Shown piece by piece: positions 1 to 64,000 of a stretch of 64,000 nucleotides of DNA. Both the position numbers and the translations under genes were made by a program. The notes under the pieces were generated by a model that was given only the letters and a program-made list of their open reading frames with translations, ran no database searches and was not told the DNA's origin. Every line of letters begins with the position of its first letter. The stretch's first letter is position 1. Location: NCBI GenBank assembly GCA_038040175.1, contig JBBPIT010000006.1, forward strand, positions 19,991-83,990. Direction: 5' to 3'. The DNA is from Pseudomonadota bacterium. GTDB taxonomy: Bacteria; Pseudomonadota; Gammaproteobacteria; Burkholderiales; JACQAP01.

Positions 1-1
1 C

Positions 2-1027
2 ATCTTTCTGGACTCTTCGCCGGATCGCTGGGGGCGGTTGCTCATGCAGCGGCGTGCAGCGCATCGCGCGGCAAAGGATGGAAAACCTCCTCCGACGCTC
101 ACCGCCTGGGACTATCTCCTCGGCGTCCACGACTCTACGCGAATCGGAGCGCTTCGCTTTCGGCGCAACGAGACCGAACCGTTCCTCGACGATGCGCAAG
201 ACCGGGCTGCCCCGCCCATTGCGCGGGTCCAGGAGCTACAGGCGGTCAGTCTAAAGCTCGAGGACGCGCACGCCGAGGAGCATCCGGACTACGGACAATG
301 GCTGGCCCAGCTCGTCGCCCCCGGCTCTTCGCTCGGCGGCACCCGCCCAAAGGCGGCAGTGCTGGATGAGAATGGGCGTCTTTGCATTGCGAAATTTCCA
401 AGCCGGCACGACACGCACGACGTCGGGGCTTGGGAGCATGTCGTACACAGACTCGCGGTGAGGGCCGGAATTGACGTTGCGCCGGCAAAGTTGCTTCGCT
501 TCGGCAACGAGGGCCACACGTTTCTCAGCCGACGCTTCGATCGAACTGAATCAGGCGGACGAAAGGCCTTTCTCTCCGCGATGACGCTTCTGCAGCGCAA
601 GGACGGTGAAGCGGGGGCAAGTTATCTCGAACTCGTCGAGCTCTTGCAGGCTCGAGGGGCGAGAACGCAAACCGACTGTGCGCAACTCTTTCGCCGCGTA
701 GTCCTCAATATCTGCGTGTCGAACACTGACGACCATCTGCGCAACCACGGTTTCTTTGTCGAGCCGCAAGGTCTGGTCCTAGCGCCCGCGTACGACATGA
801 ACCCTAACCCCGAGCGGAAGGACCACTCCATCGCCATTGACGAGGTAAACGCGAGCTGCGACGTCGACGTCGCGCTAAGAGCGGCTGCCGGCTATGGCGT
901 GAACCAGGCGCAGGCTTCCGACATCATCGCGGAAGTGAGGCGCGCGGTCGGCCAATGGCGCGATGAGGCTACGAGCGTTGGCATTCCGCGTGGAGAGCAG
1001 AACCGGATGCAGACCGCCTTCCGCTAG
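2..1027 (+). CDS. hipA: HipA-family Ser/Thr kinase toxin (type II TA), 5' end cut by window edge
   Basis: ORF 38..1027 stays open in frame back to nt 2 (IFLDSSPDRWGRLLMQRR, HipA N-domain-like). It has GGTRPKAAV, the catalytic-loop-like TDDHLRNHGF and AYDMNPNP motifs. Confidence 0.88.
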   Translation: MFLDSSPDRWGRLLMQRRAAHRAAKDGKPPPTLTAWDYLLGVHDSTRIGALRFRRNETEPFLDDAQDRAAPPIARVQELQAVSLKLEDAHAEEHPDYGQWLAQLVAPGSSLGGTRPKAAVLDENGRLCIAKFPSRHDTHDVGAWEHVVHRLAVRAGIDVAPAKLLRFGNEGHTFLSRRFDRTESGGRKAFLSAMTLLQRKDGEAGASYLELVELLQARGARTQTDCAQLFRRVVLNICVSNTDDHLRNHGFFVEPQGLVLAPAYDMNPNPERKDHSIAIDEVNASCDVDVALRAAAGYGVNQAQASDIIAEVRRAVGQWRDEATSVGIPRGEQNRMQTAFR

Positions 1028-1057
1028 CCGCCTGCTCACATGCTGCGGCGGTACTGT

Positions 1058-1090
1058 CCTCAGGAAACCTCAGGGTCAGACTCGATTTAT
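1058..1090. repeat. left arm of imperfect inverted repeat bracketing the TumE/TumA-like cassette
   Basis: Its reverse complement ATAAATCGAGTC..~10 nt..TTTCCTGAG recurs at 1839-1868, as a 12-nt and a 9-nt perfect block. Confidence 0.6.
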
Positions 1091-1098
1091 CTGCCCCA

Positions 1099-1473
1099 TT
1101 AAGCCACGAGCGCTTCAAGTTTGATCGCTTTAGCGCGGGCGCGCACTTCTTTCATCCGTCCGTGACCGGGATGGGTTTTTTCGGTAACGGTAACCAGGCC
1201 GGCTTTACCGAGCGCCGCAACGTCGCGCGTGACCGCGCTGCGGTCGCGCTTCATCTTCTGCGCGATCGATGCGATCGATCCGGGTTTTTGCTTGATGACC
1301 CTGAACAATGCCAGCCGCGCCGGGGTCAAGACGGAGAGCATATCCGCCGGATCTTCGAAACTGATTACTAAGCTTTCCGGAATGGGCTTGCTGGCATCGG
1401 CGAGCCGTGCCAGCTTGCGCGCCCGGCCAAGGAAGTCATCGAGTCTTTCAATCTTCACCGAAGCTTGCTTCAT
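1099..1473 (-). CDS. winged-HTH (MarR-like) DNA-binding protein, TumA/HVO_A0114-like putative antitoxin
   Basis: 124 aa. LTPARLALFRVIKQKPGSIASIAQKMKRDRSAVTRDVAALGKAGLV is a wHTH segment. Its ATG overlaps the stop of the upstream ORF (ATGA). Confidence 0.72.
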   Translation of the reverse strand: MKQASVKIERLDDFLGRARKLARLADASKPIPESLVISFEDPADMLSVLTPARLALFRVIKQKPGSIASIAQKMKRDRSAVTRDVAALGKAGLVTVTEKTHPGHGRMKEVRARAKAIKLEALVA

Positions 1474-1781
1474 AAGGAACCTCGTTTTAGCAGTTGATGC
1501 AACTCACCCTCGAACAGAGCTTCGATTTCCTCGAAGCTCTCAAACGCGATCTCGGTCACAGTCCCGAGGTAATGCCGGTGATGGCGGCCATGCTGGCTGT
1601 CGTAACCTAGCACTCGCCCGTTGTCCCCGACAAAGATCGAATGATTGATGTATGCCAGGTTGTACCGAACGACATTCCCCGCTTTGTCCACCCACGTTTC
1701 GACCCGGACCTTGCCATTTCCACGGCGGGCGGAGATTGCGTGAACCTCATCGACCACCTTTTTCAGTCGCGGAGCAGGCAT
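1470..1781 (-). CDS. TumE-like (DUF6516-type) putative toxin
   Basis: 103 aa. The His-rich core GYDSQHGRHHRHYLG is recalled as typical of TumE-family proteins. It is 4-nt overlapped with the downstream HTH gene. Confidence 0.68.
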   Translation of the reverse strand: MPAPRLKKVVDEVHAISARRGNGKVRVETWVDKAGNVVRYNLAYINHSIFVGDNGRVLGYDSQHGRHHRHYLGTVTEIAFESFEEIEALFEGELHQLLKRGSL

Positions 1782-1838
1782 GACGGATTATATCACCCCT
1801 GATCGTGGAGTGGGCGCGCAGCCTGTGCGATTAAAGCA

Positions 1839-1868
1839 ATAAATCGAGTCAGTGTAACTTTTCCTGAG
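1839..1868. repeat. right arm of inverted repeat bracketing the TumE/TumA-like cassette
   Basis: ATAAATCGAGTC (1839-1850) and TTTCCTGAG (1860-1868) are reverse complements of 1079-1090 and 1059-1067. Confidence 0.6.
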
Positions 1869-1979
1869 TTTAGATTCCCGCTTTGCGGGATGAAGCTGAG
1901 CATGCGTGCCGACCTCGCTTGGGCCGGCGTGCAACGTCGTCATACCGCTTGCTCAGCGCGAAGTGCGGATAGTGGGGAG

Positions 1980-2127
1980 CGGAGCCTTAGTTCGCCCAAT
2001 TTTGTCAGGCGCCGATTTGTGAATAGAATCGGTATAAAGCCGCATGGGGACTGGCTATGCGGGCGTTTATGCTGTGCGACTATGGCCTGTTCCCGATTGT
2101 TCTTCGAGCCTGGCCGCTTTGATTTCC
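1980..2127 (+). repeat. copy 1 of ~145-bp direct repeat flanking the RHH cassette
   Basis: Aligns with 2846-2988 at ~85 % identity by manual alignment, with two small indels. Reading frames are not conserved between copies. It contains the hairpin CCGCAT-N11-ATGCGG at 2040-2062. Confidence 0.8.
2002..2029 (+). promoter_or_regulatory. sigma70-like promoter candidate inside repeat copy 1
   Basis: TTGTCA (2002-2007), a 16-nt spacer, then TAGAAT (2024-2029), oriented toward the RHH gene. Confidence 0.35.
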
Positions 2128-2281
2128 GTGGTGGACGATCTCCGTCACCCCTTTTCCAGACATCGCCTGGAGAGCCGCATTTACGAGGGTCGGATATAAT
2201 TTTTATGACCAACAGTCATCGTATTGGAAAGCTCTTTTCGTTTCTGGCGCATTCTGGTGCAAGCTGGTGTATTCTGATTCC

Positions 2282-2539
2282 ATGTCGATCGCCGAAAAGC
2301 TGGTCCGTCAGAGCGTAAGCCTCCCGGCACGCGTCGCCCGTCAAGTGAAATCCCTGGCGAAGACCAGCAACACGAGCGCCAACCGCATCATTGTTGATCT
2401 CATCGAGTCCGGTCTCGAAGCCCGGGAGCAGGAAAGGAAACGCTTCTTCGAGCTGGCCGAGCGCCTGGCGCATTCCCGCGATGCGGAAGATCAGCAACGT
2501 CTCAAGGCAGAGCTGGCCCGCATGACCTTTGGCGAGTAA
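2282..2539 (+). CDS. ribbon-helix-helix (CopG/Arc-like) putative antitoxin
   Basis: SVSLPARVARQVKSLAKTSNTSANRIIVDLIESGL fits the RHH beta-strand/helix pattern. An alternative GTG start lies at 2267. The stop TAA overlaps the next ATG (TAATG). Confidence 0.7.
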   Translation: MSIAEKLVRQSVSLPARVARQVKSLAKTSNTSANRIIVDLIESGLEAREQERKRFFELAERLAHSRDAEDQQRLKAELARMTFGE

Positions 2540-2781
2540 TGCCCAGGATCCAGTGGACCGGACTGCCTCCCGCGCTCCGCGACCATCTGTTTGACCGGCT
2601 GCGCGAACGCAAGATCACCGCGGAAGACCTTTACCAGCTCAAAACGTGGCGAGAATCCGATCCCGATGCCCCCGACGGGCTCTGGTACAAGGACTTCGGC
2701 TCGTTCAAAATCTGTGGTGAAGGAAAATACCCGAAGACCTTCTTGCTCGCGGGCCAACCTGCCAAAGGTCAGCCGCTCTGA
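2539..2781 (+). CDS. hypothetical 80-aa protein, translationally coupled to the RHH gene (candidate toxin/effector)
   Basis: ORF with start overlapping the upstream stop. The sequence (KTWRESDPDAPDGLWYKDFGSFKICGEGKYPKTF) matches no family I recognise. Confidence 0.55.
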   Translation: MPRIQWTGLPPALRDHLFDRLRERKITAEDLYQLKTWRESDPDAPDGLWYKDFGSFKICGEGKYPKTFLLAGQPAKGQPL

Positions 2782-2845
2782 GGGCTCACTTCGCGTCATC
2801 CGGTAGAAAGCGCAGCGACATATTCGCCGGTTGGCGGTGCGGGGT

Positions 2846-2988
2846 CGGAGCCTGAGTTCGCCCAATCTTTTCAGGCGCTAATTTTGTGAATTGAATCGCC
2901 GGAAAGCCGCATGGGGATTGGCTTTGCGGGCGATTATGCTGTGCAACTATAATCAGTTCCCGATTGTCCTTCGAGCCCCTTTGATTTT
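2846..2988 (+). repeat. copy 2 of ~145-bp direct repeat flanking the RHH cassette
   Basis: Aligns with 1980-2127. It keeps the hairpin (2907-2929) and a weaker TTTTCA-17-TTGAAT motif (2868-2896) pointing into the 3' end of the convergent 3012-4277 gene. Confidence 0.8.
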
Positions 2989-3011
2989 TCTCTTATGGGT
3001 TAGCCGGCTCT

Positions 3012-4277
3012 CTATTTTGTCACCAGACCCTCGATCCACCTGTCGAGCTCGTGCGGAGACGACTTCCAAAGGCTGCGACGCCGTAGCAGCCTAAGCAGGA
3101 CTGTCTTCGTCAGCCACCGGAGCCGTCCCAAGTCTTCGTCAGTCACTTCATACGAACCACTGTGCACGATCTTCGACCGAACGCTGTAAAGGTCCGCAAC
3201 CGACTTCGTTACCTCTGCGCGCCGCTCGCGGCTTCGGCCCAGTAGTCGGGCGACCCGCAAACTCAGTCGATATGTAATTTCCTGGTTGCGCACAGGGAGT
3301 GCGGCGGCCTCAAGAGCGATAGCGAACAACAAGAAGCTTTGCTCGCGCTTTGGCTCCACGCTTGCCCGGCCAGCCCATCGGAACGAGGTGAGCAGCACCT
3401 CACCGGCGGTCTTCGGTGTGGCTATTCTCGAGAGAGCACTCAAGGCCAGCAGCTGTCGAAGAACACGCGGGTCCTTTCGAAGGTTTTCAAGAGAGAACGG
3501 CGCGATGGGTCCAACCTTTGCGTGAGACAACAACACTTGTCCCTCAGATGACACGATGGCCGCTATTTCACGCGCTCTGGCACCCTCAGCGGGCAGGTAT
3601 AGCCACCCGTGGTTGTAGGGAATCAAGTCTTCAAAGAAATTGACGCTATCAACGGCGGCCCTCGTGGCGACCCGCGCCCGGACCATTGCCGAGTCGAAGT
3701 CACGGGCCTTGACCTCAACGACGGCGCACGGATTACCCCAGAGCTCGCTTTCCTTCATGTCGCTCACATCGCTCCGGAATGCGTTGAACTCGGCGCCCGT
3801 TCCAATGGGCTTCAGGAGCTGCCGTAGGTGTGACTGTCCGAATCTCACAAAGCGTATACCGCCGAAACTGAAAGGGAGATACTTTGGAGCGAACCCGTGG
3901 ACAGGCACAAAACACCGGTACGACAGCGGTGGTGAGCACAGCCGCTTGTGCAGATCGACGAGAGCCTGATTCACTCGCTCGTCAAAGGGCTTCTCCCTCT
4001 TGCGCCGAATGTCTAACGAATGAAATAGCGAGTCCTGAAGGTATTGTTCGACGGATCGCCTCGACAGGTCTCCTGTCGTCGAGAAATCATCGACAAGCCG
4101 CCCAACAGTGGCCGTATAGGCAACGAGATCGGCTTCATCGAGGAAGAGCGAACCCTCGTCGTGTCGCGAAATCCTGAAACCGCTGTGGCCATCTGGGATT
4201 CCCGCTGAGAGGTTCTTGTGAATGCTTCTGATGAAGTCACCAACGTACGCTAGCGTCTTTAGTGATTTCGCTTTCAT
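3012..4277 (-). CDS. HEPN-domain protein (ApeA-like C-terminal Rx4H motif) with unassigned N-terminal ~290 aa
   Basis: 421 aa. The C-terminus has FLLFAIALEAAALP ... ADLYSVRSKIVHSG, giving R367-x4-H372 at nt 3162-3179. It lies 46 nt downstream of the methyltransferase gene on the same strand. Confidence 0.6.
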   Translation of the reverse strand: MKAKSLKTLAYVGDFIRSIHKNLSAGIPDGHSGFRISRHDEGSLFLDEADLVAYTATVGRLVDDFSTTGDLSRRSVEQYLQDSLFHSLDIRRKREKPFDERVNQALVDLHKRLCSPPLSYRCFVPVHGFAPKYLPFSFGGIRFVRFGQSHLRQLLKPIGTGAEFNAFRSDVSDMKESELWGNPCAVVEVKARDFDSAMVRARVATRAAVDSVNFFEDLIPYNHGWLYLPAEGARAREIAAIVSSEGQVLLSHAKVGPIAPFSLENLRKDPRVLRQLLALSALSRIATPKTAGEVLLTSFRWAGRASVEPKREQSFLLFAIALEAAALPVRNQEITYRLSLRVARLLGRSRERRAEVTKSVADLYSVRSKIVHSGSYEVTDEDLGRLRWLTKTVLLRLLRRRSLWKSSPHELDRWIEGLVTK

Positions 4278-4323
4278 CCGAGGTCTGGGTCACGTAATGA
4301 AACAAAAATGCACTCTGCTTCAG

Positions 4324-7300
4324 TTACACTATGACCGCAAACCCGTCCTTTCTTCTGCGCACGCGGCCCACAGCTACCAGCGTGTCGATGATCTGCGGCA
4401 GGCGCTTTTTCCACGGACCGCGACCGGTGAAGTGCGCCGCGATGGCGTCGTCGGCCAGCGGTGCGCGTGCCGCAGTCAGTACTTCGGCTACCGCTTTGAC
4501 CTGCGCGGGCAGCGTGGCCGGCCACGGGCGGCGCTCGCCGGGTTTGGCGGCAACGGCAGCTTCTTCACCGGTGTCGATCTCAAGCTGCTCGGCCGCCCGC
4601 GTTTGCGGCTGGCCCGACGCCGGAATCTGGAACTCGGGCCTCAGCCAACGGATCAGGCCGCGTTGTTCCTCTGCCGCGCGCTCCGCGTTGAGCGCGACGA
4701 GCCGTTCGAGCAGCGCATCATCCAAGGCGCGTTTCGCGTCATCACGCGACACGGACTTTGCTCCCTCCTTCGCCGATGCGGGGGAGGGCCGGGGTGGGGG
4801 CGCGTTGCCATTCACCACTTCCAGCAGCGCCGCGAGATCGCTCCATCCATAGGCGTCGAGTACCGCGCGGTCGAGTTCGTCGTGTAGCGTCTTGAGCACC
4901 GCGACCAGCCCGTGTTCGTGGATGACTTTCTCTTTCGCATTGAGCGCTTCGCCACTCTTCAGTTTTTCGAGCACGTTGTACATGCCGGTCAACGTGAGAT
5001 CGGCGTGCTGCGCCTGCTGGCGCTTCCGGTGGGCATCGAGTTGTTCGGCGAGGTCGCGGATGCGGGTCTTAAGCTCGGCATTGGTGTCAGGGAATGGAAA
5101 AGTTTCAAAGCACTTTGTTTTGACATAAACCGGGTCGTTTCCAACTCCGAGCCAACTACCAGCGGCAAGCGCCCACATGACGTGTGGGGTGCTCGAAAGC
5201 ACGCCCAGCTCGTACGCATCACTTAGCGCAATAGCAACGAGCTTGTTGTCCGGCAGGATCGACGTTTCGAGAAACTGAAAGGTTCGATGTTTCGCGGTCT
5301 CGGCTGTAGCAATGTAACGGGACAGCCCAACAAGCTGTTTGCGCAGCTTGGGATTGGTCTCGCCGAACAGCCACCAATTTCTTCGACGCACCTCCCGGTT
5401 GTTTTGATCGCGCTCCGGCTTGACCCGCTCGAGCACTCGCTGAAAGACCGCCGGAAAGCGTTCGCGCACCTGCTCTGCATTCAGCCCAAATAAATCTATC
5501 ACCATCACGCCGCGTGGCCTATCGGTCAAGTCACGGCCGTTGCGATAAGGACGAACGTGCCGCTCAATCCCAGCCACGCTACCTAGGCCAAGCGCTGCGG
5601 CTTCTTCTTGCGTAACGATGAAGCCTGCACCGAAGAGTTGCACTCCGCGATTGCTGAGGTCGCGATTGCCTTCAAGCTGCGCCGCGCCTACAACGTTTGC
5701 GCCGGTAGTCAGATCGGCGTGTATCACGCCCTGCTTGGCCACCAGCGTAACGTCGATCGCGCCATCACCAACAGGTGTTTCCGCCGCAGAGGTGAGCAGC
5801 GCACCCGCGCCGGTTTGCAGCGTGCCGACCGTCATCGCGATCCTAACCGCCGCGCCGTCGCTACTATCGACCCACGGATGATCGGGAATCGCGAAAGCGA
5901 GTGACAGCGGAGGTTTTCCTCCCAGGTGCCGTTCCAATACGCGCCGGTTGAACGTTTGCCGCAGGCTATTCGTTGTGATCAGACCGAAGCGACGCAGTGT
6001 GCCAGCGCGAATACGATCAGCGGCATGGTTCCACCAATACATGACGAAGTCCGCGGACTCCGGGACCTCGGGCCAAGTTTTGCGCAGCGATTCGGTGTAA
6101 CCATCTCCCAGCGCAGCACGCATAGAAGCCGCACCGATAAACGGCGGGTTCCCGATTACGAAATCCGCCGTCGGCCACTCCGACTTACGCGGATTGACGT
6201 ACTTCTCCACCGGCACGCGCGCTGCATCATCGGGCACGTCCTCTCCCGTGACAGGGTGCTTCTTCGTCGTTTTTCCGTCCCAGCGCGTGATTGGAATGCC
6301 CCGCTCATTAGTCACGTATTCCATGCGGTCGTAAGCGAGAACGGCGTCGCGGCATTCGATGTTGTGAAAATCTTTCAGCACCGGCTGCGGCGGCATGATA
6401 TGGCCACGCGTACGGAAGTGCCACTGCAGGTAGCCGATCCACAGCACCATCTCGGCAATTTCGGCCGCGCGCGGGTTGAGTTCGATGCCGAGCAACTGAT
6501 GCGGATCGACCGATACACCCTGCAGATCAAGTCGGCCTCGCGTGTCGCCGAGTTCGTCGAGCTGGTTCAGTACCTCGCCTTCGAGCCGCTTCATGTGTTC
6601 GAGCGTCACGTACAGAAAGTTGCCCGAGCCGCACGCCGGGTCGAGCACACGTACCTCGCACAGGTGCTTGAGAAAGTCCCGCACCTGTTGCTGGGCCTCG
6701 TTCAGCTTGCCCTCGCCGGCCAGCACGAGTGCAGCGGCTTGGGCAATCTTCCAGTCCTCGCGCAGCGGTTCGACGATGGTCGGCAGGACCAGCCGCTCGA
6801 CATACGCGCGCGGAGTGTAGTGCGCACCGAGCGCATGGCGCTCGGTGGGATCAAGCGCGCGTTCGAGCAGCGTGCCGAAAATGGCGGGCTCGACCTCGCG
6901 CCAGTTGGCACGCGCTGCCACCAGCAGCAGGTCGATCTGATCACGGCTTAGCGGCAGCACCTGCGGGTTCTTGAACAGCTTGCCGTTGAACTTCAAAATA
7001 TCGGCACGAACGGCAGCGGAGAATTCACCGCGATCCATCGCGCGCCAGACTTCGCCCACCAGCGGTATGAACTGCTCGGGCTTGTCCTTCAGGCTTTCGA
7101 GCAGATCGACGAACGCGCGTTTGGGCAGCAGGCCGACGTCCTCGGCGAACATCGAAAACAGACAGCGGCTCAGAAAGCCCGCGACGACCTCGGGTGCGTG
7201 CCCGGCCGCTTCGAGCACGCGGGCCACTTCGGCCAGCCGCTCGGCCACGTCGCGCGTGACCTTGGCGGATAGTCGCGTCGGGTCCAGCGACAGCGGATCA

Positions 7301-7848
7301 AGCCACACCGCGCGCAGCCGCTGGCGGGTGGCGTCATCGCGCAGGTCGGCAAGCTGGATGCGATGCGAGCGCGGGTCGGGAAACGGAGTGTAGGTTGCGC
7401 CGGAGCGCGTGAACTCGGCGTACAGCTCGATCACGTTGCCGACATCCACCACCAGCAGGAACGGCGGGCGGCCTTCCGCGGCCGACAGCGCGCGGGCATA
7501 TTGCTCGGCCTGGCCACGGGCGCGCAGCAGCGCATCGTCGAAACCCTTGCCCCCGGCCTGTTTGACCTTCTTTGCTTCGAGCACGAACGTCGCGCGGCGG
7601 TAGCAGTCGATGAAACCGGGCGACTCGGTGCCGTCACCGTGGCGGAAAGTAATGCGGCGCTCGAACACATAAGCGTTGTCTCGCGTGTCCTCGCGGGCCG
7701 GGTCCGGCGTGGGCAGTTCGAGCAGCGTGCACAACTCATGGACGAAAAGCTGATAGTTCGCACGCTCCGAGCCGCTGGCGGATTGCCAGCGGGTGATGAA
7801 CTTTTCTACGGCATTGTCGGAACGGATAGGAAAACTCATCCGCCCCAC
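4324..7848 (-). CDS. single-chain type IIL/IIG (MmeI-like, YeeA-like) restriction-modification enzyme / N6-adenine DNA methyltransferase
   Basis: 1174 aa. It has an N-terminal D81-x9-E91-x-K93 ([16 protein letters not shown]), SAM motif [14 protein letters not shown] and motif [11 protein letters not shown]. The track start at 7848 is GTG, and ATG at 7839 is equally plausible. Confidence 0.82.
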
Positions 7849-8026
7849 TGCGCGCTCTTGACCGTCCTGGCGCGCAAATCGCGCTTGCGCCGGAGCCGTT
7901 GGCGAGCGATCTGGCTTCTCATGAGCTGTCCTCTTGGCGTTCGGGTCGCGAGCAATCTAGATTATGACGAATGCTGCCCCCGCCGCCCGATCATGCCAGC
8001 AAAGCCGCCTTTCCGCAGCCGCCTGC

Positions 8027-11000
8027 TTACATGTTCCTACGGTACTGCCCGCCGACTTCGAACAATGCGTCCGTGATCTGGCCGAGCGAGCAGTAGCGCA
8101 CGGCGTTCACCAGTTCGGCGAACACGTTGCCGTTGTCGATCACGGTCTGCGTCAGTTTCTCCAGCGCAGCCGGCGTCTCGGTGGCGTTGCACTTCTGGAA
8201 CTCGCGCAGCCGGCGTATCTGGCTCCGCTTCTCTTCCTCGGTCGAACGCTGCAGCGGGATGCTGCCGCCCACCTCGACCGCGTCCGGATTGCGGAAGGTG
8301 TTCACGCCGATGATCGGGTAGGAGCCGTCGTGCTTCTTGTGCTCGTAGTACAGCGACTCTTCCTGGATCTTGCCGCGCTGGTAGCCGGTTTCCATCGCGC
8401 CGAGCACGCCGCCGCGCTCGGAGATGCGTTCGAACTCCTGCAGCACCGCTTCTTCCACAAGATCGGTCAGTTCGTCGATGATGAATGAGCCCTGGTTCGG
8501 GTTCTCGTTTTTCGCAAGGCCCCACTCGCGGTTGATGACGAGCTGGATCGCGAGTGCGCGCCTCACCGATTCGGCGGTCGGCGTGGTGATGGCCTCGTCG
8601 TAGGCGTTGGTGTGCAGCGAGTTGCAGTTGTCGTAGATCGCGATCAGCGCCTGCAGCGTGGTGCGGATGTCGTTGAACGCGATCTCCTGCGCGTGCAGCG
8701 AACGGCCCGAAGTCTGGACGTGGTACTTCAGCTTCTGGCTGCGCTCGCTGGCGCCGTACTTGTTCCTCATCGTGGTCGCCCAGATGCGCCGCGCCACGCG
8801 TCCGAGCACCGTGTATTCCGGGTCCATGCCGTTGGAGAAGAAGAACGACAGGTTCGGCGCGAAGTCGTCGATGTCCATGCCACGCGCGAGATAGGCTTCG
8901 ACGAAGGTGAAGCCGTTGGACAGCGTGAAGGCAAGCTGCGAGATCGGGTTGGCGCCGGCTTCGGCGATGTGATAGCCGGAGATCGACACCGAATAGAAAT
9001 TGCGCACCTTGTTGCGTACGAAGAACTCCTGGATGTCGCCCATCACCTTGAGCGAGAATTCGGTGGAGAAAATGCAGGTGTTCTGGCCCTGGTCTTCCTT
9101 GAGGATGTCGGCCTGCACCGTGCCGCGCACGTTCTCCAGCGCCCAGGCGCGGATCTTTGCGGTTTCCTGGTCGTTGGGCTGCCGGCCGTGCTGCGCGGCG
9201 AACTTCTCGATCTGCTGGTCGATCGCGGTGTTGACGAACATCGCCAGGATGGTCGGGGCCGGTCCGTTGATGGTCATCGACACCGAGGTCGCCGGATCGC
9301 ACAGGTCGAAGCCGGAGTACAGCACCTTCATGTCGTCCAGCGTCGCGATCGATACCCCGGAGTTGCCGACCTTGCCGTAGATGTCCGGACGTTCGTGCGG
9401 GTCGAAGCCGTACAGCGTCACCGAATCGAACGCGGTCGAGAGGCGCTTCGCCGGCATGTCCCGGCTGAGAAACTTAAAGCGTGCGTTGGTGCGGAACGGA
9501 TCGCCCTCGCCGGCGAACATCCGGGTCGGGTCCTCGTTCTCGCGCTTGAACGGGAACACCCCTGCCGTGTACGGGAAATAGCCGGGCAGGTTCTCCCGCA
9601 TCAGCCACTTCAGCGTCTCGCCGTCGTCCTCGAACTTCGGCAGCGCCACCTTCGGCACCTTGGTGCCGGACAGCGACGTGGTCGTCAGCACCGTGCGGAT
9701 CTCGCGATCGCGGATTTTCGTGACCTGTACGTCACCCGAATAGGACTGCTTCACCTGCGGCCACTCGTCCAGCAGTCTTTTTGCCTCCGGACTCAACGTC
9801 TTCTCTCTTTCGGAGATGAGCACATCCAGTGCTGCCGTTACTCCCTCTCCGCCGCTTGCGGGGGAGAGGGCCGGGGAGAGGTGGAGCATGCGCTTCGCTT
9901 CGCGCAAGTGCTGCCGCTCGCGCGCGATCCTGGCCTGCTTCGCCACGTCGGCGTGATAGCCGCGCACGGTTTCGGCAATTTCCGCCAGATAGCGCACGCG
10001 CGCCGGCGGAACGATGACGTTCTGGCCGGACGAAGCCTTTACCGTGGTTGGCTTGAACCTGCCGTCGCCGGCCTTGAGCCCGCGGGTTTTGAGTTCGGCG
10101 ACGATGGCCTGGTAGAGCGCGGTCACGCCGTCGTCGTTGAACCGCGAGGCCATGGTGCCGAACACCGGCATCGCCTCGGCGGCCGCGCCGAAGGCGCCGC
10201 GATTGCGCTGCATCTGCTTGCGCACGTCGCGCAGCGCATCCTGCGCCCCGCGTCGGTCGAACTTGTTGATCGCGACGAAATCGGCAAAGTCGAGCATGTC
10301 GATCTTCTCGAGCTGGCTGGCGGCGCCGAACTCGGGCGTCATCACGTACAGCGAGAAGTCCGCATGGGCGACGATGGCTGCGTCGCCCTGGCCGATGCCG
10401 GAAGTCTCCACCAGTATCAGGTCGAAGCCGGCGCACTTGCAGGCGGCGATCACGTCCGGCAGGCAGGCGGCGATCTCGCTGCCGGCATCGCGGGTGGCGA
10501 GCGAGCGCATGTAGATGTTCGGATGATTGATGGCGTTCATGCGGATGCGGTCGCCGAGCAGCGCGCCGCCGGACTTGCGCCGCGACGGATCCACCGCGAT
10601 CACGGCGATCTTGAGCGCGTCGTCCTGGTCGATGCGGAAGCGGCGGATCAGTTCGTCGGTAAGCGACGACTTGCCCGAGCCGCCGGTTCCGGTGATGCCG
10701 AGCACCGGCACGCTGTCGTGCTCAGCCGCCCGCTTCGCCAGCTTCTGGCGCAGCGGCTCCGGCAGCGTCGCGTTCTCGAGCCCGGTGATGACGCGCGCCA
10801 AGTCGCGCACATTGCCGCGGAAGACTTCGTCGAGGCTCGCCGGCATCTCCGCGGAAAGATTGCGGTCCGCGGTGCGGATCATGTCCGTGATCATTCCCTG
10901 CAGGCCCATGCGCGCGCCGTCTCCCGGGGAATAAATGCGCGCCACACCGTAGCTGCGCAGCTCCTCGATCTCGCTCGGAACGATCACGCCGCCGCCGCCG

Positions 11001-11314
11001 CCGAAAACCTTGATGCTCGCGCCGCCGCGCTCGCGCAACAGGTCGATGGTGTACTTGAAATATTCGACGTGGCCGCCCTGATACGAGGACACCGCGATGC
11101 CCTGCACGTCTTCCTGGATAGCCGCGGTGACGATCTCGTCCACCGACCGGTTGTGGCCGAGGTGTATGACTTCGACGCCGCTCGCCTGCAGGATGCGGCG
11201 CACGATGTTGATCGAAGCGTCGTGGCCATCGAACAGGCTGGCGGCGGTGACGAAGCGGACCTTGTTCTTCGCCTGCTTGCCTTGATCGGCGGCTTGTACG
11301 CTGAGATCGGTCAT
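8027..11314 (-). CDS. icmF: fused isobutyryl-CoA mutase (B12-binding domain + MeaB-like GTPase + mutase domain)
   Basis: 1095 aa. The N-terminal B12 domain reads [14 protein letters not shown], the central P-loop reads GTGGSGKSS, and the C-terminus is methylmalonyl-CoA-mutase-like. Confidence 0.92.
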
Positions 11315-11412
11315 GGGGCGGTCCCGTCGGTTTGCGGTTGATGTCGCGGCCTGGGCGTTTCCGCGCTGATGCCGGAATGGGTCATCGCGCCGGGGCAGCC
11401 ATTATTGCTTAT

Positions 11413-11430
11413 GTTTACGTGAACGTAAAC
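11413..11430. promoter_or_regulatory. palindromic ACGT box (LiuR-type operator candidate) upstream of icmF
   Basis: GTTTACGT-GA-ACGTAAAC is a perfect 8+2+8 palindrome ~100 nt upstream of the icmF start. The same half-sites occur at 31778-31793 and 32385-32400. Confidence 0.5.
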
Positions 11431-11492
11431 TTGGACCACGGACCCGGTCCTCGAAAGCATAACCCCCCTGCCAGAATCGCGACGCGTGCGCG

Positions 11493-14400
11493 TCAGGCAG
11501 CATGTTCGACGCCGGCTGCCAGGGCACGAAAGCGGGCCAGCAAGGCATCGCGTTCCGCCGCGATCGCCTCGACGTTGCGCTGCTTCACATGGCCGAAACC
11601 GCGGATGCGTTCCGGCAGGCTGGCCAGCGCGACGGCGACCTCATGATTCTCCTTCGACAACGCTCCCGCGATCTCATCCATCAGGGCTTCGTAATCGCGG
11701 ATCAGCCCGCGCTCCATCCTTCTCTCGGCGGTACGTCCGAACGGATCCAGAAAGGTGCCGCGCAGGCGCTTGAAGCGGGCCAGCCAGCGAAACGCATGTC
11801 CCATCCAGGCGCCGTACTGCGCCTTGACGAGCCGGCCCTGCGCGTCGCGCTTCGCCAGCAGCGGCGGGGCGAGGTTGTACTTCACCGTGAACTCGCCTTC
11901 GAACGCGTCGTTCAGCCGTTTCTCGAAATCGCCGTTCGCGTAAAGCCTGCCGACCTCGTACTCGTCCTTGTAGGCCATCAGCTTGGACAGGGTTCTCGCG
12001 ACCGCCCTGGTCAGCGCATCGCCCTTGCCGATCTGCGCTTCGGCACGACGGACCTTGTCGACCAAAGTCTCGTAGCGCTTCGCATAAGCCGCGTCCTGGT
12101 ACTCGGTCAGGAAGGCGATGCGCCGGCGCAGCAGCGTCTCCAGGTTCTGCGGCATCTGGATCACCACCGGCTGGGCGGGTGTGGCGATCGTCTCGACCTG
12201 CGACAGATCGACCGCGGCGCGGCGCCCCCAGTCGAACGCCTGCTTGTTGGCGTCGACAGCTACACCGTTCAACTCGATCGCGCGCAGGATCGAGGCCTGC
12301 TGCAGGGGAATCAGCCCCTTCTGGAACGCGAACCCCAGCATGAACAGGTTGGTGGCGATCGAGTCGCCCAGCAGGGCGGTGGCGAGCCGGGTGGCGTCGA
12401 TGAAATGCGTGCGGCCGCCGACCGATTCGTCGATCAGCGCGCGGATTTCCTCGGCCGGGAACTGCCAGTCGGGATTCTGGGCGAACGGGCCGGGCGGCTG
12501 CTGGTGCATGTTGATCACCGCCACCGTGCGCCCGGGCCGAGTCTTGGAAATGGCATCGTGCGCGCCCGCGGTCAGCATGTCGCAGCCGAGGATCAGGTCG
12601 GCTTCGCCGGTGGCAATGCGTTGCGCGCGGATGCCGGCCGGCGTGCGGGCGATGCGAACGTGCGAAGTGACGGCACCGTTCTTCTGCGACATCCCGGTCA
12701 TGTCCAGCGCCGAGGTGCCCTTGTACTCCAGGTGCGCGGCCATTCCCAGCAGTGCGCCGATGGTGATGACGCCGGTGCCGCCGATTCCGGTGATCAGGAT
12801 GTTGTAAGGCGTTTCGCCGAGCGTTGCGCAGGCCGGTTCCGGCAGCGGCCGGAGCGGCACAGCGGTTTCACGTCTTGCCGCCCGCGACTTCCTCGGCGTG
12901 CCGCCTTCCACCGTCACGAAACTCGGACAGAAGCCCTTGACGCAGGAATAGTCCTGGTTGCAGGAGGACTGGTCGATCGTGCGTTTGCGCCCGAACTCGG
13001 TTTCCACCGGCAGGATCGAAGTGCAGTTCGACTGCACGCCGCAGTCGCCGCAGCCTTCGCAGACGGCTTCGTTGATGAATACCCGCTGCGTGGCCTTCGG
13101 GTACTCGCCTTTTTTGCGGCGGCGGCGTTTTTCCGCCGCACAGGTCTGGTCGTAGATCAACACCGAAACGCCGCGAACTTCCCTGAGTTCCTTTTGCACC
13201 GCTTCCAGGTCCTTGCGGTCATGCAGCGTGACGAGCGCGGGTAATTGCGAACGATCTTCGTAGCGCGTGAGGTCTTCCGTTACGACCGCGATGCGCCCGA
13301 CGCCTTCGGCCGCCATCTGCTGCGCGATCATCGGCACCGAAATTTTTCCGTCGACCGGCTGGCCGCCGGTCATCGCCACGGCATCGTTGTACAGGATTTT
13401 GTAGGTGATATTGACGTTCGCGGCGAGCGCGGCCCGAATCGCAAGGGAGCCGGAATGGAAATAGGTGCCATCGCCGAGATTGGCAAAGATGTGCGTGCGC
13501 TTCGAGAACGGCGCCGCGCCGATCCACGGCGCGCCCTCGCCACCCATGTGTGTCGGGCTCTTGTTGTGCTCCGGATAAATTACCGTCGCCATCACGTGGC
13601 AGCCGATGCCGGCCAGCGCCAGACTGCCGTCGGGCACTTTGGTCGAGGTATTGTGCGGGCATCCCGAGCAGTAGTACGGCGGGCGCACGGGCGTGTTCAC
13701 CGCCTTCTTCAGCACCGCCTCTTTCGCCTCCAGGAAGGCAAGCCGCGCCTTGATCAGATCGCTCTGGTGAAAACGCCCGATGCGCCCGGCGATGACGCGG
13801 GCGATCTGCGCGATGGAGAAATCAGCCTTGGCGGGGAGCAGCCATTCGCCGCGCGGGTGCACCCATTCGCCCTGATCGTCGAACTTGCCGATGACCCGTG
13901 GGCGCACGTCGGGATGCCAGTTGTAGAGCTGCTCCTTGAGCTGGTACTCGACCACCTGGCGCTTTTCTTCGACGACCAGGATTTCTTCCAACCCCTTCGA
14001 GAATTCGCGCACCCCGTCCGCCTCCAGCGGCCAGGGCATCGAGACCTTGAACAGCCGGACGCCGATTTCAGCGGCGTTGCGCTCGGTTATGCCCAGTTCC
14101 TCCAGCGCTTCCAGCACGTCCATATACGACTTGCCTGAAGCGATGATGCCGAGCCGCGCGTTGGGCGAATCGATGGTGGTGCGGTTGAGATGATTCAACC
14201 GCGCGTAAGCCATGGCCGCGTAGATCTTGTAGTCCTGCATCAGCGCTTCCTGATTGCGTGCCTGCAGGCCGAGCAGATCGCCGGACAGCCGGCCGTTCAG
14301 TCCGCCTTCCGGCATCACGAAATCTTCCGGCAGCCGGGTCTGGATTCGAAACGGGTCGGCCTCGATCGAAGCAGACGACTCGACTGTATCGGCCAGCGCC

Positions 14401-14993
14401 TTGAAACCGACCGCGCATCCGGAGAACCGTGACATGGCCCAGCCGTGCAATCCCAGCTCGATGTACTCGTGCACGTTGCACGGGTACAGGACCGGGATCA
14501 TCGAAGCCGAGAACAGGTGATCGCTCTGGTGCGGGAGCGTGGAGGAGTAGGCCCCGTGGTCGTCGCCCGCAACCAGCAGCACGCCGCCGTGCTTCGAAGT
14601 GCCGGCGAAGTTCATGTGCTTGAACACGTCGCCGCAACGGTCCACGCCGGGTCCCTTGCCGTACCACATGGCGAACACCCCGTCGTAATCCGACTCGCCG
14701 ATCAGATGCACCTGCTGCGTTCCCCACACGGCAGTGGCGGCGAGTTCTTCGTTGACGCCGGGCTGGAACTTCACATGGTGGGCTTCGAGGTGCTTGCTTG
14801 CCTTCCACAGCGCCTGGTCGAGTCCGCCCAATGGCGAGCCGCGATAGCCGGAGATGAAGCCGGCAGTATTGAGCCCTGCCGCCAGATCGCGCCGGCGCTG
14901 GACCAGAGCCAGACGCACCAGCGCCTGGATGCCGGTCAAATACACGCGCCCCTGATCGGAAACGTACTTGTCGTTCAATGTGACTTCTTGCAT
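11493..14993 (-). CDS. indolepyruvate ferredoxin oxidoreductase family protein (fused alpha/beta)
   Basis: The N-terminus reads LNDKYVSDQGRVYLTGIQALVRL. It has TPP-binding and 4Fe-4S (CEGCGDCGVQSNC) segments. I place the start at ATG 14993, preceded by AGGAG, rather than the track start 15110. Confidence 0.88.
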   Translation of the reverse strand: MQEVTLNDKYVSDQGRVYLTGIQALVRLALVQRRRDLAAGLNTAGFISGYRGSPLGGLDQALWKASKHLEAHHVKFQPGVNEELAATAVWGTQQVHLIGESDYDGVFAMWYGKGPGVDRCGDVFKHMNFAGTSKHGGVLLVAGDDHGAYSSTLPHQSDHLFSASMIPVLYPCNVHEYIELGLHGWAMSRFSGCAVGFKALADTVESSASIEADPFRIQTRLPEDFVMPEGGLNGRLSGDLLGLQARNQEALMQDYKIYAAMAYARLNHLNRTTIDSPNARLGIIASGKSYMDVLEALEELGITERNAAEIGVRLFKVSMPWPLEADGVREFSKGLEEILVVEEKRQVVEYQLKEQLYNWHPDVRPRVIGKFDDQGEWVHPRGEWLLPAKADFSIAQIARVIAGRIGRFHQSDLIKARLAFLEAKEAVLKKAVNTPVRPPYYCSGCPHNTSTKVPDGSLALAGIGCHVMATVIYPEHNKSPTHMGGEGAPWIGAAPFSKRTHIFANLGDGTYFHSGSLAIRAALAANVNITYKILYNDAVAMTGGQPVDGKISVPMIAQQMAAEGVGRIAVVTEDLTRYEDRSQLPALVTLHDRKDLEAVQKELREVRGVSVLIYDQTCAAEKRRRRKKGEYPKATQRVFINEAVCEGCGDCGVQSNCTSILPVETEFGRKRTIDQSSCNQDYSCVKGFCPSFVTVEGGTPRKSRAARRETAVPLRPLPEPACATLGETPYNILITGIGGTGVITIGALLGMAAHLEYKGTSALDMTGMSQKNGAVTSHVRIARTPAGIRAQRIATGEADLILGCDMLTAGAHDAISKTRPGRTVAVINMHQQPPGPFAQNPDWQFPAEEIRALIDESVGGRTHFIDATRLATALLGDSIATNLFMLGFAFQKGLIPLQQASILRAIELNGVAVDANKQAFDWGRRAAVDLSQVETIATPAQPVVIQMPQNLETLLRRRIAFLTEYQDAAYAKRYETLVDKVRRAEAQIGKGDALTRAVARTLSKLMAYKDEYEVGRLYANGDFEKRLNDAFEGEFTVKYNLAPPLLAKRDAQGRLVKAQYGAWMGHAFRWLARFKRLRGTFLDPFGRTAERRMERGLIRDYEALMDEIAGALSKENHEVAVALASLPERIRGFGHVKQRNVEAIAAERDALLARFRALAAGVEHAA

Positions 14994-15260
14994 GTCTGAC
15001 TCCTGTAGGAATTCGGACATAAGGCACACCGCCTTGGGTTCGGCGGCGCCCCTGCAGCGCATTGGACCGGTCGTCCTTCGCGCAGTCCACATGCCAATTG
15101 ACCTAGACATGATGCGCGTCCTGCGGTCGGCCGTTCAATTGGCACGATCCGGTCTGCCGGCAAACACATCCTACCCGCCTGCCTGCAGAAAAAGCATCCT
15201 CTTTACCTAAGTAATGCGGTATATTCAGAAAATATTTCTGCTTAACTTCTATTTGGAAGA

Positions 15261-15803
15261 ATGCCTGTCGATAAGTTCGATCTGGTGATACTGAAGGTGC
15301 TGCAGGGGGATGCGCGGGCAAGCCTGCAGGACATCAGCAAACGCGTGGGCCTGTCGCCGACGCCGTGCTGGAACCGGATCAAGAAAATGGAGGCCGACGG
15401 TGTGATCCAGGGCTACACCGTCCGCATCGATCCGGCCGCAATCGGCTTTACGGAAACGGTGATCGTGCAAGTCACTCTCGAGAGCCACAGCGACGAGACG
15501 CTCTACGATTTCGGCAAATCGCTGGAGCAGATCCCGGAAGTGCTCGAGGCCTACCTGGTGTCCGGCGATTACGACTATTACATCCGCATCGCGGTAAAGG
15601 ACACGCGCGATTACGAGCGCCTGCTGCGCGAGCGCCTGTACCGGATTCCCGGGATCCGCCACAGCAAGTCGAGCTTCGTGCTGCGAACATTGAAGGAGAG
15701 CCTGATACCGTTGTCCTCGGCCCCGGTTGCGGCCGGCTCGGAGCCGCGGAAGGCGCGCAATGCCCGCGCGATCGGGAAGCAGATGGCCAAGCGCCAGCCG
15801 TAG
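15261..15803 (+). CDS. Lrp/AsnC family transcriptional regulator
   Basis: DKFDLVILKVLQGDARASLQDISKRVGLSPTPCWNRIKKMEADGVI is an HTH segment, followed by an AsnC-type effector domain. It is divergent from the oxidoreductase gene. Confidence 0.9.
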   Translation: MPVDKFDLVILKVLQGDARASLQDISKRVGLSPTPCWNRIKKMEADGVIQGYTVRIDPAAIGFTETVIVQVTLESHSDETLYDFGKSLEQIPEVLEAYLVSGDYDYYIRIAVKDTRDYERLLRERLYRIPGIRHSKSSFVLRTLKESLIPLSSAPVAAGSEPRKARNARAIGKQMAKRQP

Positions 15804-15827
15804 CGAGACGCAAACCGGAGAATTCAC

Positions 15828-16664
15828 GTGAACACAGGATATTCACAGTTGACCGACGCGGTCGGCCGCTCCCATGCACCCGCCGGACCGGACGCCCGGA
15901 TTGTCTGCCTCGTTCCGAGCATTACCGAGTTGCTGTTCGAACTCGGGCTCGGCGACCGGATCGTCGGCCGCACCGGATTCTGCGTCCATCCGAAGCCCGA
16001 GGTGAAAAAGGTCGCCAAGGTCGGCGGCACCAAGGACTTCAACCTGGAAAAAATCCGGGCGCTGGCGCCAACTCACCTGATCGTCAACGTGGACGAAAAC
16101 CCATACGAACGGGTCGAAGCGGCGGCAGCGTTCGTGGCGAACGTGATCGTGACCCACCCGATGGGGCCACTCGACAACCCTCCTTTATATCGACTGCTCG
16201 GTGGAATCTTCCGCGCCGAGGCTGAGGCGGAACGTCTCGCGCGAGAATTCCAAGCGGCATATCGCGAAGCGGTCGAAGCAACATCCAATCAGCCGCGCGA
16301 GCGGGTGCTGTACCTGATCTGGAAAGACCCGTGGATGACGATTTCGCGCGACACCTATATCGCGCGGACGCTGGAGTCGGTGGGATGGGACCAGATCGAT
16401 GTGGGAAACCCTGATCGCTATCCGACCCTCTATCTCGAATCGGTGCTTGGACGCGTGGATCGTGCCCTGCTCTCTTCCGAGCCTTACGCGTTCAGACTGC
16501 GAGACGTGGAGCCGGTGAGAGAGGCGATGAATGTTACTTCACCCGTCCCCGGGCACACGGTTCGGACGGTTACCGTTTCACTGATCGACGCGGAAATGAC
16601 GTCCTGGTACGGCAGCCGGGCGATAGAGGGGATGCGCTATCTCGCTTCGCTGCGCACCGTTTGA
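15828..16664 (+). CDS. BtuF/TroA-like helical-backbone metal (cobalamin?) binding protein, no signal peptide
   Basis: 278 aa. RIVCLVPSITELLFELGLGDRIVGRTGFC is typical of class III periplasmic-binding-protein folds. The N-terminus lacks a hydrophobic leader. The start is GTG. Confidence 0.72.
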   Translation: MNTGYSQLTDAVGRSHAPAGPDARIVCLVPSITELLFELGLGDRIVGRTGFCVHPKPEVKKVAKVGGTKDFNLEKIRALAPTHLIVNVDENPYERVEAAAAFVANVIVTHPMGPLDNPPLYRLLGGIFRAEAEAERLAREFQAAYREAVEATSNQPRERVLYLIWKDPWMTISRDTYIARTLESVGWDQIDVGNPDRYPTLYLESVLGRVDRALLSSEPYAFRLRDVEPVREAMNVTSPVPGHTVRTVTVSLIDAEMTSWYGSRAIEGMRYLASLRTV

Positions 16665-16816
16665 TATCGTTTCTCGCGGGTGAGCTGTGTGTAGGTTTTC
16701 TTCGTTTCTCCTTCGAACTGCCGGTTAAAGGAGCACCGATCCAATCGCACCTTGCCCACCTCTCTCAGTTGTACTTGGAACTTCACTTTACGGTTCTCCT
16801 GACCCCTCGGTTCTCC
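16662..16816. repeat. left copy of ~155-165-bp inverted repeat bracketing an 8.8-kb block
   Basis: Its reverse complement aligns with 25613-25777. The outer ~105 nt show 8 mismatches by manual alignment, and the inner part is more diverged with a ~12-nt indel. It starts at the stop codon of the 15828-16664 gene. Confidence 0.85.
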
Positions 16817-16853
16817 AGGCGGGAAGGCTCTGCGTAGGCTTGGTCTCTTCCTC

Positions 16854-17582
16854 CTACGAGGTCTCGGCGGCTTCCTCGAGCTTCGTGACTCCCAGGTAAC
16901 GCTGCTGGGCGCCCGGGTCGGCGAGGAGCGCCTCAGCGGTGGTCTCCGTCTCGATCCGCCCGGCCACCATCACGAGCTGGCGCCGGCAGAGCGCGGTCGC
17001 GACGCGAAGGTTCTGCTCGATGAGCAGGACGCCCACGCCATGGGCGACGAGCCACCTGCAGGTATCGACGAGGTTCTCGACGACCGCCGGGGCGAGCCCC
17101 TCGGAGGGCTCGTCCATGATTAGGAGCTTGGGGTTGCGCAGCAAGGCGCGGCCGATGGCGAGCATCTGTTGCTCGCCACCGGAAAGCTGCAGGGCGCCGA
17201 TCGACTTGCGCTCGGCGAGCCGCGGGAAGAGATCGTAGACGGCATCCCGATTCCAGCGGCCGCCGTCGGAATCGAGCATGCGCAGGTGCTCGTTGACAGT
17301 CAGCGACTGGAAGAGACGGCGGCCCTGGGGCACGTAGCCGATGCCGCGGTTGGCGATCTTGTACGAGGGCTTACCGACGAGCTCGTTCCCCTCGAAGCGG
17401 ATCGAGCCGTTGATGTGCGGGACCATGCCCATGATCGCGTTGCAGAGCGTGGACTTACCCATGCCGTTACGGCCGATCACGGCCACGGGCTCGGCGCCCA
17501 TCTCCAAGCCGACGCCCTGGAGGATGTGGGCTCGGCCGTAGTACGCGTTCAAGCCCTCGAGCGCGAGCAGCGGCTCACTCAT
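16854..17582 (-). CDS. livF: branched-chain amino acid-type ABC transporter ATP-binding protein (LivF-like)
   Basis: Walker A GRNGMGKST and signature LSGGEQQML. It overlaps the upstream ATPase gene by 8 nt. Confidence 0.88.
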   Translation of the reverse strand: MSEPLLALEGLNAYYGRAHILQGVGLEMGAEPVAVIGRNGMGKSTLCNAIMGMVPHINGSIRFEGNELVGKPSYKIANRGIGYVPQGRRLFQSLTVNEHLRMLDSDGGRWNRDAVYDLFPRLAERKSIGALQLSGGEQQMLAIGRALLRNPKLLIMDEPSEGLAPAVVENLVDTCRWLVAHGVGVLLIEQNLRVATALCRRQLVMVAGRIETETTAEALLADPGAQQRYLGVTKLEEAAETS

Positions 17583-18357
17583 TGACGTAGCCGCTCCCTA
17601 GGTAGAGGTCGTGCACCATCTGGTTCGCGCGGATCTCGGCCGGCGTGCCCTCCACGATCACGCGGCTGTCGTGCATCATCGTCACCCGCTCGGCGACAGT
17701 GAGCGCGATGTCCATGTCGTGCTCGATCAGGATCAGCGTGATCGCCCGGTCGAGGCCGAGCAGCAGCTCCGTCAGCGCCGCGCGCTCGCCGCGCGACAGG
17801 CCCGAGGCGGGCTCGTCGAGCATCATCAGCTTCGGGTCGCCAGCGAGCGCCATCCCCACGTCGAGCTGGCGCTGCTCGCCGTGGGAGAGCGAGCCGACGA
17901 GCGCTCGCTCGCGCCCGCCGAGTCCGACACGCTGGGCAAGCGCGCTGGCACGCGCGAGCATCTCTTTGTCCCGTTGGGAGCGGAAGATGCGGCAGTGCCC
18001 GTCGCGCACGCCGAGGACCGAGAGGAAGAGGTTTTCCTCTACCGAGAGGCCGAGGAACAGCCTGGACTTCTGAAAGGTGCGGGTGAGGCCGAGTTTCGCG
18101 CGACTGCGTCCGGGCATCAGTGTGACGTCGTGCCCGAACAGCTTGACGGTGCCCGCCGACGGCGGGAACTCGCCGGAGATGATGTTGAAGAGCGTGGTCT
18201 TGCCGGCGCCGTTCGGCCCGAGGATCGCGCGGCGTTCGCCGTATGCGACCTCGAGGTCGATGTCGCGTAGGGCCTGTACGCCGCCGAAGCGCCGACCGAC
18301 CCCTCGCAAGCGGAGGATCGGGCCGGCACTGTCCGCCTGCGCTGCTGCTTCGGTCAC
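17575..18357 (-). CDS. livG: branched-chain amino acid-type ABC transporter ATP-binding protein (LivG-like)
   Basis: Walker A GPNGAGKTT and signature LSHGEQRQL. Confidence 0.88.
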   Translation of the reverse strand: MTEAAAQADSAGPILRLRGVGRRFGGVQALRDIDLEVAYGERRAILGPNGAGKTTLFNIISGEFPPSAGTVKLFGHDVTLMPGRSRAKLGLTRTFQKSRLFLGLSVEENLFLSVLGVRDGHCRIFRSQRDKEMLARASALAQRVGLGGRERALVGSLSHGEQRQLDVGMALAGDPKLMMLDEPASGLSRGERAALTELLLGLDRAITLILIEHDMDIALTVAERVTMMHDSRVIVEGTPAEIRANQMVHDLYLGSGYVNE

Positions 18358-18361
18358 CTGA

Positions 18362-19777
18362 CTACTTAATTACGCCATTGACGACGTTCTTAGAGTGCCC
18401 GACCCACGGCAGCGACCGCTTGGTACACGGCGGGAACGTGCGGCCGGGAGCCGGAGTCGAGGAGCTGAAGGTGCCGCCGAACGTCTGGTCGACCGCCGGG
18501 ATGTAGCGGATGGTCTTGATCGCGAGTTGGCCGCCCTTGGTGTAGAGCTGCGAGACGTACTGGTCCTGGACCCCCTGACGATTCTCGTCGAGCGTCAGCG
18601 TTCCATAGCCAGCATCGAGCTGGACCGTGCCGAGCGCAGCCTGTAGCTCCTTCTGGCCGCGCGAGAGGTCGCCTCCGACCGCCTGAAGGGCGATGATCAG
18701 GGCGTGAGTGTTGTTGAAGTAGTTGTAGACGAACCCGCTCGCGGCCTGCGAACCAGCCGTACCCTCGAAGGGTGGGAACTGCTTGAACCACTTGTCGATG
18801 ATCGCAGCGTACGACTTCGCCGCGGGCGTGGTCAGATCGCCGGCCGTGCCGGCGCCGCCCACATATACGCCGGCAACGCGGTTGCCAAGCTGCTCGAACT
18901 GACCGGGCGTCCCCCAGAAGAGGTTCCCCATGTGGTGCTTCGCGTCGATCGGGCCCTTGGCCTGTTCGAAGGCCTTCAGGGCCGGGATCAGTCCGGCGCC
19001 GCCGACGGCCCAGAAGTAGCCGTCTACCTCGCTCGGGTCGGGTAGCTGCTGGATGTAGGACGAGTAGTCCGTCGTGTTCAGTGGTGGGAAGACCCGCTTG
19101 GTGACCGTCCCGCCCGCGGCGCAGAACTCCGCGATGAATCCGGCCGCCGAGGTCCAGCCGAAGCTGTAGTCGTCCGCGATGACGGCGGCGGTTTTCCACT
19201 TGAGCGTATTCAAGGCGAGATCGCCCGTGCCGGCGTTGAATTGCGCGCCGTCACCGTTGAAGCGGAAGAAGTTGGGCGCCCGCACCTTGAGGGTGGTGTC
19301 CTGCGCGGCCGCGGTGCCGTTGACGAACGTCTTAGTGGGGTGCCGCTTGGCGTAGTTGGCGACCGCGATCGATTCGTCGCCCGACAGCGGGCCGATCAGG
19401 ATGTCGGCGCCGAGCTGCTCCATGAGGCGCCGTGTCTCCTTGATCGCCGTGTCGGCGGTGTCGTCCGAGCAGCCGAAGCCGACGATCTCGATCGGGTGCC
19501 CGGCGATCGAGCCGCCCGTCATTCCCGCCGACGGCTTGTTTAGGTCCTTCGGCTTCGCCCCGGCGTACTCCGCGAACGCGGCGATGGCGCCGCCGATGTC
19601 CTGCTCGTGGAACGCCCCGAACGCACCCTTGCAGTCGGAGAGGATGCCGATCTTGATCGACGTGGCCCCGGTCTGGCCGGCGGCGCTCCCTGCCGTGACC
19701 GTCGCGCCGAACGCGATGACGAGCAGGGGAAGCCCGCCCGTCAGCCAGACCCGGCGGCCCTTTGCGATGTACCTCAT
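18362..19777 (-). CDS. ABC transporter substrate-binding protein (type I PBP, LivK-like but ~470 aa)
   Basis: The start is placed at MRYIAKGRRVWLTGGLPLLVIAFGATVTAGSAAG, a signal peptide preceded by AAGGA. The track ORF extends to 19957. Confidence 0.82.
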   Translation of the reverse strand: MRYIAKGRRVWLTGGLPLLVIAFGATVTAGSAAGQTGATSIKIGILSDCKGAFGAFHEQDIGGAIAAFAEYAGAKPKDLNKPSAGMTGGSIAGHPIEIVGFGCSDDTADTAIKETRRLMEQLGADILIGPLSGDESIAVANYAKRHPTKTFVNGTAAAQDTTLKVRAPNFFRFNGDGAQFNAGTGDLALNTLKWKTAAVIADDYSFGWTSAAGFIAEFCAAGGTVTKRVFPPLNTTDYSSYIQQLPDPSEVDGYFWAVGGAGLIPALKAFEQAKGPIDAKHHMGNLFWGTPGQFEQLGNRVAGVYVGGAGTAGDLTTPAAKSYAAIIDKWFKQFPPFEGTAGSQAASGFVYNYFNNTHALIIALQAVGGDLSRGQKELQAALGTVQLDAGYGTLTLDENRQGVQDQYVSQLYTKGGQLAIKTIRYIPAVDQTFGGTFSSSTPAPGRTFPPCTKRSLPWVGHSKNVVNGVIK

Positions 19778-19859
19778 GATGGTGTCCTTTCTTTGTCGAA
19801 GCGACGAGGTGTTTTCGTCGCAGTCTGGGCGAACCTTGATGGTAGGTACATGCGGCGTC

Positions 19860-20909
19860 TTACATCGGCTCCCCGGCGCCCTCCCTCGCGACCCCGCTGC
19901 CGCGCAGGCGCCGCCGCACGGCCTCGCGGGCCGACTCCCAGCAGCCGAGAATACCATTCTGCGAAGCTAGCACGATCAGCAGGAAGATCGCGCCGATGAC
20001 GGTGTGGAAGCGACTCTCGTCGATGCCGATGTGCTCCAGGAAGGGGACCCGCCTGATGTAGTTCGAGATCAGCACGAAGGCGAACGCGCCGAGCCACGCG
20101 CCCTCGAGCCGATACAGGCCGCCGATGACGGCGATCGCGAGGAGGTCGAGCGTCGCTGCTAGGCCGATGGAGCTCGGGTCGACGTGTCCGTTCCACCAGA
20201 CGTAGATCACGCCGGAGAGGGACGCGATGAACGCCCCGACGCCGAACGCGAGCATCCGGTGGAGAGCGACGTTGTAGCCAAGCGAACTCATCCGCACGGG
20301 GTCGTCGCGCACGCCCTGAAGCACGCGCCCGAACGGCGTCCGCAACACGTATCTGATCAGGACGTAAACGGCGAGCGCGACGATCAGCGCCGTATAGTAG
20401 AGGCGGAACGGGTGCATCTCCGGCAGCCCGATCAGTTCTGGCGGGTAGATCGAGCTGATGCCCCCGAAGCCGGAGAAAGTGACCACCTGGCCGAAGAAGT
20501 AGTTCGCGATCACCGCGTACGTGAGCGTGATCATCAGGAAGTAGATGCCGGTGCTCCGGCTCGCCAGGGCGCCGAAGATGAGGCCCACCAGCGTCGTGAT
20601 CACGATCGCGAGGAGGGCGCCGAGCCACGGGTTCCAGCCGAGATTGAGGCCCTGGCTCTCGCCCGTGGTGACCACGTTCCCGAGCGTGAACCCGGCGATG
20701 CCGTAGAGCGCGACCTGCGCGAGCGAGACCATCCCGCCGTAGGCCGAGAGGAAGATGAGGCTCGCCGCCGCGATCCCGAGCCAGAGTGTCTGGGTGAGGA
20801 TGAAACTGACGAAGAAGGGACTGAAGAGCAGGGGCGCGAGGACAGCCACGACGATCACGCCGATCCCGATCGTCCGCTCGATGCTCGGCAAGGGACGGAA
20901 CCGCCTCAC
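19860..20909 (-). CDS. livM: branched-chain amino acid-type ABC transporter permease (LivM-like)
   Basis: Polytopic membrane protein. A GTG at 20909 overlaps the livH-like stop (GTGA). The track ORF extends further upstream in the same frame. Confidence 0.82.
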   Translation of the reverse strand: MRRFRPLPSIERTIGIGVIVVAVLAPLLFSPFFVSFILTQTLWLGIAAASLIFLSAYGGMVSLAQVALYGIAGFTLGNVVTTGESQGLNLGWNPWLGALLAIVITTLVGLIFGALASRSTGIYFLMITLTYAVIANYFFGQVVTFSGFGGISSIYPPELIGLPEMHPFRLYYTALIVALAVYVLIRYVLRTPFGRVLQGVRDDPVRMSSLGYNVALHRMLAFGVGAFIASLSGVIYVWWNGHVDPSSIGLAATLDLLAIAVIGGLYRLEGAWLGAFAFVLISNYIRRVPFLEHIGIDESRFHTVIGAIFLLIVLASQNGILGCWESAREAVRRRLRGSGVAREGAGEPM

Positions 20910-22030
20910 GCCGCCCTCCCGAACAGGCCGTACGGGCGAAAGGCGAGCACAACCGCAAGCAGGGCGAACGTGAAGATGACTGAGTAGAAGGTGTAGTCCT
21001 GCGGCAGGTATGCGGCGGAGAAGCTGGTGACGAGGCCGTAAAGCAGTGACCCGACGGCTGCACCGCCGAGCGACCCCATGCCGCCGATGATTACGACCAC
21101 CAGCGAGTTCAGGAGCCACTGGCCGTCCACGCCTGGCGCCAATCCGGCGAAGGAGCCACCGATGACACCGCCGATGCCGGCGAGCGCCGAGCCGACGAGG
21201 AAGGCGATCGCGAAGGTGCGCTGGATGTTAATGCCGAGCGCCGAGACCATCGCAGGGTCGTCCACGCCGGCCCGAATCACCATTCCCGTCCTCGTCTTCT
21301 TCAACCAGAGCCAGAGCAGCCCTCCGACGGCGATCGCGAGCCCGAGGATGAAGAGGCGCGTGACCGGGTAGGTGATCCCAAAGAGGCGCAGGTTCACGAA
21401 GGTGTCGAGTGTCCGCGGCCAGGAGATGTCCTGTGCGATGCCGCCGAAGTGGGCGAGCATCTGGTCGGCAAGGATGATCGAAAGTGCGATCGTGATCAAC
21501 GCCTGCCGCAAGTCCTGTCCTTGATTCCAGCGCAGCAAGAACTGCTGTGTGACGAGCCCGCTAGCCGCGATGATCGTGGCGGCGATGAGCATTGGAAGCA
21601 CCCAGTTCGCGAGGCTCACTTGGTCGCTCATCAGACCGAAGGCGGAGTCGCCGCCGACGAATTCCCGCTGCAGCCGCAGCGCGATGTAGCCGCCGAGCAG
21701 GAAGAAGGAGCCGTGCGCCAGGTTGACGACGCGCATCAGGCCGAAGATGAGCGTGAAGCCGCTCGCGACGACGAAATAGAGGCCGGCGGCAGTGACGCCG
21801 TTCAGCAGTGTGATGACGAAGTCCTTCGGGTTGTCGATCGCCGGGCCCAAGGACGTGTTGCTGGCGATGAAGAGCACCCAGACGACCGCGAACAGTATCG
21901 CCGCCGCGGCCGTCCCGAGCGCGAGGTAGTGCGGTAGCTGGGCCCGAATCTGCTGTATATGAGGACGCTGACGCCGCAAGGCTGCCCGAACCGAACCAGG
22001 CCGTTCCGGGCTTTCAATAGGTGTCCGCAT
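20906..22030 (-). CDS. livH: branched-chain amino acid-type ABC transporter permease (LivH-like)
   Basis: Polytopic membrane protein. Its ATG directly abuts the TAG of the upstream 1124-aa gene. Confidence 0.82.
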   Translation of the reverse strand: MRTPIESPERPGSVRAALRRQRPHIQQIRAQLPHYLALGTAAAAILFAVVWVLFIASNTSLGPAIDNPKDFVITLLNGVTAAGLYFVVASGFTLIFGLMRVVNLAHGSFFLLGGYIALRLQREFVGGDSAFGLMSDQVSLANWVLPMLIAATIIAASGLVTQQFLLRWNQGQDLRQALITIALSIILADQMLAHFGGIAQDISWPRTLDTFVNLRLFGITYPVTRLFILGLAIAVGGLLWLWLKKTRTGMVIRAGVDDPAMVSALGINIQRTFAIAFLVGSALAGIGGVIGGSFAGLAPGVDGQWLLNSLVVVIIGGMGSLGGAAVGSLLYGLVTSFSAAYLPQDYTFYSVIFTFALLAVVLAFRPYGLFGRAA

Positions 22031-25000
22031 CTACCTCAGTTCCACGAGCATGGCCTTCGCCTCCTTGAGGTCCTTGGTGTCAAACCCTTCCGTAAACCAA
22101 AGATAGATGGGCTCGAGCAACTCGAGCGCCTCTTTGCGCCGGTTCTGGCTCTTCAGCAGCCTGGCATAGCTGGTGGCAGCGCGCAGTTCCCAGGATTTCG
22201 CCTGTTGCTGGCACGAGACCTCCAGCGAAGCGACGAACTCGGCTTCGGCTCGTGCCTCATCACCGCCAAGCTGGAGTATCCATCCCTTCACCCTTAGCGC
22301 TTCGGCATAGATGCATTTTTCCTCCCAGCCGGGCCGTTCGATCTGCTCCAGCGCTTCCTCGATCAAGGTCAATGCAACATCGCGCCGGCCCGAAAGTGCG
22401 GCGCTCTGCGCGTGCAGAGTCTTGTAGTACGGGATGTCGACCGCGAGTCCAACTTCCGCCCAACGAGGAATGGATTCGCGGAACAGTGCTTCCGATTCCT
22501 GCGGGCGATCCGAGATCAGCAACCATGCGGCCCGGCAGATCGGGCCGACAATTTGCTCGAAGAAATCGATCTTCTGCTCATGCACCAGCCGCTCGAACTC
22601 GTCCAGCTTCGCTGCGCAAAGTCCCGGCTCATGCCGGTAAACGTCCAGATGCTTGGCGGCGAACTGGAGCGTCCACGCCAGATCGAAAAGGTGTCCGCGT
22701 GCCCGGGTATGTCGAATGCCTTCCTCCAACGTTTGCGCTGATCTCTCCGGATAACCCAGCGCCCACTGCGCGAATGCGTGGTAAACGAGCGCCCAGGACT
22801 TGGGATCGACCGTCAACATATCCGCAAGATGGCGGTGACGGACCGGGTCATAGCGCGTAAGGATGGCCTCGGCGTGCCGGCTGATCGACGCAAACTCTCC
22901 AAGGAAATAGGAAGTCGTTTCCACTTGGGTGTGACCCATCAGACGCATGTCATCAAGATCGCTCCTTTCCCCTTCATCGAGAAGTCGCTCGGCCCAGGAC
23001 ATGGACTCACGAATTTGACCTATGCACATGCGATGTATGGACAGGCCGTAAAGAATGGGCAGCATATGATCGGAGCGGTTCAAAGCCCGCTCGAGGCTCC
23101 ATGCCCGTTCCAGGTTGCTTGCCACGTTCGGGTGAGCCCAGCCCTTGTAGGCCAGCCACGCCATGCCGAGCGTCGTACACAGCTCCAACTCGTGTGCGTC
23201 CCGGCCGGGGGACTCCGGCACCTGCTGAAGCAAACTCATGCCGCGATCCAGATGAGCGATCGCGTCGCGAACAGCCACGCGCTGCAGCGCGAGCTGCCCG
23301 GCCTTGCGCCAGTAAGGAATGGCCTGGTCCGCCAAGCCGGCCGCGCTGTAGTGATGCGCCACCCGCTCGGGCTGCGTCGCGGCAACAGCCGGGAACTGCT
23401 TCTCCAGCACCGTCGCAATCTGCACGTGGATCTGGGTACGCCTCGCCTTCAGCAGCGAGTCGTAGGCAGCGTCCTGCACCAGCGCATGCTTGAAGACATA
23501 GACAGCCTCCGGGATGGCACCGCGCCGGAACGCCAGTCCCGATTCAGTCAGGCGCGCCAGGCCATCGTCGAGCTCGGTCCGGGGCAATGACGCGACGGCC
23601 GAGAACAGCTCGTAGCTGAACTCACGTCCGATGGCGGCGCCGATCTGTGCGATCTCCTTCACGGGCATGAAGCGATCCAGGCGCGCCATCAGCGAGTCCC
23701 TGAGCGTGGCAGGGATTGCAATGGTGTCGGCCGCGCTAGCGTAGTCGTAGCGATCCCCGAAGTCCTTCAAATTGCCGGACTCGAGGATGGACTTGGTCAA
23801 CTCTTCGACAAACAGCGGCACGCCGTCGGTCTTGGCGACAATCTGTTCCAGCAGGTCTGCCGGCAGCGCCTTGCCGCCCGCGATCTTGGAGACCATCGCG
23901 CCGCTTTGCGCCCGCGTGAGCTTGGCCAGATTCAGCGCGGTGACATGTCCGTGTTCCGACCACCGCGACTGAAACTCGGGCCGGTGGGTAAGCACGATTA
24001 GCAACGGGACATTTCTGACCCGATCGATCAGCAGGTCGAGCACTTCCAGGGTGGTGGGATCGGCCCAGTGCAAATCCTCGTACAGCATCACGCTGGGTTG
24101 TTTGTGCACGGCCGCTTCGGTGAGATCGACCAAGGTACGCAGCGTCTCATCCTTGTGCTTCTGCGGGGTCATAGGCAGCGCGCCGTAGCGCTCTTCACAG
24201 GGGATGGAAAGCATGGAGGCGATGAAGCGCACATCGCTCAGCGGCCGCCCGTAGTGGGTGACGATCAGCGCTTCGAGCTTGTCGAGCTTGGACTCGGGCT
24301 GCTCGTCACGGCCAAACTTCAGCGCCCGCTCGAAGTTGTCGATGCTGGGCCAGAAGGCGCTGTTGACGTAATAGGGCGAGCACTGGAACCGCAGCGCTTG
24401 CGCGCCCTGGCCCTCCAGGCGTTCCCGCAGCGCGCTCAGGACACGGCTCTTGCCAATGCCGGGCTCCCCCGAAAGCAGGACCACCTGGCCTTCGCCTTCC
24501 TGCGTAAGCTGCCAGCGCTCGAGCAGAAGCCCGATCTCCTGCTCGCGCCCCACCAGCGGGGTGAGGATGCCGCCGGTGGCCGCATCGAAGCGGCTTGCCG
24601 CGCCGCTCACCCCGAGGATTCGATAGGCATGCGTAGGTCGCGCCATGCCCTTCAGCGTCTGTTCACCCAGGTCCTTGTAATCGAAAGCACCGCCCGCCAA
24701 TCTTTGCACGCGCTCGCTCACCACGATGCTGCCCGGGGCTGCGATGGCCTGCAGCCGCGCAGCCAGGTTCATGGTCTCGCCCACCGCGCCCTTCTCTCCG
24801 GCCGCCACCACTACCAGCCCCGTGGCCACGCCGATACGCACCTGCAGATGCCCGGCATCCGGGACATTGAGCCGGGTCAGCGATTCGATGATTTCGAGCC
24901 CTGCACGAATGGCGCGTTCACCCTCACCTTCGTGCGCCAAAGGATAGCCGAAGAAGGCGACGATGCCGTCGCCGAGGCGCTGGAATACGTAACCCTCGTA

Positions 25001-25405
25001 GCGCGTTACACAGACCGCGCAGGCGTCTTCGTAGCTACGGATGATGCGTTGAAGCACTTCGGGATCGACGCGGGATGCGAGCTCCGTGAAGCCCACCATG
25101 TCGCAGAACAGCACGGTCAACTGGCGCCGCTCGCCCCCGGTGGCAGTGACTGCAGCGGGGCTAGGTGCAAGCTGATTTGCCTCGGCGCCGTTTAATTCGG
25201 CGATCGCCTTGAGGAGTTTCTTGCGATGTCCAAACGATACGCCAAGATCCTGCAGGTCCTTGTCACCAAGTATGCGCAGGACATCGAGGTCCACGTCGTT
25301 GTCGGCGAAGACCCGAGAGTATTGCTCGAGGCTGAGTAATTTGAGCCAACTCGAGACGGACTGCACCTTCCCCTCCCTATGGGCTTTATTTATCTTGGCC
25401 CGCAC
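22031..25405 (-). CDS. SAM-domain / class III adenylate-guanylate cyclase / STAND-type P-loop ATPase / TPR multidomain protein
   Basis: The N-terminal sterile-alpha-motif-like segment reads SWLKLLSLEQYSRVFADNDVDLDVLRILGDKDLQDLGVSFGHRKKLLKAI. The cyclase core reads TVLFCDMVGFTEL...GDGIVAFFG...ETMNLAARLQ, the Walker A reads LLSGEPGIGKSRV, and a long helical-repeat C-terminus follows. Confidence 0.85.
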   Translation of the reverse strand: MRAKINKAHREGKVQSVSSWLKLLSLEQYSRVFADNDVDLDVLRILGDKDLQDLGVSFGHRKKLLKAIAELNGAEANQLAPSPAAVTATGGERRQLTVLFCDMVGFTELASRVDPEVLQRIIRSYEDACAVCVTRYEGYVFQRLGDGIVAFFGYPLAHEGEGERAIRAGLEIIESLTRLNVPDAGHLQVRIGVATGLVVVAAGEKGAVGETMNLAARLQAIAAPGSIVVSERVQRLAGGAFDYKDLGEQTLKGMARPTHAYRILGVSGAASRFDAATGGILTPLVGREQEIGLLLERWQLTQEGEGQVVLLSGEPGIGKSRVLSALRERLEGQGAQALRFQCSPYYVNSAFWPSIDNFERALKFGRDEQPESKLDKLEALIVTHYGRPLSDVRFIASMLSIPCEERYGALPMTPQKHKDETLRTLVDLTEAAVHKQPSVMLYEDLHWADPTTLEVLDLLIDRVRNVPLLIVLTHRPEFQSRWSEHGHVTALNLAKLTRAQSGAMVSKIAGGKALPADLLEQIVAKTDGVPLFVEELTKSILESGNLKDFGDRYDYASAADTIAIPATLRDSLMARLDRFMPVKEIAQIGAAIGREFSYELFSAVASLPRTELDDGLARLTESGLAFRRGAIPEAVYVFKHALVQDAAYDSLLKARRTQIHVQIATVLEKQFPAVAATQPERVAHHYSAAGLADQAIPYWRKAGQLALQRVAVRDAIAHLDRGMSLLQQVPESPGRDAHELELCTTLGMAWLAYKGWAHPNVASNLERAWSLERALNRSDHMLPILYGLSIHRMCIGQIRESMSWAERLLDEGERSDLDDMRLMGHTQVETTSYFLGEFASISRHAEAILTRYDPVRHRHLADMLTVDPKSWALVYHAFAQWALGYPERSAQTLEEGIRHTRARGHLFDLAWTLQFAAKHLDVYRHEPGLCAAKLDEFERLVHEQKIDFFEQIVGPICRAAWLLISDRPQESEALFRESIPRWAEVGLAVDIPYYKTLHAQSAALSGRRDVALTLIEEALEQIERPGWEEKCIYAEALRVKGWILQLGGDEARAEAEFVASLEVSCQQQAKSWELRAATSYARLLKSQNRRKEALELLEPIYLWFTEGFDTKDLKEAKAMLVELR

Positions 25406-25612
25406 ACTGCCTATCGTCTCCCGCTCCCGTCAAATGACACGGGCACCCGCGGCGGCAATAAGCTTACGTCATTTGCTGAGTAAGAGGACGACGCATTCCT
25501 GGGGGAAACGCGGATGGAAACCGGAAAAGGACCAATGAGACACTCAACCTTCTCGTCTCACCAGATCAGTGCGTTGACGAAGTTCCGTCCAGATCGGGAC
25601 TGATCGAATTCC

Positions 25613-25777
25613 TCAGAACCCAGAGTCAGGTCTTGAAATATCAGAACTTAAAATGAAGTCCCAAGTGCAACCGAGAGAGGTGGGCAAGCTGAGATAGGAT
25701 CGGTGCTCCTTTAACCGGCAAATCGAAGGAGAAACGACGAAAACCTACACACAGCCCACCTGCGAGAAACGATATCA
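25613..25777. repeat. right copy of inverted repeat bracketing the 8.8-kb block
   Basis: It is the reverse complement of 16662-16816 and ends 85 nt upstream of the corA start. It contains CGAAGGAGAAACGACGAAAAC and an internal 8-bp complement, AGGTGGGC (25678-25685) with GCCCACCT. Confidence 0.85.
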
Positions 25778-25861
25778 GATGTTCGTGTTGCTCACTGTCG
25801 GAGCCCGCTATTGCCTCATGCTTTCCTTATGCGGTGCTACGATGCGCGCGAGGAGATCGTC

Positions 25862-26827
25862 ATGCTCGTCAAATGCGTCGCTTACCAGGAAGGGCGGAAG
25901 CTCGCCGACATTCAACCGCGGGAGATCCACGAGTATGTCCGCCGGCCGGAGTGCTTTATCTGGGTGGCGCTCCATGAGCCGACCGCGGAAGAACTCGAAA
26001 CGATGCAGCGAGAGTTCGGACTGCACAAACTTGCGGTCGAGGACGCGCGGCACGGCCATCAGCGGCCCAAGATCGAGGAATACGGCGATTCGCTATTCGT
26101 CGTGCTCCACACCGTGGAGCTTGCGGGCGACGAGCTGAAAGTCGGCGAAGTCGACATATTCGCCGGCCCCAACTACGTGCTCTCGGTTCGCAGCCACACC
26201 GAACGGGGATTTGCCGACGTGCGCGCGCGCAGCGAACGCGAGCCGGATCTGCTGCGCCACGGCTCGGCGTATGGGCTCTACGCGATCATGGACGCCGTGG
26301 TGGACCGCTACTTCCCCGTGCTCGACGCGCTGGAGGTCGAACTCGAGGAAGTCGAGAAGCGTATTTTCTCCGGGCAGAACAACCGCGCGATCATCGAATC
26401 CCTATACCTCCTGAAGCAGAAACTGATGACGCTCAAGCACGCCGCCGGTCCGCTTCTGGAGGCAAGCAGCAAACTTTACGGCGGCCGGGTGCCGCACCTT
26501 TGCGCGGGGCTCCAGGAGTATTTCCGCGATGTTTACGACCACCTGGCCCGGGTGAACCAGTCGATAGACATTCTGCGGGAAATGGTCACCACCGCGATAT
26601 CGGTGAACCTGTCGCTTCTGACCATCCAGGAAAACGAGGTCACCAAGCGTTTGGTCGCGTATGCCGCGCTGGTCGCGGTGCCGACCATGATCGCGGGCAT
26701 TTACGGGATGAACTTCGAGAACATGCCGGAACTGACCTGGAGCCTGGGCTACCCGATGACGGTGGCGGTTATGGTGGCGATCGACGGTTATCTCTTCTAC
26801 CGGTTCAGAAAGGCTAAATGGCTGTAA
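25862..26827 (+). CDS. corA: magnesium/cobalt transporter CorA
   Basis: It has the YGMNFENMPE (GMN) motif and two C-terminal TM helices. The ATG at 25862 is preceded by GAGGAG. The track start at 25811 is TTG. Confidence 0.9.
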   Translation: MLVKCVAYQEGRKLADIQPREIHEYVRRPECFIWVALHEPTAEELETMQREFGLHKLAVEDARHGHQRPKIEEYGDSLFVVLHTVELAGDELKVGEVDIFAGPNYVLSVRSHTERGFADVRARSEREPDLLRHGSAYGLYAIMDAVVDRYFPVLDALEVELEEVEKRIFSGQNNRAIIESLYLLKQKLMTLKHAAGPLLEASSKLYGGRVPHLCAGLQEYFRDVYDHLARVNQSIDILREMVTTAISVNLSLLTIQENEVTKRLVAYAALVAVPTMIAGIYGMNFENMPELTWSLGYPMTVAVMVAIDGYLFYRFRKAKWL

Positions 26828-26860
26828 TGCGGGGAAATCCCAGAGTCACGACCAGCACCA

Positions 26861-26896
26861 GGGAACGAACCGTAAGTCTCGGTTCTTTCCCTTATT
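26861..26896 (+). terminator. hairpin downstream of corA (weak intrinsic terminator candidate)
   Basis: GGGAACGAACCG-taagtct-CGGTTCTTTCCC (11/12 bp) followed by TTATT. Confidence 0.4.
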
Positions 26897-27010
26897 GGCG
26901 GTTCAGGATTTTCCTTCGCGTCCCCTTGCGTTGGCTCCCACGTAACCTTGAGGCTAGTGTCCGCCGCAACAAGCCGCTTCGTGGCGTGTTGTCTTTGCGT
27001 CGAATGCGGT

Positions 27011-28864
27011 TCAGCTTTTCTCCTTTGACTTTGACTTGGCCGCCTTCGCCGCCTTTTGCTCCGCCTCCGCATCGAGCCTGAAGCTCGCGTAAGTGCCCGG
27101 CGCGTCCTCGATGACTTTCAGCCCGCCTTCGCCGGGAACGCGGGCGGGAACCTTGTCGCCGCCGAAGCCGGCCAGCCAGTTGCCCCAATCGCTCCACCAC
27201 GAACCTTCGTGCTTCTCCGCGGTGGAGAGCCATTCGTCGGCGCTGTCGCGCAGCTTCTCGTTGGTCCAGTACCAGTACTTGTTCGCCGCCGGCGGGTTGA
27301 CGATGCCGGCGATGTGGCCGGAGCCGCCAAGCACGAAGCGGACAGGACCCTTGAGCAACTGGGCGCCGAGATAAGTGCTCTTCCACGGTGCGATGTGGTC
27401 CTCGACCGTGGAGATGAAATACGTGGGAATGTCGACCTTGGACAGGTCGATCGGCACGCCGGCGAGCGTGATTCCGCCGGGTTCGCGCAACTTGTTCCTG
27501 ATGTACATGTTGCGCAGGTAGAAGGTGTGCATCTTCGCCGGCATGCGGGTGGAGTCCGAGTTCCAGTACAGCAGGTCGAACGGGAACGGGTCCTTGCCGA
27601 GCAGATAGTTGTTGATCACGAACGACCAGATCAGGTCGTTGGCGCGCAGCATGTTGAAGGTGCCGGCCATCTCCGCGCCCTCGAGATAACCGCGCTGCTC
27701 CATCTTCTTTTCCAGGTTGGCGAGCACGCCTTCGTCCACGAACACGCCGAGTTCGCCGGGTTCGGAGAAGTCCAGGAGCGCGGTGAGGAACGTGACGCTT
27801 TTCACCCGCGACTGTCCCTTTGCCGCCATCCAGGCGAGCGCCGATGCGGTGAGCGTGCCGCCCAGGCAGTAGCCGATCATGTTGACTTCACGCTCGCCGG
27901 TCGCCTTCTCCACGGCATCCAGTGCCGCCAGGGGACCTTCCAGCATGTAGTCCTCGAAACCCTTGTTCGCCAGCTCCTTGCCGGGATTGACCCAGGAAAC
28001 CACGAACACGGTGATGCCCTGGTCCACCGCCCACTTGATGAAGGAGTTCTTCTGCCGCAGGTCGAGGATGTAGTACTTGTTGATCCACGGCGGAATGATC
28101 AGCAACGGCGTCTTGTAGACCTCCTTCGTGGCCGGCTGATACTGGATCATCTGCATCAGTTCGTTCTGGTAGACGACTTTTCCCGGCGTGGTGGCGACGT
28201 TCTCGCCCATCTTGAACGCCTTGTAGTCGGTCATGCTGATCGCCAGCTTGCCGTGGCCGCGTTCAAGGTCGTGGAGCAGATGGTTGAGACCGTCGAGCAG
28301 GTTCTTCCCCCCGGTCTCTACGGTGGTCTTCAGCACCTCGGGATTGGTCATCACGAAATTGGTCGGGGCCAGCGCGTCCACGTACTGGCGGGTGAAGAAC
28401 TTCACCTTGCGCGCGGTCTGCGCGTCGAGGCCTTCGACTTCGGAGACGGTCTTCTGGATGTTCTGCGCGGCGATCAGGTAGGACTGCTTGATGTAATCGA
28501 ATACCAGATTGTTCTGCCAAAGCTCGCTGCGGAAGCGGTTGTCGGACTTGGCAGCCTCCGCGACCGGCGCCGATTCTTTGCCCATGGCCCTCTTCATGGT
28601 GTTTTGCCACAGCATGAAGTGGTCCTGCCACATGCGCATCCCGGCCTCGGCGAGCTTGAACGGGTTGGTCATCAGCTTCGCTGCCAGGTCCGTAAAAGCC
28701 TTGCCGACGCCGAGCTCGTCCACCGGTTCCTCGCCGGACTCCCTGGACTGTTCGGCGAGGTGTTTCTTGAAAAGATGATTGCTGCGCAACGCAATTTCAG
28801 CGAGCGTGCGCGCGAATTCCTTTGTATCGACGGGGGCGGGAACGGTTGGTTTTTCTTCGGCCAT
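27011..28864 (-). CDS. phaC: class I poly(R)-hydroxyalkanoate synthase
   Basis: The lipase-box-like GYCLGG is present, with PhaC N- and C-domain-like sequence throughout. The start is placed at MAEEKPTVP (28864). Confidence 0.92.
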   Translation of the reverse strand: MAEEKPTVPAPVDTKEFARTLAEIALRSNHLFKKHLAEQSRESGEEPVDELGVGKAFTDLAAKLMTNPFKLAEAGMRMWQDHFMLWQNTMKRAMGKESAPVAEAAKSDNRFRSELWQNNLVFDYIKQSYLIAAQNIQKTVSEVEGLDAQTARKVKFFTRQYVDALAPTNFVMTNPEVLKTTVETGGKNLLDGLNHLLHDLERGHGKLAISMTDYKAFKMGENVATTPGKVVYQNELMQMIQYQPATKEVYKTPLLIIPPWINKYYILDLRQKNSFIKWAVDQGITVFVVSWVNPGKELANKGFEDYMLEGPLAALDAVEKATGEREVNMIGYCLGGTLTASALAWMAAKGQSRVKSVTFLTALLDFSEPGELGVFVDEGVLANLEKKMEQRGYLEGAEMAGTFNMLRANDLIWSFVINNYLLGKDPFPFDLLYWNSDSTRMPAKMHTFYLRNMYIRNKLREPGGITLAGVPIDLSKVDIPTYFISTVEDHIAPWKSTYLGAQLLKGPVRFVLGGSGHIAGIVNPPAANKYWYWTNEKLRDSADEWLSTAEKHEGSWWSDWGNWLAGFGGDKVPARVPGEGGLKVIEDAPGTYASFRLDAEAEQKAAKAAKSKSKEKS

Positions 28865-28934
28865 AGCCGTTAAGCTAGGCGCAACTGCGCGACAGCGCAA
28901 GCGGACCGCGGGTTCACCGGGGCGTCCCGCGTTG

Positions 28935-29576
28935 TCAGCGGGCAGGCTTGCCGTAGGTCTTGAATTTCTCCAGCACTACTTCCATCTCGGCGTCGGAAAG
29001 TATGGCGGGCTTTCCGATCTGCAGCGCGCGCCAGTACTGCTCGCACAATGCTTCGACTTCCACCGCCAGCGCCAGCGCGTGCTTCAGGCTGTCCCCGGTC
29101 GCGATCATTCCGTGGTTCGCCAGCAGGCAGGCCTTGCGGTCTGACAGAGCTTCCAGCGCGTGGTCCGACAATTCCTGGGTGCCGAAGGTGGCGTACGGCG
29201 CGCAACGGATGCTGTTGCCGCCGGCGACCGCGATCATGTAGTGAATCGCAGGCACGTCCATCCCGAGACAGGCGACCGTGGTGGCGAAACTCGAATGGGC
29301 GTGAACCACGGCCTGCGCATCCTTGCGGGTGCGGTAGATGTCGTCATGGAAGCGCCATTCCGAAGACGGAGGCCGTTTGCCCGTTGGCTTGCCCTTCCTG
29401 TCGACGAACACGATGTCGACCGGCCTGGTTTCCTCGTAGGGCAGGCCGGATGGCGTGATCAGGAAACCGTCCTTCCAGCGCGCGCTGACGTTGCCGGACT
29501 TGCCGCGGTTGATGCCGAGCGCATTCATCGCCAGCGCGGTGGCGATGATCGCCTTTCTCAAAGGTAATTCGCTCAT
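28935..29576 (-). CDS. class II aldolase/adducin-family protein (MtnB dehydratase or Ald2-type methylthioribulose-1-P aldolase)
   Basis: GNVSARW ... ITPSG ... VVHAHS motifs. Its ATG at 29576 overlaps the mtnA stop (ATGA). Confidence 0.8.
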   Translation of the reverse strand: MSELPLRKAIIATALAMNALGINRGKSGNVSARWKDGFLITPSGLPYEETRPVDIVFVDRKGKPTGKRPPSSEWRFHDDIYRTRKDAQAVVHAHSSFATTVACLGMDVPAIHYMIAVAGGNSIRCAPYATFGTQELSDHALEALSDRKACLLANHGMIATGDSLKHALALAVEVEALCEQYWRALQIGKPAILSDAEMEVVLEKFKTYGKPAR

Positions 29577-30661
29577 CGCTGCGATCGTTCCGGATACAGC
29601 GCCGACAACCCCGCGCGCGAAGCCGGCGCGACCCCGCGCTCGGTGATCAGCATGGACACCAGCGCGGCCGGCGTGACATCGAAGGCCGGATTGGCGACCG
29701 GGCTTCTCTCCGGCACCAGCCACAATCGCGCCTGTTCACCGTCGCCGCCGCGGCCAGCAACCGATCGCAGCTCATCGGCTCCGCGCTCTTCTATCGGGAT
29801 CCCCACGAATCCGTCCTCGATATCCCAGTCTATTGTCGAGCCCGGAAACGCCACACAAAACGGGATGCCGCAATCCTTCGCGGCCAGCGCCTTCAGATAG
29901 GTGCCGATCTTGTTACAGACGTCGCCGCGAGCGGTGACGCGGTCTGCCCCGACGATCGCGATATCCACCTGACCCCGCTGCATCAAATGCCCGCCGGCGT
30001 TGTCCGCGATCACCGTATGCGGCACGCCGTGATGCGCGAGTTCCCAGGCGGTGAGCAATCCCTGGTTGCGCGGGCGGGTTTCGTCCACCCACACGTGCAC
30101 GGGTATGCCTTGGTCGTGCGCCAGATAGATGGGCGCGAGCGCGGTGCCCATGTCCACGGTGGCCAGCCAGCCGGCATTGCAGTGGGTGAGCACGTTGACC
30201 GGTCCGGACCGATTCTCCGCAGCCTTGCGAATCAGCTCGACGCCGTGCCGCCCGATTGCGTGATTCATCGCCACGTCTTCGTCGGCGATCGCCTGCGCTT
30301 CCTGCCATGCCGCTTCGGGGCGATCCTGGACCGCCAGCGGCCGCAGCAAATGGGTCATGCGCCCGATTGCCCAGCGCAGGTTTATTGCAGTCGGCCGGGT
30401 TTTGGCAAGCTGTTCGCCCGCGCGCGTGAGATTGGCGCCGGACGCATCGGCCGCCATCGCCATGGCCATGCCGAATGCTGCCGCCGCGCCGATCAGCGGC
30501 GCGCCGCGCACCCGCATGTTGCGGATCGCGTCGGCCACTTCTTCCGCGCTGGAGAGTTTGACGACCCTGAAAGTATGCGGCAGCAGGGTCTGATCGACGA
30601 TACGGACGACGTCGCCGTCGCGCCAGATACTTCGATACGCGACGCCGTCGACATTCATCAA
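29573..30661 (-). CDS. mtnA: S-methyl-5-thioribose-1-phosphate isomerase
   Basis: IVDQTLLPH ... MRVRGAPLIGAAAAFG ... THCNAG ... VGADRV are eIF-2B/MtnA family motifs. Confidence 0.9.
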   Translation of the reverse strand: MMNVDGVAYRSIWRDGDVVRIVDQTLLPHTFRVVKLSSAEEVADAIRNMRVRGAPLIGAAAAFGMAMAMAADASGANLTRAGEQLAKTRPTAINLRWAIGRMTHLLRPLAVQDRPEAAWQEAQAIADEDVAMNHAIGRHGVELIRKAAENRSGPVNVLTHCNAGWLATVDMGTALAPIYLAHDQGIPVHVWVDETRPRNQGLLTAWELAHHGVPHTVIADNAGGHLMQRGQVDIAIVGADRVTARGDVCNKIGTYLKALAAKDCGIPFCVAFPGSTIDWDIEDGFVGIPIEERGADELRSVAGRGGDGEQARLWLVPERSPVANPAFDVTPAALVSMLITERGVAPASRAGLSALYPERSQR

Positions 30662-31719
30662 CCGGCCCTGACGAAGCGGTGAACGCCGTCCGCGTCCTGC
30701 GAGTGCGTCAGCCGGCCCTGATACCAGAGGTAATGCAGATGCGCTATGGATTCACCCATCGCGAAGAAAGTCTGGTGCGTGTCGAGCGTGCGGCGGAACA
30801 ATACCGGCAGCAGATCTTTGGCGGTCTTCGGCGTGGCGCAGGATTCGAGCACTTCCGCCAGGCGGTCGCGATGATGCGCATGCAGCATCTGCACCCGCGT
30901 ATGCGCGCCGCGGAACGGCAGGCCGTGCGAAGGCAGCACCAGCGTGTCGGCGGGCAGTTCGGCAAAGCGGTCGATCGAGCGCAGGAAAAGTTTCAGCGGA
31001 TCGCCCTTGGGCTCGGTTGGCCAGACGCTGACGTTGGTGCTGATTTTCGGCAGCAGCATGTCACCCGAGATCAACACGACCAGCGATTCGCAGTACAGCG
31101 CCGCGTGTTCGGGGGCGTGTCCCCAGCCGACGATGACGCGCCAGCTGTTGCGGTCGATGTCGATCTCGTCGCCATCCATGATGCGCACGAACCGGGTGGG
31201 CGGTTCGGAGACGATCTTGCGGTAGGAATTGCCCCGGCCTTTGATTGCGGCGACGCGCTCGGGGTCGAGCCCGTGTTCGGCGAACAGTCGCGCGGTCGCA
31301 TCCGATCCGAAGCCCGGCTGGGTCTGGTACTGGGCATGGGCATTGAGGTACTCGGACTCGCTCATCCACAGCGGCGCGTCGAATCGCTGCGTCAACCAAC
31401 CGGCGTTGCCGAAATGGTCCGGATGAAAGTGCGTAACCAGCACCCGCGAAAGTCCGGCATTGCCGACCACGTCGCGGAAGATCTGCTCCCAGTGAACGCG
31501 GGTGGTGTCGGCGGCGATCCCGCAGTCCACCGCTGTCCACCCCTTGCCGTCGCGCAGCAGCCAGAGGTTGATGTGATCGAGCGCGAACGGCAGCGGCATG
31601 CGCAGCCAGAACACGCCGGACGCAATCTCGCGCACGCTTCCTCCGGAGGGCGGTTCCGGGAACGGGAAGGCGAGCGGTGCCGACGCTTCGAGGCGCGCCG
31701 CGCGAGCGGGTGTCTGCAT
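30658..31719 (-). CDS. MBL-fold metallo-hydrolase
   Basis: THFHPDHFGNAG metal-binding motif. It overlaps the mtnA start by 4 nt. Confidence 0.8.
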   Translation of the reverse strand: MQTPARAARLEASAPLAFPFPEPPSGGSVREIASGVFWLRMPLPFALDHINLWLLRDGKGWTAVDCGIAADTTRVHWEQIFRDVVGNAGLSRVLVTHFHPDHFGNAGWLTQRFDAPLWMSESEYLNAHAQYQTQPGFGSDATARLFAEHGLDPERVAAIKGRGNSYRKIVSEPPTRFVRIMDGDEIDIDRNSWRVIVGWGHAPEHAALYCESLVVLISGDMLLPKISTNVSVWPTEPKGDPLKLFLRSIDRFAELPADTLVLPSHGLPFRGAHTRVQMLHAHHRDRLAEVLESCATPKTAKDLLPVLFRRTLDTHQTFFAMGESIAHLHYLWYQGRLTHSQDADGVHRFVRAG

Positions 31720-31777
31720 GTGTGGAGTCTTCGGAAGTGTTGGCGCGGAGGCGCGCCGCGATATAGTTGGATTCTAC

Positions 31778-31793
31778 TTTACGTTTACGTAAA
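31778..31793. promoter_or_regulatory. palindromic ACGT box in the MBL/liuR divergent region (LiuR operator candidate)
   Basis: TTTACGT-TT-ACGTAAA, 12 nt upstream of the liuR ATG. Confidence 0.5.
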
Positions 31794-31804
31794 CTGCGTC
31801 GCGC

Positions 31805-32236
31805 ATGGGGGACTCTACATACACTATTACCGAACTTGCCCGGGAATTCGGTCTGACGACGCGGGCGATCCGCTTCTACGAAGACCAGGGACTGCTCGCG
31901 CCAAGCCGCGCCGGACGCAACCGCGTATACGGCCACCGCGACAAGGTTCGCCTCAAGCTTACCCTGCGCGGCAAGCGCCTCGGGCTCTCCCTCTCCGAAA
32001 TCCGCGAGCTGATAGACCTGTACGACGCCGCCAAGGACGAACAGGTCCAGGTCGAACGCTTCCTCGAAGTACTGGAACGGCGGCGCGCCATCCTCGAGCA
32101 GCAGCGGGAGGACATCGAGGCGGTATTGGGCGAAATTGCTGCGTTCGAGAAACAGTGCCGGGATTTTCTGGCCGGCAAAGGCAAGAATACGGACCGGGGT
32201 AGCGGCGGCAAACCGGCGATCAACGCAAAGCCCTGA
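31805..32236 (+). CDS. liuR: MerR-family transcriptional regulator, LiuR-like
   Basis: YTITELAREFGLTTRAIRFYEDQGLL is a MerR HTH. It heads the leucine-catabolism cluster. Confidence 0.85.
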   Translation: MGDSTYTITELAREFGLTTRAIRFYEDQGLLAPSRAGRNRVYGHRDKVRLKLTLRGKRLGLSLSEIRELIDLYDAAKDEQVQVERFLEVLERRRAILEQQREDIEAVLGEIAAFEKQCRDFLAGKGKNTDRGSGGKPAINAKP

Positions 32237-32384
32237 TTGCATGGAATTGTCGCGCACAAAATCGCTACGGGCTTGGAGCGAGGCAACCGTTCGGGACGGG
32301 ACATCGCCAGGCTGGCCGCCGCGCCGGCTCTTAGAGTTAATGGCTTGATCTGAAACGGTTTTGATGCAATGTCGCGGCTGCTGA

Positions 32385-32400
32385 TTGACGTTAACGTAAA
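32385..32400. promoter_or_regulatory. palindromic ACGT box upstream of the liu structural genes (LiuR operator candidate)
   Basis: TTGACGT-TA-ACGTAAA is embedded in the larger palindrome ATTGACGTT-N6-AACGTCAAT (32384-32407). Confidence 0.5.
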
Positions 32401-32434
32401 CGTCAATTACAGTCTGCCGGAATGGAGAGCACGC

Positions 32435-32695
32435 TTGAGCGGGTTTGAACCGAGGGATTCCGCCTACGCCGATCGGGTGCGGGCGCGTTTCGATCGCCAG
32501 AAAATCATGACGCTGATCGGCGCGCAGTTGGTGCGACTCGAGCCTGGCGAGTGCGAAATCCATCTGCCTTTCAAGGCCGAACTATCGCAGCAGCACGGCT
32601 ACTACCATGGCGGCATCATCGGTACCATCGCAGACTCGGCAGGCGGATACGCGGCGTTCACCCTGATGACGATGCACGGGAGGCCCGACCAATGA
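32435..32695 (+). pseudogene. PaaI/hotdog-fold thioesterase, apparently 3'-truncated
   Basis: A TTG start preceded by GGAGAG gives SGFEPRD...[21 protein letters not shown]. The ORF stops ~10 aa after the central hotdog helix, where the ivd ATG begins (ATGA overlap). About 45 C-terminal residues expected for the fold are missing. Confidence 0.45.
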
Positions 32696-33876
32696 AACCC
32701 GAAACCTTTCTCAAGAGCTACCCGACGCTCAACTTCGGCCTCGGCGAAGACATCGACATGCTGCGCGACACCGTGCAGAACTTCGCTTCCAGAGAGATCG
32801 CCCCGCGCGCGGCCGAGATCGACCACAACAACGAATTCCCGATGGACCTGTGGCGCAAGCTCGGCGGCCTCGGACTGCTCGGCGTCACCGTCGAGGAGGA
32901 ATACGGCGGCACCAACATGGGCTATCTCGCGCACGTCGTCGCGATGGAAGAGATCTCCCGCGCCTCGGGCTCGGTCGGGCTGTCCTATGGCGCGCACTCG
33001 AACCTGGCGGTGAACCAGATCCGCCGCAAGGGGAACGAGGCTCAGAAGCGCAAGTACCTGCCGAAGCTGATTTCCGGCGAACACGTCGGCGCGCTGGCGA
33101 TGAGCGAGCCGAATTCCGGCTCCGACGTGGTGAGCATGAAGCTGCGCGCCGAGAAGAAGGGCGACCGCTACATCCTCAATGGCAACAAGATGTGGATCAC
33201 CAACGGGCCGGACGCGAACGTGCTGGTGGTGTACGCCAAGACCGACGTGAATGCCGGACCGAAAGGAATAACCGCCTTCATCGTCGAAAAAGGCTACCAG
33301 GGTTTCTCCACCGCGCAGAAGCTCGACAAGCTTGGAATGCGCGGCTCCAACACCTGCGAACTGGTGTTCCGGGACTGCGAAGTGCCGGTGGAGAACGTGC
33401 TGGGCGAAGTAAACCGCGGCATTCAGGTGCTGATGAGCGGGCTCGACTACGAGCGCGCGGTGCTCGCCGGCGGCCCGCTGGGCATCATGCAAGCTTGCAT
33501 GGACGTGGTGATGCCGTACGTGCACGAACGCGAACAGTTCGGCCAGCCGATCGGCGAGTTCCAGTTGATGCAGGGCAAGATCGCCGACATGTACACCACG
33601 ATGAACGCCTGCAAGGCCTACGTGTATGCGGTGGGCAGGGCCTGTGATCGCGGCGAGGCCATACGCAAGGACGCCGCCGGCGCCATTCTGTACGCCGCGG
33701 AAAAGGCGACCTGGATGGCGGGCGAAGCGATCCAGGCACTGGGCGGCAACGGCTACATCAACGAGTACGCGACCGGCAGGCTGTGGCGCGATGCGAAGCT
33801 GTACGAGATCGGCGCCGGCACATCGGAGATCAGGCGGATGCTGATCGGCCGCGAGCTTTTCAAAGAAACTTCGTAG
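32692..33876 (+). CDS. ivd: isovaleryl-CoA dehydrogenase
   Basis: [20 protein letters not shown] ... an acyl-CoA dehydrogenase fold ending in [19 protein letters not shown]. Confidence 0.92.
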
Positions 33877-33884
33877 CAAACTCT

Positions 33885-34100
33885 TTCAACACGAAGGACA
33901 CGAAGGAAAAACGAAGGCTCACGAAGGAAAGCAAAAACATGCGAACGGGAGAAGAAATAGGATGCACGATTCCTGGGAGCTGTCGCCCGGGCTCGCATCG
34001 AATGCTTTTCTCTTTGAACCCTACGTCCTTTTGGATTCAGGGGATTCCGGTTTGAAGTCCTTCGTGTTCCATTGCTCTTCCTTCGTGTCCTTCGTGTTTA
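33885..34100. repeat. tandem-repeat-armed hairpin element A (unit CACGAAGGA)
   Basis: AACACGAAGGACACGAAGGA (33888-33907) is the perfect reverse complement of 34079-34098. The arms are 9-nt tandem units, with a ~120-nt unique centre. Confidence 0.85.
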
Positions 34101-34182
34101 CGCGGTTCGCTTGAGACTTCAATGACGACCGTCACAGCACAGTTCCTGCCCAGCGCCAATTTGCAACAAGGAGACTAAAGTC

Positions 34183-35370
34183 ATGGCAAACGATCCGATC
34201 GTCATTGTTTCCGCTGCGCGCACGCCGCTGGGGGCGCTGCAGGGTGAACTGAAGGACTTCGCGGCTCCGCAGCTCGGCGCGGCGGCGATCCGCGCTGCGA
34301 TCGAACGCGCCGGCGTCAAGCCCGACCAGGTGCAGGAAGTGATCATGGGCTGCGTGCTGCCGGCCGGACAGGGGCAGGCGCCGGCTCGCCAGGCGTCGCT
34401 CGGCGCCGGTCTGCCGCTGTCGGCAGGTTGCACCACCGTGAACAAGATGTGCGGTTCGGGGATGAAAGCGGCGATGCTCGCGCACGATCTGCTCATTGCG
34501 GGCACCAACGACGTCATGGTCGCGGGCGGGATGGAGAGCATGAGCAACGCGCCCTATCTGTTGCCGAAGGCACGCTCGGGCTACCGCATGGGGCATCAGC
34601 AGGTGCTGGACCACATGTTCTTGGACGGACTGGAAGATGCCTACGACAAAGGCAGGCTGATGGGCAGCTTTGCCGAAGACTGCGCGGGGAAGTACCAGTT
34701 CGGCCGGGAAGATCAGGACAAATTCGCCGTTGCGTCGCTCGAGCGCGCGCAGAAGGCCAACAAGGACGGTTCGTTCGCATGGGAGACCATGCCGATCGCG
34801 ATCAAGGCCGGCAAGGATGAACGCTTCGTCGAGCATGACGAAGCGCCGTTCAAAGCCAACTTCGACAGGATTCCGCTGCTCAAACCCGCGTTCAGGAAGG
34901 ACGGCACGGTGACTGCGGCGAACTCGAGTTCTATTTCAGATGGTGCCGCGGCGCTGGTGATGATGCGACGCTCGACCGCCGACAGGCTCGGCCTCAAGCC
35001 GCTCGCAACCATTGCCGGTCATTCGACGCACGCCCAGGAACCGGGCTGGTTCACCACGGCGCCGGTCGGCGCGATCAAAAAACTGTTCGACAAGACCGGC
35101 TGGAGCGCGGACCAGGTCGACCTGTACGAGATCAATGAAGCGTTCGCGGTGGTGACGATGGCGGCAATGAAAGAGCACAAGCTGCCGCACGAAAAGGTGA
35201 ACGTCCATGGCGGCGCCTGCGCCCTCGGACATCCAATCGGCGCCTCCGGCGCGCGGATTCTCGTTACGCTGATCGGCGCACTGCGCAAGCACGGCGGCAA
35301 GCGCGGCGTCGCGTCGCTTTGCATCGGCGGCGGCGAAGCCACCGCGATGGCCATCGAGCTCGTCGCTTGA
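34183..35370 (+). CDS. acetyl-CoA C-acetyltransferase (thiolase)
   Basis: VIVSAARTPLG ... NKMCGSGMKA ... GGACALGHPIGASGAR ... CIGGGEA thiolase signatures. Confidence 0.92.
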   Translation: MANDPIVIVSAARTPLGALQGELKDFAAPQLGAAAIRAAIERAGVKPDQVQEVIMGCVLPAGQGQAPARQASLGAGLPLSAGCTTVNKMCGSGMKAAMLAHDLLIAGTNDVMVAGGMESMSNAPYLLPKARSGYRMGHQQVLDHMFLDGLEDAYDKGRLMGSFAEDCAGKYQFGREDQDKFAVASLERAQKANKDGSFAWETMPIAIKAGKDERFVEHDEAPFKANFDRIPLLKPAFRKDGTVTAANSSSISDGAAALVMMRRSTADRLGLKPLATIAGHSTHAQEPGWFTTAPVGAIKKLFDKTGWSADQVDLYEINEAFAVVTMAAMKEHKLPHEKVNVHGGACALGHPIGASGARILVTLIGALRKHGGKRGVASLCIGGGEATAMAIELVA

Positions 35371-35389
35371 CGCGACTAGATTAAACGCG

Positions 35390-35594
35390 TTCAACACGAA
35401 GGATCACGAAGGAAAGACTAAAAGCACACGAACGAAAAGCGATAAAGGGAGAAAACTGTCGACCACGAGATAGAGAGTTGGATCGGACCGACGAATGAGT
35501 GAGCGGACAAGTACCGGTACTCCTTTCTCAATTTGTTTGTTCTTGGTCTTCCTTCGTGACCCTTCGCTTTTCCTTAGTGATCCTTCGTGTTGAA
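35390..35594. repeat. tandem-repeat-armed hairpin element B (unit CACGAAGGA)
   Basis: TTCAACACGAAGGATCAC at 35390-35407 is the perfect reverse complement of 35577-35594. Confidence 0.85.
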
Positions 35595-35622
35595 AGAGGT
35601 TTGGTTTTAAGGGGAAACAAAC

Positions 35623-36531
35623 ATGACGAACAAGAAAATAGGATTTATCGGCGTCGGCATGATGGGCCACGGCATGGCGAAGAACCTGATCGACAAGGGT
35701 TTCCCGACCACCATCCTCAGCCACAAGAATCGTGCACCGGTCGAAGACCTGGTAAAGCGCGGCGCAAAGGAAGCGAAGGACGTTGCCGGCCTGGTCGCCG
35801 CCAGCGACATCGTGTTCATCTGCGTGACCGGCTCGCCGCAGGTGGAAGACCTGGTTTATCGCAAGGGCGGAATTCTGGAGTCGGCGCGCTCGGGGCAGAT
35901 CGTGGTGGATACCTCGACCAGCCAGCCTGGTTCGACGCTGAAGATCGCCGGCGAATTCCAGTCCAGGGGCGTGCGCTTCGTCGATGCGCCGCTGACCCGC
36001 ACGCCGGTAGAGGCGGAGCAGGGACGGCTCAATACCATGGTCGGCGCCGACGCGGCCACGTTCAAGGAGATCGAGCCGGCGCTTAAGGCATTCTGCGAGA
36101 ACATTTTCCATATCGGCGACGTTGGTGCGGGTCACAAGATCAAGCTGATCAATAACTGCGCCGCGATCGGACAGATGGCGCTGATCGCGGAAGCGCTGAC
36201 TGCGTGCGCGAAACTCGGGGTGGATCCGAAAAAGTACTTCCAGCTGGTTTCAACCGGCGCAGCAAACTCGGGCATCTTTCAGATGCTGGCAGGCAAGGCG
36301 ATCGAAGGCGATTTCACCGGGATGAAGTTCGGGCTCGCCAATGCACTCAAGGACGTGCGTTACTACAACCAGATGGCGATGGAGTTCGGTGTGGCGGGTT
36401 CGATGGCAGCGGCGACGCTGCAGACGTTGACGCAGGCGGTGAATCTCGGCTTCGGCGGTGCCGAGCATCTGGTCGCGTCGCTGGTTCCGGCAATCGCCAA
36501 GCTCAACAACACGCCGTTCCCGCCTGAATAA
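35623..36531 (+). CDS. NAD(P)-dependent oxidoreductase, 3-hydroxyisobutyrate dehydrogenase family
   Basis: The KIGFIGVGMMGHGMAKNL Rossmann motif, with beta-hydroxyacid dehydrogenase-like sequence. Confidence 0.85.
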   Translation: MTNKKIGFIGVGMMGHGMAKNLIDKGFPTTILSHKNRAPVEDLVKRGAKEAKDVAGLVAASDIVFICVTGSPQVEDLVYRKGGILESARSGQIVVDTSTSQPGSTLKIAGEFQSRGVRFVDAPLTRTPVEAEQGRLNTMVGADAATFKEIEPALKAFCENIFHIGDVGAGHKIKLINNCAAIGQMALIAEALTACAKLGVDPKKYFQLVSTGAANSGIFQMLAGKAIEGDFTGMKFGLANALKDVRYYNQMAMEFGVAGSMAAATLQTLTQAVNLGFGGAEHLVASLVPAIAKLNNTPFPPE

Positions 36532-36539
36532 AGACATGT

Positions 36540-36723
36540 TCACCACGAAGGCACGAAGACACGAAGAAAAGCAAAACGGACAATGGGGCAAGGTCTGAGC
36601 CATCGCGACGACGCCGGCAATGGCGCGTTCGGCGGAGAAGTAGGCGCACGCCGATTCGGCGTTCGCGGGCCTGTTCGACGCATTTCTTGCTCGCCTTCGG
36701 TTTTCTTCGTGCCTTCGTGGTGA
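36540..36723. repeat. tandem-repeat-armed hairpin element C (unit CACGAAG[GA])
   Basis: TCACCACGAAGGCACGAAGA at 36540-36559 is the perfect reverse complement of 36704-36723. Confidence 0.85.
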
Positions 36724-36765
36724 GATTGAAGGTTTTTCGCCAACCGGCAAACCAAAGGGCAAGTG

Positions 36766-37368
36766 ATGGCCAATCCGATCCAGTTTTACTTCGACTTCGC
36801 TTCGCCCTACGGGTACATGGCGGCGACGCAGATTTCACGCCTTGCGGCGAAGCACGGCCGCAGCGTCGAGTGGAAGCCGTTCCTGCTCGGTGTCGTGTTC
36901 AAGGTGACCGGCGGCGTGCCGCTGCCCAACGCGCCATTGAAGGGTGAATACAGCAGGCGCGACATGGAGCGCTCCGCGCGGCTGTACGGTATCCCGTTCA
37001 AGGTGCCGAGCAAGTTCCCGATCGCCAGCCAGGCGCCGGCGCGCACCGTCTACTGGCTGGAGCCGCAGGGATCCGCCAGGCAGGAAGAGGCTGTGCTCGC
37101 GCTGTATCGTGCCTACATGGTGGACGATCGGGACATCTCCAGTCCGGAGGTCACTGCCGATGTGGCCGCATCGATCGGCCTGGACAGGCAGAAAGTGCTC
37201 GACGTTATCGCCGACCCGGTGATGAAAGAGCGGCTCAAGACCGAGACCGAGACCGCAATCCAGCGCGGCGTGTGCGGCTCGCCTTACATAATCGTGGACG
37301 CTGAGCCGTTCTGGGGCGCCGACCGTGTGGAGCACGTGGACAAGTGGCTTGCGACCGGGGGCTGGTAA
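36766..37368 (+). CDS. 2-hydroxychromene-2-carboxylate isomerase family (DsbA-like) protein
   Basis: IQFYFDFASPYGYMA ... GSPYIIVDAEPFWGADR are typical of the HCCA isomerase/DsbA family. Confidence 0.82.
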   Translation: MANPIQFYFDFASPYGYMAATQISRLAAKHGRSVEWKPFLLGVVFKVTGGVPLPNAPLKGEYSRRDMERSARLYGIPFKVPSKFPIASQAPARTVYWLEPQGSARQEEAVLALYRAYMVDDRDISSPEVTADVAASIGLDRQKVLDVIADPVMKERLKTETETAIQRGVCGSPYIIVDAEPFWGADRVEHVDKWLATGGW

Positions 37369-37398
37369 CCGGCGTACTGGCATCCGGATCAAAACATC

Positions 37399-39006
37399 AT
37401 GACGGCGATTCGCAGCAAGCTCAATCCGCGCGCACCCGAATTCAAAGCCAGTCAGGAGGCGATGGCGGCGCTGGTGGCCGACCTGAGCGCCAAGGTCGGG
37501 CTCGTCAGCCAGGGTGGCGGCGAGGCGGCGCGGGAGAAACACATCAGCCGCGGCAAGCTGCTGCCGCGCGAGCGCATCCGGCGGTTGCTCGATGTCGGCT
37601 CGCCGTTTCTGGAGCTGTCGCAACTTGCCGCGTGGAACATGTACGACGGCGCGGTGCCGGCCGCCGGCATCATTACCGGCGTGGGGCGGGTAGCGGGGCG
37701 GGAGTGCGTAATCGTTGCCAACGATGCCACGGTGAAGGGCGGCACCTATTTTCCTATGACGGTGAAGAAGCACGTGCGGGCGCAGGAGATTGCGCAGCAG
37801 AACCGGTTGCCGTGCATCTACCTTGTCGATTCCGGCGGTGCTAACCTGTCCACCTGGGACGAAGTGTTCCCGGACCGCGATCATTTCGGGCGGATCTTCT
37901 ACAACCAGGCGAACATGTCGGCGGCCGGGATTCCGCAGATCGCGGTGGTGATGGGTTCATGCACCGCAGGCGGTGCCTACGTGCCGGCGATGGCGGACGA
38001 AGCGATCATCGTCAGGAACCAGGGCACCATCTTTCTGGCCGGGCCGCCGCTGGTGAAGGCCGCGACCGGCGAAGTGGTGAGCGCGGAAGAGCTGGGCGGC
38101 GCGGACGTGCATGCCCGCACTTCCGGCGTCGCCGACCACTACGCGCTCAACGACCCGCATGCACTGGAACTGGCGCGCCGCATCGTTTCGCACCTCAACC
38201 TGAAAAAGGAGATCGCGCTCGAGATCCGCGAGCCGCGCGAGCCGCTTTACGAGGTGGCCGAACTGCACGGCGTGGTGCCCACCGATGCGCGCAAACCGTT
38301 CGACGTGCGCGAGGTGATTGCCCGGATCGTGGACGGCAGCGAACTCGACGAATTCAAGCCGCTTTACGGCACCACACTGCTGTGCGGCTTCGCGCACATC
38401 TTCGGCTACCCGGTCGGAATCGTTGCCAACAACGGCATCCTGTTTTCCGAATCCGCAATGAAGGGGGCACATTTCATCGAGCTGTGCGCGCAGCGGCGCA
38501 TCCCGCTGGTGTTCCTGCAGAACATCACCGGCTTCATGGTAGGCAAAAAATACGAGGCCGGCGGCATCGCCAAGGACGGCGCCAAATTGGTGACTGCCGT
38601 GTCCTGTGCGCGCGTGCCGAAATTCACCGTGATCATCGGCGGCAGCTTCGGCGCCGGCAACTACGGCATGTGTGGCCGCGCCTATAGCCCGCGTTTCCTG
38701 TGGATGTGGCCGAATGCGCGCATCTCGGTGATGGGCGGCGAGCAGGCGGCAGCCGTGCTGGCGCAGGTCAAGCGCGATGGCCTGGAGAAGTCCGGCAAGT
38801 CGTGGAGCCGGGAAGACGAGGAAGCGTTCAAGGCGCCGATCCGCGCGCAGTACGAGACCCAGGGGCATCCGTATTACGCCAGCGCGCGGCTGTGGGACGA
38901 CGGCGTGATCGATCCCGCCGACACCCGCATGGTACTGGGATTGGGAATCTCCGCGGCGCTCAACGCGCCGATCGAGGAAACGCGCTTCGGCGTGTTCCGG
39001 ATGTAG
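37399..39006 (+). CDS. mccB: methylcrotonyl-CoA carboxylase carboxyltransferase (beta) subunit
   Basis: 535 aa, with the carboxyl-transferase N and C domains ([37 protein letters not shown]). Confidence 0.92.
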
Positions 39007-39009
39007 ACC

Positions 39010-40188
39010 ATGGACGCGCGTTCCTCTCACAGCGGCATGGAGTCGATCTATCTCACCGAGGAGCATGTCGCCCTGCGCGATCAAGTCGCGCGGTTTCTGG
39101 CGAAAGAAGTCGAGCCGCATGGGGAAGCATGGGAAGAACAGGGCCATGTGCCGCGCGAGGTTCTGCGCAAGATGGGCGAGCTGGGATTTTTCGGCATTAC
39201 CTATCCGGCCGAGTATGGTGGCGCGGAGGCCGACGCGCTGACCGCGCTGGTGTTCGCCGAAGCGGTTTCGCGGACGACCTTCGGCGGTTTCGCAGCGACA
39301 GTCCTGGTACACACCGACATGGCCTCGCCGCACCTGGTCAACGCAGGCTCAAAGGCGCAGCTCGACAAATACCTGCCCGCGGTCATCCGTGGAGAGCGCA
39401 TCACCGCGGTCGCGGTCACCGAGCCGGACGCCGGATCCGACGTTGCAGCAATCCGCACGCGCGCCCGCAGGGACGGCAACGGCTGGGTGCTGAACGGCGC
39501 CAAGATGTTTATCACCAACGGAGTGCACGCGGATCTTTACTTCGTCGCGGCGCGCACCGACCCCGAAGCCAAGGGGTCAAGCGGCATCTCGATGTTCATC
39601 GTCGAGAAAGGCCTGCCGGGGTTCCGCGTCGGCCGCGCACTGAAGAAGACCGGCTGGCTGTGCTCGGACACGGCGGAACTGGTGTTCGAGGACTGCCGCG
39701 TGCCGGCGGAGAACCTGCTCGGGGAAGAGAATGCCGGCTTCTACGCGGTGATGAAGAATTTCCAGACCGAGCGTATCGCCGCGGCCGCCATTGCGGTCGG
39801 CCACGCGCTGACCGCGTTGCGTCTGACCGTCGAGTACGTTAAGAGCCGCAAGGCCTTCGGCGGGGTGCTGTTCGACAAGCAGGTGATCCGCCAGCGCCTG
39901 GCGATGCTGGAGGCCAAAACGCACGCGGCGCGCCAGTTTCTCTACCACTGCGGATGGCTGGCGGCGCAGCGGCGCGACTGCGTGCGCGAAGTGTCGATGC
40001 TGAAAGCCCTGACCGGCGAACTGGTGAACGAAGTGCTTTACACCTGCCAGCAGTTCCATGGTGGCATGGGATACATGCGCGAGAGCGCCATCGAGCGCCT
40101 GGCGCGGGATTCGCGCGTGCTCTCCATCGGCGGCGGCGCGACCGAAGTGATGCTTGAGGAAGTGGCGAAGCGTTTCGCGCCGGACTGA
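39010..40188 (+). CDS. acyl-CoA dehydrogenase family protein
   Basis: ACAD N, middle and C domains (TEPDAGSDVAAIRT, QFHGGMGYM). Confidence 0.88.
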   Translation: MDARSSHSGMESIYLTEEHVALRDQVARFLAKEVEPHGEAWEEQGHVPREVLRKMGELGFFGITYPAEYGGAEADALTALVFAEAVSRTTFGGFAATVLVHTDMASPHLVNAGSKAQLDKYLPAVIRGERITAVAVTEPDAGSDVAAIRTRARRDGNGWVLNGAKMFITNGVHADLYFVAARTDPEAKGSSGISMFIVEKGLPGFRVGRALKKTGWLCSDTAELVFEDCRVPAENLLGEENAGFYAVMKNFQTERIAAAAIAVGHALTALRLTVEYVKSRKAFGGVLFDKQVIRQRLAMLEAKTHAARQFLYHCGWLAAQRRDCVREVSMLKALTGELVNEVLYTCQQFHGGMGYMRESAIERLARDSRVLSIGGGATEVMLEEVAKRFAPD

Positions 40189-40214
40189 GACTGGAAAAGA
40201 AGAACGCAACGACG

Positions 40215-41006
40215 ATGAAATACGACACCCTGGAAACCGACACCACGCAGGGGCTGGCCGTGGTGCGGATGAACCGTCCGGAAGTGCACAACGCCTTCGA
40301 CGACCACCTGATCGCGGAGCTGACCACGGAACTGCGCCGGCTCGACCAGGCGCCGGAAGTGCGCGTCGTCGTGCTCGCCGCCAACGGCAAGAGCTTCTCC
40401 GCGGGTGCGGACCTCAACTGGATGCAGCGCATGGCGAAATATTCCGAGGCCGAGAACCTGCGCGACGCGGTGGCGATGGCCGGGCTGATGCGCATGCTGC
40501 ACGGAATGCACAAACCGACGATTGCGCGGGTGCAGGGCGCGGCGTTTGGCGGCGGCGTCGGGCTGGTCGCGTGCTGCGACATTGCGGTGGCTGCCGCTGA
40601 AGCGTCGTTCTCATTGTCTGAAGTGCGGCTGGGGCTGATCCCCTCGGTGATCAGTCCCTACGTCATCGCCGCAATCGGCGAGCGCGAGGCGCGGCGTTAT
40701 TTCCTTACGGCCGAGCGCTTCGGCGCCGAGGAGGCCAGGCGCATCGGCCTGGTGCACGAAGTCACCACCGGCGACCGGCTTGATGAGGCGGTGAAAAATT
40801 TCGCCGACCAGCTGCTCAAGGGCGGGCCGAACGCGCTGGCAGCGGCAAAGAAGCTGATTGCAGACGTTGCCCGCCATCCGCTGGACGATGCGCTGATGGA
40901 AGAAACCGCGTGGCGCATCGCTTCGATCCGCGTCAGTGCGGAAGGCCGCGAAGGTTTGAGCGCTTTCCTGGAGAAGCACCCGCCTGCCTGGACGAAGAAA
41001 TCTTGA
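40215..41006 (+). CDS. liuC: enoyl-CoA hydratase / methylglutaconyl-CoA hydratase
   Basis: Crotonase fold (FSAGADLNWM ... GAAFGGGVGLVACCDIAVA), positioned between the mcc subunit genes. Confidence 0.88.
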   Translation: MKYDTLETDTTQGLAVVRMNRPEVHNAFDDHLIAELTTELRRLDQAPEVRVVVLAANGKSFSAGADLNWMQRMAKYSEAENLRDAVAMAGLMRMLHGMHKPTIARVQGAAFGGGVGLVACCDIAVAAAEASFSLSEVRLGLIPSVISPYVIAAIGEREARRYFLTAERFGAEEARRIGLVHEVTTGDRLDEAVKNFADQLLKGGPNALAAAKKLIADVARHPLDDALMEETAWRIASIRVSAEGREGLSAFLEKHPPAWTKKS

Positions 41007-41016
41007 ACTGAATTTC

Positions 41017-43032
41017 ATGTTTGAGAAAATACTCATAGCCAACAGAGGCGAGATCGCCTGCCGTGTCGCGCGCACCGCGAAACGGCTCGGCATACGCACT
41101 GTCGCCGTTTATTCGGAGGCGGACGCAACCGCGCTGCATGTGGCGAGCTGCGACGAGGCCTACCTGATCGGGCCGGCGCATCCGCGCGAATCGTATTTGC
41201 GCGCGGACCGCATCCTCGAGGCTGCGAAGAAAAGCGGCGCGCAGGCGATCCATCCCGGTTACGGCTTCCTGTCCGAGAACGGGGAGTTTGCGAAGGCTTG
41301 CGGGCAGGCCGGGGTGGTGTTCATCGGTCCGCCGGCTGGAGCGATCGAGGCGATGGGATCGAAGAGCGCCGCAAAGGCGCTGATGGAAAAGGCCGGTGTG
41401 CCGCTGGTGCCCGGCTATCACGGCGCCGCGCAGGACGCCGCGACGCTCAAGAAGGAAGCCGATCGCATCGGCTACCCGGTGCTGATCAAGGCGTCCGCAG
41501 GAGGCGGCGGCAAGGGCATGCGGGTGGTCGGGAAGGCGGGGGATTTTGCCGATGCGCTCGCTGCGGCAAAGCGCGAAGCGGCCTCCTCGTTCGGCGACGA
41601 CCGGGTGCTCATCGAAAAGTATCTCACCCGTCCACGGCACATCGAGGTGCAGGTGTTCGCGGACACGCAGGGGCATTGCGTGTACTTGTTCGAGCGCGAC
41701 TGCTCGGTACAGCGCCGCCATCAAAAAATCCTGGAGGAGGCGCCGGCACCGGGAATGACGGCTGAACGCCGCCGCGAAATGGGCAACGCCGCGGTTTCGG
41801 CGGCGCGGGCGGTCGGCTACGTGAATGCCGGCACGGTGGAATTCATCGCCGACGAACACGGTCACTTCTACTTCATGGAAATGAACACCCGGCTGCAGGT
41901 CGAGCATCCGGTCACCGAGATGATCACTGGGCTCGATCTGGTCGAATGGCAGTTGCGGGTTGCTTCCGGGGAACCGCTGCCGCTGGCGCAGGAGCAATTG
42001 GCGATCAAGGGCCACGCGATCGAGGCGCGCGTGTACGCGGAAGACCCCGCGCGAGGTTTTCTTCCCGCCGCCGGGCGCATCGAGCACCTGCGCCAGCCGG
42101 AGGAGTCGGCGCACGTGCGCGTGGACAGCGGCGTACAGACGGGCGACGAAGTCGGTGTGCATTACGATCCGATGATCGCCAAGCTGATTGCCTGGGATGC
42201 AGACCGCCCTTCCGCGTTGCGCCGGTTGCGCGCTGCGCTCGGCGAGTTTCAGATCGTCGGGCTGACCAGCAATCTGGCGTTTCTTTCCGCCGTCACCGCA
42301 CATCACGCGTTCGCCGAAGCGCATCGCGAGCCGGGATTGCTCGATACCGGCCTGATCGAGCGTTATCGGACCGAGCTGTTCCAGGACACCGGGCCGGCAT
42401 CCGACCCGATCCTGGCGATCGCGGTATTGAGCGAACTGCTGCGCATGGATCGCGAAGCGGCGCAGGCCGCGATGCGCTCAGCGGACCCTTTCTCGCCCTG
42501 GAATGCGCGCGATGGCTGGCGCCTGAACGAGGACAACCATCACACCTTCGTGTTCATCGACGCCGGCAAGCGCGTGGAAGTGGTCGCGCACTACCGAAAC
42601 CGCGGTTATCTGCTGGACCTGCCCGGTGGAAAGATGTTGGCCTCCGGAGAAGTCGCCGGCGACCGAATGATCAATGCCGATCTCGCCGGCAATCGTACCC
42701 GCGCCACGGTGGTCCGCCGGGTCAACGAGTTGACGGTGTTTGCCTTCGGCGGCAGCCATCGGCTCGAATTCGAGACCCCCGCCACCGTCGAGGAAGAGGA
42801 TCCGTCCGGCAGGCTGGTCTCGCCGCTGCCTGGAGCCGTGATCCAGGTGCTGGTCAAGGACGGCGAAGCGGTACAGAAAGGCCAGGCGCTGATGATCATC
42901 GAGGCGATGAAAATGGAGCACACCATCTCGGCGCCGCAGAGCGGGACGGTCAAGCGGATATACTTTGCGGCAGGCGAGCAGGTCGCCGAAGGCGCGCAAC
43001 TGCTCGAGTTCGAGGAAACGACCAAAGCATGA
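41017..43032 (+). CDS. mccA: methylcrotonyl-CoA carboxylase biotin-carboxylase/BCCP (alpha) subunit
   Basis: The ATP-grasp biotin carboxylase reads KILIANRGEIACRV. The C-terminal biotinyl motif is IIEAMKMEH. Confidence 0.92.
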   Translation: MFEKILIANRGEIACRVARTAKRLGIRTVAVYSEADATALHVASCDEAYLIGPAHPRESYLRADRILEAAKKSGAQAIHPGYGFLSENGEFAKACGQAGVVFIGPPAGAIEAMGSKSAAKALMEKAGVPLVPGYHGAAQDAATLKKEADRIGYPVLIKASAGGGGKGMRVVGKAGDFADALAAAKREAASSFGDDRVLIEKYLTRPRHIEVQVFADTQGHCVYLFERDCSVQRRHQKILEEAPAPGMTAERRREMGNAAVSAARAVGYVNAGTVEFIADEHGHFYFMEMNTRLQVEHPVTEMITGLDLVEWQLRVASGEPLPLAQEQLAIKGHAIEARVYAEDPARGFLPAAGRIEHLRQPEESAHVRVDSGVQTGDEVGVHYDPMIAKLIAWDADRPSALRRLRAALGEFQIVGLTSNLAFLSAVTAHHAFAEAHREPGLLDTGLIERYRTELFQDTGPASDPILAIAVLSELLRMDREAAQAAMRSADPFSPWNARDGWRLNEDNHHTFVFIDAGKRVEVVAHYRNRGYLLDLPGGKMLASGEVAGDRMINADLAGNRTRATVVRRVNELTVFAFGGSHRLEFETPATVEEEDPSGRLVSPLPGAVIQVLVKDGEAVQKGQALMIIEAMKMEHTISAPQSGTVKRIYFAAGEQVAEGAQLLEFEETTKA

Positions 43033-43946
43033 AATACCCGAAACGCGTCAAGATGGTTGAAGTCGGTCCGCGCGACGGCTTGCAGAACGAGCCCGGCAGC
43101 GTTCCTGCCGAAGTCAAGGTCGCGCTGATCGATCGCCTGTCGGATGCCGGTCTGCCCGCGGTCGAAGCGGGCAGTTTCGTTTCGCCCACGTGGGTGCCGC
43201 AGATGGCGGATACCGCGGAAGTCATGGCGCGCATCCGCCGCAAGCCGGGAGTCGCCTATCCGGTGCTGGTGCCGAACATGCAAGGCCTGGAAGGTGCGCT
43301 CGCGGCCAAGGCCGAAGAAATCGCGATTTTTGGCGCGGCGACCGAGGCGTTCTCGAAACGCAACATCAATTGCAGCATTGACGAATCGCTGGAGCGCTTC
43401 GAACCGGTGTGCCGGGCCGCGCTCGACCACGGCATGCGCGTGCGCGGCTACATGTCTGTGGTACTCGGTTGCCCATACGAAGGCGACGTCAAGCCGGAAG
43501 CCGTTGCGGCAGTGTCGCAGCGGCTCTACGACATGGGTTGCTACGAAATCTCGCTCGGCGACACCATCGGCACCGGCACGCCGGCCAAGGCGCAGCGCAT
43601 GATCGAAGTGGTGGCGAAGAAGATTCCGGTCGAGAAGCTCGCCGGTCATTTCCACGACACCTACGGACAAGCGCTTGCCAACATCCTCGCGGTGATGGAA
43701 ATGGGGGTTGCCACTTTCGACAGTTCGGTGGCGGGACTGGGCGGCTGCCCGTACGCGAAGGGCGCGACCGGCAACGTCGCCAGCGAAGACGTGCTTTACA
43801 TGCTCGGCGGCCTGGGCATCGAAACCGGCGTGGACATGGCCAAGCTGCTCGATGCGGCCGAGTTCATCTGCGCGCAACTCAAGCGTCCGACTGTATCGCG
43901 CGCCGGCCGCGCGCTCGCGGCCAAACGCGAAAAAGCGGCGGCATGA
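43029..43946 (+). CDS. hmgL: hydroxymethylglutaryl-CoA lyase
   Basis: KMVEVGPRDGLQNE ... GHFHDTYGQALAN ... GLGGCPYA motifs. Its ATG overlaps the mccA stop. Confidence 0.9.
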   Translation: MKYPKRVKMVEVGPRDGLQNEPGSVPAEVKVALIDRLSDAGLPAVEAGSFVSPTWVPQMADTAEVMARIRRKPGVAYPVLVPNMQGLEGALAAKAEEIAIFGAATEAFSKRNINCSIDESLERFEPVCRAALDHGMRVRGYMSVVLGCPYEGDVKPEAVAAVSQRLYDMGCYEISLGDTIGTGTPAKAQRMIEVVAKKIPVEKLAGHFHDTYGQALANILAVMEMGVATFDSSVAGLGGCPYAKGATGNVASEDVLYMLGGLGIETGVDMAKLLDAAEFICAQLKRPTVSRAGRALAAKREKAAA

Positions 43947-44140
43947 AATCGGAGCGCAAGGACATCCACTCGCCCTGCGTCAATGTCTGCGAGATGAATC
44001 CGTTCACCGGCCTGTGCCGCGGTTGCTTTCGCACCCTCGACGAAATCGCCGGCTGGCTCGATTTTTCCGTGTCCGAGAAACTTGAAGTGCTCGAATGCCT
44101 CGACGAGCGGCGTCCGGGCCACTCCCTTCAACTGAAATGA
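43943..44140 (+). CDS. DUF1289-like small Cys-rich protein
   Basis: 65 aa, SPCVNVCEMNPFTGLCRGCFRTLDEIAGW. Its ATG overlaps the lyase stop. Confidence 0.72.
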   Translation: MKSERKDIHSPCVNVCEMNPFTGLCRGCFRTLDEIAGWLDFSVSEKLEVLECLDERRPGHSLQLK

Positions 44141-44244
44141 CGCTCAGCTCCTGTCACGCCTGGGCGAGCGACATTCCGGTGATCGCAAAACGCTTTCCGG
44201 AGTTCTATAGCGGCCTTAAGAAGACTCCAGGCTGACCCAGGCTG

Positions 44245-45414
44245 ATGCGCCCCAAACCGCTCTCGGGATTTCGCGTTCTCGATCTCACCCGTCTTCTTCC
44301 CGGCCCGGTGTGCACGCTGCATCTGGCCGATCTCGGCGCCGACGTCATCAAGATCGAAGATACCGGCGCCGGCGACTATGCCCGCACGATGGGCGCCGGG
44401 GCCGGTCGGACGGCGCCCTTGTTTCTCGCCATCAACCGTAACAAGCGCGCGCTGCGCCTGGACTTGAAAAAATCAGAAGGCGTCGAAGTGTTCCTGCGCT
44501 TGGCGCGCAACGCGGACATCGTGGTGGAGAGTTTCCGCCCGGGGGTCGTGGACCGGCTCGGCATCGGTTATGCCGCATGCAGCGAAGTCAATCCGCGCAT
44601 CGTCTATTGCGCAATTTCCGGATACGGACAGACCGGTCCTTACCGCGATCTGGCCGGGCACGACGTGAATTACTGCGGGTACGCCGGGTTCATCGATCAG
44701 GTGGGCCCGGCCGGCGGCGATCCGGTGATACCGAATCTCCAGGTCGCGGACATCCTCGGCGGCGCGGTGGTGCCGGCTATGGGCATTCTTGCGGCGTTGG
44801 TGGACGCGCAGCGCAGCGGTCAGGGACGGTACGTCGACGTGGCCATGACCGAAGGCGTGCTCTCGCACAACCTGCAGGCGCTCGCTGCCGTGGCTTCCAC
44901 CGGGCACGCTCGCCCCCGCGGCGAGGACTTTCTCTCCGGCCGCGAACCCTGCTACGCGGTCTATCGCACTTCCGACGGCAAGTACATGGCGGTCGGCGCG
45001 CTGGAGAGGAAATTCTGGGATCGTGTCTGCGACGTGCTGGCGCGGCCCGACCTCAAGGCCTGCCACTGGGAACTCCGCGACAAGGATCCGCAGTGGGGCA
45101 AGGAAGAACTGAGCAGAATCTTCGCCGCCCGGCCGCAGGCCTACTGGGTCGAAAAATTCCGCGGTGAAGACTGCTGCGTGACGCCGGTGCTGGTGCTCGA
45201 AGAGAGCTTCGAAGATCCGCAGATCAGGGCGCGCGGGATGGTCGTTCGCAACGGCGATGTGCTGCAGTTGGCCCCGCCTCTGAAAATGAGCGAGTACGAG
45301 TTTGCCGTGGAGCGCCCTGCGCCCGCCCCCGGCGAACACAGCGACCAGATTCTCCGTGAAGCCGGCTACGCCGATGCGGCGATCGGGAAATTGCGCGCAG
45401 CCGGCGTGATCTGA
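44245..45414 (+). CDS. family III CoA-transferase (CaiB/BaiF family)
   Basis: GFRVLDLTRLLPGPVCTLHLADLGADVIKIE is a typical N-terminus. Confidence 0.87.
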   Translation: MRPKPLSGFRVLDLTRLLPGPVCTLHLADLGADVIKIEDTGAGDYARTMGAGAGRTAPLFLAINRNKRALRLDLKKSEGVEVFLRLARNADIVVESFRPGVVDRLGIGYAACSEVNPRIVYCAISGYGQTGPYRDLAGHDVNYCGYAGFIDQVGPAGGDPVIPNLQVADILGGAVVPAMGILAALVDAQRSGQGRYVDVAMTEGVLSHNLQALAAVASTGHARPRGEDFLSGREPCYAVYRTSDGKYMAVGALERKFWDRVCDVLARPDLKACHWELRDKDPQWGKEELSRIFAARPQAYWVEKFRGEDCCVTPVLVLEESFEDPQIRARGMVVRNGDVLQLAPPLKMSEYEFAVERPAPAPGEHSDQILREAGYADAAIGKLRAAGVI

Positions 45415-45434
45415 ACCTGCGCGGCCGGCGCTGT

Positions 45435-46055
45435 TCAGGTCATCGGCAGCATCACGATCTTCTTGTACGCGGGGCGGGCAGTCAGCGCGTTGTACCAGCG
45501 CTCCAGATTCGGCATCTCCGGATGGTCGATGGGCAGGGTCATCCAGCGCTGGATTGCACAACCCATCGGAATGTCGCCCATGGTGAGCGCGTCGCCGGCG
45601 ACGTACGCGCGGTTCTTGAGGTGCGCATCGAGATACTCCAGGATCTCGGCGGTCTTGAGGCGCGAGTCTTCCATCGCCTTGTCGTCGCGTTGATCGGCCG
45701 GAGTGCGCACCAGGTTCCAGAACAGCGGCCGGAAGGTCGGCCAGAACGTCGTGTTCTGCCAGTCCATCCACTTGTCGGCTTCGGCGCGGACCTTGAGGTC
45801 CTCGGGCCAGAGTTTGCCGGCGCTGTGCTTGGCGGCGAGATAGCGCACGTTTGCGTTCGACTCCCAGAGCACGAAGCCGTCGTCTTCGATGGTCGGCACC
45901 AAACCGTTCGGATTGAGGTTGCGGTATTGAGGCGTGTTCACCACGCCGAAGGTGCTGCCGGCGTCCACCCGCTCGTACTGAACGCCCATTTCCTCGCAGC
46001 ACCACAGCGGCTTCTGGACGTTGACCGAGTTGTTGCGACCCCAGATTCTCAGCAT
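45435..46055 (-). CDS. glutathione S-transferase (GstB-like)
   Basis: MLRIWGRNNSVNVQKPLW...NPNGLVPTIED. The start at 46055 is preceded by GGGGAGGA. The track ORF extends to 46118. Confidence 0.85.
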   Translation of the reverse strand: MLRIWGRNNSVNVQKPLWCCEEMGVQYERVDAGSTFGVVNTPQYRNLNPNGLVPTIEDDGFVLWESNANVRYLAAKHSAGKLWPEDLKVRAEADKWMDWQNTTFWPTFRPLFWNLVRTPADQRDDKAMEDSRLKTAEILEYLDAHLKNRAYVAGDALTMGDIPMGCAIQRWMTLPIDHPEMPNLERWYNALTARPAYKKIVMLPMT

Positions 46056-46083
46056 GGCATCCTCCCCGGTTAAGATCTTGTTG

Positions 46084-46929
46084 TCAGCTTGAAGCGCCGA
46101 GTTCGGCGAGCGCCGCATCGATCAGTCGTCGGGAAATGCTGATCTTGCTCGGCAATGCCTGCGGCAGCCGGTCTGCGGTAAACCAGCCCGCGGCCTCGAT
46201 TTCGCTGGGATCGGGGGTGATCTCGCCGCCGGCGTAGTCGGCGTAGAAGGCGATCATCAGCGAATGCGGGAACGGCCAAGGCTGGCTGGCGAAGTATCGC
46301 AGGTTGGCGACTTCGATGCCGACTTCCTCGCGCACTTCGCGTACCAGCGTCTGCTCCAGGGTTTCCCCCGGCTCGACGAAGCCGGCGAGCGCGCTGTACA
46401 TGCCGGGCGGAAAATGCGGCGAACGCGCCAGCAACAGCTCGCTGCCCCTTCTGACCAGCGCCATGACCGCGGGGGCGATGCGCGGGTAGTGCGACTGGCC
46501 GCAATTCGGACAGACGCGCGCCCGCTCGTTGGCTTTCGGCTGGGTCGGTGTGCCGCAGTGGCCGCAGAACTGGTGGGATCGGTTCCAGTCGACGATCTGG
46601 AATGCGCGCCCCGCGAGCGCGAACAGCGAATCGTCGAGCGCGCCGAACAGCGCACGCAATCCCGACAGCTGCATGCCCTCCGGCGGCGTGACGTTCTCCT
46701 CCAGCTCGCAGGCGAAGCAATGCTGCTCGCCGAGGATGCCGAGGTACTGGCTGCGTTTCGGCGCGAGTCCGAATTCGCGCGGATCGGAAGCCGAGGGAAC
46801 GCTCGCGCTTTGCGCGCCGCGCACGATCAGGATCTGCGAGCCCTGGAATGCGAACCACAGCGCCGGCCCCTTCCAATCGGCCGGCGGACTGATCAGCGCG
46901 GTGAACCGATCGGGAGCGGCTAGGATCAT
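46084..46929 (-). CDS. nudC: NAD(+) diphosphatase (Nudix)
   Basis: The zinc ribbon reads CGHCGTPTQPKANERARVCPNCG. The Nudix box reads GFVEPGETLEQTLVREVREEVG. Confidence 0.87.
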   Translation of the reverse strand: MILAAPDRFTALISPPADWKGPALWFAFQGSQILIVRGAQSASVPSASDPREFGLAPKRSQYLGILGEQHCFACELEENVTPPEGMQLSGLRALFGALDDSLFALAGRAFQIVDWNRSHQFCGHCGTPTQPKANERARVCPNCGQSHYPRIAPAVMALVRRGSELLLARSPHFPPGMYSALAGFVEPGETLEQTLVREVREEVGIEVANLRYFASQPWPFPHSLMIAFYADYAGGEITPDPSEIEAAGWFTADRLPQALPSKISISRRLIDAALAELGASS

Positions 46930-46931
46930 CG

Positions 46932-48692
46932 TCAGCGTTTGGGCATGTAGAGATCGGTGATGCTGCCTTCGGCGATCTCGGCGGCGAAGAAAACGGTTTC
47001 GGACAGCGTCGGGTGCGGGTGGATGGTGAGCCCGATGTCTTCCGCATCGGCACCCATTTCCAACGCCAGCACCGTTTCCGCGACCAGCTCCCCGGCGTTC
47101 GGCCCGACCATGCCTGCGCCGAGCAGGCGCTTGGTGGTCTTATCGAAAATCAGCTTGGTCATTCCCTCGTCGCGCGCGGTGGCGCGCGCCCGGCCGCTCG
47201 CCGCCCAGGGGAATACCGCCTTTTCGATCTCGGTCCCCTGCGCCTTGGCCTGCGTTTCGGTGAGCCCCATCCAGGCGACTTCGGGGTCGGTGTAGGCGAC
47301 CGATGGAATGGTGCGGGCGTCGAATGCGCGTTTGTGTCCGGCGATGATTTCCGCCGCGAGTTTGCCTTCGTGACTGGCTTTGTGTGCCAGCATCGGCTCG
47401 CCGATGATGTCGCCGATCGCATAAATATGCGGCACATTGGTGCGCATGTATTTGTCCGCCGGGATGAAACCGCGGTCGGTGACATTCACCCCGGCAGCCT
47501 GCGCGTCGATCTCCTTGCCGTTGGGTCGGCGCCCGACCGCGAGCAGCACGCGGTCATAGACTTGCGGCTTGGGTGCGTTTTCGCCCTCGAAGGTCGCCTT
47601 GAGGCCGTCTTTCTGCGCTTCCAATTTGGTGACTTTGGTCTTGAGGTAAATGCCCTCGTAGCGTTTCTCGATGCGCTTGTGCAACGGCCTGATCAGGTCG
47701 CGGTCGGTGCCCGGAATCAGGCCATCGAGCAATTCCACCACCGTGACCTTCGCGCCGATGGCGTCGTAGACCGTGGCCATCTCCAGGCCGATGATGCCGC
47801 CGCCGATCACCAGCAGCCGCTTCGGCACGTCCTCGAGTTTGAGTGCGCCGGTCGAGTCCATCAGCCGCGGATCGTCGTACGGGAAACCGGGAATGCGCGC
47901 GACACTCGAACCGGCGGCGATGATCGCGTAGTCGAATGACACTTTTTTCACGCCGTCCGGTGTCTTCACTTCGATCATGTGGGAGGAGGTGAACTTGCCC
48001 ACACCCTGCACCACCTTGACCTTGCGTTGCTTGGCAAGTCCGGCGAGGCCGCGGATCGACTTGTCCACCACGCCGTCCTTCCAATCGCGCAGCTTGGCGA
48101 TCTCGATCCTGGGCTTGCCGAAAGCGATGCCGAAGTGGCTCATTTCCTCGGCTTCGGAGATGACGCGCGCCGCGTGCAGCAGTGCTTTCGACGGAATGCA
48201 GCCGACGTTCAGGCACACTCCGCCCAGCACCGGGTAACGCTCGACCAGCACCACCTGCTTGCCGAGATCGGCAGCGCGGAACGCGGCGGTATAGCCGCCG
48301 GGGCCGGAACCCAGAACCATCACTTCGGCGTGAATGTCGCCTTTCGTGATCGGTCCGGATGACGTGACCGCCGGCGCGGCGGGCGCCATTGGCGCGGCTG
48401 CGGCAGGTGCCGGCCTGGGTGCCTCGGCCTTCGCCGCCGGCACCTCGGCGGCTGCGCCTTCGAGGAGCAGCACCACGCTGCCTTCGGAAAGCTTGTCGCC
48501 GACCTTGACCTTGATTTCCCTGATCACGCCGGATTGCGGCGAAGGCACTTCCATCGTCGCCTTGTCGGATTCCAGGGTGATCAGCGCGTCTTCCTTGTTG
48601 ATCCTGTCGCCGGGTTTGACCAGCACTTCGATCACGGGAATGTTCTTGAAATCGCCGATGTCGGGGACCTTGATTTCGATCAGTTGGCTCAT
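46932..48692 (-). CDS. lpdA: dihydrolipoyl dehydrogenase with N-terminal lipoyl domain
   Basis: The lipoyl motif reads LESDKATMEVPSP. FAD binding reads GSGPGGYTAAFRAA, and the redox disulfide reads GGVCLNVGCIPSK. Confidence 0.92.
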   Translation of the reverse strand: MSQLIEIKVPDIGDFKNIPVIEVLVKPGDRINKEDALITLESDKATMEVPSPQSGVIREIKVKVGDKLSEGSVVLLLEGAAAEVPAAKAEAPRPAPAAAAPMAPAAPAVTSSGPITKGDIHAEVMVLGSGPGGYTAAFRAADLGKQVVLVERYPVLGGVCLNVGCIPSKALLHAARVISEAEEMSHFGIAFGKPRIEIAKLRDWKDGVVDKSIRGLAGLAKQRKVKVVQGVGKFTSSHMIEVKTPDGVKKVSFDYAIIAAGSSVARIPGFPYDDPRLMDSTGALKLEDVPKRLLVIGGGIIGLEMATVYDAIGAKVTVVELLDGLIPGTDRDLIRPLHKRIEKRYEGIYLKTKVTKLEAQKDGLKATFEGENAPKPQVYDRVLLAVGRRPNGKEIDAQAAGVNVTDRGFIPADKYMRTNVPHIYAIGDIIGEPMLAHKASHEGKLAAEIIAGHKRAFDARTIPSVAYTDPEVAWMGLTETQAKAQGTEIEKAVFPWAASGRARATARDEGMTKLIFDKTTKRLLGAGMVGPNAGELVAETVLALEMGADAEDIGLTIHPHPTLSETVFFAAEIAEGSITDLYMPKR

Positions 48693-48739
48693 GAGGATTA
48701 TTGGTGATCAACCGTCAAAGCAGAAGCAAGAACGTGAAT

Positions 48740-48929
48740 TCTCACCACGAAGACACGAAGACACGAAGAAACACGAAGAAGAGCGAAAAAATTATACGTG
48801 TGTAAAGCTCCAATTGGCGGATGTTTCAACAAACTCGAAGTTGGCGGGAGAGGATCACGAACAGTTACCGCGCTTCTATCCCCAATTAGTTTAAGGATTC
48901 CTGTTTTTCTTCGTGTCTTCGTGGTGAGA
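48740..48929. repeat. tandem-repeat-armed hairpin element D (unit CACGAAGA)
   Basis: TCTCACCACGAAGACACGAAGA at 48740-48761 is the perfect reverse complement of 48908-48929. Confidence 0.85.
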
Positions 48930-48969
48930 TTTGCTTTTCTATAGTTCGCAGCCTGACTGAGGCAAGGGA

Positions 48970-50226
48970 TCACTCACGAACGTGGCCGTCACCGAGGACG
49001 ATGAACTTGAGCGACGTCAGGCCTTCCAGGCCCACGGGGCCGCGGGCATGCAGCTTGTCGGTGGAAATGCCGATCTCCGCACCCAGGCCGAACTCGAAAC
49101 CATCGGCAAAGCGGGTGGACGCGTTGACGAGCACGGAGCTGGAATCCACTTCGCGCAGGAAGCGCCGTGCCCGGGTGATGTCTTCGGTGACGATGGCGTC
49201 GGTGTGCTGCGAACCGTACACGGTGATGTGCTCGATCGCCTGGTCGAGGCCATCCACCACGCGCACGGCGAGGATGGGGGCGAGGTACTCGGTGTACCAG
49301 TCTTCTTCGGTGGCGGGTTTCATCTGCGTCACCAGCGCGCGCGCCTGCTTGTCGCCGCGCAGTTCCACGCCTTTGTCAAAATAAATCTTCGCCAGCGCCG
49401 GCAGCACGGCTGCGGCGATGTTCTTGTGCACCAGCAACGTTTCCATGGCGTTGCAGGTGCCGTAGCGCTGCGTCTTGGCGTTGTCGGCGATGCGGATCGC
49501 CTTGTCGATGTCGGCGCGATCGTCGATGTACACGTGGCAGACGCCGTCGAGATGCTTGAGCACCGGTATGCGCGACTCGCTGGAGATGCGCTCGATCAGG
49601 CCCTTGCCGCCGCGCGGCACGATGATGTCGACGTAGTCTTTCATGGTGATCAGTTCACCGACCGCGGCACGGTCGGTGGTTTCGATCACCTGGACCGCGG
49701 TTTCCGGCAACCCGGACTTGCGCAAACCCTCGTGGACGCAGGCGCCGATCGCCTGGTTGGAATGGATCGCCTCGGAGCCGCCGCGCAGGATTGCGGCGTT
49801 GCCCGACTTCAGGCACAGCCCGGCGGCGTCCGCGGTGACGTTGGGGCGCGCCTCGTAGATGATGCCGATGACACCGAGCGGCACGCGCATTCTCCCCACC
49901 TGGATGCCGCTGGGCCGGTAGTTCAGTCCGGAGATTTCGCCGACCGGATCGGGCAACGCGGCGATCTGGCGCAATCCCTCGGCCATGGATGCAACGCTCT
50001 TCGGTGTCAGCGTCAGCCGATCCACCATCGCGGCCTCGAGTCCTTTGGCGCGCGCAGCCTCGACGTCCTTCCTGTTCGCATCCAGCAGGCGAGCGATGTC
50101 GCGCTCGACGGCCTGCGCCATGGTGAGCAATGCGTCGTTCTTTGCCCTGGTGTCTGCCTTCGCCATGTCGCGCGAGGCGGCCCGCGCGGCGCGTCCGACC
50201 GAGTGCATGTAGGACTGAATGTCCAC
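48970..50226 (-). CDS. proA: glutamate-5-semialdehyde dehydrogenase
   Basis: 418 aa with ProA-type aldehyde dehydrogenase sequence ([19 protein letters not shown]). Confidence 0.92.
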
Positions 50227-50231
50227 GATTC

Positions 50232-51293
50232 CTAACCTCGAATTGTGCCGGGGATTTTACCCCTAATTCCCGGTGGCATGCCGTCCTGAGCCGGCGCCAT
50301 CAGGCTCAATCCGAGCTGTAGCAGCGCGTCCCATACGTCGCCGTCGGCGAGCCCCTTGATCATGCGGTCGACCTCCGCGGCCCGCCGCAGCGCGGCGATG
50401 AGCTGGGTCGAGGTCAGTCGCTGCAGCGCGCGCGGCATCAGCTCCTGGCGCGGCCCCCACACGCGCGCCTCGCGCAGCGCCTGCGCCAGCGGCTGTCCTG
50501 CATGCGTCGCCGCCTTTACCCTTGCCATGGCTCGCGATTCCTCGGCGATCGCCCACAGTACCAGCGGCGGCGCGGCGCCCTCGCCGCGCAGGCCGTCGAG
50601 CATGCGCACGAAGTGCGCGCGCTCGCCTTTGAGCAGGGTGGCACCGATGTCGAACACGTTGTAGCGCGCCACGTCCAGCACCGCGTTCTTCACTTCTTCG
50701 AAAGGCAGCATGCCGGCGGGAAACAGCAGGGCAAGCTTCTGCACTTCCTGGTACGCCGCCATGAGATTGCCCTCGACCCGGCTGACCAGGAACTCGAGCG
50801 TTTCGGCGTCGGCCCGCTGATCCTGTTGTGCGAGCCGGCCGGATAGCCATTGCGCCAGCTGCTCGCGCTTGACTGCGGCGGCATGCACGGCCACTCCGGC
50901 GCGCCCCAGCGCGTCGAACCATTTGGAAGCCAGTTGCTGGCGATCCAGCCCGGGTAGCGTGATCAGGACGATGGTGTCCTCGGGCAGGGAGCCGGCCAGC
51001 CGCTGCAAGGCTTCGGATCCGTCCTTGCCGGGCTTGCCGGAGGGGATGCGCAAGTCGAGCACGCGCCTGGGTGCGAACAGCGACAGGCTGTTGCCGACCA
51101 TCGCGACTTCTCCCCAGTCGAATCCGGATTCGACAAACAGTACACGGCGTTCGTCGTAGCCCTGCTTGAGCGCTGCGGCGCGGACGCGATCGGCAGCTTC
51201 GAGCGCGAGCAACAACTCCTCGCCGAATATGACATAAAGAGATTTCAGCCCGCGCGAGAGGCGCTGGGACAGTTGCTCCGAGTCGATCCGCAT
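50232..51293 (-). CDS. holA: DNA polymerase III subunit delta
   Basis: [14 protein letters not shown] is a typical HolA N-terminus, at ~350 aa. Confidence 0.85.
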
Positions 51294-51300
51294 TTCTGTT

Positions 51301-53025
51301 CTAGCGGTTCATTCGGTTCAGGAGTTGCTCCAGCTTGTCGCGATCGTCGCTCTTCAGCATTTTCTGGGTGAGCACCATGACTTGCTGCAGGTCGGACTTC
51401 AATACCTGCTGCTTGACCGACAGCAAGTACGCCGGATGCATCGAGAACTGCCGCAATCCGAAACCCAGCAGCACCCTCGTCAGGCGCACGTCGCCGGCCA
51501 TCTCGCCGCACACTGCGACCGGCACGTCGGCGCGATTGGCGCTGCGGATAATGTGCGCCACCAGGTTCAGCACGGCCGGATGCAGCGGGTCGTAGAGGTG
51601 CGCGACCGTGTCGTCGGCACGGTCGATCGCAAGCGTGTACTGGATCAGGTCGTTGGTGCCGATCGACAGGAAATCGAGCTTGCGGGTGAAGGTGGAGAGC
51701 GACAGCGCCGCGGCGGGAATTTCGATCATGCCGCCGATCTTGATCTTCCGGTCGTAGGCGATGCCGTCGTCGTGAAGGCTCTTCTTGGCCTCGTCGATCA
51801 GGTGCAGAGTCTGGTTCAGCTCGTGCGCCGAGGACAGCATGGGAATCAGAATGCGCACCTTGCCGTAGTGCGAGGTGCGCAGGATGGCACGCAGCTGGTG
51901 ATGGAACATCTGCGGCTCGGCCAGGCACAGGCGGATCGCGCGCAGGCCCAACGCCGGATTGGGCGCGACGCGTTCGGTGTTGTCGATCTGCTTGTCCGCG
52001 CCGAGGTCGAAGGTACGGATGGTGACGGGCAGGCCGTCCATGTCCTGTACCACCTTGCGATAGGCTTCGAACTGTTCGTCCTCGGTCGGCAGGTCGCGGC
52101 GATTCAGATACAGAAACTCGGTGCGGAACAGACCGACGCCGTCGGCGCCGTTCTCCTTGGCGCCGGCAACGTCGTCCGGCAACTCGATGTTGGCGTGCAG
52201 TTCGATCGCGGTGCCGTCCCGCGTGGTGGTCTTGGTTTTTCTCAGCCTCCTGAGTTTCAGGCGTTCGAGCTCCCACTGTTCCTGGCGCAGCTTGTACTCG
52301 CCCAGCACCGTCTTGTCGGGATTGATGATGACCACGCCGTTGGTGCCGTCCACGATCAGCACTTCGTTCTCGCGGATCAGCGTGCGCGCGTGGTGCAGGG
52401 CCACCACGGAGGGGATGTTCAGGCTGCGGGCGATGATCGCGGTGTGCGACGTGACGCCGCCAAGGTCGGTGACGAAGCTGGCGAACCGGTGGCTCTTGAA
52501 CAGGATGACATCCGCCGGGGAGAGGTCGTGCGCGACCAGGATGCTGTTCTCCTCGGGTGTGCTGCGTGCCAGGACCTCGCCGGGCCGCCCCATCAGGACC
52601 TTCAGTACCCGCTCCACGACCTGGATGACATCGGTCTTGCGCTCGCGGATATAACCGTCCTCGATGCGCTCGAACTGTTCCATCAGCGCTTCCATCTGCA
52701 GCTTCAACGCCCATTCTGCGTTGCACTGCTGGGATTCGATGAGCTGTTTCGGCACCTCCGACAGGGTCGGATCGTCGAGGATCATCAGGTGCAGATTGAG
52801 AAAGGCTTCGAACTCCGCCGGCGCGCCGGCCGGAATGTGCTGGCCGAGACTGGCAAGTTCGGCGCGCGCTGTTATCAGTGCCGCGTCGAAGCGGGCCTGC
52901 TCTTCCGCGATCCGCGACTTGGAGATGTTGTAATGCGCGACCTCGAGCTGGGCGTGCGAAACCAATTGGGCATGGCCGATGGCGATGCCCCCCGATACCC
53001 CGATGCCGTGAACGGTGAAGCTCAT
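51301..53025 (-). CDS. ptsI: phosphoenolpyruvate-protein phosphotransferase (PTS enzyme I)
   Basis: GVTSHTAIIARSL is the phospho-His region. GGMIEIPAA and SIGTNDLIQY are PEP-utilising motifs. Confidence 0.92.
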   Translation of the reverse strand: MSFTVHGIGVSGGIAIGHAQLVSHAQLEVAHYNISKSRIAEEQARFDAALITARAELASLGQHIPAGAPAEFEAFLNLHLMILDDPTLSEVPKQLIESQQCNAEWALKLQMEALMEQFERIEDGYIRERKTDVIQVVERVLKVLMGRPGEVLARSTPEENSILVAHDLSPADVILFKSHRFASFVTDLGGVTSHTAIIARSLNIPSVVALHHARTLIRENEVLIVDGTNGVVIINPDKTVLGEYKLRQEQWELERLKLRRLRKTKTTTRDGTAIELHANIELPDDVAGAKENGADGVGLFRTEFLYLNRRDLPTEDEQFEAYRKVVQDMDGLPVTIRTFDLGADKQIDNTERVAPNPALGLRAIRLCLAEPQMFHHQLRAILRTSHYGKVRILIPMLSSAHELNQTLHLIDEAKKSLHDDGIAYDRKIKIGGMIEIPAAALSLSTFTRKLDFLSIGTNDLIQYTLAIDRADDTVAHLYDPLHPAVLNLVAHIIRSANRADVPVAVCGEMAGDVRLTRVLLGFGLRQFSMHPAYLLSVKQQVLKSDLQQVMVLTQKMLKSDDRDKLEQLLNRMNR

Positions 53026-53029
53026 GACT

Positions 53030-53118
53030 GTGAGGCGTGAGGAGTGAGGGATGAGGCGTGATGCAGCTCGACTCCGGTTTCGAACTGACCTCTCGCCTAT
53101 CGCCTCACGCCTTACGCG
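53030..53118. repeat. tandem-repeat-armed hairpin element E (unit GTGAGGC), short centre
   Basis: The left arm is GTGAGGCGTGAGGAGTGAGGGATGAGGCGTGATG. The right arm is CCTCTCGCCTATCGCCTCACGCCTTACGCG. The element fills the ptsH-ptsI intergenic gap. Confidence 0.8.
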
Positions 53119-53119
53119 T

Positions 53120-53389
53120 TCATTCCCCTTCCCCGAACCTGTCGCTGATTAGCCCGACCAACGCCGCCATTGCTTCGGCTTCATCCGGACCGTTGGTCTC
53201 GACCACGACGGTCGCGCCTTTGGCGGCGGCGAGCATCATCACGCCCATGATGCTCTTGGCATTGACCCGGCGGTCGTCGCGCGTCACCCATACGTCGGCG
53301 GCGAATTTGCCGGCGAGCTGAGTGAGCTTGGCGGCCGCGCGCGCGTGCAGCCCCAGCTTGTTGGCGATCTCAATTTCCCGTTGCTGCAT
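53120..53389 (-). CDS. ptsH: HPr-family phosphocarrier protein
   Basis: 89 aa. LGLHARAAAKL holds the active-site His. Confidence 0.9.
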   Translation of the reverse strand: MQQREIEIANKLGLHARAAAKLTQLAGKFAADVWVTRDDRRVNAKSIMGVMMLAAAKGATVVVETNGPDEAEAMAALVGLISDRFGEGE

Positions 53390-53786
53390 TTTTCATCTGT
53401 GCCGCGGGAATTTGCATGACGCCTTCGATGCCCCCGGAGATCGCTTTCGCGACCACGGTCCTCAGGGGCTCGTTGCGATAAGTCAGTGCGCGCACCAGCA
53501 TCGGCAGATTCACCCCCGCGACACCTTCGATCTTGCCGGGGATCAGCAACTTGCTGGCGATGTTGCAGGGCGTGGCGCCGTAAACGTCGGAAAGCACCAG
53601 CACGCCGCTGCCCTGGTCGAGGCTGCGCGCCAGTTTGATCGCCTGCGGCAGCACCAGCTGCGGATCGTCGAGCATGCTTACGCCGATCTGCATCAGGTGC
53701 GGCGGCCGGCTGCCCATCACGTGGCTGGCGCAGTGAATCAGGCTTTCACCCAGCATGCCGTGGGCAACGATCAGTATTCCAACCAT
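53370..53786 (-). CDS. PTS EIIA component, mannose/fructose family
   Basis: MVGILIVAHGMLGESL is the EIIA-Man phospho-His region. 138 aa. Confidence 0.85.
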   Translation of the reverse strand: MVGILIVAHGMLGESLIHCASHVMGSRPPHLMQIGVSMLDDPQLVLPQAIKLARSLDQGSGVLVLSDVYGATPCNIASKLLIPGKIEGVAGVNLPMLVRALTYRNEPLRTVVAKAISGGIEGVMQIPAAQMKNAATGN

Positions 53787-53850
53787 AAGTCCCTTTGATC
53801 TGCTGCGAAGAATACCGTAGAGATTCTACCTCCGGGAGCGCCCGAACTGC

Positions 53851-54025
53851 GTGAGGCGATAGGCGATAGGCGTTAGGCGAGAGGCGTTAGGCGAGGGGCC
53901 AAGAATCGGTGATTAGGTGATTCAGTAATTAGGTGATTGAAACCAGTCACTCAATCACTCAATCACTCAATCACTTAATCACCCTTCACCCTTCACCTTT
54001 CACCCTTCACCCTTCACCCTTCACC
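53851..54025. repeat. composite tandem-repeat element F (three different repeat units, nested)
   Basis: (GGCGNNA)x6 lies at 53851-53898. The inner inverted pair is (GGTGATTA)x4 at 53908-53939 against (TCACTCAA)x4 at 53947-53982. (CCCTTCA)x6 at 53982-54025 contains the gshB stop codon. Confidence 0.85.
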
Positions 54026-54957
54026 GCCTTTTCCAGCGCATCGATCATCAGCGCAGCGACATTGAAGCCGGTCTGGTCGGCGATTTCACGCATGCAGGTC
54101 GGGCTGGTGACGTTGACTTCGGTCAGGTAATCGCCGATCACGTCCAGGCCGACCAGCATCAGTCCCTGCGCCTTGAGTTCAGGGCCGACGGCCTCTGCGA
54201 TCTCCCGGTCGCGGGCAGTCAACGGCTGCGCCACGCCGGTGGCGCCGGCGGCGAGATTGCCGCGGGTTTCCCCCTGTTTCGGAATGCGCGCAAGCGAGTA
54301 TGGCACCGGCTTGCCGTCGATGACCAGGACGCGTTTGTCGCCCTTGACGATCTCGGCGATGAAGCGCTGCGCCATCACCGTGCGCCGGCCGTAATGGGTA
54401 AGGGTTTCGATCACCACCCCGATGTTGGGATCCTGACGGTGCAGGCGGAACACCGCGGTGCCGCCCATGCCGTCCAGCGGTTTGAGGATGATATCGCCGT
54501 GCTCGGCGAGAAAGTCGCGGATCAACTGCTCGACGCGCGTGACCAGCGTCGGCACCGTGAACTGCGCAAACTTGGCGATCGCCAGTTTTTCGTTATGGTC
54601 GCGCACGGCGCGCGGGCGGTTGACGACGCGCGCGCCCTGCTTTTCCGCCAGCTCCAGCAGGTAAGTGCTGTAGATGTATTCCATGTCGAATGGCGGGTCC
54701 TTGCGCATCAATACCGCATCGAAAGTCTCCAGCGGCACCGGCTTTCTGTCGCCGACGCGGTACCAGTGCTGGTCGTCGGAAGTGAGCGACAGGTCGCGCG
54801 CGTAGCCAAGTACGCGGCCGTCGCGCCAGATCAGGTCCTCCTGCTGCAGCACTGCGAGCGCATGGCCGCGGGCCGCCGCCTCGCGCATCATCGCGTAGGA
54901 AGAGTCCTTGTAGGTCTTGATGGTATCGAGCGGGTCGAGAACGAAGGCGATTTTCAT
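54007..54957 (-). CDS. gshB: glutathione synthase
   Basis: MKIAFVLDPLDTIKTYKDSSYAMMREA is a typical GshB N-terminus, followed by an ATP-grasp domain. The track ORF extends upstream to 55284. Confidence 0.9.
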   Translation of the reverse strand: MKIAFVLDPLDTIKTYKDSSYAMMREAAARGHALAVLQQEDLIWRDGRVLGYARDLSLTSDDQHWYRVGDRKPVPLETFDAVLMRKDPPFDMEYIYSTYLLELAEKQGARVVNRPRAVRDHNEKLAIAKFAQFTVPTLVTRVEQLIRDFLAEHGDIILKPLDGMGGTAVFRLHRQDPNIGVVIETLTHYGRRTVMAQRFIAEIVKGDKRVLVIDGKPVPYSLARIPKQGETRGNLAAGATGVAQPLTARDREIAEAVGPELKAQGLMLVGLDVIGDYLTEVNVTSPTCMREIADQTGFNVAALMIDALEKAVKGEG

Positions 54958-55015
54958 GTTGTTATCGCGGGAGCGCGCCGACTGCGCCGCACGCGCAAGC
55001 GTGCTGGAACCACGT

Positions 55016-56335
55016 TCAAGTATTGGCGGCCCTGGCTTGCGGAAACGGCTGCTGTTCGAGCGCGGCTTCCATGCGCTCCAGCTCCATCGCGGCGGCGAGC
55101 AAGGCCAGCCGTGCCACGACGCCGTAGGCGTAAAAGCGGTTGGGCGCACAGTCGGGATTGCCGTCGAGGTCCGGCAGCAAGCAACTGTCCTCGAAAGCGA
55201 GCGGCTCGAAACGCATGCCCGGTGCGTTGAGGTTCTGGTCGACGCCACGCTGGGTGTGCACGCGATAAAAACCGCCGACCACAAAGTGATCGATCATGTA
55301 AATGACCGGTTCGGCGACCCCGTCGTTCACGGTCTCGAAGGTGTAGACGCCTTCCTGCACCATCACGTTGGAAACCTGCAGGCCTTCCTTCACCACCGCC
55401 ATCTTGTTGCGCTGCTTGCGATTCAGCCCCTGCACTTCGGAGGCGTCCTTGACGGTCATGATCCCCATCCCATAGGTGCCGGCGTCGGCCTTGACGATCA
55501 CGAAGGGCTCGTACTGGATGCCGTACTCGCGGTATTTCACGCGCGTCTGGGTCAGGATGTGGTCCACCCAGCCCGCGAGGCATTCCTCGCCGACGCGCTC
55601 CTGGAAGTTGATCTCGCCGCAGGTGGCAAAGTAGGGATTGATCAGCCAGGGGTCGATGCCCAGCAGACCGGCGAACTCTTCGGCGACTTCCTTGTACGCG
55701 GCGAAATGGTTCGACTTCAGCCGTGTCGACCAGCCTGCGTAGAGCGGCGGCATCACCGGCTGCTCGAGGTTCTTGAGGATGTCCGGGACGCCGGCCGACA
55801 AATCGTTGTTGAGCAGAATGGTGCAGGGGTCGAAATCGGCCAGCCCCAGGCGGTTGCCGCGGCGAACCAGCGGCTCCAGCACAAGCTTCTTGCCGTCGGG
55901 CAGGTCCAGCGCGGTCGACGCGGTGATCTCCGGCAACAGTGAGCCGATCCGCACCTTCATTCCGGCGAGCTGCAGGATGTTCTGCAGTGTTGCCACGTTC
56001 TTCAGGTAATAGATGTTGCGGGTATGGTTCTCGGGGATCACCAGAAAGCCGCTTGCGTCCGGGCACACCTTCTCGATCGCGGTCATCACGGCCTGTACGC
56101 ACAGCGGCAGGAATTCCTTGTTCAGATTGTTGAATCCCCCGGGGAAAAGGTTGGTGTCCACCGGCGCCAGCTTGAAGCCGCTGTTGCGCAGATCCACCGA
56201 TGCGTAAAACGGTGCCGCATGTTCCTGCCATTGGCCGCGGAACCAATGCTCGATCCTGGGCATGCTGTCGAGAATCTGCTTCTCGAGCGAAAGAACGGGG
56301 CCGGTCTGGGCAGTAGCAAGGCGGGGAACGGTCAT
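55016..56335 (-). CDS. gshA: glutamate-cysteine ligase (proteobacterial ~440-aa type)
   Basis: The start is placed at MTVPRLATAQ (56335). FYASVDLRNSGFKLAPVDTNLFPGGFNNL is characteristic. The track ORF extends to 57163 across amtB antisense. Confidence 0.85.
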   Translation of the reverse strand: MTVPRLATAQTGPVLSLEKQILDSMPRIEHWFRGQWQEHAAPFYASVDLRNSGFKLAPVDTNLFPGGFNNLNKEFLPLCVQAVMTAIEKVCPDASGFLVIPENHTRNIYYLKNVATLQNILQLAGMKVRIGSLLPEITASTALDLPDGKKLVLEPLVRRGNRLGLADFDPCTILLNNDLSAGVPDILKNLEQPVMPPLYAGWSTRLKSNHFAAYKEVAEEFAGLLGIDPWLINPYFATCGEINFQERVGEECLAGWVDHILTQTRVKYREYGIQYEPFVIVKADAGTYGMGIMTVKDASEVQGLNRKQRNKMAVVKEGLQVSNVMVQEGVYTFETVNDGVAEPVIYMIDHFVVGGFYRVHTQRGVDQNLNAPGMRFEPLAFEDSCLLPDLDGNPDCAPNRFYAYGVVARLALLAAAMELERMEAALEQQPFPQARAANT

Positions 56336-56482
56336 GTACGTCAACAAGTTGGGTTCGGCCGGATTGTAGCAGACGCGCTCTGCCGGCGAGCCGTTCAGTT
56401 TGCTGCCCGGCGCCCCTGTCCGCAACCTGACGCCCAATCGACGGCGCGAGCCATACGGCCGCCATTGGGCGCCTCGCACGGC

Positions 56483-56509
56483 AAAAAAAACGGGCGCCCG
56501 AAGGCGCCC
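56483..56509 (-). terminator. rho-independent terminator of amtB
   Basis: The minus strand reads GGGCGCC-ttcg-GGCGCCC followed by GTTTTTTTT, 33 nt after the amtB stop. Confidence 0.8.
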
Positions 56510-56541
56510 GATGAATTGGTAAGCGAACTTACCGGAGGAGA

Positions 56542-57996
56542 CTACATGTGATAAGCCGTTTCGCCGTGCTCGGTGATGTCCAGGCCTTCGCGCTCCTTGT
56601 CTTCCGGTACGCGCAGACCGATGACCAGATCGACGATCTTGTAGGCGATTGCAGCCACGACGCCGGACCAGATCAGCGTTGTACCCACGCCCCAGGCCTG
56701 CGAGACGAACTGGGTGGCGATCGAGTAGTCCGGTGTAACGGCGTTGGCCACGTAATCGTAGACCCCGGTGCCGCCGAGCTTTGGCGAACAGAACACCGCC
56801 GTACCCAAAGCGCCGATGATGCCGCCGATGCAGTGCACGCCGAACACATCGAGCGAGTCGTCGTAGCCGAACATCTTTTTCAGGCCGCTCACCCCCCACA
56901 GGCAGATGATGCCGGCGATGATGCCCAGCACGATGGCCCCCATCGGGCCGACGAAACCGCAGGCCGGGGTGATGGCGACCAGGCCGGCGACCGCGCCGGA
57001 GGCGATGCCCAGCATGCTCGGCTTGCCCTTCACCAGCCATTCGACGAACATCCAGGCCAGCGCCGCAGCGGCGGTGGCGAGCAGAGTGTTCACGAACACC
57101 ATCGCGGCGAAACCGGTGGACTCGAGGTTGGAGCCGACGTTGAAGCCGAACCAGCCCACCCACAGCAGCGAGGCGCCGACCATGGTCATGGTCGTGCTGT
57201 GCGGCGGCATGGCTTCCTTGCCGTAACCGATGCGCTTGCCGATCATCAAGCAGCCCACCAAGCCGGCGATACCGGCGTTGATGTGCACCACCGTGCCGCC
57301 GGCGAAGTCCAGCGCGCCTTTCTGCCAGATGAACCCCGCGGTGGCGGTGGCGGTGGCGGCGGCCTCAGCCGACGAATAAGCGTCGGGTCCGGCCCAGTAC
57401 CACACCATGTGCGCGATCGGCAGGTAGGAGAAGGTGAACCACAGCGCCATGAACAGCAGCACCGCGGAGAACTTCACGCGCTCGGCAAAGGCGCCGAGGA
57501 TCAGCGCCGGGGTGATCGCCGCGAATGTGAGCTGGAAGACGATGTAAATGTACTCGGGGATTACCACGCCCTTGCTGAAAGTGGCGACGTTCGAATCCGG
57601 CGTCACCCCGCTCAGGAAGGCGCGACCCAGCCCCCCGAAGAAGGCGTTGCCCTCGGTGAAGGCGATGCTATAACCGTAAATCGCCCACAGCACCGCCAGC
57701 AAGGAGAAAGTGGCGAACACCTGCATGAGCAGCGACAACATGTTCTTGGCGCGGACCATGCCGCCGTAGAACAATGCCAGGCCCGGGATCGTCATCAGAA
57801 TTACCAGCACGGTGGCGGTGATCATCCACGCCGTGTCGCCTTTGTTCGGCACCGGGGCGGCCGCTGGAGCCGCCGCGGGAGCCGTAGCAGCAGCAGCCGT
57901 GGGCGCGTCTGCCGCAGGCGCATCCTCAGCAAAGCTCGGGGCGGACAAACCCAGCACTCCGCACAGAGCAAACAGCATCAGAATCTTTCTAATCAT
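56542..57996 (-). CDS. amtB: ammonium transporter
   Basis: The start is placed at MIRKILMLFALCGVLGLSAPSFA (signal peptide). Amt family TM sequence reads DFAGGTVVHINAG. Confidence 0.92.
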   Translation of the reverse strand: MIRKILMLFALCGVLGLSAPSFAEDAPAADAPTAAAATAPAAAPAAAPVPNKGDTAWMITATVLVILMTIPGLALFYGGMVRAKNMLSLLMQVFATFSLLAVLWAIYGYSIAFTEGNAFFGGLGRAFLSGVTPDSNVATFSKGVVIPEYIYIVFQLTFAAITPALILGAFAERVKFSAVLLFMALWFTFSYLPIAHMVWYWAGPDAYSSAEAAATATATAGFIWQKGALDFAGGTVVHINAGIAGLVGCLMIGKRIGYGKEAMPPHSTTMTMVGASLLWVGWFGFNVGSNLESTGFAAMVFVNTLLATAAAALAWMFVEWLVKGKPSMLGIASGAVAGLVAITPACGFVGPMGAIVLGIIAGIICLWGVSGLKKMFGYDDSLDVFGVHCIGGIIGALGTAVFCSPKLGGTGVYDYVANAVTPDYSIATQFVSQAWGVGTTLIWSGVVAAIAYKIVDLVIGLRVPEDKEREGLDITEHGETAYHM

Positions 57997-58006
57997 GACG
58001 TTCTCC

Positions 58007-58396
<390 letters not shown>

Positions 58397-58410
58397 TTAT
58401 GATGCGTTTG

Positions 58411-59190
58411 TTAAAAAGTCTTGCCGACCGACACGATCACGGCGGAATCACCGATGAAGACGTTTTCGGTCCCCTTCGCGTACGTGTAGTTCGCTTCCTC
58501 GGCATCGGTGTCCTTATAAGCCAGGCCGAAGTTGAAGCCGCTCCACATGTAGTTCACGCCGATTTTGTAGTCCGTGTAGTCGAGGTCAACGCCGGGAGCG
58601 GTACCTTCGACGGTCTGTTGACCGACGTGCGCAGAGACCGAGAAGGCATCATTAATCGGATACGTGGCGTTGAGTTCGACGTACATGGACCCGTCGCTGC
58701 CGTCGCTGAAGATTGCCGGGAACGTCGTCTGGTTTCCGCCGAAAAAATCCGACACTGCAAAGGAAAGTTTCGCACTTATCCATTTCCAGGAACCGCCGGC
58801 GTAGATTTCAGTCGTGTCGTACTTTTCGCCGGGTGCAGGCTCGCCACCGGGGTAGTAATAGAGAAGCGCGCCGACGTTGACGCCGAAATCGCCGAAGGTC
58901 TTGGCCCAGCCGCCGTAGAAGTCCCACTCCATGTTTGCGGGGCCGTACAGGCTCTGGCTCACGTTGGAACCCCAGGTGCCAAGGTACAGGCCGCTCGAAT
59001 GTGTATAGTCGAAGCTTCCCTGGATCGCCGGCTCCTCCAGCGTCTGGCTCAATCCGCGGAAAGAGTAGTCGGATACGAAACTGAGATTGCCGGTAATAGT
59101 GTGGGGAGAAGCGGCCTGCTCGGCCAATACGGCCCCGGGCAGGGCAAAAGCGCTAATCACAGCAACGGCAAGAAGATTTTTTTTTAGCAA
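58411..59190 (-). CDS. TorF-family putative outer-membrane porin
   Basis: A signal peptide is followed by TGNLSFVSDYSFRGLSQTLEEPAIQGSFDY and a C-terminal F. It sits upstream of glnK-amtB, as is often seen. The start is TTG per the track. Confidence 0.8.
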   Translation of the reverse strand: MLKKNLLAVAVISAFALPGAVLAEQAASPHTITGNLSFVSDYSFRGLSQTLEEPAIQGSFDYTHSSGLYLGTWGSNVSQSLYGPANMEWDFYGGWAKTFGDFGVNVGALLYYYPGGEPAPGEKYDTTEIYAGGSWKWISAKLSFAVSDFFGGNQTTFPAIFSDGSDGSMYVELNATYPINDAFSVSAHVGQQTVEGTAPGVDLDYTDYKIGVNYMWSGFNFGLAYKDTDAEEANYTYAKGTENVFIGDSAVIVSVGKTF

Positions 59191-59259
59191 GGCGATATTC
59201 CTTTAGTGATGACTGCAACAAAGACGGCAACGAACCCAAAAACAGCCGCTAGAGTCGTC

Positions 59260-59275
59260 AGCATTTACCATGCCA
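59260..59275 (-). promoter_or_regulatory. sigma54 (-24/-12) promoter candidate for porin-glnK-amtB
   Basis: The minus strand reads TGGCAT-GGTAA-ATGCT with GG and GC at the correct spacing, ~70 nt upstream of the porin start. Confidence 0.55.
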
Positions 59276-59350
59276 CACAAAAATCTCATTCAAATGAATG
59301 TGTTAATCATATTCCGGGTGAGGGCGCGCGCAGCGATGCACTAAAGAAAT

Positions 59351-59384
59351 GCACCGTTGGAGTGCCCCTGCACCTTGCCGGTGC
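59351..59384. promoter_or_regulatory. two NtrC-type enhancer sites
   Basis: GCACC-GTTGG-AGTGC lies at 59351-59365. The perfect GCACC-TTGCC-GGTGC lies at 59370-59384. Both are 75-125 nt upstream of the sigma54 motif. Confidence 0.5.
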
Positions 59385-59432
59385 GGAAGGGCGCAGGGGT
59401 CGCTTTGCTACACTTCGCGAAGGAGGCTGCCC

Positions 59433-59678
59433 GTGGATACCAAGCTCTTGGATGAATTGAATCGCAGGGTGAACAATTTGATCGCCGCCACCCCGGCGAA
59501 AGACATCGAGAAGAATCTGCGCGCGCTGCTGTCGAGCGCTTTCTCGCGGCTCGATCTGGTGACGCGCGAAGAATTCGATGTGCAACAGGAGGTGCTCCGC
59601 CATACTCGTGAGAAGCTGCAACAGATGGAGGCGCGGGTTGCGGAGCTGGAAGCAAAGCTGAAAAGGGGTGAGGCGTGA
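59433..59678 (+). CDS. ubiK: UbiK/YqiC-family accessory factor (coiled-coil)
   Basis: The GTG at 59433 is preceded by GAAGGAGG. The sequence reads DTKLLDELNRRVNNLIAA...LVTREEFDVQQEVL...LEAKL. The last codons lie inside repeat element G. Confidence 0.78.
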   Translation: MDTKLLDELNRRVNNLIAATPAKDIEKNLRALLSSAFSRLDLVTREEFDVQQEVLRHTREKLQQMEARVAELEAKLKRGEA

Positions 59679-59888
59679 GGCGAGAGGCGAGAGGCGCGAA
59701 CCGATGAATCCCGCGAATCCCCAGCCGCGACGCGCTCGCTTGAGGCGCCCAGTCGCCTGTTCTCGTGTCGCGGCTCTTTATACCCGACCCTCGATACCCC
59801 TCAAGGCGGTATTGAAAAGAATCCTGAATCGGCGATTCTCTAATTTCGCCTTCCTTACGCCTCTCGTCTCTCGCCTTACGCCTCACCC
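59667..59888. repeat. tandem-repeat-armed hairpin element G (unit G[TA]GAGGC)
   Basis: The left arm is GGTGAGGCGTGAGGCGAGAGGCGAGAGGCG. The right arm at 59847-59888 is its imperfect reverse complement. The centre is ~150 nt. Confidence 0.82.
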
Positions 59889-59896
59889 TCATTGAC

Positions 59897-61393
59897 GTGT
59901 CCCTCGCCGTCCTTTACAGCAGGGCGCTGGCCGGCATGGAAGCGCCGCCGGTCACCGTAGAGGTTCATCTCGCCAACGGGCTGCCGAATTTCACCATCGT
60001 CGGATTGCCCGAGGTCGAAGTAAAAGAGAGCAAGGACCGGGTGCGCTCCGCCCTGCTCAACTGCCGTTTCGAATTTCCCGCCCGACGCATTACCGTCAAT
60101 CTCGCGCCCGCAGACCTGCCCAAGGAAAGCGGCCGCTTCGATCTGCCGATCGCACTCGGCATCCTCGCGGCCTCCGCGCAAATTCCCGCCAACAGGCTCG
60201 GCGAGTATGAATTCGCGGGAGAGCTTGCATTGACCGGTGAACTGCGTCCCATCAGGGGCGCGCTGGCCATGACCTACCACGCGCATCGTTCCGGCCGCGC
60301 CTTCGTGCTGCCGGTGGAGAGCGCAACGGAAGCATCGCTGGTGCGGGACGCGTTGGTCTATCCGGCTGCCACACTGTTGCAGGTGTGCGCACACCTTGCC
60401 GGGCGCGAGATCCTGCAGCGCGCCGCCGATCCGCCGCCGTCGCCGGCTGCGGCCTTTCCAGACCTGGCGGAGGTCAAGGGCCAGGCGCCGGCCAAACGGG
60501 CGCTCGAAGTCGCTGCCGCCGGCGGCCACAGCGTGCTCATGGTTGGCCCTCCGGGGACCGGCAAGACCATGCTCGCCGAGCGCTTTGCCGGCATCCTGCC
60601 GCCGATGACCGAGGAGGAGGCGCTGGCCTCCGCGGCGATGCAATCGCTGGGCAGCCAGGGCTTCGACCTGCGCAACTGGAAGCGCCGTCCTTATCGCGCG
60701 CCGCACCACACCGCCTCGGCGGTGGCGCTGGTTGGCGGCGGCAGCAATCCGCGTCCGGGAGAGATCTCGATGGCGATGCACGGCGTGCTGTTCCTGGATG
60801 AGCTGCCCGAGTTCGGCCGCGATGTGCTGGAAGTACTGCGCCAGCCGCTCGAGTCCGGAAAGATCAGCGTGTCGCGCGCCGCGCGCCAGGCCGAGTTTCC
60901 GGCGCGCTTTCAATTGATCGCGGCGATGAATCCCTGTCCCTGCGGTTTCCTCGGGCACTATAGCGGCAAGTGCCGCTGCACCCCGGACCAGGTCACGCGC
61001 TATCGCCACCGCATCTCCGGGCCGCTGATGGATCGAATCGACCTGCATATCGAAGTACCGGCGGTTCCGGGACAGGAGATCGCTTCGCGCCAGCCCGGCG
61101 AGCCGAGCGCATCGGTGCGCGAGCGGGTCAGCGCCGCGCGCGACATTCAACTGCAGCGCCAGGGCAAGCCGAACGCGTTGCTGTCGGTGAAGGAGATCGA
61201 GAGCTATTGCGTTGCCGAACCGCAAGGGGAGCAGCTGGCGCGCCAGGCCATCACCCGACTGGGGTTGTCGGCGCGCGCCTACCACCGGATTCTGAAAGTG
61301 GCGCGCACCATCGCCGATCTCGCCGGCGCGGCTACGATCTCCGCGGCGCATGTAGCGGAGGCTGTGCAGTACCGGCGCTTCGAACGGATCTAA
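59897..61393 (+). CDS. comM: YifB/ComM-family Mg-chelatase-like AAA+ ATPase
   Basis: The N-terminal Lon-protease-like domain reads VEVHLANGLPNFTIVGLP. Walker A reads GPPGTGKTM. The C-terminus reads SARAYHRILKVARTIADL. Confidence 0.9.
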   Translation: MSLAVLYSRALAGMEAPPVTVEVHLANGLPNFTIVGLPEVEVKESKDRVRSALLNCRFEFPARRITVNLAPADLPKESGRFDLPIALGILAASAQIPANRLGEYEFAGELALTGELRPIRGALAMTYHAHRSGRAFVLPVESATEASLVRDALVYPAATLLQVCAHLAGREILQRAADPPPSPAAAFPDLAEVKGQAPAKRALEVAAAGGHSVLMVGPPGTGKTMLAERFAGILPPMTEEEALASAAMQSLGSQGFDLRNWKRRPYRAPHHTASAVALVGGGSNPRPGEISMAMHGVLFLDELPEFGRDVLEVLRQPLESGKISVSRAARQAEFPARFQLIAAMNPCPCGFLGHYSGKCRCTPDQVTRYRHRISGPLMDRIDLHIEVPAVPGQEIASRQPGEPSASVRERVSAARDIQLQRQGKPNALLSVKEIESYCVAEPQGEQLARQAITRLGLSARAYHRILKVARTIADLAGAATISAAHVAEAVQYRRFERI

Positions 61394-61424
61394 AACACTT
61401 TCACCTTTGCGGTGAGGAATCTCC

Positions 61425-62459
61425 GTGGATGAGCTGAAAAGCTGGCAGGAAGAGAAGAGCTCCGCGCACCTGTACCGCGTCGTCGCGGAGCAGGAGGCCG
61501 GCACGGCGCGCCAGGGACTGTTCCTTCAATTGGCGCGCGAAGCGGAGAAGCAGGCCGGGATCTGGGAGCAGAAGATCGGCGAGGCGGGCGGCGTGGTACC
61601 GGAGCGCTTCAGTCCAGACCTGCGTACCCGCATCGTCGCCGCGCTGGTCAAAAAAATGGGGCCGCGGCCACTGCGCTCGATGCTGGCCGCGATGAAGGTG
61701 CGCGGCATGTCGCTGTATGCCGGGGCCGATCCGCGCCACTACGTTCCGGATTCCACCGCAGGAATGGAGCGCCGCCACCGGGGGCTGGCGAGCGGCGGCA
61801 ATCTGCGTGCCGCGGTTTTCGGCGTAAACGACGGGCTGGTCTCGAACGCGAGCCTGATTTTCGGTATCGCGGGCGCAACTTCCGACAGCAGGATGATTCT
61901 TCTATCCGGAATTGCCGGACTGCTTGCCGGGGCGTTCTCGATGGCGGCGGGCGAGTACGTGTCGGTGCGCTCGCAGCGCGAAATGTACGAGTATCAGATC
62001 GGCCTTGAGCGCGACGAACTCGCCCAATACCCGGAAGAAGAAGCCTCCGAATTGGCGCTGATCTACGCCGCCCGCGGCATTCCCGAGGACGAGGCCAGGC
62101 GGATGGCCGACGTGATTCTGGTGGACCCATCGAGGGCGCTGGACACGCTCGCGCGGGAAGAACTCGGCCTCAATCCCGACGAGCTGGGTTCGCCCTGGGG
62201 TGCGGCGGGATTCTCGTTTTTCTCGTTTGCGGCCGGCGCCCTGCTGCCGTTGCTGCCTTTCCTGTGGAGTTCCGGCGCGGGGAGTCTGGCTGTATCGGTC
62301 GGGCTGACTGCGGCGTCGCTGTTCGCGGTCGGCGCGGCGCTGTCACTATTCACCGGCCGGCAGGCACTGCGCGGCGGACTGCGCATGCTCACGATCGGCG
62401 GTGGTGCAGGGCTGCTGACGTTCCTGATAGGGAGACTTGTCGGGGTGAGTCTGGGCTAG
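61425..62459 (+). CDS. VIT1/CCC1-family transporter with N-terminal ferritin/rubrerythrin-like domain (MbfA-like)
   Basis: NLRAAVFGVNDGLVSNASLIFGIAGA, AGEYVSVRSQRE and C-terminal TM helices. Confidence 0.82.
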   Translation: MDELKSWQEEKSSAHLYRVVAEQEAGTARQGLFLQLAREAEKQAGIWEQKIGEAGGVVPERFSPDLRTRIVAALVKKMGPRPLRSMLAAMKVRGMSLYAGADPRHYVPDSTAGMERRHRGLASGGNLRAAVFGVNDGLVSNASLIFGIAGATSDSRMILLSGIAGLLAGAFSMAAGEYVSVRSQREMYEYQIGLERDELAQYPEEEASELALIYAARGIPEDEARRMADVILVDPSRALDTLAREELGLNPDELGSPWGAAGFSFFSFAAGALLPLLPFLWSSGAGSLAVSVGLTAASLFAVGAALSLFTGRQALRGGLRMLTIGGGAGLLTFLIGRLVGVSLG

Positions 62460-62496
62460 GCATGGCCGGCCGTCGGCCGGCATGAAGTGCGTTTAC

Positions 62497-62602
62497 GCAG
62501 AGGACGCAAAGGAAAGGCAAGAAAGGACGCAGAGAAAATCCAATCCAGTTGTTCTTTTGCCTCGACCATGGTCTTTCCCTGGTCTTTGATCGTTGCTCTT
62601 CC
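62497..62602. repeat. possible degenerate member of the hairpin-element family
   Basis: The purine-rich left part (GAGGACGCAAAGGAAAGGCAAGAAAGGACGCAGAG) faces a pyrimidine-rich right part (TTCTTTTGCC...TCTTTCCCTGGTCTTT). Complementarity is only partial. Confidence 0.3.
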
Positions 62603-62639
62603 CGATTGACACCAGCCCATCAACCCGCTAACGTTGTCT

Positions 62640-62695
62640 TCGCGCCGATTTGATTCTCAGCTTGCGGGCGCTTAACAAATACCGCTAAAGCGTGG
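62640..62695 (+). promoter_or_regulatory. candidate SAM-II-like (metA-motif) riboswitch aptamer in the metH leader
   Basis: UCGCGCC-GAUUU...AGCUUGC-GGGCGC...GCUAAAGCG forms a hairpin (GCGCC/GGCGC). Its loop GCUU can pair with the downstream AAGC in an H-type pseudoknot. It resembles my recollection of the SAM-II consensus but is not verified by a covariance model. Confidence 0.35.
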
Positions 62696-62703
62696 AACGA
62701 AAA

Positions 62704-62737
62704 CCCGTCCCACTCAAGCGGACGGGTTTTTTGTTTT
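62704..62737 (+). terminator. intrinsic terminator/attenuator 11 nt before the metH start codon
   Basis: CCCGTCC-cactcaagc-GGACGGG, extendable by A:U pairs, followed by TTTTTTGTTTT. Confidence 0.8.
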
Positions 62738-62747
62738 CGGAATCGGA

Positions 62748-64000
62748 ATGCCAAACCAGCGCATACATCTGCTGCACAGCCTGCTCAAGGAGCGAATCCT
62801 CGTCCTCGATGGCGCCATGGGCACCATGATCCAGGGCCACAAGCTGGACACCCACCACTATCACGGCGACCGCTTCCAGGCGCACCACTGCGACCAGAAG
62901 GGCAACAACGACCTGCTGACCCTGACCCAGCCGCAGATCATTCGCGGAATCCACTCGGCCTATCTGGATGCAGGCGCGGACCTGATCGAGACCAACACGT
63001 TCAACTCGAACGCGGTGTCGATGGCCGACTACGGCATGACCCACCTGGCGTACGAGTTGAACAGCGCAGGGGCGCGGCTGGCGCGGTCCGCTGCCGACGA
63101 GTTCACCAGGAATCATCCCGCCAAGCCGCGTTTCGTCGTCGGCGTGCTTGGGCCCACCAGCCGCACCGCATCGATGTCGCCGGACGTGAACGATCCGGGA
63201 TTTCGCAACGTTTCCTTCGACGAACTGGTGGCCTGTTACGGCGAATGCGTGAAGGGTTTGCTCGACGGCGGGGTGGACCTGCTGATGGCCGAGACGGTGT
63301 TCGACACGCTCAACTGCAAGGCCGCGCTGTTCGCAATCGACGACTACTTCGTCCGCAATGGCGTGTACGTGCCGGTCATGGTGTCCGGCACCATCACCGA
63401 TGCCAGCGGCCGCACGCTTTCCGGCCAGACCACCGAGGCGTTCTGGAACTCGATTTCTCACGCGCGGCCGTTCTCGGTCGGGCTGAACTGCGCGCTCGGC
63501 GCCAAGGACCTGCGGCCCTACATCGAGGAGTTGTCGAAGGTCGCCGATGTGCACACCAGCCTGCACCCAAACGCCGGGCTGCCGAATGCTTTCGGCGAGT
63601 ACGACGAAACGCCGGAGTACACCGCCTCGTTCCTCAGGGAATTCGCGCAAAGCGGATTCCTGAATATCGCCGGCGGTTGCTGCGGCACCACGCCGGCGCA
63701 CATCAAGGCGGTCGTCGAGGCACTCAAGGACGTGGCGCCGCGCAAGGTACCCGTTATCGACAAGAAACTGCGTCTTTCCGGGCTGGAACCGTTCAACGTC
63801 TCCGACGACTCGCTGTTCGTGAATGTCGGCGAACGCACCAACGTCACCGGCTCGAAAGCGTTCGCGCGCCTGATCCTCTCCGGCAACTATAGCGAGGCGC
63901 TCTCGGTGGCGCGCAGCCAGGTCGAGAACGGCGCGCAGATGATCGACGTCAACATGGACGAGGCGATGCTGGATTCGAAGAAGGCGATGGTGACCCTCCT
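62748..64000 (+). CDS. metH: cobalamin-dependent methionine synthase, N-terminal part (runs off window)
   Basis: Not in the ORF track because no stop is reached. Manual translation from ATG 62748 gives [29 protein letters not shown]...[10 protein letters not shown]...GLNCALG...NAGLPN...[11 protein letters not shown] (the Hcy-binding domain), then the start of the pterin domain. Confidence 0.9.

What the first reader, a model, noticed from the sequence alone, without database searches (positions are those of the whole stretch)
1980..2988. RHH antitoxin-like gene coupled to an unassigned 80-aa ORF, the pair bracketed by ~145-bp direct repeats with a promoter-like motif and a conserved hairpin
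Seen: 2282-2539 encodes an RHH/CopG-like protein. Its TAA overlaps the ATG of 2539-2781 (TAATG). That second ORF is an 80-aa protein (KTWRESDPDAPDGLWYKDFGSFKICGEGKYPKTFLL) that I cannot place in any toxin family. One ~145-bp sequence occurs twice in direct orientation, at 1980-2127 and 2846-2988. The copies are ~85 % identical by manual alignment, and indels break any shared reading frame, so the sequence is non-coding. Copy 1 carries TTGTCA-16-TAGAAT aimed at the RHH gene. Both copies keep a hairpin (2040-2062 and 2907-2929). Copy 2 carries a weaker TTTTCA-17-TTGAAT aimed into the 3' end of the convergent HEPN gene, so an antisense transcript over that gene is conceivable. Inference: this may be a new type II TA-like cassette mobilised or duplicated through the repeats. 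Alternatively the repeats are paralogous small-RNA/5'-UTR modules.
Basis: partly seen in the sequence, partly recalled or inferred. Interest (0 to 1): 0.6.

Follow-up and report, generated by a model that had tools for sequence, protein, structure and literature searches.

The report
Uncatalogued toxin-antitoxin-like pair between island repeats
A small DNA-binding gene and an 80-residue partner form a widespread but unnamed toxin-antitoxin-like module, while the 150-base repeats around it are a local spacer of a mosaic defence island, not part of the module.

Summary
Two direct copies of a ~150-nt non-coding segment ("R": 1975-2127 and 2841-2988, 85 % identical) bracket a translationally coupled gene pair.

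The pair is real. The 80-aa protein belongs to a family of more than 900 clusters (50 % identity). In all 15 loci inspected it follows a small partner gene. The module sits in unrelated contexts in several phyla and is very patchy (2 of 301 genomes of the order). It matches no Pfam, NCBIfam, PADLOC, PHROG or PDB entry, although its alpha2-beta3 model is confident. A homologous domain heads a jumbo-phage polyvalent protein. The scan had already noted this pair in at least six other genomes.

The repeats do not belong to the module. Elsewhere, DNA similarity covers only 2245-2800. R has exactly two copies in this genome and none in other species representatives searched. It occurs once per fetched stretch in 17 of 18 related metagenome contigs (L031 adds a 34-nt partial copy), between variable cassettes. 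Its right end is a copy of the genome's REP family, which has its own RAYT transposase. The window joins two units found separately in relatives: [103-aa/wHTH pair-A-R] and [RHH/80-aa-R].

R's promoter-like motif exists, but the RHH gene has its own conserved operator and promoter next to its ATG. No RNA structure or expression evidence was obtainable.

The parts
1073..1092 (+). REP-family copy (GGGTCAGACTCGATTTATC) beside the 3' end of the wHTH gene. Together with a weak inverted copy at 1839-1850 it brackets the 103-aa/wHTH pair.
   Evidence: A REP profile built only from copies outside the island gives E = 2.3e-5 here and E = 0.47 for 1839-1850. The family is defined by copies flanking the RAYT gene on contig C41.
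1829..1974 (.). Module 'A': a second conserved non-coding island segment directly left of R copy 1. It is single-copy in this genome.
   Evidence: Shared with L032, L033, L040, L042 and L048. It occurs twice in L042 and L048, where it flanks other cassettes. nhmmer finds one copy in the genome.
1975..2127 (.). R copy 1: a non-coding island segment.
   Evidence: It is colinear with metagenome contig L033 over window 1068-2125 at 94 %.
2002..2029 (+). Sigma-70-like motif TTGTCA-16-TAGAAT inside R copy 1.
   Evidence: The only hit of the consensus scan in 1750-3050, matching 10 of 12 positions. It is only partly conserved among R copies (TTTTCA, TTTCCA; CAGAAT, CAGAAC, TAGGAT) and is missing in L045 and L046.
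2039..2064 (.). Short hairpin GCCGCAT...ATGCGGGC in copy 1 (the copy 2 equivalent is at 2906-2931).
   Evidence: Read from the sequence. There is no covariation, and the fold is not better than shuffles.
2104..2122 (-). REP-family copy that forms the right end of R copy 1 (TTCGAGCCTGGCCGCTTTGATTT). This is the sharp right boundary of R in all relatives.
   Evidence: REP profile E = 0.005 in the window. The same position is hit in L031 and L036 (E about 0.001) and in L033 (E = 0.06). At least 10 different sequences follow this point in different contigs.
2245..2281 (+). The cassette's own control region. It holds three 10-nt-phased boxes, TGGCGCATTC TGGTGCAAGC TGGTGTATTC, then 7 nt to the ATG. 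There is no Shine-Dalgarno sequence. It is the likely RHH operator overlapping an extended -10-like element, with a likely leaderless or near-leaderless mRNA.
   Evidence: Conserved in spacing and sequence in L024, L025, L026 and L030, which come from other lineages. Similarity to those loci starts at about 2245.
2282..2539 (+). 85-aa Arc/RHH-like DNA-binding protein with a C-terminal two-helix domain; the putative antitoxin.
   Evidence: PHROG Arc-like repressor E = 1.7e-4. Sources name cluster members as CopG/Arc/MetJ family or DNA-binding protein. The AF2 monomer has low confidence at the N-terminus and pLDDT 80-85 for C-terminal helices 49-83. The C-terminal domain is shared with the 73-aa partner of the second subfamily.
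2539..2781 (+). 80-aa protein of an uncatalogued family; the putative toxin or effector.
   Evidence: More than 4200 clusters at 90 % identity and 924 at 50 % identity. AF2 gives pLDDT 91 and pTM 0.78, with strand-helix-helix-three strands. There is no PDB or BFVD fold match. A homologous N-terminal domain occurs in phage polyvalent protein gp321.
2841..2988 (.). R copy 2, with a weaker motif TTTTCA-17-TTGAAT at 2868-2896 and a 5-6-nt deletion in its terminal REP core.
   Evidence: It is colinear with L034 and L035 over window 2331-2963 at 92 %, so the cassette-R junction is shared with relatives.

Best explanation
Two separate things are superimposed here.

(1) The gene pair. Genes 2282-2539 and 2539-2781 are one copy of a widespread, unnamed, self-contained two-gene module built like a type II toxin-antitoxin system.
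- The upstream protein has an Arc/RHH-type N-terminus. I infer that this part binds three 10-bp-phased TGGYGYA boxes that overlap the promoter of a probably leaderless transcript.
- It also has a C-terminal two-helix domain, which I infer neutralises the partner.
- The partner is an 80-aa alpha2-beta3 protein. Its invariant or nearly invariant His16, Arg20, Arg24 and Lys51 suggest that it acts on a nucleic acid, most likely RNA.

(2) The repeats. The ~150-nt direct repeats are two diverged copies of 'R'. R is a non-coding spacer specific to this lineage's TA/defence island, and it ends in a copy of the genome's REP element.
- In close relatives R is a single-copy junction between interchangeable cassettes.
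- In the window, two units that exist separately in relatives lie head to tail: [103-aa/wHTH pair-A-R] and [RHH/80-aa-R]. That is why the cassette appears bracketed.
- The bracket is therefore a by-product of modular island assembly: recombination or insertion at R/REP, formally resembling 'insertion with long target duplication'. It is neither a transposon end nor part of the TA module.

Shown: conservation, pairing, contexts, repeat copy number, unit colinearity and the REP identity of R's end.
Inferred: toxicity, neutralisation, operator binding, a leaderless mRNA and the recombination route.
For: Pair:
- All 15 places fetched for four homologues (P0013, P0104, P0049; P0274, P0373) show an abutting or overlapping 73-91-aa upstream gene, in unrelated neighbourhoods.
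- The family is large and carries no family annotation.
- It was found in 2 of 301 genomes of the order.
- The partner's C-terminal domain is conserved across subfamilies while the N-terminus differs.
- The phased boxes lie at a fixed distance from the ATG in five loci.
- The AF2 model is confident and has no PDB match.
- The domain is fused to SprT-like, 2H/Acb1-like, ART-PolyVal and GNAT domains in a jumbo-phage polyvalent protein. Conflict-system domains of this kind are shared with TA systems according to PMC5512222.
- In L034 and L035 the RHH gene has lost its promoter and ribbon, and the 80-aa gene carries H16R at a nearly invariant site.

Repeats:
- There are two copies in the genome, by BLAST and by profile.
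- None was found in the 36 other genomes of the genus, or by either pattern scan of the collection of species genomes.
- 18 metagenome contigs each hold one full copy next to different genes.
- Units are colinear with L033 (94 %) and with L034/L035 (92 %).
- R is absent from the module's loci elsewhere.
- The right end of R matches an independent REP profile. The REP family is anchored by a Y1_Tnp (RAYT) gene flanked by inverted REPs.
- The longest identical run between the two copies is 15 nt.
Against: - No functional data exist. Toxicity, neutralisation, DNA binding and transcription are all untested.
- The RHH call rests on weak scores. No Pfam match reaches its cut-off, and the AF2 monomer is poor at the N-terminus.
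- Identity of 80-95 % between phyla is unusually high for a TA toxin.
- No plasmid among 72,556 records carries the gene.
- No contig shows the exact 'empty site', meaning both window flanks around a single R. The order of events is therefore not demonstrated.
- R's conservation among relatives (about 85-90 %) is not clearly above that of neutral DNA at this divergence. The central 26 nt are invariant only because the search pattern required them.
- L031 has a partial R end upstream of another cassette, and R has a very sharp right boundary. Both would also fit a site-specific mechanism.
Confidence: 0.55

Rival explanations
1. R is a small transcription unit: an sRNA or leader module consisting of a promoter, about 100 nt of conserved RNA and a REP at the 3' end. 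The two copies are paralogous sRNA genes. Copy 2 would then give an antisense RNA over the 3' end of the convergent HEPN gene.
For: - The best sigma-70-like site of the region lies in copy 1.
- The roughly 95 nt downstream are the best-conserved part of R, and L045 and L046 keep them even though the promoter part is replaced.
- The element ends at a REP. In E. coli, REPs commonly form mRNA 3' ends (my own knowledge).
Against: - There is no Rfam match at E <= 10.
- Fold z-scores are not significant on either strand.
- RNAalifold gives -13.8 kcal/mol with no covarying pair.
- No terminator-like site lies at the 3' end.
- The -10 hexamer varies (CAGAAC, CAGACT, TAGGAT).
- Copy 1 carries unique changes at positions that are otherwise invariant.
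Confidence: 0.17
2. R, or its terminal REP, is a recombination site of an integron-like or RAYT/REP-dependent cassette-capture system. Each cassette would travel with its own R, as integron cassettes travel with attC.
For: - There are 'cassette + R' units: [RHH/80-aa-R], [VapB/PIN-R] in L031, and [pair-A-R].
- A partial R end lies upstream of the L031 cassette.
- R has one sharp right boundary followed by at least 10 different flanks.
- In L042 a DUF433/DUF5615 cassette sits between two A copies.
- The genome encodes both a RAYT and a complete integron integrase.
- An earlier scan note reports the same cassette family between REP-like elements and ~95-bp direct repeats in another genome.
Against: - R has no attC-type imperfect palindrome and no R''/R' core sites.
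- There are only two copies in the genome.
- The integrase and the RAYT lie on other contigs, with no recombinase near the island.
- R's left boundary is ragged.
- Six module loci in other lineages have no flanking repeats.
Confidence: 0.08
3. The two copies arose in place when the cassette was inserted with a long target duplication (Nobusato/Furuta/Kobayashi type), and they have since diverged to 85 %.
For: - The insert is flanked by direct repeats longer than 30 bp.
- The insert contains no mobility gene.
- The repeat is single-copy in relatives.
These are the criteria set out in PMC2853133.
Against: - The published cases show 93-100 % identity between the two copies, against 85 % here.
- Each copy is as close, or closer, to copies in other strains than to its partner.
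- Copy 2 and the cassette are colinear with L034/L035, which suggests import as a unit.
- No empty-site allele with both window flanks was found.
Confidence: 0.12
4. The gene pair is not a toxin-antitoxin system. It would instead be a two-component regulator, or a DNA-binding protein with a non-toxic accessory or anti-defence partner.
For: - There is no similarity to any known toxin in sequence or fold.
- Conservation across phyla is unusually high.
- It is absent from the plasmids searched.
- In phage polyvalent proteins many domains are counter-defence factors rather than toxins (PMC5512222).
Against: - The architecture, translational coupling, autoregulation-type operator, patchy distribution and location among HipBA, the 103-aa/wHTH pair, the HEPN gene and the R-M genes all fit a TA system.
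- The single natural case of partner truncation coincides with a substitution at a nearly invariant His.
Confidence: 0.25

Closest known systems
Type II toxin-antitoxin modules with RHH antitoxins (for example ParD/ParE, RelB/RelE, CopG-type antitoxins)
   Same: There are two small, translationally coupled genes. The first encodes an Arc/RHH-like DNA binder with a C-terminal partner-binding region. Operator repeats overlap the promoter. The module has a patchy, horizontally spread distribution and lies in a TA/defence island.
   Different: The 80-aa partner matches no RelE/ParE or other toxin family by sequence (Pfam, NCBIfam, PADLOC, PHROGs, PDB profile). It also matches none by Foldseek, where the best PDB E-value is 0.87 and TM is at most 0.31. 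The order of its secondary-structure elements (strand, two helices, three strands) recalls RelE/ParE, but that is only a resemblance. Toxicity is untested.
Insertion with long target duplication (Nobusato et al. 2000; Furuta, Abe and Kobayashi 2010, PMC2853133)
   Same: A small selfish-type gene unit without any mobility gene is flanked by direct repeats of about 150 bp. Related genomes carry that sequence once.
   Different: The repeats are only 85 % identical, against 93-100 % in the published cases. No empty-site allele with both flanks was found. Copy 2 appears to have travelled with the cassette. The published cases concern R-M systems.
REP / REPIN elements with their RAYT (Y1) transposase
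   Same: The last ~20 nt of R belong to the genome's REP family. That family is anchored by a Y1_Tnp gene flanked by inverted REPs. REPs also bracket the neighbouring 103-aa/wHTH pair.
   Different: The 150-nt repeat as a whole is not a REP. It has two copies only, its ~125-nt body is unique, and its 5' part does not match the REP profile.
Integron gene cassettes with attC sites (sedentary chromosomal integrons rich in TA cassettes)
   Same: Small cassettes, often TA modules, are each followed by a similar ~150-nt repeat. The genome does encode an integron integrase, on another contig.
   Different: R has no attC-like palindrome or core sites. There are only two copies. The island is not next to intI.
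Domains of phage and conjugative-element polyvalent proteins (Iyer et al. 2017, PMC5512222)
   Same: A homologue of the 80-aa protein (38 % identity) is the N-terminal domain of a 1362-aa jumbo-phage protein. That protein also has SprT-like, 2H/Acb1-like, ART-PolyVal and GNAT domains.
   Different: Here the domain stands alone and is paired with a dedicated small partner. I could not match it to any named LPD family of polyvalent-protein domains in Pfam.

Membership tests
Type II toxin-antitoxin system | Two adjacent, co-oriented small genes in one operon, usually overlapping | tested here: met
   The genes overlap as TAATG at 2537-2541. The same arrangement is seen in 15 of 15 homologous places.
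Type II toxin-antitoxin system | The antitoxin has a DNA-binding domain and autoregulates through operator repeats | tested here: inconclusive
   PHROG Arc-like repressor gives E = 1.7e-4 and PDB CopG gives E = 0.3-0.4, but no Pfam match reaches its cut-off. Three 10-nt-phased boxes are conserved in five loci. Binding has not been tested.
Type II toxin-antitoxin system | The toxin arrests growth, and the antitoxin neutralises it by direct binding | not testable with these tools
   This needs expression and rescue assays. The only indirect hint is that the partner's C-terminal domain is conserved across subfamilies, together with the L035 decay pattern.
Type II toxin-antitoxin system | Patchy, horizontally transferred distribution | tested here: met
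   It was found in 2 of 301 genomes of the order. Homologues of 80-95 % identity are labelled Thermoanaerobaculia, Vicinamibacteria, Rokubacteria and Betaproteobacteria.
RelE/ParE superfamily toxin | Sequence or fold similarity to RelE/ParE | tested here: not met
   There is no Pfam or NCBIfam hit. A PDB profile search gave no such hit at E <= 10. Foldseek against PDB listed no RelE/ParE among its best matches, with a best E-value of 0.87. The only weak hit is BFVD 'site-specific RNA endonuclease' at E = 0.35.
REP (repetitive extragenic palindromic) element | Many genomic copies of a short element, linked to a RAYT gene flanked by inverted copies | tested here: not met
   R as a whole has 2 copies. 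Only its terminal ~20 nt match the REP profile, at E = 0.005. The RAYT and its flanking REPs are on C41.
Integron cassette / attC | An imperfect palindrome with R''/L''-L'/R' sites (RYYYAAC ... GTTRRRY), in an array next to intI | tested here: not met
   Fold z-scores lie between -0.9 and +0.7. No core sites are seen in the sequence. The intI gene is on contig C19, not beside the island.
Insertion with long target duplication | Direct repeats longer than 30 bp flank an insert that has no mobility gene | tested here: met
   The criteria are taken from PMC2853133.
Insertion with long target duplication | A related genome has one copy of the repeat, joined to both flanks (the empty site) | tested here: inconclusive
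   17 of the 18 related contigs hold R once in the stretch fetched (L031 has an extra 34-nt partial copy). None, however, has both window flanks around that single copy.
Small RNA gene | A promoter, a defined 3' end or terminator, a conserved structure, and expression | tested here: inconclusive
   A promoter-like motif is present. There is no terminator, no significant or covarying structure and no Rfam family.

The most novel reading that the evidence does not exclude
REP-terminated spacers such as R and A are the joints of a recombinase-in-trans cassette-shuffling system: an 'integron without attC'. In it, the genome's RAYT (or another enzyme acting on REP hairpins) would capture and reorder small TA/defence cassettes. 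This would explain the fixed REP boundary, the 'cassette + R' units and the independent report of the same cassette family between REP-like elements and direct repeats in another genome.
Probability: 0.06. Interest if true: 0.8.

Novelty: new variant of a known kind. Interest (0 to 1): 0.45.

Why it matters
- The 80-aa protein heads a very large family: more than 900 clusters at 50 % identity and thousands at 90 %. The family has no name, no domain model and no solved or similar structure.
- Its module nevertheless has every architectural mark of a type II toxin-antitoxin system. Its domain has also been recruited into a jumbo-phage polyvalent 'weapon' protein.
- If the protein is toxic, it would define a new toxin or effector fold shared by bacterial TA modules and phage counter-defence proteins. 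It would also give annotation pipelines a model for thousands of 'hypothetical proteins'.
- The repeat part is more ordinary. It shows how a mosaic defence island is built from units joined at lineage-specific, REP-ended spacers.
- It is also a caution: repeats that bracket a cassette need not belong to that cassette.

Tried and rejected
- Short 28-nt matches to the 'hairpin' part in the same genome and in relatives (L005, L020, L022) lie inside ordinary genes (PntB-like, sulfhydrylase) and are chance. A 35-nt match in G028 (L050) is a separate perfect intergenic palindrome.
- Coding reading of R: rejected because of frame-breaking indels and a stop.
- R as a structured RNA: no Rfam hit, no significant energy, no covariation. 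I did not build a covariance model because the copies are too alike to carry structural signal.
- R's 5' part as a second, inverted REP (which would make R a REPIN): by eye it resembles one, but an independent REP profile does not hit it.
- attC or integron reading: rejected.
- Long direct repeats around the module in other lineages: none in L024, L025, L026, L030, L053 or L057.
- Looking for other assemblies with the same 103-aa protein only returned the same genome at 100 % identity.
- Two pattern scans of the collection of species genomes found no other R.
- Plasmids: no homologue of the 80-aa protein.
- The phage ORF upstream of the polyvalent protein as a partner homologue: a FELAD-like motif only, not significant.
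- The AF2 monomer of the RHH protein was too poor (pLDDT 64) for a fold search.
Full report
**1. What is in the sequence**

The window's left 8 kb is a string of small modules.
- The 3' part of a HipA_C kinase gene (38-1027, +).
- A 103-aa gene overlapping an HVO_A0114-type winged-helix gene (1470-1781 and 1099-1473, both -).
- The pair in question (2282-2539 and 2539-2781, +).
- A 421-aa gene with an Rx4H motif (3012-4277, -).
- A 1174-aa Type IIG restriction-modification enzyme (4324-7848, -).

GC content is 0.53-0.60 here, against 0.63-0.69 further right.

The reported repeat is real.
- Copy 1 lies at about 1975-2127 and copy 2 at about 2841-2988. They are direct and 84-85 % identical, with a 1-nt and a 5-6-nt indel.
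- The two genes overlap as TAATG.
- TTGTCA-16-TAGAAT at 2002-2029 is the only sigma-70-like consensus hit between 1750 and 3050.
- The weaker TTTTCA-17-TTGAAT of copy 2 is at 2868-2896.
- The 'hairpin' is a 5-7-bp stem with an 11-13-nt loop, and copy 2 loses one pair.

**2. The gene pair**

Family size and naming.
- The 80-aa protein has more than 4200 relatives (clusters at 90 % identity) in the word-indexed search. The best 120 are 80-96 % identical. The few that are named carry the labels Thermoanaerobaculia, Vicinamibacteria, Rokubacteria or Betaproteobacteria.
- An exhaustive HMMER pass over representatives at 50 % identity finds 924 clusters at E <= 0.001.
- No member scanned matches a Pfam family meaningfully. 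NCBIfam, PADLOC and PHROGs give nothing.

Pairing and context.
- Contexts were fetched for P0013, P0104 and P0049 (subfamily 1) and for P0274 and P0373 (subfamily 2, 47 % identical).
- All 15 places show an abutting or overlapping upstream gene of 73-91 aa. The neighbours are unrelated: G6PD/GGT, MacB, thiolase, RecD2, a sigma factor.
- In the window's own order only 2 of 301 sampled genomes have the gene.

The upstream partner.
- In subfamily 1 it has the strand-helix-helix pattern of Arc/RHH proteins (KPIRQSVSLPxRVARRVKALA...SANRVVVDLIEAGLE). The scores are modest: PHROG Arc-like repressor E = 1.7e-4 and PDB CopG family E = 0.3-0.4.
- A two-helix C-terminal domain follows (AF2 pLDDT 80-85).
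- The 73-aa partner of subfamily 2 lacks part of the RHH region but keeps that C-terminal domain. This is what one expects of a modular antitoxin whose C-terminus binds the toxin.

The control region.
- Directly upstream of the ATG lie three 10-nt-phased boxes: TGGCGCATTC TGGTGCAAGC TGGTGTATTC (2245-2274).
- Four loci from other lineages keep them at the same distance from the start codon, and none has a Shine-Dalgarno sequence.
- I read this as the RHH operator overlapping an extended -10-like element of a leaderless or nearly leaderless mRNA. That is an inference.

**3. The 80-aa protein itself**

- AlphaFold2, run on a 30-sequence alignment of both subfamilies, gives pLDDT 91 and pTM 0.78. 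Helices span 11-23 and 28-39, strands span 48-52, 56-61 and 64-70, and there are short edge strands.
- Foldseek finds nothing in the PDB (best E = 0.87, TM at most 0.31). In BFVD it finds only weak hits, among them phage 'site-specific RNA endonuclease' entries at E = 0.35.
- Sequence and profile searches of the PDB are empty of relevant hits.
- The order of secondary-structure elements recalls RelE/ParE, but membership was tested and not met.
- Invariant or nearly invariant residues include H16, R20, R24, W37, W49, K51, G60 and G62.
- tblastn against phage records finds one relative. Residues 17-93 of gp321 of the Tunturiibacter jumbo phage Tunturi_5 are 38 % identical (pairwise E = 8e-14). 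gp321 is a 1362-aa protein that also carries SprT-like, 2H/Acb1-like, ART-PolyVal, GNAT and DUF3990-like regions.
- That is the architecture of the 'polyvalent proteins' of Iyer et al. 2017, whose domains are shared with TA and other conflict systems (PMC5512222).
- No plasmid of 72,556 records carries the gene.
- A natural 'experiment' exists in L034 and L035. There the RHH gene has lost its first ~20 codons and its promoter to a DUF2283 fragment, and the 80-aa gene carries H16R and W6G. This is a single case and is only suggestive.

**4. The repeats**

Copy number.
- BLAST and an nhmmer profile find exactly two copies in the 3.78-Mb genome.
- The 36 other genomes of the genus have none.
- Two different patterns find none in the collection of species genomes.

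Copies in relatives.
- One pattern scan of metagenome contigs returned 18 contigs.
- Their shared genes are 84-95 % identical to the window, so they are close relatives.
- 17 of them have one copy of R in the stretch fetched. The exception is L031, which has a 34-nt partial R end upstream of a VapB/PIN cassette.
- The genes on either side differ from contig to contig: MNT and HepT/MNT genes, VapBC, ORF6N genes, a YhcG-like nuclease, DUF433/DUF5615, the Type IIG enzyme.

Boundaries and coding status.
- The right boundary of R is sharp (…TTCGAGCCTGGCCGCTTTGATTT), and at least ten different sequences follow it.
- The left boundary is ragged.
- Frame-breaking indels show that R is non-coding.
- The central 26 nt are invariant only because the search pattern demanded them.

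Relation to the gene pair.
- R is not part of the gene-pair module. Against seven loci from other lineages, DNA similarity covers only window 2245-2800, and six such loci have no long flanking direct repeats.
- Window 1068-2125 (the wHTH/103-aa pair, module A and R copy 1) is colinear with L033 at 94 %.
- Window 2331-2963 (the gene pair and R copy 2) is colinear with L034 and L035 at 92 %.
- So the window places two units that exist separately in relatives head to tail, each ending in R.
- The two copies are no closer to each other (85 %) than to copies in other strains (up to 88-91 %), and they share no identical run longer than 15 nt.

**5. R ends in a REP**

- Short matches to R's last 25 nt on contig C32 led to a repeat family, AAAGGGGCCAGGCTCGATTTAT. 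It has about 16 strict copies.
- Two inverted copies flank a 246-aa gene on C41 whose N-terminal 110 residues match Y1_Tnp (PF01797, E = 6.6e-12). This is the signature of a REP family with its RAYT transposase.
- A profile built only from copies outside the island hits the window in three places:
  - 1073-1092 (E = 2.3e-5);
  - 2104-2122, minus strand (E = 0.005), which is the right end of R copy 1;
  - 1839-1850, weakly.
- The same position is hit in the R copies of L031, L033 and L036.
- Copy 2 has a small deletion in this core.
- The 150-nt repeat as a whole is therefore not a genome-wide REP, but its boundary is one.

**6. Function of R**

- No Rfam family matches.
- Fold energies equal those of shuffles.
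- RNAalifold gives a weak consensus with no covarying pair.
- There is no terminator-like site at the 3' end.
- The promoter-like motif is only partly kept, and L045 and L046 lack it.
- I therefore treat R as an island spacer whose persistence may be historical. I keep an sRNA reading at about 0.17 and a site-specific 'cassette joint' reading at about 0.08.
- The formal pattern, a selfish gene unit between long direct repeats that are single-copy in relatives, matches 'insertion with long target duplication' (PMC2853133). Against that reading, the copies are much more diverged than in the published cases, and no empty-site allele was found.

**7. Verdict**

The pair is a good candidate for a new family of type II TA-like modules. 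The scan has already noted it in at least six other genomes.
- The repeats are a local feature of a mosaic, REP-punctuated defence island. They are not the vehicle of the cassette.

I score interest at 0.45. The protein family is large, unnamed and structurally unmatched, and it has an intriguing link to phage polyvalent proteins. Its architecture, however, is the familiar TA one, all functional steps are inferred, and the repeat story is ordinary.

Noticed in passing
G000 contig C19:2752-3828 (outside the window): A complete integron integrase gene (TIGR02249, 474 bits against a cut-off of 265) has four small opposite-strand ORFs upstream, close to a contig end. A partial second copy lies at C11:67604-68086. 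This probably marks a chromosomal integron. It is unrelated in sequence to R.
   Followed up: partly
G000 contig C41:16235-17031 and C32:36666-38790 (outside the window): A RAYT-type Y1 transposase gene is flanked by inverted REPs (ATTAAAGGGGCCAGGCTCGATT). On C32, a REP hairpin on one side and a tandem array of four REPs plus a hairpin on the other bracket a 1.9-kb two-gene segment.
   Followed up: partly
window 1073-1092 and 1839-1850: REP-family copies in inverted orientation bracket the 103-aa/wHTH (TumE/TumA-like) pair, in the same way that REPs bracket the RAYT gene. In L042 and L048 the same REP sits beside the wHTH gene.
   Followed up: partly
L072 (PP885688.1:261501-265589), Tunturiibacter phage Tunturi_5 gp321: This 1362-aa protein is annotated as 'MutT/NUDIX hydrolase', but Pfam finds SprT-like, 2'-5' RNA ligase/Acb1-like, ART-PolyVal, GNAT and DUF3990 regions. 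Its first ~95 residues are homologous to the 80-aa protein. The 56-aa ORF320 just upstream has a weak FELAD motif like the antitoxin's C-terminus, which is not significant.
   Followed up: partly
L035:2726-3450 and L035:6384-7271: This is a decayed array. An intact VapB-like gene is followed by a PIN gene truncated after its N-terminus, a DUF2283 fragment and a 5'-truncated RHH gene. An IS110-family transposase gene lies 2.5 kb to the right of R. The ORF6N genes there are flanked by their own ~87-nt direct repeats (93 %).
   Followed up: partly
L037, L038, L043, L047 compared with L052 (G000:C6:1-19990): In several relatives the R-bearing island lies between cmk-rpsA on one side and aroA or the Type IIG enzyme on the other. 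In the window's genome it lies between a Liv-type transporter/acyl-CoA ligase cluster plus hipBA on one side and the Type IIG enzyme/icmF on the other. Either the island or its surroundings have moved.
   Followed up: no
L047:5913-6443, L048:9322-10056 compared with window 3012-4277: The slot between R and the Type IIG enzyme holds different genes in different relatives: an ORF6N gene, a 244-aa gene, or the 421-aa HEPN gene.
   Followed up: partly
one search hit list (P0274, P0286, P0303, P0334): JGI names some 80-81-aa members of subfamily 2 as 'RimI-like acetylase' or 'GNAT superfamily'. This cannot be right for an 81-aa protein with no GNAT match. It possibly arose by transfer from fused polyvalent proteins.
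   Followed up: no
L050:1500-1535 (G028:C51): A perfect 13-bp palindrome, CCCGCAAAGCCGC-N7-GCGGCTTTGCGGG, lies in an intergenic region of a congener. It shares 31 of 35 nt with the hairpin part of R. This may be the kind of terminator hairpin from which that part of R derives.
   Followed up: no

Follow-up and report, generated by a model that had tools for sequence, protein, structure and literature searches.

ApeA was reportedly described by Gao et al. 2020. It is encoded by a single gene of ~580 aa, in which a non-catalytic N-terminal part precedes a C-terminal HEPN domain, and it has no conserved partner gene. The family is represented by the Pfam models HEPN_Apea and ApeA_NTD1 and by the cryo-EM structures 9hxi, 9hxj and 9hxn, and its trigger is 5′-phosphorylated deoxydinucleotides from DNA degradation (bioRxiv 10.64898/2026.01.26.701840). 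A linkage of HEPN genes with restriction–modification (R-M) in general form appears in the accessible portion of Anantharaman et al. 2013 (PMC3710099), which links no fewer than 16 HEPN clades to R-M operons and places ApeA within such operons in epsilonproteobacteria. The same portion covers PrrC, an anticodon nuclease silenced by the type Ic system EcoprrI, whose HEPN-type nuclease gene adjoins R-M genes and which provides the model for a second-line suicide layer. PrrC carries an ABC-ATPase N-domain, and its gene lies inside the hsdMSR operon, with whose products it co-occurs and interacts.

In the window (the whole 64,000-nucleotide stretch analyzed), a gene for an MmeI-like enzyme is followed by one for a HEPN protein (Table 1). 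The sequence-only reading had proposed that the two form a dedicated R-M-coupled abortive-infection module. Both ORFs are present as it described them, one of 1174 aa with a GTG start and one of 421 aa with an ATG start; identical public contigs have the methyltransferase gene called from an ATG three codons in (7839; 1171 aa), which is probably the actual start and length. The 46-nt gap, too, is as described, and a consensus scan found neither a terminator-like nor a sigma-70-like site in it. Cotranscription of the two genes is thus possible, judging from their common strand and this short, terminator-free spacer. Upstream, the product of icmF scored 1808 bits against PDB 4xc6 in a sequence search, and the icmF–MmeI gene order recurs in one locus of an MmeI relative (L055).

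Table 1. Features of the islet, in window coordinates.
Feature	Coordinates	Strand	Basis
IcmF, fused isobutyryl-CoA mutase; flanking housekeeping gene, upstream edge of islet	8027..11314	-	PDB 4xc6
Predicted MmeI-family type IIG (IIL) single-chain R-M enzyme	4324..7848	-	Pfam, PADLOC, PDB 5hr4, motifs
Intergenic spacer, 46 nt	4278..4323	-	sequence read directly, consensus scan
Candidate compact ApeA-like HEPN protein, 421 aa; single-gene slot cargo	3012..4277	-	family searches, AF2
N-terminal alpha/beta region of HEPN protein, residues 1–~285; presumed sensor/regulatory	3423..4277	-	AF2, conservation
Putative HEPN RNase domain, all-helical, residues ~286–421	3012..3422	-	motifs, AF2, profile
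~136-nt repeat copy 2; downstream border of variable slot	2841..2977		85% identity to copy 1
Two overlapping small backbone genes: 124 aa (2491–2865), 93 aa (2216–2497)	2216..2865	-	kept in L044, L060
~136-nt repeat copy 1	1975..2110		repeat comparison with copy 2
103-aa ORF (1470–1781) overlapping 124-aa winged-helix protein (1099–1473, HVO_A0114); islet backbone	1099..1781	-	Pfam 8e-16

The two proteins and their relatives

The larger protein is matched in order by Pfam MmeI_N, MmeI_hel, MmeI_Mtase and MmeI_TRD, and over residues 13–1168 by the REBASE-derived PADLOC model REase_MTase_IIG (PDLC03627; 1554 bits); MmeI (5hr4) was its sole match in a PDB sequence search. The nuclease motif (D81, E91 and K93, at residues 79–94), the SAM motif (401–413) and IGNPPF (565–570) are all present, the triad at exactly the residues first reported, and D-x9-E-x-K is conserved in 66 and NPP[FYW] in 67 of the 69 full-length relatives. 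Conservation on this scale takes the motifs beyond chance. These searches agree with the single-chain R-M assignment made earlier, and by its sequence the protein is clearly a predicted MmeI-family type IIG enzyme. Its domains follow the order seen in MmeI, and it shares with MmeI the spacing of the nuclease triad, the motifs of a gamma-class methyltransferase and the target-recognition domain, but MmeI has 919 aa and the window enzyme is ~250 aa longer through a C-terminal extension; this extension, singled out in the sequence-only reading, does exist but is ordinary for the subfamily, and PDLC03627 runs through it. One polypeptide combines a PD-ExK nuclease at the N terminus, an N6-adenine methyltransferase of the gamma class and a target-recognition domain of its own, and the predicted enzyme should act as a self-contained R-M system.

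The C-terminal domain of the 421-aa protein carries the motifs WAGRA, FLLFAIALE and LYxxRSxIVHSG. FLLFAIALEAAALP occupies residues 315–328 and LYSVRSKIVHSG residues 363–374; R367 and H372 of the Rx4H motif are encoded at nt 3162–3179, precisely as first noted. In an alignment of 129 diverse family members, 23–52% identical to the query, G303, Y364, R367 and H372 are invariant, S368 is nearly so, and E323 and WAGRA are conserved, as are G128, P135, G139, A191, A197, A201 and N213 of the N-terminal region. Proteins with the invariant Y-x2-R-x4-H are typically ~410–460 aa long and taxonomically scattered, with hosts among Terriglobia, Latescibacterota, Anaerolineae, cyanobacteria, Myxococcales, Gemmatimonadales and Pseudomonadota. 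A word-index search gathered 75 clusters, and an exhaustive search 680 representatives with E ≤ 1e-30, the best 150 of which are mostly 390–465 aa; two members carry the JGI name "Apea-like HEPN." AF2 modeled the full-length protein with a pLDDT of 88 and a pTM of 0.83, confidently predicting a mixed alpha/beta fold for the N-terminal region, and the C-terminal domain as six helices with a pLDDT of 94.

Searched with the family profile, the PDB yielded Ec3ApeA as the best biologically meaningful match (E = 3.2e-4), with profile positions 183–338 corresponding to chain residues 689–824. This alignment contains three common motifs in two collinear stretches, including "IALESL" and "Y-x2-R-x2-IVHSG." Ec1ApeA and Ec2ApeA were matched at the same helices, and the catalytic helix of Ec2 and Ec3 ApeA was among the regions covered. 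ApeA and the 421-aa family have three collinear elements in common: a "V-x-V-x-A-x-D-x2-A" strand-helix ahead of the HEPN domain, a helix with "IALESL," and a catalytic helix with "Y-x2-R-x2-I-x-H-S-G." The distal half of the N-terminal region aligned weakly to the ApeA stretch preceding the HEPN domain, which we estimate, from an estimated tag offset, to be the Mid domain. In both families a non-catalytic N-terminal part is followed by a C-terminal HEPN domain in a single gene. The window protein differs from ApeA in its shorter N-terminal region and in its minimal HEPN domain (~135 aa, six helices), which lacks the large ApeA insertions.

Curated models were silent: those of Pfam, NCBIfam and PADLOC for HEPN, ApeA and defense matched none of 30 family members, even at E ≤ 1, and the 421-aa protein itself is hit by no model at all in Pfam, NCBIfam or PADLOC, the Pfam and PADLOC ApeA models included. 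No curated model covers its N-terminal ~285 aa, which bears out the description of that region as unrecognized, and Foldseek found no significant match for it in PDB or BFVD. With the full-length and C-terminal models, Foldseek against PDB returned nothing significant and did not retrieve ApeA structures; minimal HEPN structures appeared only amid generic helical bundles (E > 1, TM 0.33–0.42). The profile and structure check that had been proposed for nt 3012–4277 was split, the family profile reaching Ec3ApeA, and the Pfam ApeA models and Foldseek giving no significant match. The HEPN assignment itself holds up, given the invariant Rx4H and ApeA as the only meaningful solved relative: the C terminus is most likely a HEPN RNase domain, and one profile match (that to Ec3ApeA) together with motif collinearity suggests that the protein is a compact, distant relative of ApeA. 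Its N-terminal region is presumed to be a sensor or regulatory part.

Silent HEPN models and poor Foldseek scores would also suit a non-defense protein, whether one that processes RNA or binds nucleotides in a housekeeping or regulatory role and lies beside an R-M gene by chance, or one with a catalytically different helical domain and a coincidental Rx4H. Many homologs do lie amid metabolic genes, one between the genes for the small and large subunits of carbamoyl-phosphate synthase (L027) and another near cupin and RibD genes (L121). We consider this reading improbable, because the invariant Y-x2-R-x4-H matches the ApeA catalytic helix, some homologs lie among AbiTii, DUF3644, R-M, transposase and resolvase genes, and patchy phyla, varying insertion sites and a single-gene cassette are hallmarks of mobile defense or toxin genes.

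Independent assortment of the two genes

The only contigs in which the MmeI and HEPN genes were found to adjoin are those identical to the window. None of the ~34 other non-redundant HEPN-family loci has an MmeI-like neighbor or any other conserved neighbor, clustering of neighbors at 31 non-redundant loci revealed no common one, and tblastn with the MmeI protein against 25 HEPN-family genome loci gave no match. Even the closer homologs (44–70% identity) lack any MmeI-like gene, and at 80 loci of MmeI relatives (51–91% identity) no member of the 421-aa family is adjacent. By Pfam, the two neighbors on either side at HEPN-family loci are heterogeneous and often housekeeping. Many of these loci lie among housekeeping genes, not in obvious defense islands. 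DNA homology to the locus of a 67%-identical homolog (L026) is confined to window positions 3064–4251 and ends inside the ORF, and the GC content of the HEPN gene is 0.573 vs 0.627 for the MmeI gene. The two genes assort independently, and because they travel separately, the pair looks like two independent defense genes in one swap-in slot, not a wired two-gene system.

The module originally proposed, in which the MmeI enzyme silences the HEPN protein, as in EcoprrI/PrrC, or its inhibition triggers it (or, in a variant, restriction products such as DNA-degradation dinucleotides do), is unlikely. The common strand and short terminator-free gap speak for it, as do the R-M linkage of many HEPN clades including ApeA, the activation of ApeA by deoxydinucleotides, and the family homologs near type I R-M (L033–36) or beside DUF1156 proteins (L002, L004). 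The sequence-only reading had, however, taken a lack of conserved adjacency with the methyltransferase as speaking against coupling, and scoring the homologs as it proposed showed just that: co-occurrence is absent in both directions beyond identical copies of the locus, and the HEPN gene travels alone, as a cassette of one gene, with a GC content unlike that of its neighbor. A dedicated, conserved two-gene system is therefore not supported. PrrC also differs in having a type Ic partner, whereas the neighbor here is type IIG, and the 421-aa protein lacks an ABC-ATPase and any other regulatory module of the PrrC kind.

A variable cargo slot

The HEPN gene occupies a variable slot (~nt 2988–4323), flanked on one side by the 3′ terminus of the MmeI gene and on the other by a conserved ~136-nt element. 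In five loci (L039, L043, L044, L052 and L060) the MmeI gene and downstream backbone are kept and the cargo differs; the ~136-nt element ends the differing cargo in L039, L043, L044 and L060, and the 103-aa/winged-helix backbone is conserved in L039 and L052. Cargo beside the closest MmeI relatives comprises two unrelated HEPN families (HEPN_LA2681 and Swt1-like), ORF6N and unknown genes. The first gene after the enzyme encodes an LA2681-like HEPN protein in L041 and L046 and a Swt1-like one in L060; HEPN-bearing genes lie 2.6–4 kb from the MmeI relative in L040 and L070, and distant relatives are followed by RhuM (L069), Fic/DOC (L050) or a CAP12-type TIR effector. Such neighbors lend the coupled module some further support, but the other HEPN genes found in the slot converge on the MmeI gene and form no operon with it, and elsewhere MmeI relatives are followed by genes for RecA or citrate synthase or by further housekeeping genes.

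A toxin–antitoxin or immunity pair, its unrecognized small partner being for example a small neighboring ORF or an RNA made from the 136-nt repeat, is very improbable. HEPN toxins are frequent in toxin–antitoxin systems (HepT/MNT; AbiF with an RNA antitoxin), Imm5-like genes lie 1–2 kb from two homologs, and HTH proteins are the most frequent neighbor type (3 of 92). Just downstream are the repeated element, which has no Rfam match and whose copy 1 contains a promoter-like site (2002–2029, + strand; consensus scan), and the small 124-aa/93-aa genes, which have no Pfam match and are conserved at 76–94% protein identity in L044 and L060 (the 124-aa ORF partial in L060). These loci carry other cargo, however, so that the small genes and repeat stay put under different cargo; both are absent beside the 67%-identical homolog, and no small neighbor is common across the 31 non-redundant loci. 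A 421-aa protein with a large N-terminal domain resembles, moreover, self-regulated sensor-effectors (ApeA, DARNA, RloC).

We therefore favor, with reasonable confidence, an autonomous HEPN abortive-infection nuclease in the variable cargo slot of a defense islet beside icmF. The gene would encode a single-gene effector that joins an alpha/beta sensor-like region to a minimal HEPN domain at the C terminus. By analogy with ApeA, DARNA, PrrC and RloC, from which we infer its RNase activity, target, trigger and defense role, the HEPN domains would dimerize into a composite Rx4H RNase site. The protein would be kept off until some sign of infection reached its non-catalytic region, and would then cut cellular RNA, with tRNA anticodon loops as the likeliest target, aborting the infection.

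A full-text literature search for "MmeI" and "HEPN" together returned a single, unrelated paper; the general HEPN/R-M linkage has been known since 2013. The cargo types after the MmeI subfamily, HEPN proteins of three families, RhuM and Fic/DOC, are those of the R-M-linked toxins in the accessible portion of Anantharaman et al. 2013 (PMC3710099), and ORF6N and the TIR effector are additional. The examples in that portion are type I and helicase-containing R-M operons, whereas here a single-chain type IIG gene forms the backbone and the exchange slot is bounded. Since close relatives carry other cargo in the slot, adjacency reflects defense-island cassette exchange, not an obligatory partnership. 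The common strand and 46-nt, terminator-free gap make some functional interplay possible, including synergy between the HEPN protein and the R-M enzyme, and because the slot repeatedly holds other HEPN genes and distant relatives carry toxin-like genes, a looser association between R-M enzymes and effectors is real.

The restriction enzyme and its downstream neighbour

Judged by its motifs and domain order, the large ORF is an ordinary MmeI-family single-chain type IIG restriction–modification (R-M) enzyme. D81, E91, and K93 form a PD-(D/E)xK nuclease motif with the MmeI spacing (D-x9-E-x-K), a 13-residue motif I of a gamma-class N6A methyltransferase occupies residues 401-413, and IGNPPF lies at 565-570. 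Pfam matches to MmeI_N (1e-23), MmeI_hel, MmeI_Mtase, and MmeI_TRD follow in this order in one chain, the PADLOC REase_MTase_IIG model PDLC03627 aligns with residues 13-1168 at 1554 bits, and MmeI (5hr4) was the sole PDB match in a sequence search. Among 69 full-length relatives from metagenomes, the nuclease motif is kept in 66 and NPP[FYW] in 67. Enzymes of the MmeI family cut at a fixed distance from an asymmetric site and methylate adenine on a single strand. Nuclease motif, domain order, and type IIG model all agree with the sequence-only reading of this ORF as an MmeI-like single-chain enzyme; the long C-terminal extension pointed out in that reading is present, but it is typical of the subfamily and nothing special. 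The models for PglX and DrmMI match the ORF partially, which could place it in a BREX or DISARM system; we rejected this assignment, as the ORF is covered from end to end by the type IIG model and lacks partner genes of either system, its neighbours being the IcmF gene and a 1205-aa ORF. The latter reads by eye like a ferredoxin oxidoreductase. The large ORF begins with a GTG (7848), but the gene is called from an ATG at 7839 (1171 aa) on identical contigs.

Both ORFs, and each motif quoted from them in the sequence-only reading, were found at the residues given there. A consensus scan of the 46-nt spacer detected no terminator-like site, in keeping with that reading, and no promoter-like one. 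A search for structured RNA at the islet (900-8100) yielded no Rfam match, and the window contains no tRNA genes. At the window edge, an ORF of 329 aa with a TTG start (38-1027, plus strand) encodes a HipA_C kinase domain (Pfam, 4e-46); some MmeI relatives, too, are followed downstream by HipA_2/DUF3037 pairs. Read by eye, a 1124-aa ORF at 22031-25405 (minus strand) combines a SAM domain, a class III nucleotidyl cyclase, an AAA/STAND-like ATPase, and TPR repeats.

Features of the locus and of comparison loci (L-numbers, loci with homologues of either protein); positions without an L-number are those of the window
Feature	Position	Strand	Remark
IcmF gene	8027-11314	-	1808 bits to PDB 4xc6
Large ORF, 1174 aa	4324-7848	-	ORF and motifs located
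Spacer, 46 nt	between large ORF and 421-aa ORF	-	sequence read
421-aa ORF	3012-4277	-	ORF and motifs located
Direct repeat, ~136 nt	1975-2110 and 2841-2977		85% identity, 867 nt apart
Two small ORFs, 124 aa and 93 aa	2216-2865	-	7-nt overlap
103-aa ORF and winged-helix HVO_A0114-family protein	1099-1781	-	4-nt overlap
529-aa LA2681-like HEPN	L041:4668-6257, L046:7806-9395	-	slot cargo, closest relatives; convergent with MmeI gene
585-aa Swt1-like HEPN	L060:9574-11331	-	slot cargo, closest relatives; convergent with MmeI gene
ORF6N	L042:4254-4796, L044:10319-10864	+	slot cargo, closest relatives
RhuM	L069:9571-10596	+	first gene downstream of MmeI homologue, more distant relative
Fic/DOC	L050:9710-10909	+	first gene downstream of MmeI homologue, more distant relative
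CAP12/Pycsar-type TIR	L103:4262-5119	+	first gene downstream of MmeI homologue, more distant relative
Second type IIG methyltransferase	L087		first gene downstream of MmeI homologue, more distant relative

The family of the 421-aa protein and its possible relation to ApeA

Profile searches place the 421-aa protein in a real, large, and widespread family that is uncatalogued in Pfam, NCBIfam, and PADLOC. At permissive thresholds, no model from these collections matched the protein, its two halves, or 30 homologues; a match to DzbB in three family members (E = 0.016) was treated as noise. A word-index search gave 75 clusters, and an exhaustive profile search returned 15,486 representatives at E<=1e-3, of which 3,893 passed E<=1e-10 and 680 passed E<=1e-30. 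Nearly all of the best 150 representatives listed are full-length matches, 390-465 aa long. Hosts include Terriglobia, Latescibacterota, Anaerolineae, Gemmatimonadales, cyanobacteria, Myxococcales, Planctomycetota, and Pseudomonadota. Because Pfam, NCBIfam, and PADLOC all miss the family, present defence-system censuses would not count it. In an alignment of 129 members (23-52% identity to the query), G303, Y364, R367, and H372 are invariant, and W301, A305, E312, E323, S368, and G374 are nearly so. The protein has two Rx4H strings in all; R367 and H372, encoded at nt 3162-3179, are also invariant among 30 aligned members.

The sequence-only reading had called this protein a HEPN RNase from its Rx4H signature. 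The invariance of that signature and a profile match to Ec3ApeA, a solved E. coli ApeA protein, speak for the call, whereas curated HEPN models match nothing. Ec3ApeA (9hxj) was the best PDB match of the 129-sequence profile (E = 3.2e-4), with two collinear stretches aligned. One begins at the strand-helix motif V-x-V-x-A-x-D-x2-A...LN and continues across the 'IALESL' helix; the other, 'Y-x2-R-x2-IVHSG', lies on the catalytic helix. Together they fall partly ahead of the HEPN domain (in Mid, on the estimated tag offset) and partly within it. Smaller profiles matched the same places in Ec1ApeA and Ec2ApeA, more weakly. Two family members bear the JGI label 'Apea-like HEPN', which current models do not reproduce. 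No curated HEPN profile of the Pfam clan matched at E<=1-10, whether tried on the query, on either half of it, or on 30 members, and neither Pfam HEPN_Apea nor ApeA_NTD1, the models that the sequence-only reading had proposed as a check, nor the PADLOC ApeA models matched the 421-aa protein. A 136-aa Ec3ApeA fragment, reconstructed from the HMMER alignment, had no match in the protein index or the plasmid and phage collections. PDB profile matches to designed trefoil-knot proteins and to a cytochrome c555 trimer were discarded as repeat or low-complexity artefacts.

The AlphaFold2 model of the full-length protein (pLDDT 88, pTM 0.83) is two-part, with residues 1-~285 predicted as mixed alpha/beta and an all-helical C-terminal domain. 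Modelled by itself, this ~135-aa domain reaches pLDDT 94 and places Rx4H at the end of its longest helix. In Foldseek searches, neither the full-length model (PDB and BFVD) nor the C-terminal model (PDB; best E = 0.28) had a significant match. The HEPN-MNT chain 8xeh_B, along with 2q00_B and 1wty_C, both of which we take to be minimal HEPN proteins, appeared at E 1.3-1.8 and TM 0.33-0.42, values inseparable from those of generic helical bundles. The sequence case for a HEPN/ApeA relation is moderately good; the structural case, built on predicted models, is not decisive.

These matches suggest distant homology of the family to ApeA, short of membership. ApeA has N-terminal, Mid, and split-HEPN domains with insertions (bioRxiv 10.64898/2026.01.26.701840) and is a three-domain monomer of ~580 aa, whereas the 421-aa protein, with its ~135-aa helical domain, is much more compact; we therefore call it a compact ApeA-like HEPN protein and not a member of the ApeA family. 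Further hallmarks of ApeA are cleavage of tRNA anticodon loops, a pocket for an activating ligand, a doughnut-shaped oligomer, and protection against phages. Like ApeA, which works as a single gene, the family has no conserved partner among ~34 loci. PrrC differs in two respects: its HEPN domain is fused to an ABC-ATPase N-domain, whereas the 421-aa protein has no ATPase or P-loop match and none in its model, and it co-occurs with and is embedded in a partner R-M operon, whereas the 421-aa family shows no such co-occurrence with MmeI-like genes at the loci compared. Assignment to DARNA (PD-T7-3) was rejected, the HEPN domain of DARNA being N-terminal.

Gene neighbourhoods and the exchange slot

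The sequence-only reading had proposed an R-M-coupled two-gene system and had named a lack of conserved adjacency with the methyltransferase as a result that would refute it. We examined coupling both ways, among the neighbours of HEPN-family loci and among those of MmeI-relative loci, and found no conserved adjacency in either direction; as a conserved system the pair is thus not supported. From the HEPN side, an MmeI-like gene was present at 0 of ~34 family loci and absent beside homologues of 70, 67, 66, 51, 50, 44, 43, and 43% identity, and tblastn with the MmeI protein gave no match within 10 kb at 25 genome loci. Clustering of four genes on either side revealed no neighbour common to 31 non-redundant loci, and the Pfam families of the two nearest genes on each side are heterogeneous and often housekeeping. 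Contigs with an identical HEPN protein repeat the window locus, and DNA homology to the locus of a 67%-identical homologue (L026) extends over 3064-4251, inside the ORF, and no further. From the MmeI side, none of 80 metagenome loci (relatives of 51-91% identity) has the HEPN family adjacent; distant family relatives lie nearby at two (2.6 kb off in L040; 4 kb off, opposite strand, in L070). The GC content of the HEPN gene is 0.573 vs 0.627 for the MmeI gene. The pairing is restricted to the lineage of the window, and the supposed two-gene system comes down to genes juxtaposed locally within a variable slot for defence genes.

Other neighbours were seen at individual HEPN-family loci. In two Latescibacterota MAGs (L002:3616-7875, L004:12201-15191), the gene adjoins a ~1000-aa DUF1156 protein, presumably a methylase-like component of DUF499/DUF1156 systems, followed in L002 by an AAA_21 (AbiEii-like) ATPase. 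A 44%-identical homologue (L033-L036, e.g. L033:2032-11031) adjoins a divergent type I R-M operon (hsdR-M-S); a 386-aa gene of the same strand ends 18 nt before it and an RNase H-domain gene follows it, all in an apparent mobile element (Replic_Relax, PIN, Gp49/HTH). Imm5-like genes 1-2 kb from ~50%-identical homologues (L122:8715-9296, L123:2646-3161) are too few to count as a partner.

Several close relatives (L039, L043, L044, L052, and L060) share with the window both the MmeI gene and, downstream of it, a backbone (window ~1072-2987) that contains a ~136-nt element, a pair of small overlapping genes, and a winged-helix gene pair; they differ in the segment between. The HEPN gene thus occupies a bounded slot at ~2988-4323. 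In addition to the cargo tabulated, the slot of the closest relatives holds small proteins with no family given. Other distant relatives of the MmeI gene have plain housekeeping genes downstream, e.g. recA and citrate synthase. That toxin- or effector-type genes so often come first after MmeI relatives points to a slot for variable cargo 3′ of the R-M gene. An association of R-M genes with toxins of the HEPN, RhuM, and Fic/DOC types was described by Anantharaman et al. 2013 (PMC3710099); the present case belongs to it, but lies behind a type IIG enzyme and takes a cassette-exchange form.

Copies of the ~136-nt direct repeat mark the downstream border of the slot in L039, L043, L044, and L060. 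The repeat has an internal hairpin-like GC-rich segment and a sigma-70-like site (2002-2029, plus strand), and Rfam has no match to it; it might serve as a site of recombination, encode an sRNA, or be a regulatory region shared between genes. L044 and L060 keep the 124-aa and 93-aa ORFs at 76-94% protein identity (the former only in part in L060), whatever the slot cargo. Neither has a Pfam match, and they may form a toxin–antitoxin-like or regulatory pair. In L026 (11890-12446), a DUF433 and HVO_A0114 pair resembling that at 1099-1781 follows the 67%-identical HEPN homologue at a distance of ~630 nt; the two regions share no DNA homology.

Possible mechanism and meaning

By analogy with ApeA, DARNA, PrrC, and RloC, the 421-aa protein would most likely dimerise via its HEPN domain. 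Its N-terminal region would keep it off until an infection-derived cue switched it on, and the activated protein would then cut tRNA or other RNA, aborting the infection. It would act alongside the MmeI-type enzyme, which would restrict unmodified DNA, and independently of it. A more elaborate reading, which we regard as unlikely, posits a looser synergy: the 3′ slot of this MmeI subfamily is dedicated to exchangeable second-layer effectors, and the 421-aa protein is a new, widespread stand-alone sensor-RNase with a restriction-linked trigger. The interchangeable fillers would be RhuM, Fic/DOC, TIR, ORF6N, and HEPN nucleases belonging to three or more unrelated families, and the trigger might be, e.g., DNA-breakdown products released after type IIG cleavage, a model for which is the activation of ApeA by deoxydinucleotides (bioRxiv 10.64898/2026.01.26.701840). 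If such a trigger operated, restriction and then abortive infection would be mechanistically sequential without protein–protein coupling.

Linkage of HEPN proteins and R-M as a general idea has been known since 2013. Because of this, and because the pairing is lineage-local, the claim of a novel two-gene system of MmeI and HEPN ought not to be passed on. The weight of the finding lies mainly in the unannotated 421-aa family and the exchange slot. Should the 421-aa protein prove to be an active nuclease, its many relatives across many phyla would form a large group of compact HEPN effectors resembling ApeA. A practical result is the bounded slot for cargo behind this MmeI subfamily, as its kept flanks and swapped toxin-like cargo lend themselves to effector discovery, and the slot variants offer natural isogenic-like comparisons for testing synergy between R-M and abortive-infection effectors.

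Follow-up and report, generated by a model that had tools for sequence, protein, structure and literature searches.

IS30 uses long, specific target sites and generates deletions. In MITE-bracketed units (integron mobilisation units, TIMEs), short non-coding inverted repeats surround a transposase-less gene block; each element has both terminal repeats with the outer tips pointing outward, and a transposase supplied in trans moves the unit. Tn6330 (ISApl1-mcr-1-ISApl1), a composite transposon of the IS30 family, loses its flanking insertion sequence (IS) copies by abortive transposition or illegitimate recombination, which immobilises the cargo and leaves remnants behind (PMC5821093). Here, we report a six-gene block in a 64-kb stretch of DNA (the whole stretch analysed, called the window below) that is probably the fossil of an IS30-family composite transposon with inverted IS copies, the outer parts of which were later deleted. 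What looks like a block with long terminal inverted repeats and no transposase would thus be an ordinary decayed IS30-family composite transposon, unsurprising to specialists, and it would document lateral or intragenomic movement of a conserved SAM-cyclase-STAND and Liv-type ABC transporter cluster among uncultured Burkholderiales of soil.

A repeat search recovered a single inverted pair with arms at 16662-16790 and 25649-25777 (129 nt, gapless, 91% complementary, 8,858 nt apart), the only long pair of this kind in the window. Comparison of arm with arm by blastn gave E = 3e-47, and a 23-nt sub-motif of the arms occurred exactly twice (0 expected from shuffles). In the MAFFT alignment, the outer 105 nt held 8 mismatches and were followed inward by an 11-nt indel and then by weaker similarity (CCTGACyCy..GGTTCT..GG) to 16816 and 25613; the longest perfect stretch common to both arms was 24 nt. 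These values reproduce the first-pass annotation, which had described inverted repeats at the block edges with 8 mismatches in the outer ~105 nt and an indel of ~12 nt farther in. It had also placed the start of the left copy at the stop codon of the BtuF-like gene, where the arm does begin (TGA of the Peripla_BP_2 gene, 15828-16664), and had seen no target-site duplication (TSD); the flanks (..CACCGTT and GATGTTC.. / CTATTGCC) are indeed unrelated. Its right-hand limit was correct for the repeat, which stops 85 nt before the corA ATG (25862), but not for the IS copy, which runs ~31 nt past the repeat to about 25808.

The arms aligned with dispersed copies in 13 soil-metagenome contigs, in at least 9 distinct contexts, and in 5 of the 13 the copy continued into an open reading frame (ORF). 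One contig (L013) encodes a complete 324-aa transposase (ORF 2165-3139) that scored 276.5 bits against NCBIfam NF033563 transpos_IS30 (cut-off, 80 bits) and also matched Pfam HTH_38, HTH_23, and rve. A unit of exactly 1073 bp was common to this contig, L009, and L018 at 94-99.9% identity with unrelated flanks, and L009 terminates exactly at its right end. Like IS30 of Escherichia coli and its family, the element is about 1.07 kb long and has a single DDE transposase with an N-terminal HTH (HTH_38) that falls in the NCBIfam IS30 equivalog. The left terminal repeat (IRL; TTAAAATGAAGTCCCAAGTGCAAC) and the right tip (IRR'; TGTAGATTTACCGGTCAAGTGCAAC) are identical in the inner AAGTGCAAC and weakly similar in the outer 15 nt. 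The right tip (TGTAGATT...GTCAAGTGCAAC) resembles the IS30 inverted repeat (TGTAGATTCAATTGGTCAACGCAACA); unlike in IS30, agreement between the IRL tip (TTAAAATGAAGTCCC...) and the IRR is confined to the inner 9-10 nt. A TSD (2-3 bp in the IS30 family) and a palindromic target were sought in the only two copies with both flanks (L013 and L018); with the tip placed only to within 1-2 nt, no clear duplication was readable.

An exact scan of 185,579 species-representative genomes with a core 21-mer gave 0 matches. The IS was likewise absent from a protein-based scan of these genomes, which found only distant IS30-family transposases (best, 45% aa identity) and therefore supplied neither a host name nor a progenitor. 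Annotated plasmid IS30-family transposases (e.g., ISAeca1-like) were at most 44% identical to that of L013. The IS itself is undescribed: no transposase in the reference collections searched exceeds 45% identity to its own.

By these alignments, each arm is the left end of this IS, comprising the IRL, the 5'UTR with its Shine-Dalgarno (SD) sequence, and the first transposase codons (14 in the left arm, 24 in the right), with the start codon mutated in both. Both arms have the IS tip toward the block and the transposase stump outward, so that the layout reads truncated btuF, stump, IRL, cargo, IRL, stump, corA. On the minus strand, the left stump (16662-16702; 14 codons, KKTYTQLTREKRYQ; tblastn, alignment, and junction comparison) has ATG changed to AAG at 16702-16700, and residues 3-14 of the L013 transposase match 16696-16661 (tblastn). 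At its outer end it runs directly into the truncated BtuF-like gene, for which it provides the TGA stop (16662-16664). The 5'UTR and IRL of the left arm (16703-16792, minus strand; blastn, alignment, and folds) contain the SD AAGGAG and an anti-SD hairpin (CUCCUU-N14-AAGGAG), with the IRL at about 16768-16792 (CGTAAAGTGAAGTTCCAAGTACAAC on the minus strand). In blastn against the 1073-bp IS of L013, query positions 48-176 corresponded to window 16790-16662 at 89%. The right arm is on the plus strand, with the IRL (25648-25671) and the 5'UTR with SD and anti-SD hairpin together at 25648-25736 (blastn, alignment), the element reading toward corA; query positions 45-206 of the IS corresponded to window 25646-25807 at 92.6% (blastn). 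The right stump (25737-25808; 24 codons, TKTYTQPTCEKRYQMFVLLTVGAR) has ACG in place of the start codon, and transposase residues 3-25 match 25743-25811 (tblastn; E = 1.7e-6).

With the L013 transposase as the query, tblastn found no transposase sequence in the window beyond residues 3-14 and 3-25, and no IS30-family transposase elsewhere in it. Both IS copies lack their outer parts, including the IRR and >90% of the transposase gene. The block had been described at first as being without any transposase and the repeats as a possible duplicated intergenic element; the first description overlooked the 14 and 24 transposase codons, and the second gives way to IS30-family left ends. Scored against the majority of five transposase-bearing copies, the arms have 3 derived substitutions in common, with 7 more private to the left arm and 3 private to the right. 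This marks them as sister copies that have decayed since, and the three shared derived substitutions suggest the same IS variant in both.

Between each IRL and the cargo lies a short flank. The left one (16793-16816; GGGGTCAGG on the minus strand; its hairpin spacer is shortened) is part of neither the IS proper nor the cargo as seen in relatives. The right one (25613-25647) contains TCAGG at 25626-25630 and a small hairpin (TCTTGAAATATCAGAA). In nearly all other IS copies, (GGGG)TCAGG with roughly 18 nt is found outside the IRL. The constancy of this left-flank motif is striking and could stem from a target preference, possibly strict target choice, or the motif could be an extra part of the element. 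We know of no counterpart in the IS30 family of a conserved (GGGG)TCAGG-hairpin adjoining the IRL. That this motif and hairpin form the true IS tip was rejected as the main reading, as the L009 and L013 copies are 99.9% identical within the 1073 bp and differ in that 18-nt stretch.

The cargo (16817-25612, minus strand; Pfam and homology to L020, L021, and L023) consists of the cyclase-livHM-SBP-GF cluster and its upstream region. As had been claimed, all enclosed genes are on the minus strand: livF (16854-17582), livG (17575-18357), a Peripla_BP_6 binding protein (18362 to ~19777), livM (~19860 to 20909), livH (20906 to ~21979), and a SAM-adenylate/guanylate cyclase-AAA_16-TPR (STAND) gene (22031 to ~25366), all assigned with Pfam. 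An intact recombinase is absent between the arms, also as stated before. Contig L023 was 91% identical (nt) to the cargo over window 22249-16816 and L021 85% identical over 25612-22086; in their other contexts, both have the order cyclase-cyclase-livH-M-SBP(-G-F), and L020, in another context, has two tandem cyclases. The homology limits, 16816 (L023) and 25612 (L021), fall just inside the IS flank motifs. By these comparisons, the cargo is a conserved unit that occurs in other genomic contexts. GC content is flat across the block and its flanks, and the proposed GC3 comparison (block, 0.77-0.92; flanks, 0.72-0.86) was uninformative and fits a donor of similar composition. The first-pass annotation had held that a dispersed repeat combined with a syntenic block would speak against acquisition; the repeat is dispersed (the 13 metagenome contigs), and the block is non-syntenic in relatives.

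The block separates a BtuF-like Peripla_BP_2 gene (15828-16664, plus strand; Pfam) from corA (25862-26827, plus strand; Pfam CorA, 2.5e-59). In seven contigs from six distinct relatives (L001, L002, L005/L006, L024, L025, and L026), the BtuF-like gene directly precedes corA without the block, in the order POR-AsnC-Peripla_BP_2-CorA-PhaC. Their CorA is 81-93% identical (aa, tblastn) to that of the window and their POR up to 95%, and the spacing between the two genes is 24-375 nt in relatives (24 nt in L025), compared with the 9.1-kb insert here. Neither cargo nor IS remnants were seen in the empty sites of L001, L002, L005, L024, L025, and L026. Since the two genes are adjacent in relatives, 16662-25808 is an insertion; the acquisition that had been offered as one explanation, with this adjacency as its check, is thereby supported, the repeats marking the insert edges. 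Against the empty sites, blastn alignments break at window 16662 and 25800. The insert ends where the stumps end, and native btuF and corA-upstream DNA follow directly on them.

At the left junction, the insertion cut the C terminus of the BtuF-like protein from the native ...LRTASRP* to ...LRTV*, with loss of ASRP* (4 codons), as judged against L001, L024, L025, and L026; the microhomology is 0-2 nt. At the right junction, when the IS, the window, and the L001 and L024 empty sites were compared three ways, the stump met native corA-upstream DNA within a 9-10 nt microhomology (GAGCCCGGC). The insertion site has lost about 76 nt of native DNA. For annotation, the arms are best labelled IS30-family pseudogene/IRL remnants and the BtuF-like gene C-terminally altered. 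A seventh relative (two contigs, L003/L004) has an unrelated 5-kb island in the same spacer and L024 has about 250 extra nt there; DNA has been gained repeatedly in this BtuF-like/corA spacer.

As in Tn6330 (ISApl1-mcr-1-pap2-ISApl1), cargo lies between two IS30-family copies, the IS was later lost, and the cargo is immobile. In Tn6330, the ISApl1 copies are in direct orientation and excise almost exactly (1064-1074 bp), whereas here they are inverted with the IRL inward and were lost imprecisely: each left end keeps about 130-160 bp, and the deletions extend into the DNA of the host. The cargo also differs, being a signalling cyclase with a Liv-type ABC transporter here and a resistance gene in Tn6330. 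MITE-bracketed units share with this locus the short non-coding inverted repeats around a transposase-less gene block, but here only IRLs are present with their tips inward, so the unit is not mobilisable. A MITE pair or mobilisable unit was rejected on the same observation, each arm carrying only an IRL, toward the cargo.

The donor would probably be a related lineage of soil Burkholderiales, in which the cyclase-liv cluster would have become flanked by two inversely oriented IS copies inserted at preferred (GGGG)TCAGG-hairpin sites. The IS-cargo-IS unit would then have moved into the BtuF-like/corA spacer by way of its two outer (IRR) ends. Each IS may later have lost about 900 bp, with the IRR and the bulk of the transposase gene, to microhomology-mediated illegitimate deletions, which would also have taken the final 4 codons of btuF and some of the spacer from the neighbouring native DNA. 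The structure is now fixed and can no longer transpose, because the remaining IRLs point the wrong way for mobilising the cargo and no transposase is present. Such a composite transposon is indicated by cargo bracketed by two remnants of one IS, inverted and at the cargo borders, and by the empty site in related genomes. The intact outer IS ends and the transposase are absent, which makes the structure a fossil and not an active transposon. There is also no TSD around the whole unit, and native DNA was deleted at the site; deletion of the outer ends would be expected to leave no TSD. As no IRR and no TSD survive, we only infer transposition into this site, and no intact progenitor (full IS-cargo-full IS) was found. 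The stump lengths count against the composite reading: they are similar (129 and about 160 nt of IS) though two separate deletions are needed, and for uniformly placed independent breakpoints the chance of ends within 31 nt of each other is roughly 6%.

The same observation, ends within 31 nt in IS coordinates, would suit a one-step, transposase-independent insertion, in which a linear fragment with ends inside inverted IS copies, delivered for example by transformation or transduction, was joined by microhomology-mediated illegitimate recombination and replaced the ~76 nt. This is unlikely but has several features on its side: the microhomology at the right junction (with 0-2 nt at the left), the native DNA gone with neither TSD nor IRR left, and the uptake of other, unrelated DNA by this spacer (the island of L003/L004 and the extra sequence of L024). 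The near-equal stumps could result if the inverted IS ends snapped back on each other (panhandle formation) while the DNA was single-stranded. However, a one-step insertion is a conjecture, and transposition followed by two deletions leaves identical scars. Other independent short left-end stumps of this IS occur at other loci (L007/L012/L014 and L008/L017), so that such remnants seem to be a common decay product and no special intermediate is needed. It is doubtful that the near-equal stumps are the signature of a full panhandle route (snap-back, trimming to the paired stem, and microhomology splicing at an indel-prone spacer), also in a milder variant in which the corA-proximal stump was kept as the promoter and 5'UTR of corA once the insertion had separated this gene from its operon.

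It is quite improbable, too, that the block came by another route and that two IS copies inserted later and independently at its edges via the (GGGG)TCAGG-hairpin target, both then being truncated. The left-flank motif is very consistent in all contexts, so two insertions near similar motifs are plausible. Against this, the stumps directly abut native DNA, so the original island borders would have to be erased as well, and the three derived substitutions common to the arms again suggest one IS variant.

A present function of the arms, either as substrate for recombination-driven inversion or, for the right arm, as a corA regulatory RNA or promoter, is very improbable. In its favour, the right stump is oriented toward corA, which the insertion separated from the BtuF-like gene upstream on the same strand, and the G:U-compatible pairing noted earlier does exist. 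However, the pairing features are IS 5'UTR features in all copies, no gene lies downstream of the left arm, and neither Rfam, fold, promoter, nor identity data give support. Rfam matched nothing in the whole window at the gathering score, nor in either arm at E <= 10, and single-sequence folds of both strands of both arms were no more stable than shuffles (z-scores, -1.6 to +0.4). A riboswitch or small RNA identity was dropped on these two results (z, -1.57 to +0.39). A promoter/terminator consensus scan found no promoter-like site, sigma-70-like ones included, in either arm, and for this reason the stump as a corA promoter is pure speculation. Inversion of the block by recombination is possible in principle but a poor bet, as the arms are 91% identical with perfect identity over 24 nt at most; an invertible DNA switch was rejected because no recombinase domain occurs in the six enclosed genes or their immediate neighbours. 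The internal complement AGGTGGGC...GCCCACCT, noted earlier, belongs with the CUCCUU/AAGGAG hairpin to the IS 5'UTR and coding start. A motif search of the whole window did not support the suggested resemblance of the repeats to the hairpin elements further right, the 33.9-kb hairpin element among them: allowing up to 3 mismatches, the 21-mer recurred nowhere, and the 13-mer matched about as often as chance predicts. The apparent CGAAGGA..ACGAAG likeness is the IS Shine-Dalgarno sequence plus the mutated ATG.

The block at 16662-25777 is probably a decayed composite transposon bounded by IS30-family insertion sequences (ISs), a known kind of element, in a genome that, judged from the source names of CorA homologues, belongs to an uncultured soil Burkholderiales bacterium. 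A repeat search of the window found one long inverted repeat, 16662-16790 / 25649-25777 (gapless arms of 129 nt with 91% complementarity, separated by 8858 nt; arm versus arm blastn, E = 3e-47), at the block edges named in the first-pass annotation. Pairwise alignment reproduced the 8 mismatches counted in the outer 105 nt, followed inward by an 11-nt indel and weaker similarity to 16816 / 25613; a 23-nt sub-motif of the repeat occurred twice versus none in shuffles. As described there, the left arm starts at the stop codon of a BtuF-like Peripla_BP_2 gene (15828-16664, plus strand) and the right arm stops 85 nt short of the plus-strand corA ATG (25862). Pfam confirmed the enclosed minus-strand genes, namely livF, livG, a Peripla_BP_6 binding protein, livM, livH, and a SAM / class III cyclase / AAA_16 / TPR protein (1111-1124 aa; 22031-25405).

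Rfam gave no match (whole window at gathering score, each arm at E <= 10), and single-sequence folds of the arms were no better than shuffles. The 21-nt core CCGGTTAAAGGAGCACCGATC had 0 matches in 185,579 species-representative genomes and was present in 13 soil-metagenome contigs (L007-L019), on none of which were the window's genes found, which marks the repeat as a dispersed element. It is not the duplicated intergenic element first suggested. With all copies aligned in one orientation (left arm as reverse complement), the consensus reads (GGGG)TCAGG plus ~18 nt, TTAAAATGAAGTCCCAAGTGCAAC..., CTCCTT-N14-AAGGAG AAACG, and an open reading frame starting ATG AAT ACC TAC ACA CAG CTC ACC CGA GAC AAA CGA TAT CAG ATG TTC GTG. 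This frame is complete in L013 (324 aa), where its product matched NCBIfam NF033563 (IS30-family transposase; 276.5 bits, cut-off 80) and Pfam HTH_38, HTH_23, and rve. L013, L009, and L018 share 94-99.9% identity across exactly 1073 bp and are unrelated outside it, which sets the bounds of the IS (tips: right, TGTAGATTTACCGGTCAAGTGCAAC; left, TTAAAATGAAGTCCCAAGTGCAAC); the right tip is close to the Escherichia coli IS30 terminal repeat. The nearest annotated plasmid transposases (IS30 family, ISAeca1-like) had <=44% identity and the nearest in GTDB species representatives 45%, which marks the IS as a previously undescribed member of this well-known family.

The right arm corresponds to positions 45-206 of the L013 IS query (window 25646-25807, 92.6%) and the left arm to positions 48-176 (16790-16662, 89%). 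With the transposase as tblastn query, residues 3-25 were located at 25743-25811 (E = 1.7e-6) and residues 3-14 at 16696-16661, with no further IS30-family coding sequence anywhere in the window; start codons were mutated to ACG (right, 25737-25739) and AAG (left, 16702-16700, minus strand). Judged from these matches, limits, and mutated starts, each arm comprises the left terminal inverted repeat (IRL), 5' untranslated region, Shine-Dalgarno sequence (SD), and first 14 (left) or 24 (right) transposase codons; contrary to the first-pass reading, the repeats are not transposase-free in origin. In both arms the IS tip adjoins the block and the transposase stump is directed outward. The right stump runs ~31 nt beyond the repeat first annotated; it is the end of the left stump alone that sets the limits of the inverted repeat at 16662 / 25777. 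The pairing noted within each arm (AGGTGGGC...GCCCACCT, G:U-compatible form on the minus strand) is present but belongs to the IS leader in all copies, as does CGAAGGAGAAACGA[AC]G, the SD plus mutated ATG. Formation of the CUCCUU-N14-AAGGAG hairpin would mask the SD of the transposase gene, as is common among insertion sequences.

Among contigs of collected CorA homologues, Peripla_BP_2 and corA are adjacent without the block in L001, L002, L005/L006, L024, L025, and L026 (CorA amino acid identity to the window's, 93%, 85%, 82%, 89%, 88%, and 88%; POR and BtuF 95% in L024). Gene order in all block-free relatives is POR-AsnC-Peripla_BP_2-CorA-PhaC, with 24-375 nt between the BP_2 and CorA genes. 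Collinearity breaks at window 16662 and 25800 (blastn), 76 nt of L001 facing ~9.1 kb at the same site. These empty sites show the block to be an insertion between btuF and corA, in line with the acquisition first proposed. The spacers compared were window 16665-25861, L001 8125-8251, L024 9674-10033, L025 236-259, and L003 4920-10000. In L003/L004 the site is taken by an unrelated island of 5 kb that is AT-rich, encodes an N6_N4 methyltransferase and a Big_2 protein but no integrase, and has no IS trace; the spacer is 24 nt in L025 and ~50-130 nt in L005, L002, L001, and L026, and L024 has an additional GC-rich stretch of ~250 nt. DNA has thus been gained and lost repeatedly at this spacer.

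At the left junction, the native CTGCGCACCGCTTCAAGACCTTGA (encoding ...RTASRP and stop) is replaced by CTGCGCACCGTT joined to TGATATCG (...RTV and stop), so btuF is four codons shorter and its TGA is supplied by the IS stump. A three-way comparison of the right junction (IS, TTCGGAGCCCGGCACAAAG; native spacer of the closest relative, ATAGAGCCCGGCCTTGCCTCATGC; window, TCGGAGCCCGCTATTGCCTCATGC) places the join inside a 9-10 nt microhomology. Illegitimate recombination left these scars; neither junction is a product of site-specific recombination or transposition.

Cyclase homologues were found within this cluster in different surroundings: cyclase-cyclase-livH-livM-SBP in L021 and L023 (the latter running on through livG and livF) and thioredoxin-cyclase-cyclase in L020. 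L023 matches window 22249-16816 (91%) and L021 matches 25612-22086 (85%), so cargo homology ends at 16816 and 25612, the inner repeat limits of the first-pass annotation. The 20-35 nt from these ends to the IS tips (16793-16816 and 25613-25647) are filled by a (GGGG)TCAGG-hairpin motif that alignment also found outside the IRL in almost every IS copy (left flanks in L007-L019). The ~18 nt after (GGGG)TCAGG form a small hairpin of varying stem (CTTG..CAAG, CTATA..TATAG, TCTT..AAGA, CCAG.CTGG), and some flanks run on with CCCCTYGGTTSTG. This constant flank looks like strict insertion beside a REP-like site, with both flanks present in two copies only, and may reflect target specificity. Cargo composition is not distinctive (GC flat across block and flanks; GC3 of the block, 0.77-0.92; of the flanks, 0.72-0.86). 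Upstream of livH, relatives carry two tandem cyclase paralogues (L021 638-7467; L023 1760-8607; L020 2937-8545) and the window one, which corresponds to paralogue 1 over its body (77-88% nt) and to the end of paralogue 2 over its last ~200 nt (91%). This suggests deletion by recombination between paralogues. L023 13820-14040, 3' of livF, reads like a Leu/Ile/Val-type binding protein C-terminal fragment (..LLPGIRMTTSRTDYPPIEQMQLMRFDG..); it is probably what remains of a pseudogene and is absent from the window.

The facts fit a composite transposon from two inverted IS copies, IRR-tnp-IRL / cargo / IRL-tnp-IRR (IRR, right terminal inverted repeat). Against the majority of five transposase-bearing copies, the arms have three derived substitutions in common, which support their being sister copies, and seven (left) and three (right) private ones, so decay has been ongoing for some time. 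The outer IRR ends would have brought the insertion into the btuF/corA spacer, and two later deletions would have removed them. With IRLs facing inward, no IRR left, and no transposase encoded, the structure as it stands is immobile. Tn6330 is the closest documented parallel: its flanking IS30-family ISApl1 copies are lost after insertion and its cargo becomes fixed (PMC5821093), although its IS copies are direct and their loss near-exact, whereas those in the window are inverted and their loss imprecise.

In a less likely, one-step route, a fragment with its ends within both IS copies would have been joined in directly by illegitimate insertion; snap-back of inverted ends would account for the similar stump lengths. 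Independent uniform breakpoints would fall within 31 nt with an estimated ~6% chance. However, other loci (L007/L012/L014, L008/L017) have stumps of this IS that arose independently and likewise retain a short left end, so short left ends look like a usual decay product. The ~100-nt left end of the IS has other sequences attached to it at L008 720-930, L017 1850-2050, L012 5158-5611 (= L007, L014), L010/L016, and L011 2272-2852: truncated after codon 5 in L007/L012/L014, followed by a different 45-nt segment after the SD in L008/L017, fused by internal deletion to the transposase segment TFDNGTEF in L010/L016, and in two internally deleted, head-to-head copies in L011. Such remnants are apparently over-represented. 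Arrival of the block by other means, with later independent IS insertions at its borders, is less economical than a composite transposon because the stumps directly abut native DNA. Present-day function of the arms, whether as a substrate for the inversion first envisaged or as a corA promoter/leader, has no support, as their longest perfect identity is 24 nt and neither a promoter-like site nor an Rfam match was found in them.

The intact IS30-family copy in L013 (2074-3146) has its left tip ~100 nt from the start of an IS110-family transposase gene (952-1968, minus strand; DEDD_Tnp_IS110, Transposase_20), the two transposase genes being divergent. The hairpin element at 33875-33935 / 34051-34111, of which the arms had seemed reminiscent, is unrelated to them; it lies between the acyl-CoA dehydrogenase and AceK genes, where two 61-nt arms with 75% complementarity and many CACGAAGGA units form an intergenic inverted repeat across which L003 aligns at 81% and L002 has no alignment. 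CCTTCG repeats like those of this element flank the L019 IS copy. The window also holds a ~136-nt direct repeat (1975-2110 and 2841-2977; 84-85% identical, spacing 867 nt) and short GGCGAKA heptamer arrays at 53847-53907 and 59664-59710 (AGGCGATAGGCGTTAGGCGAGAGGCG...).
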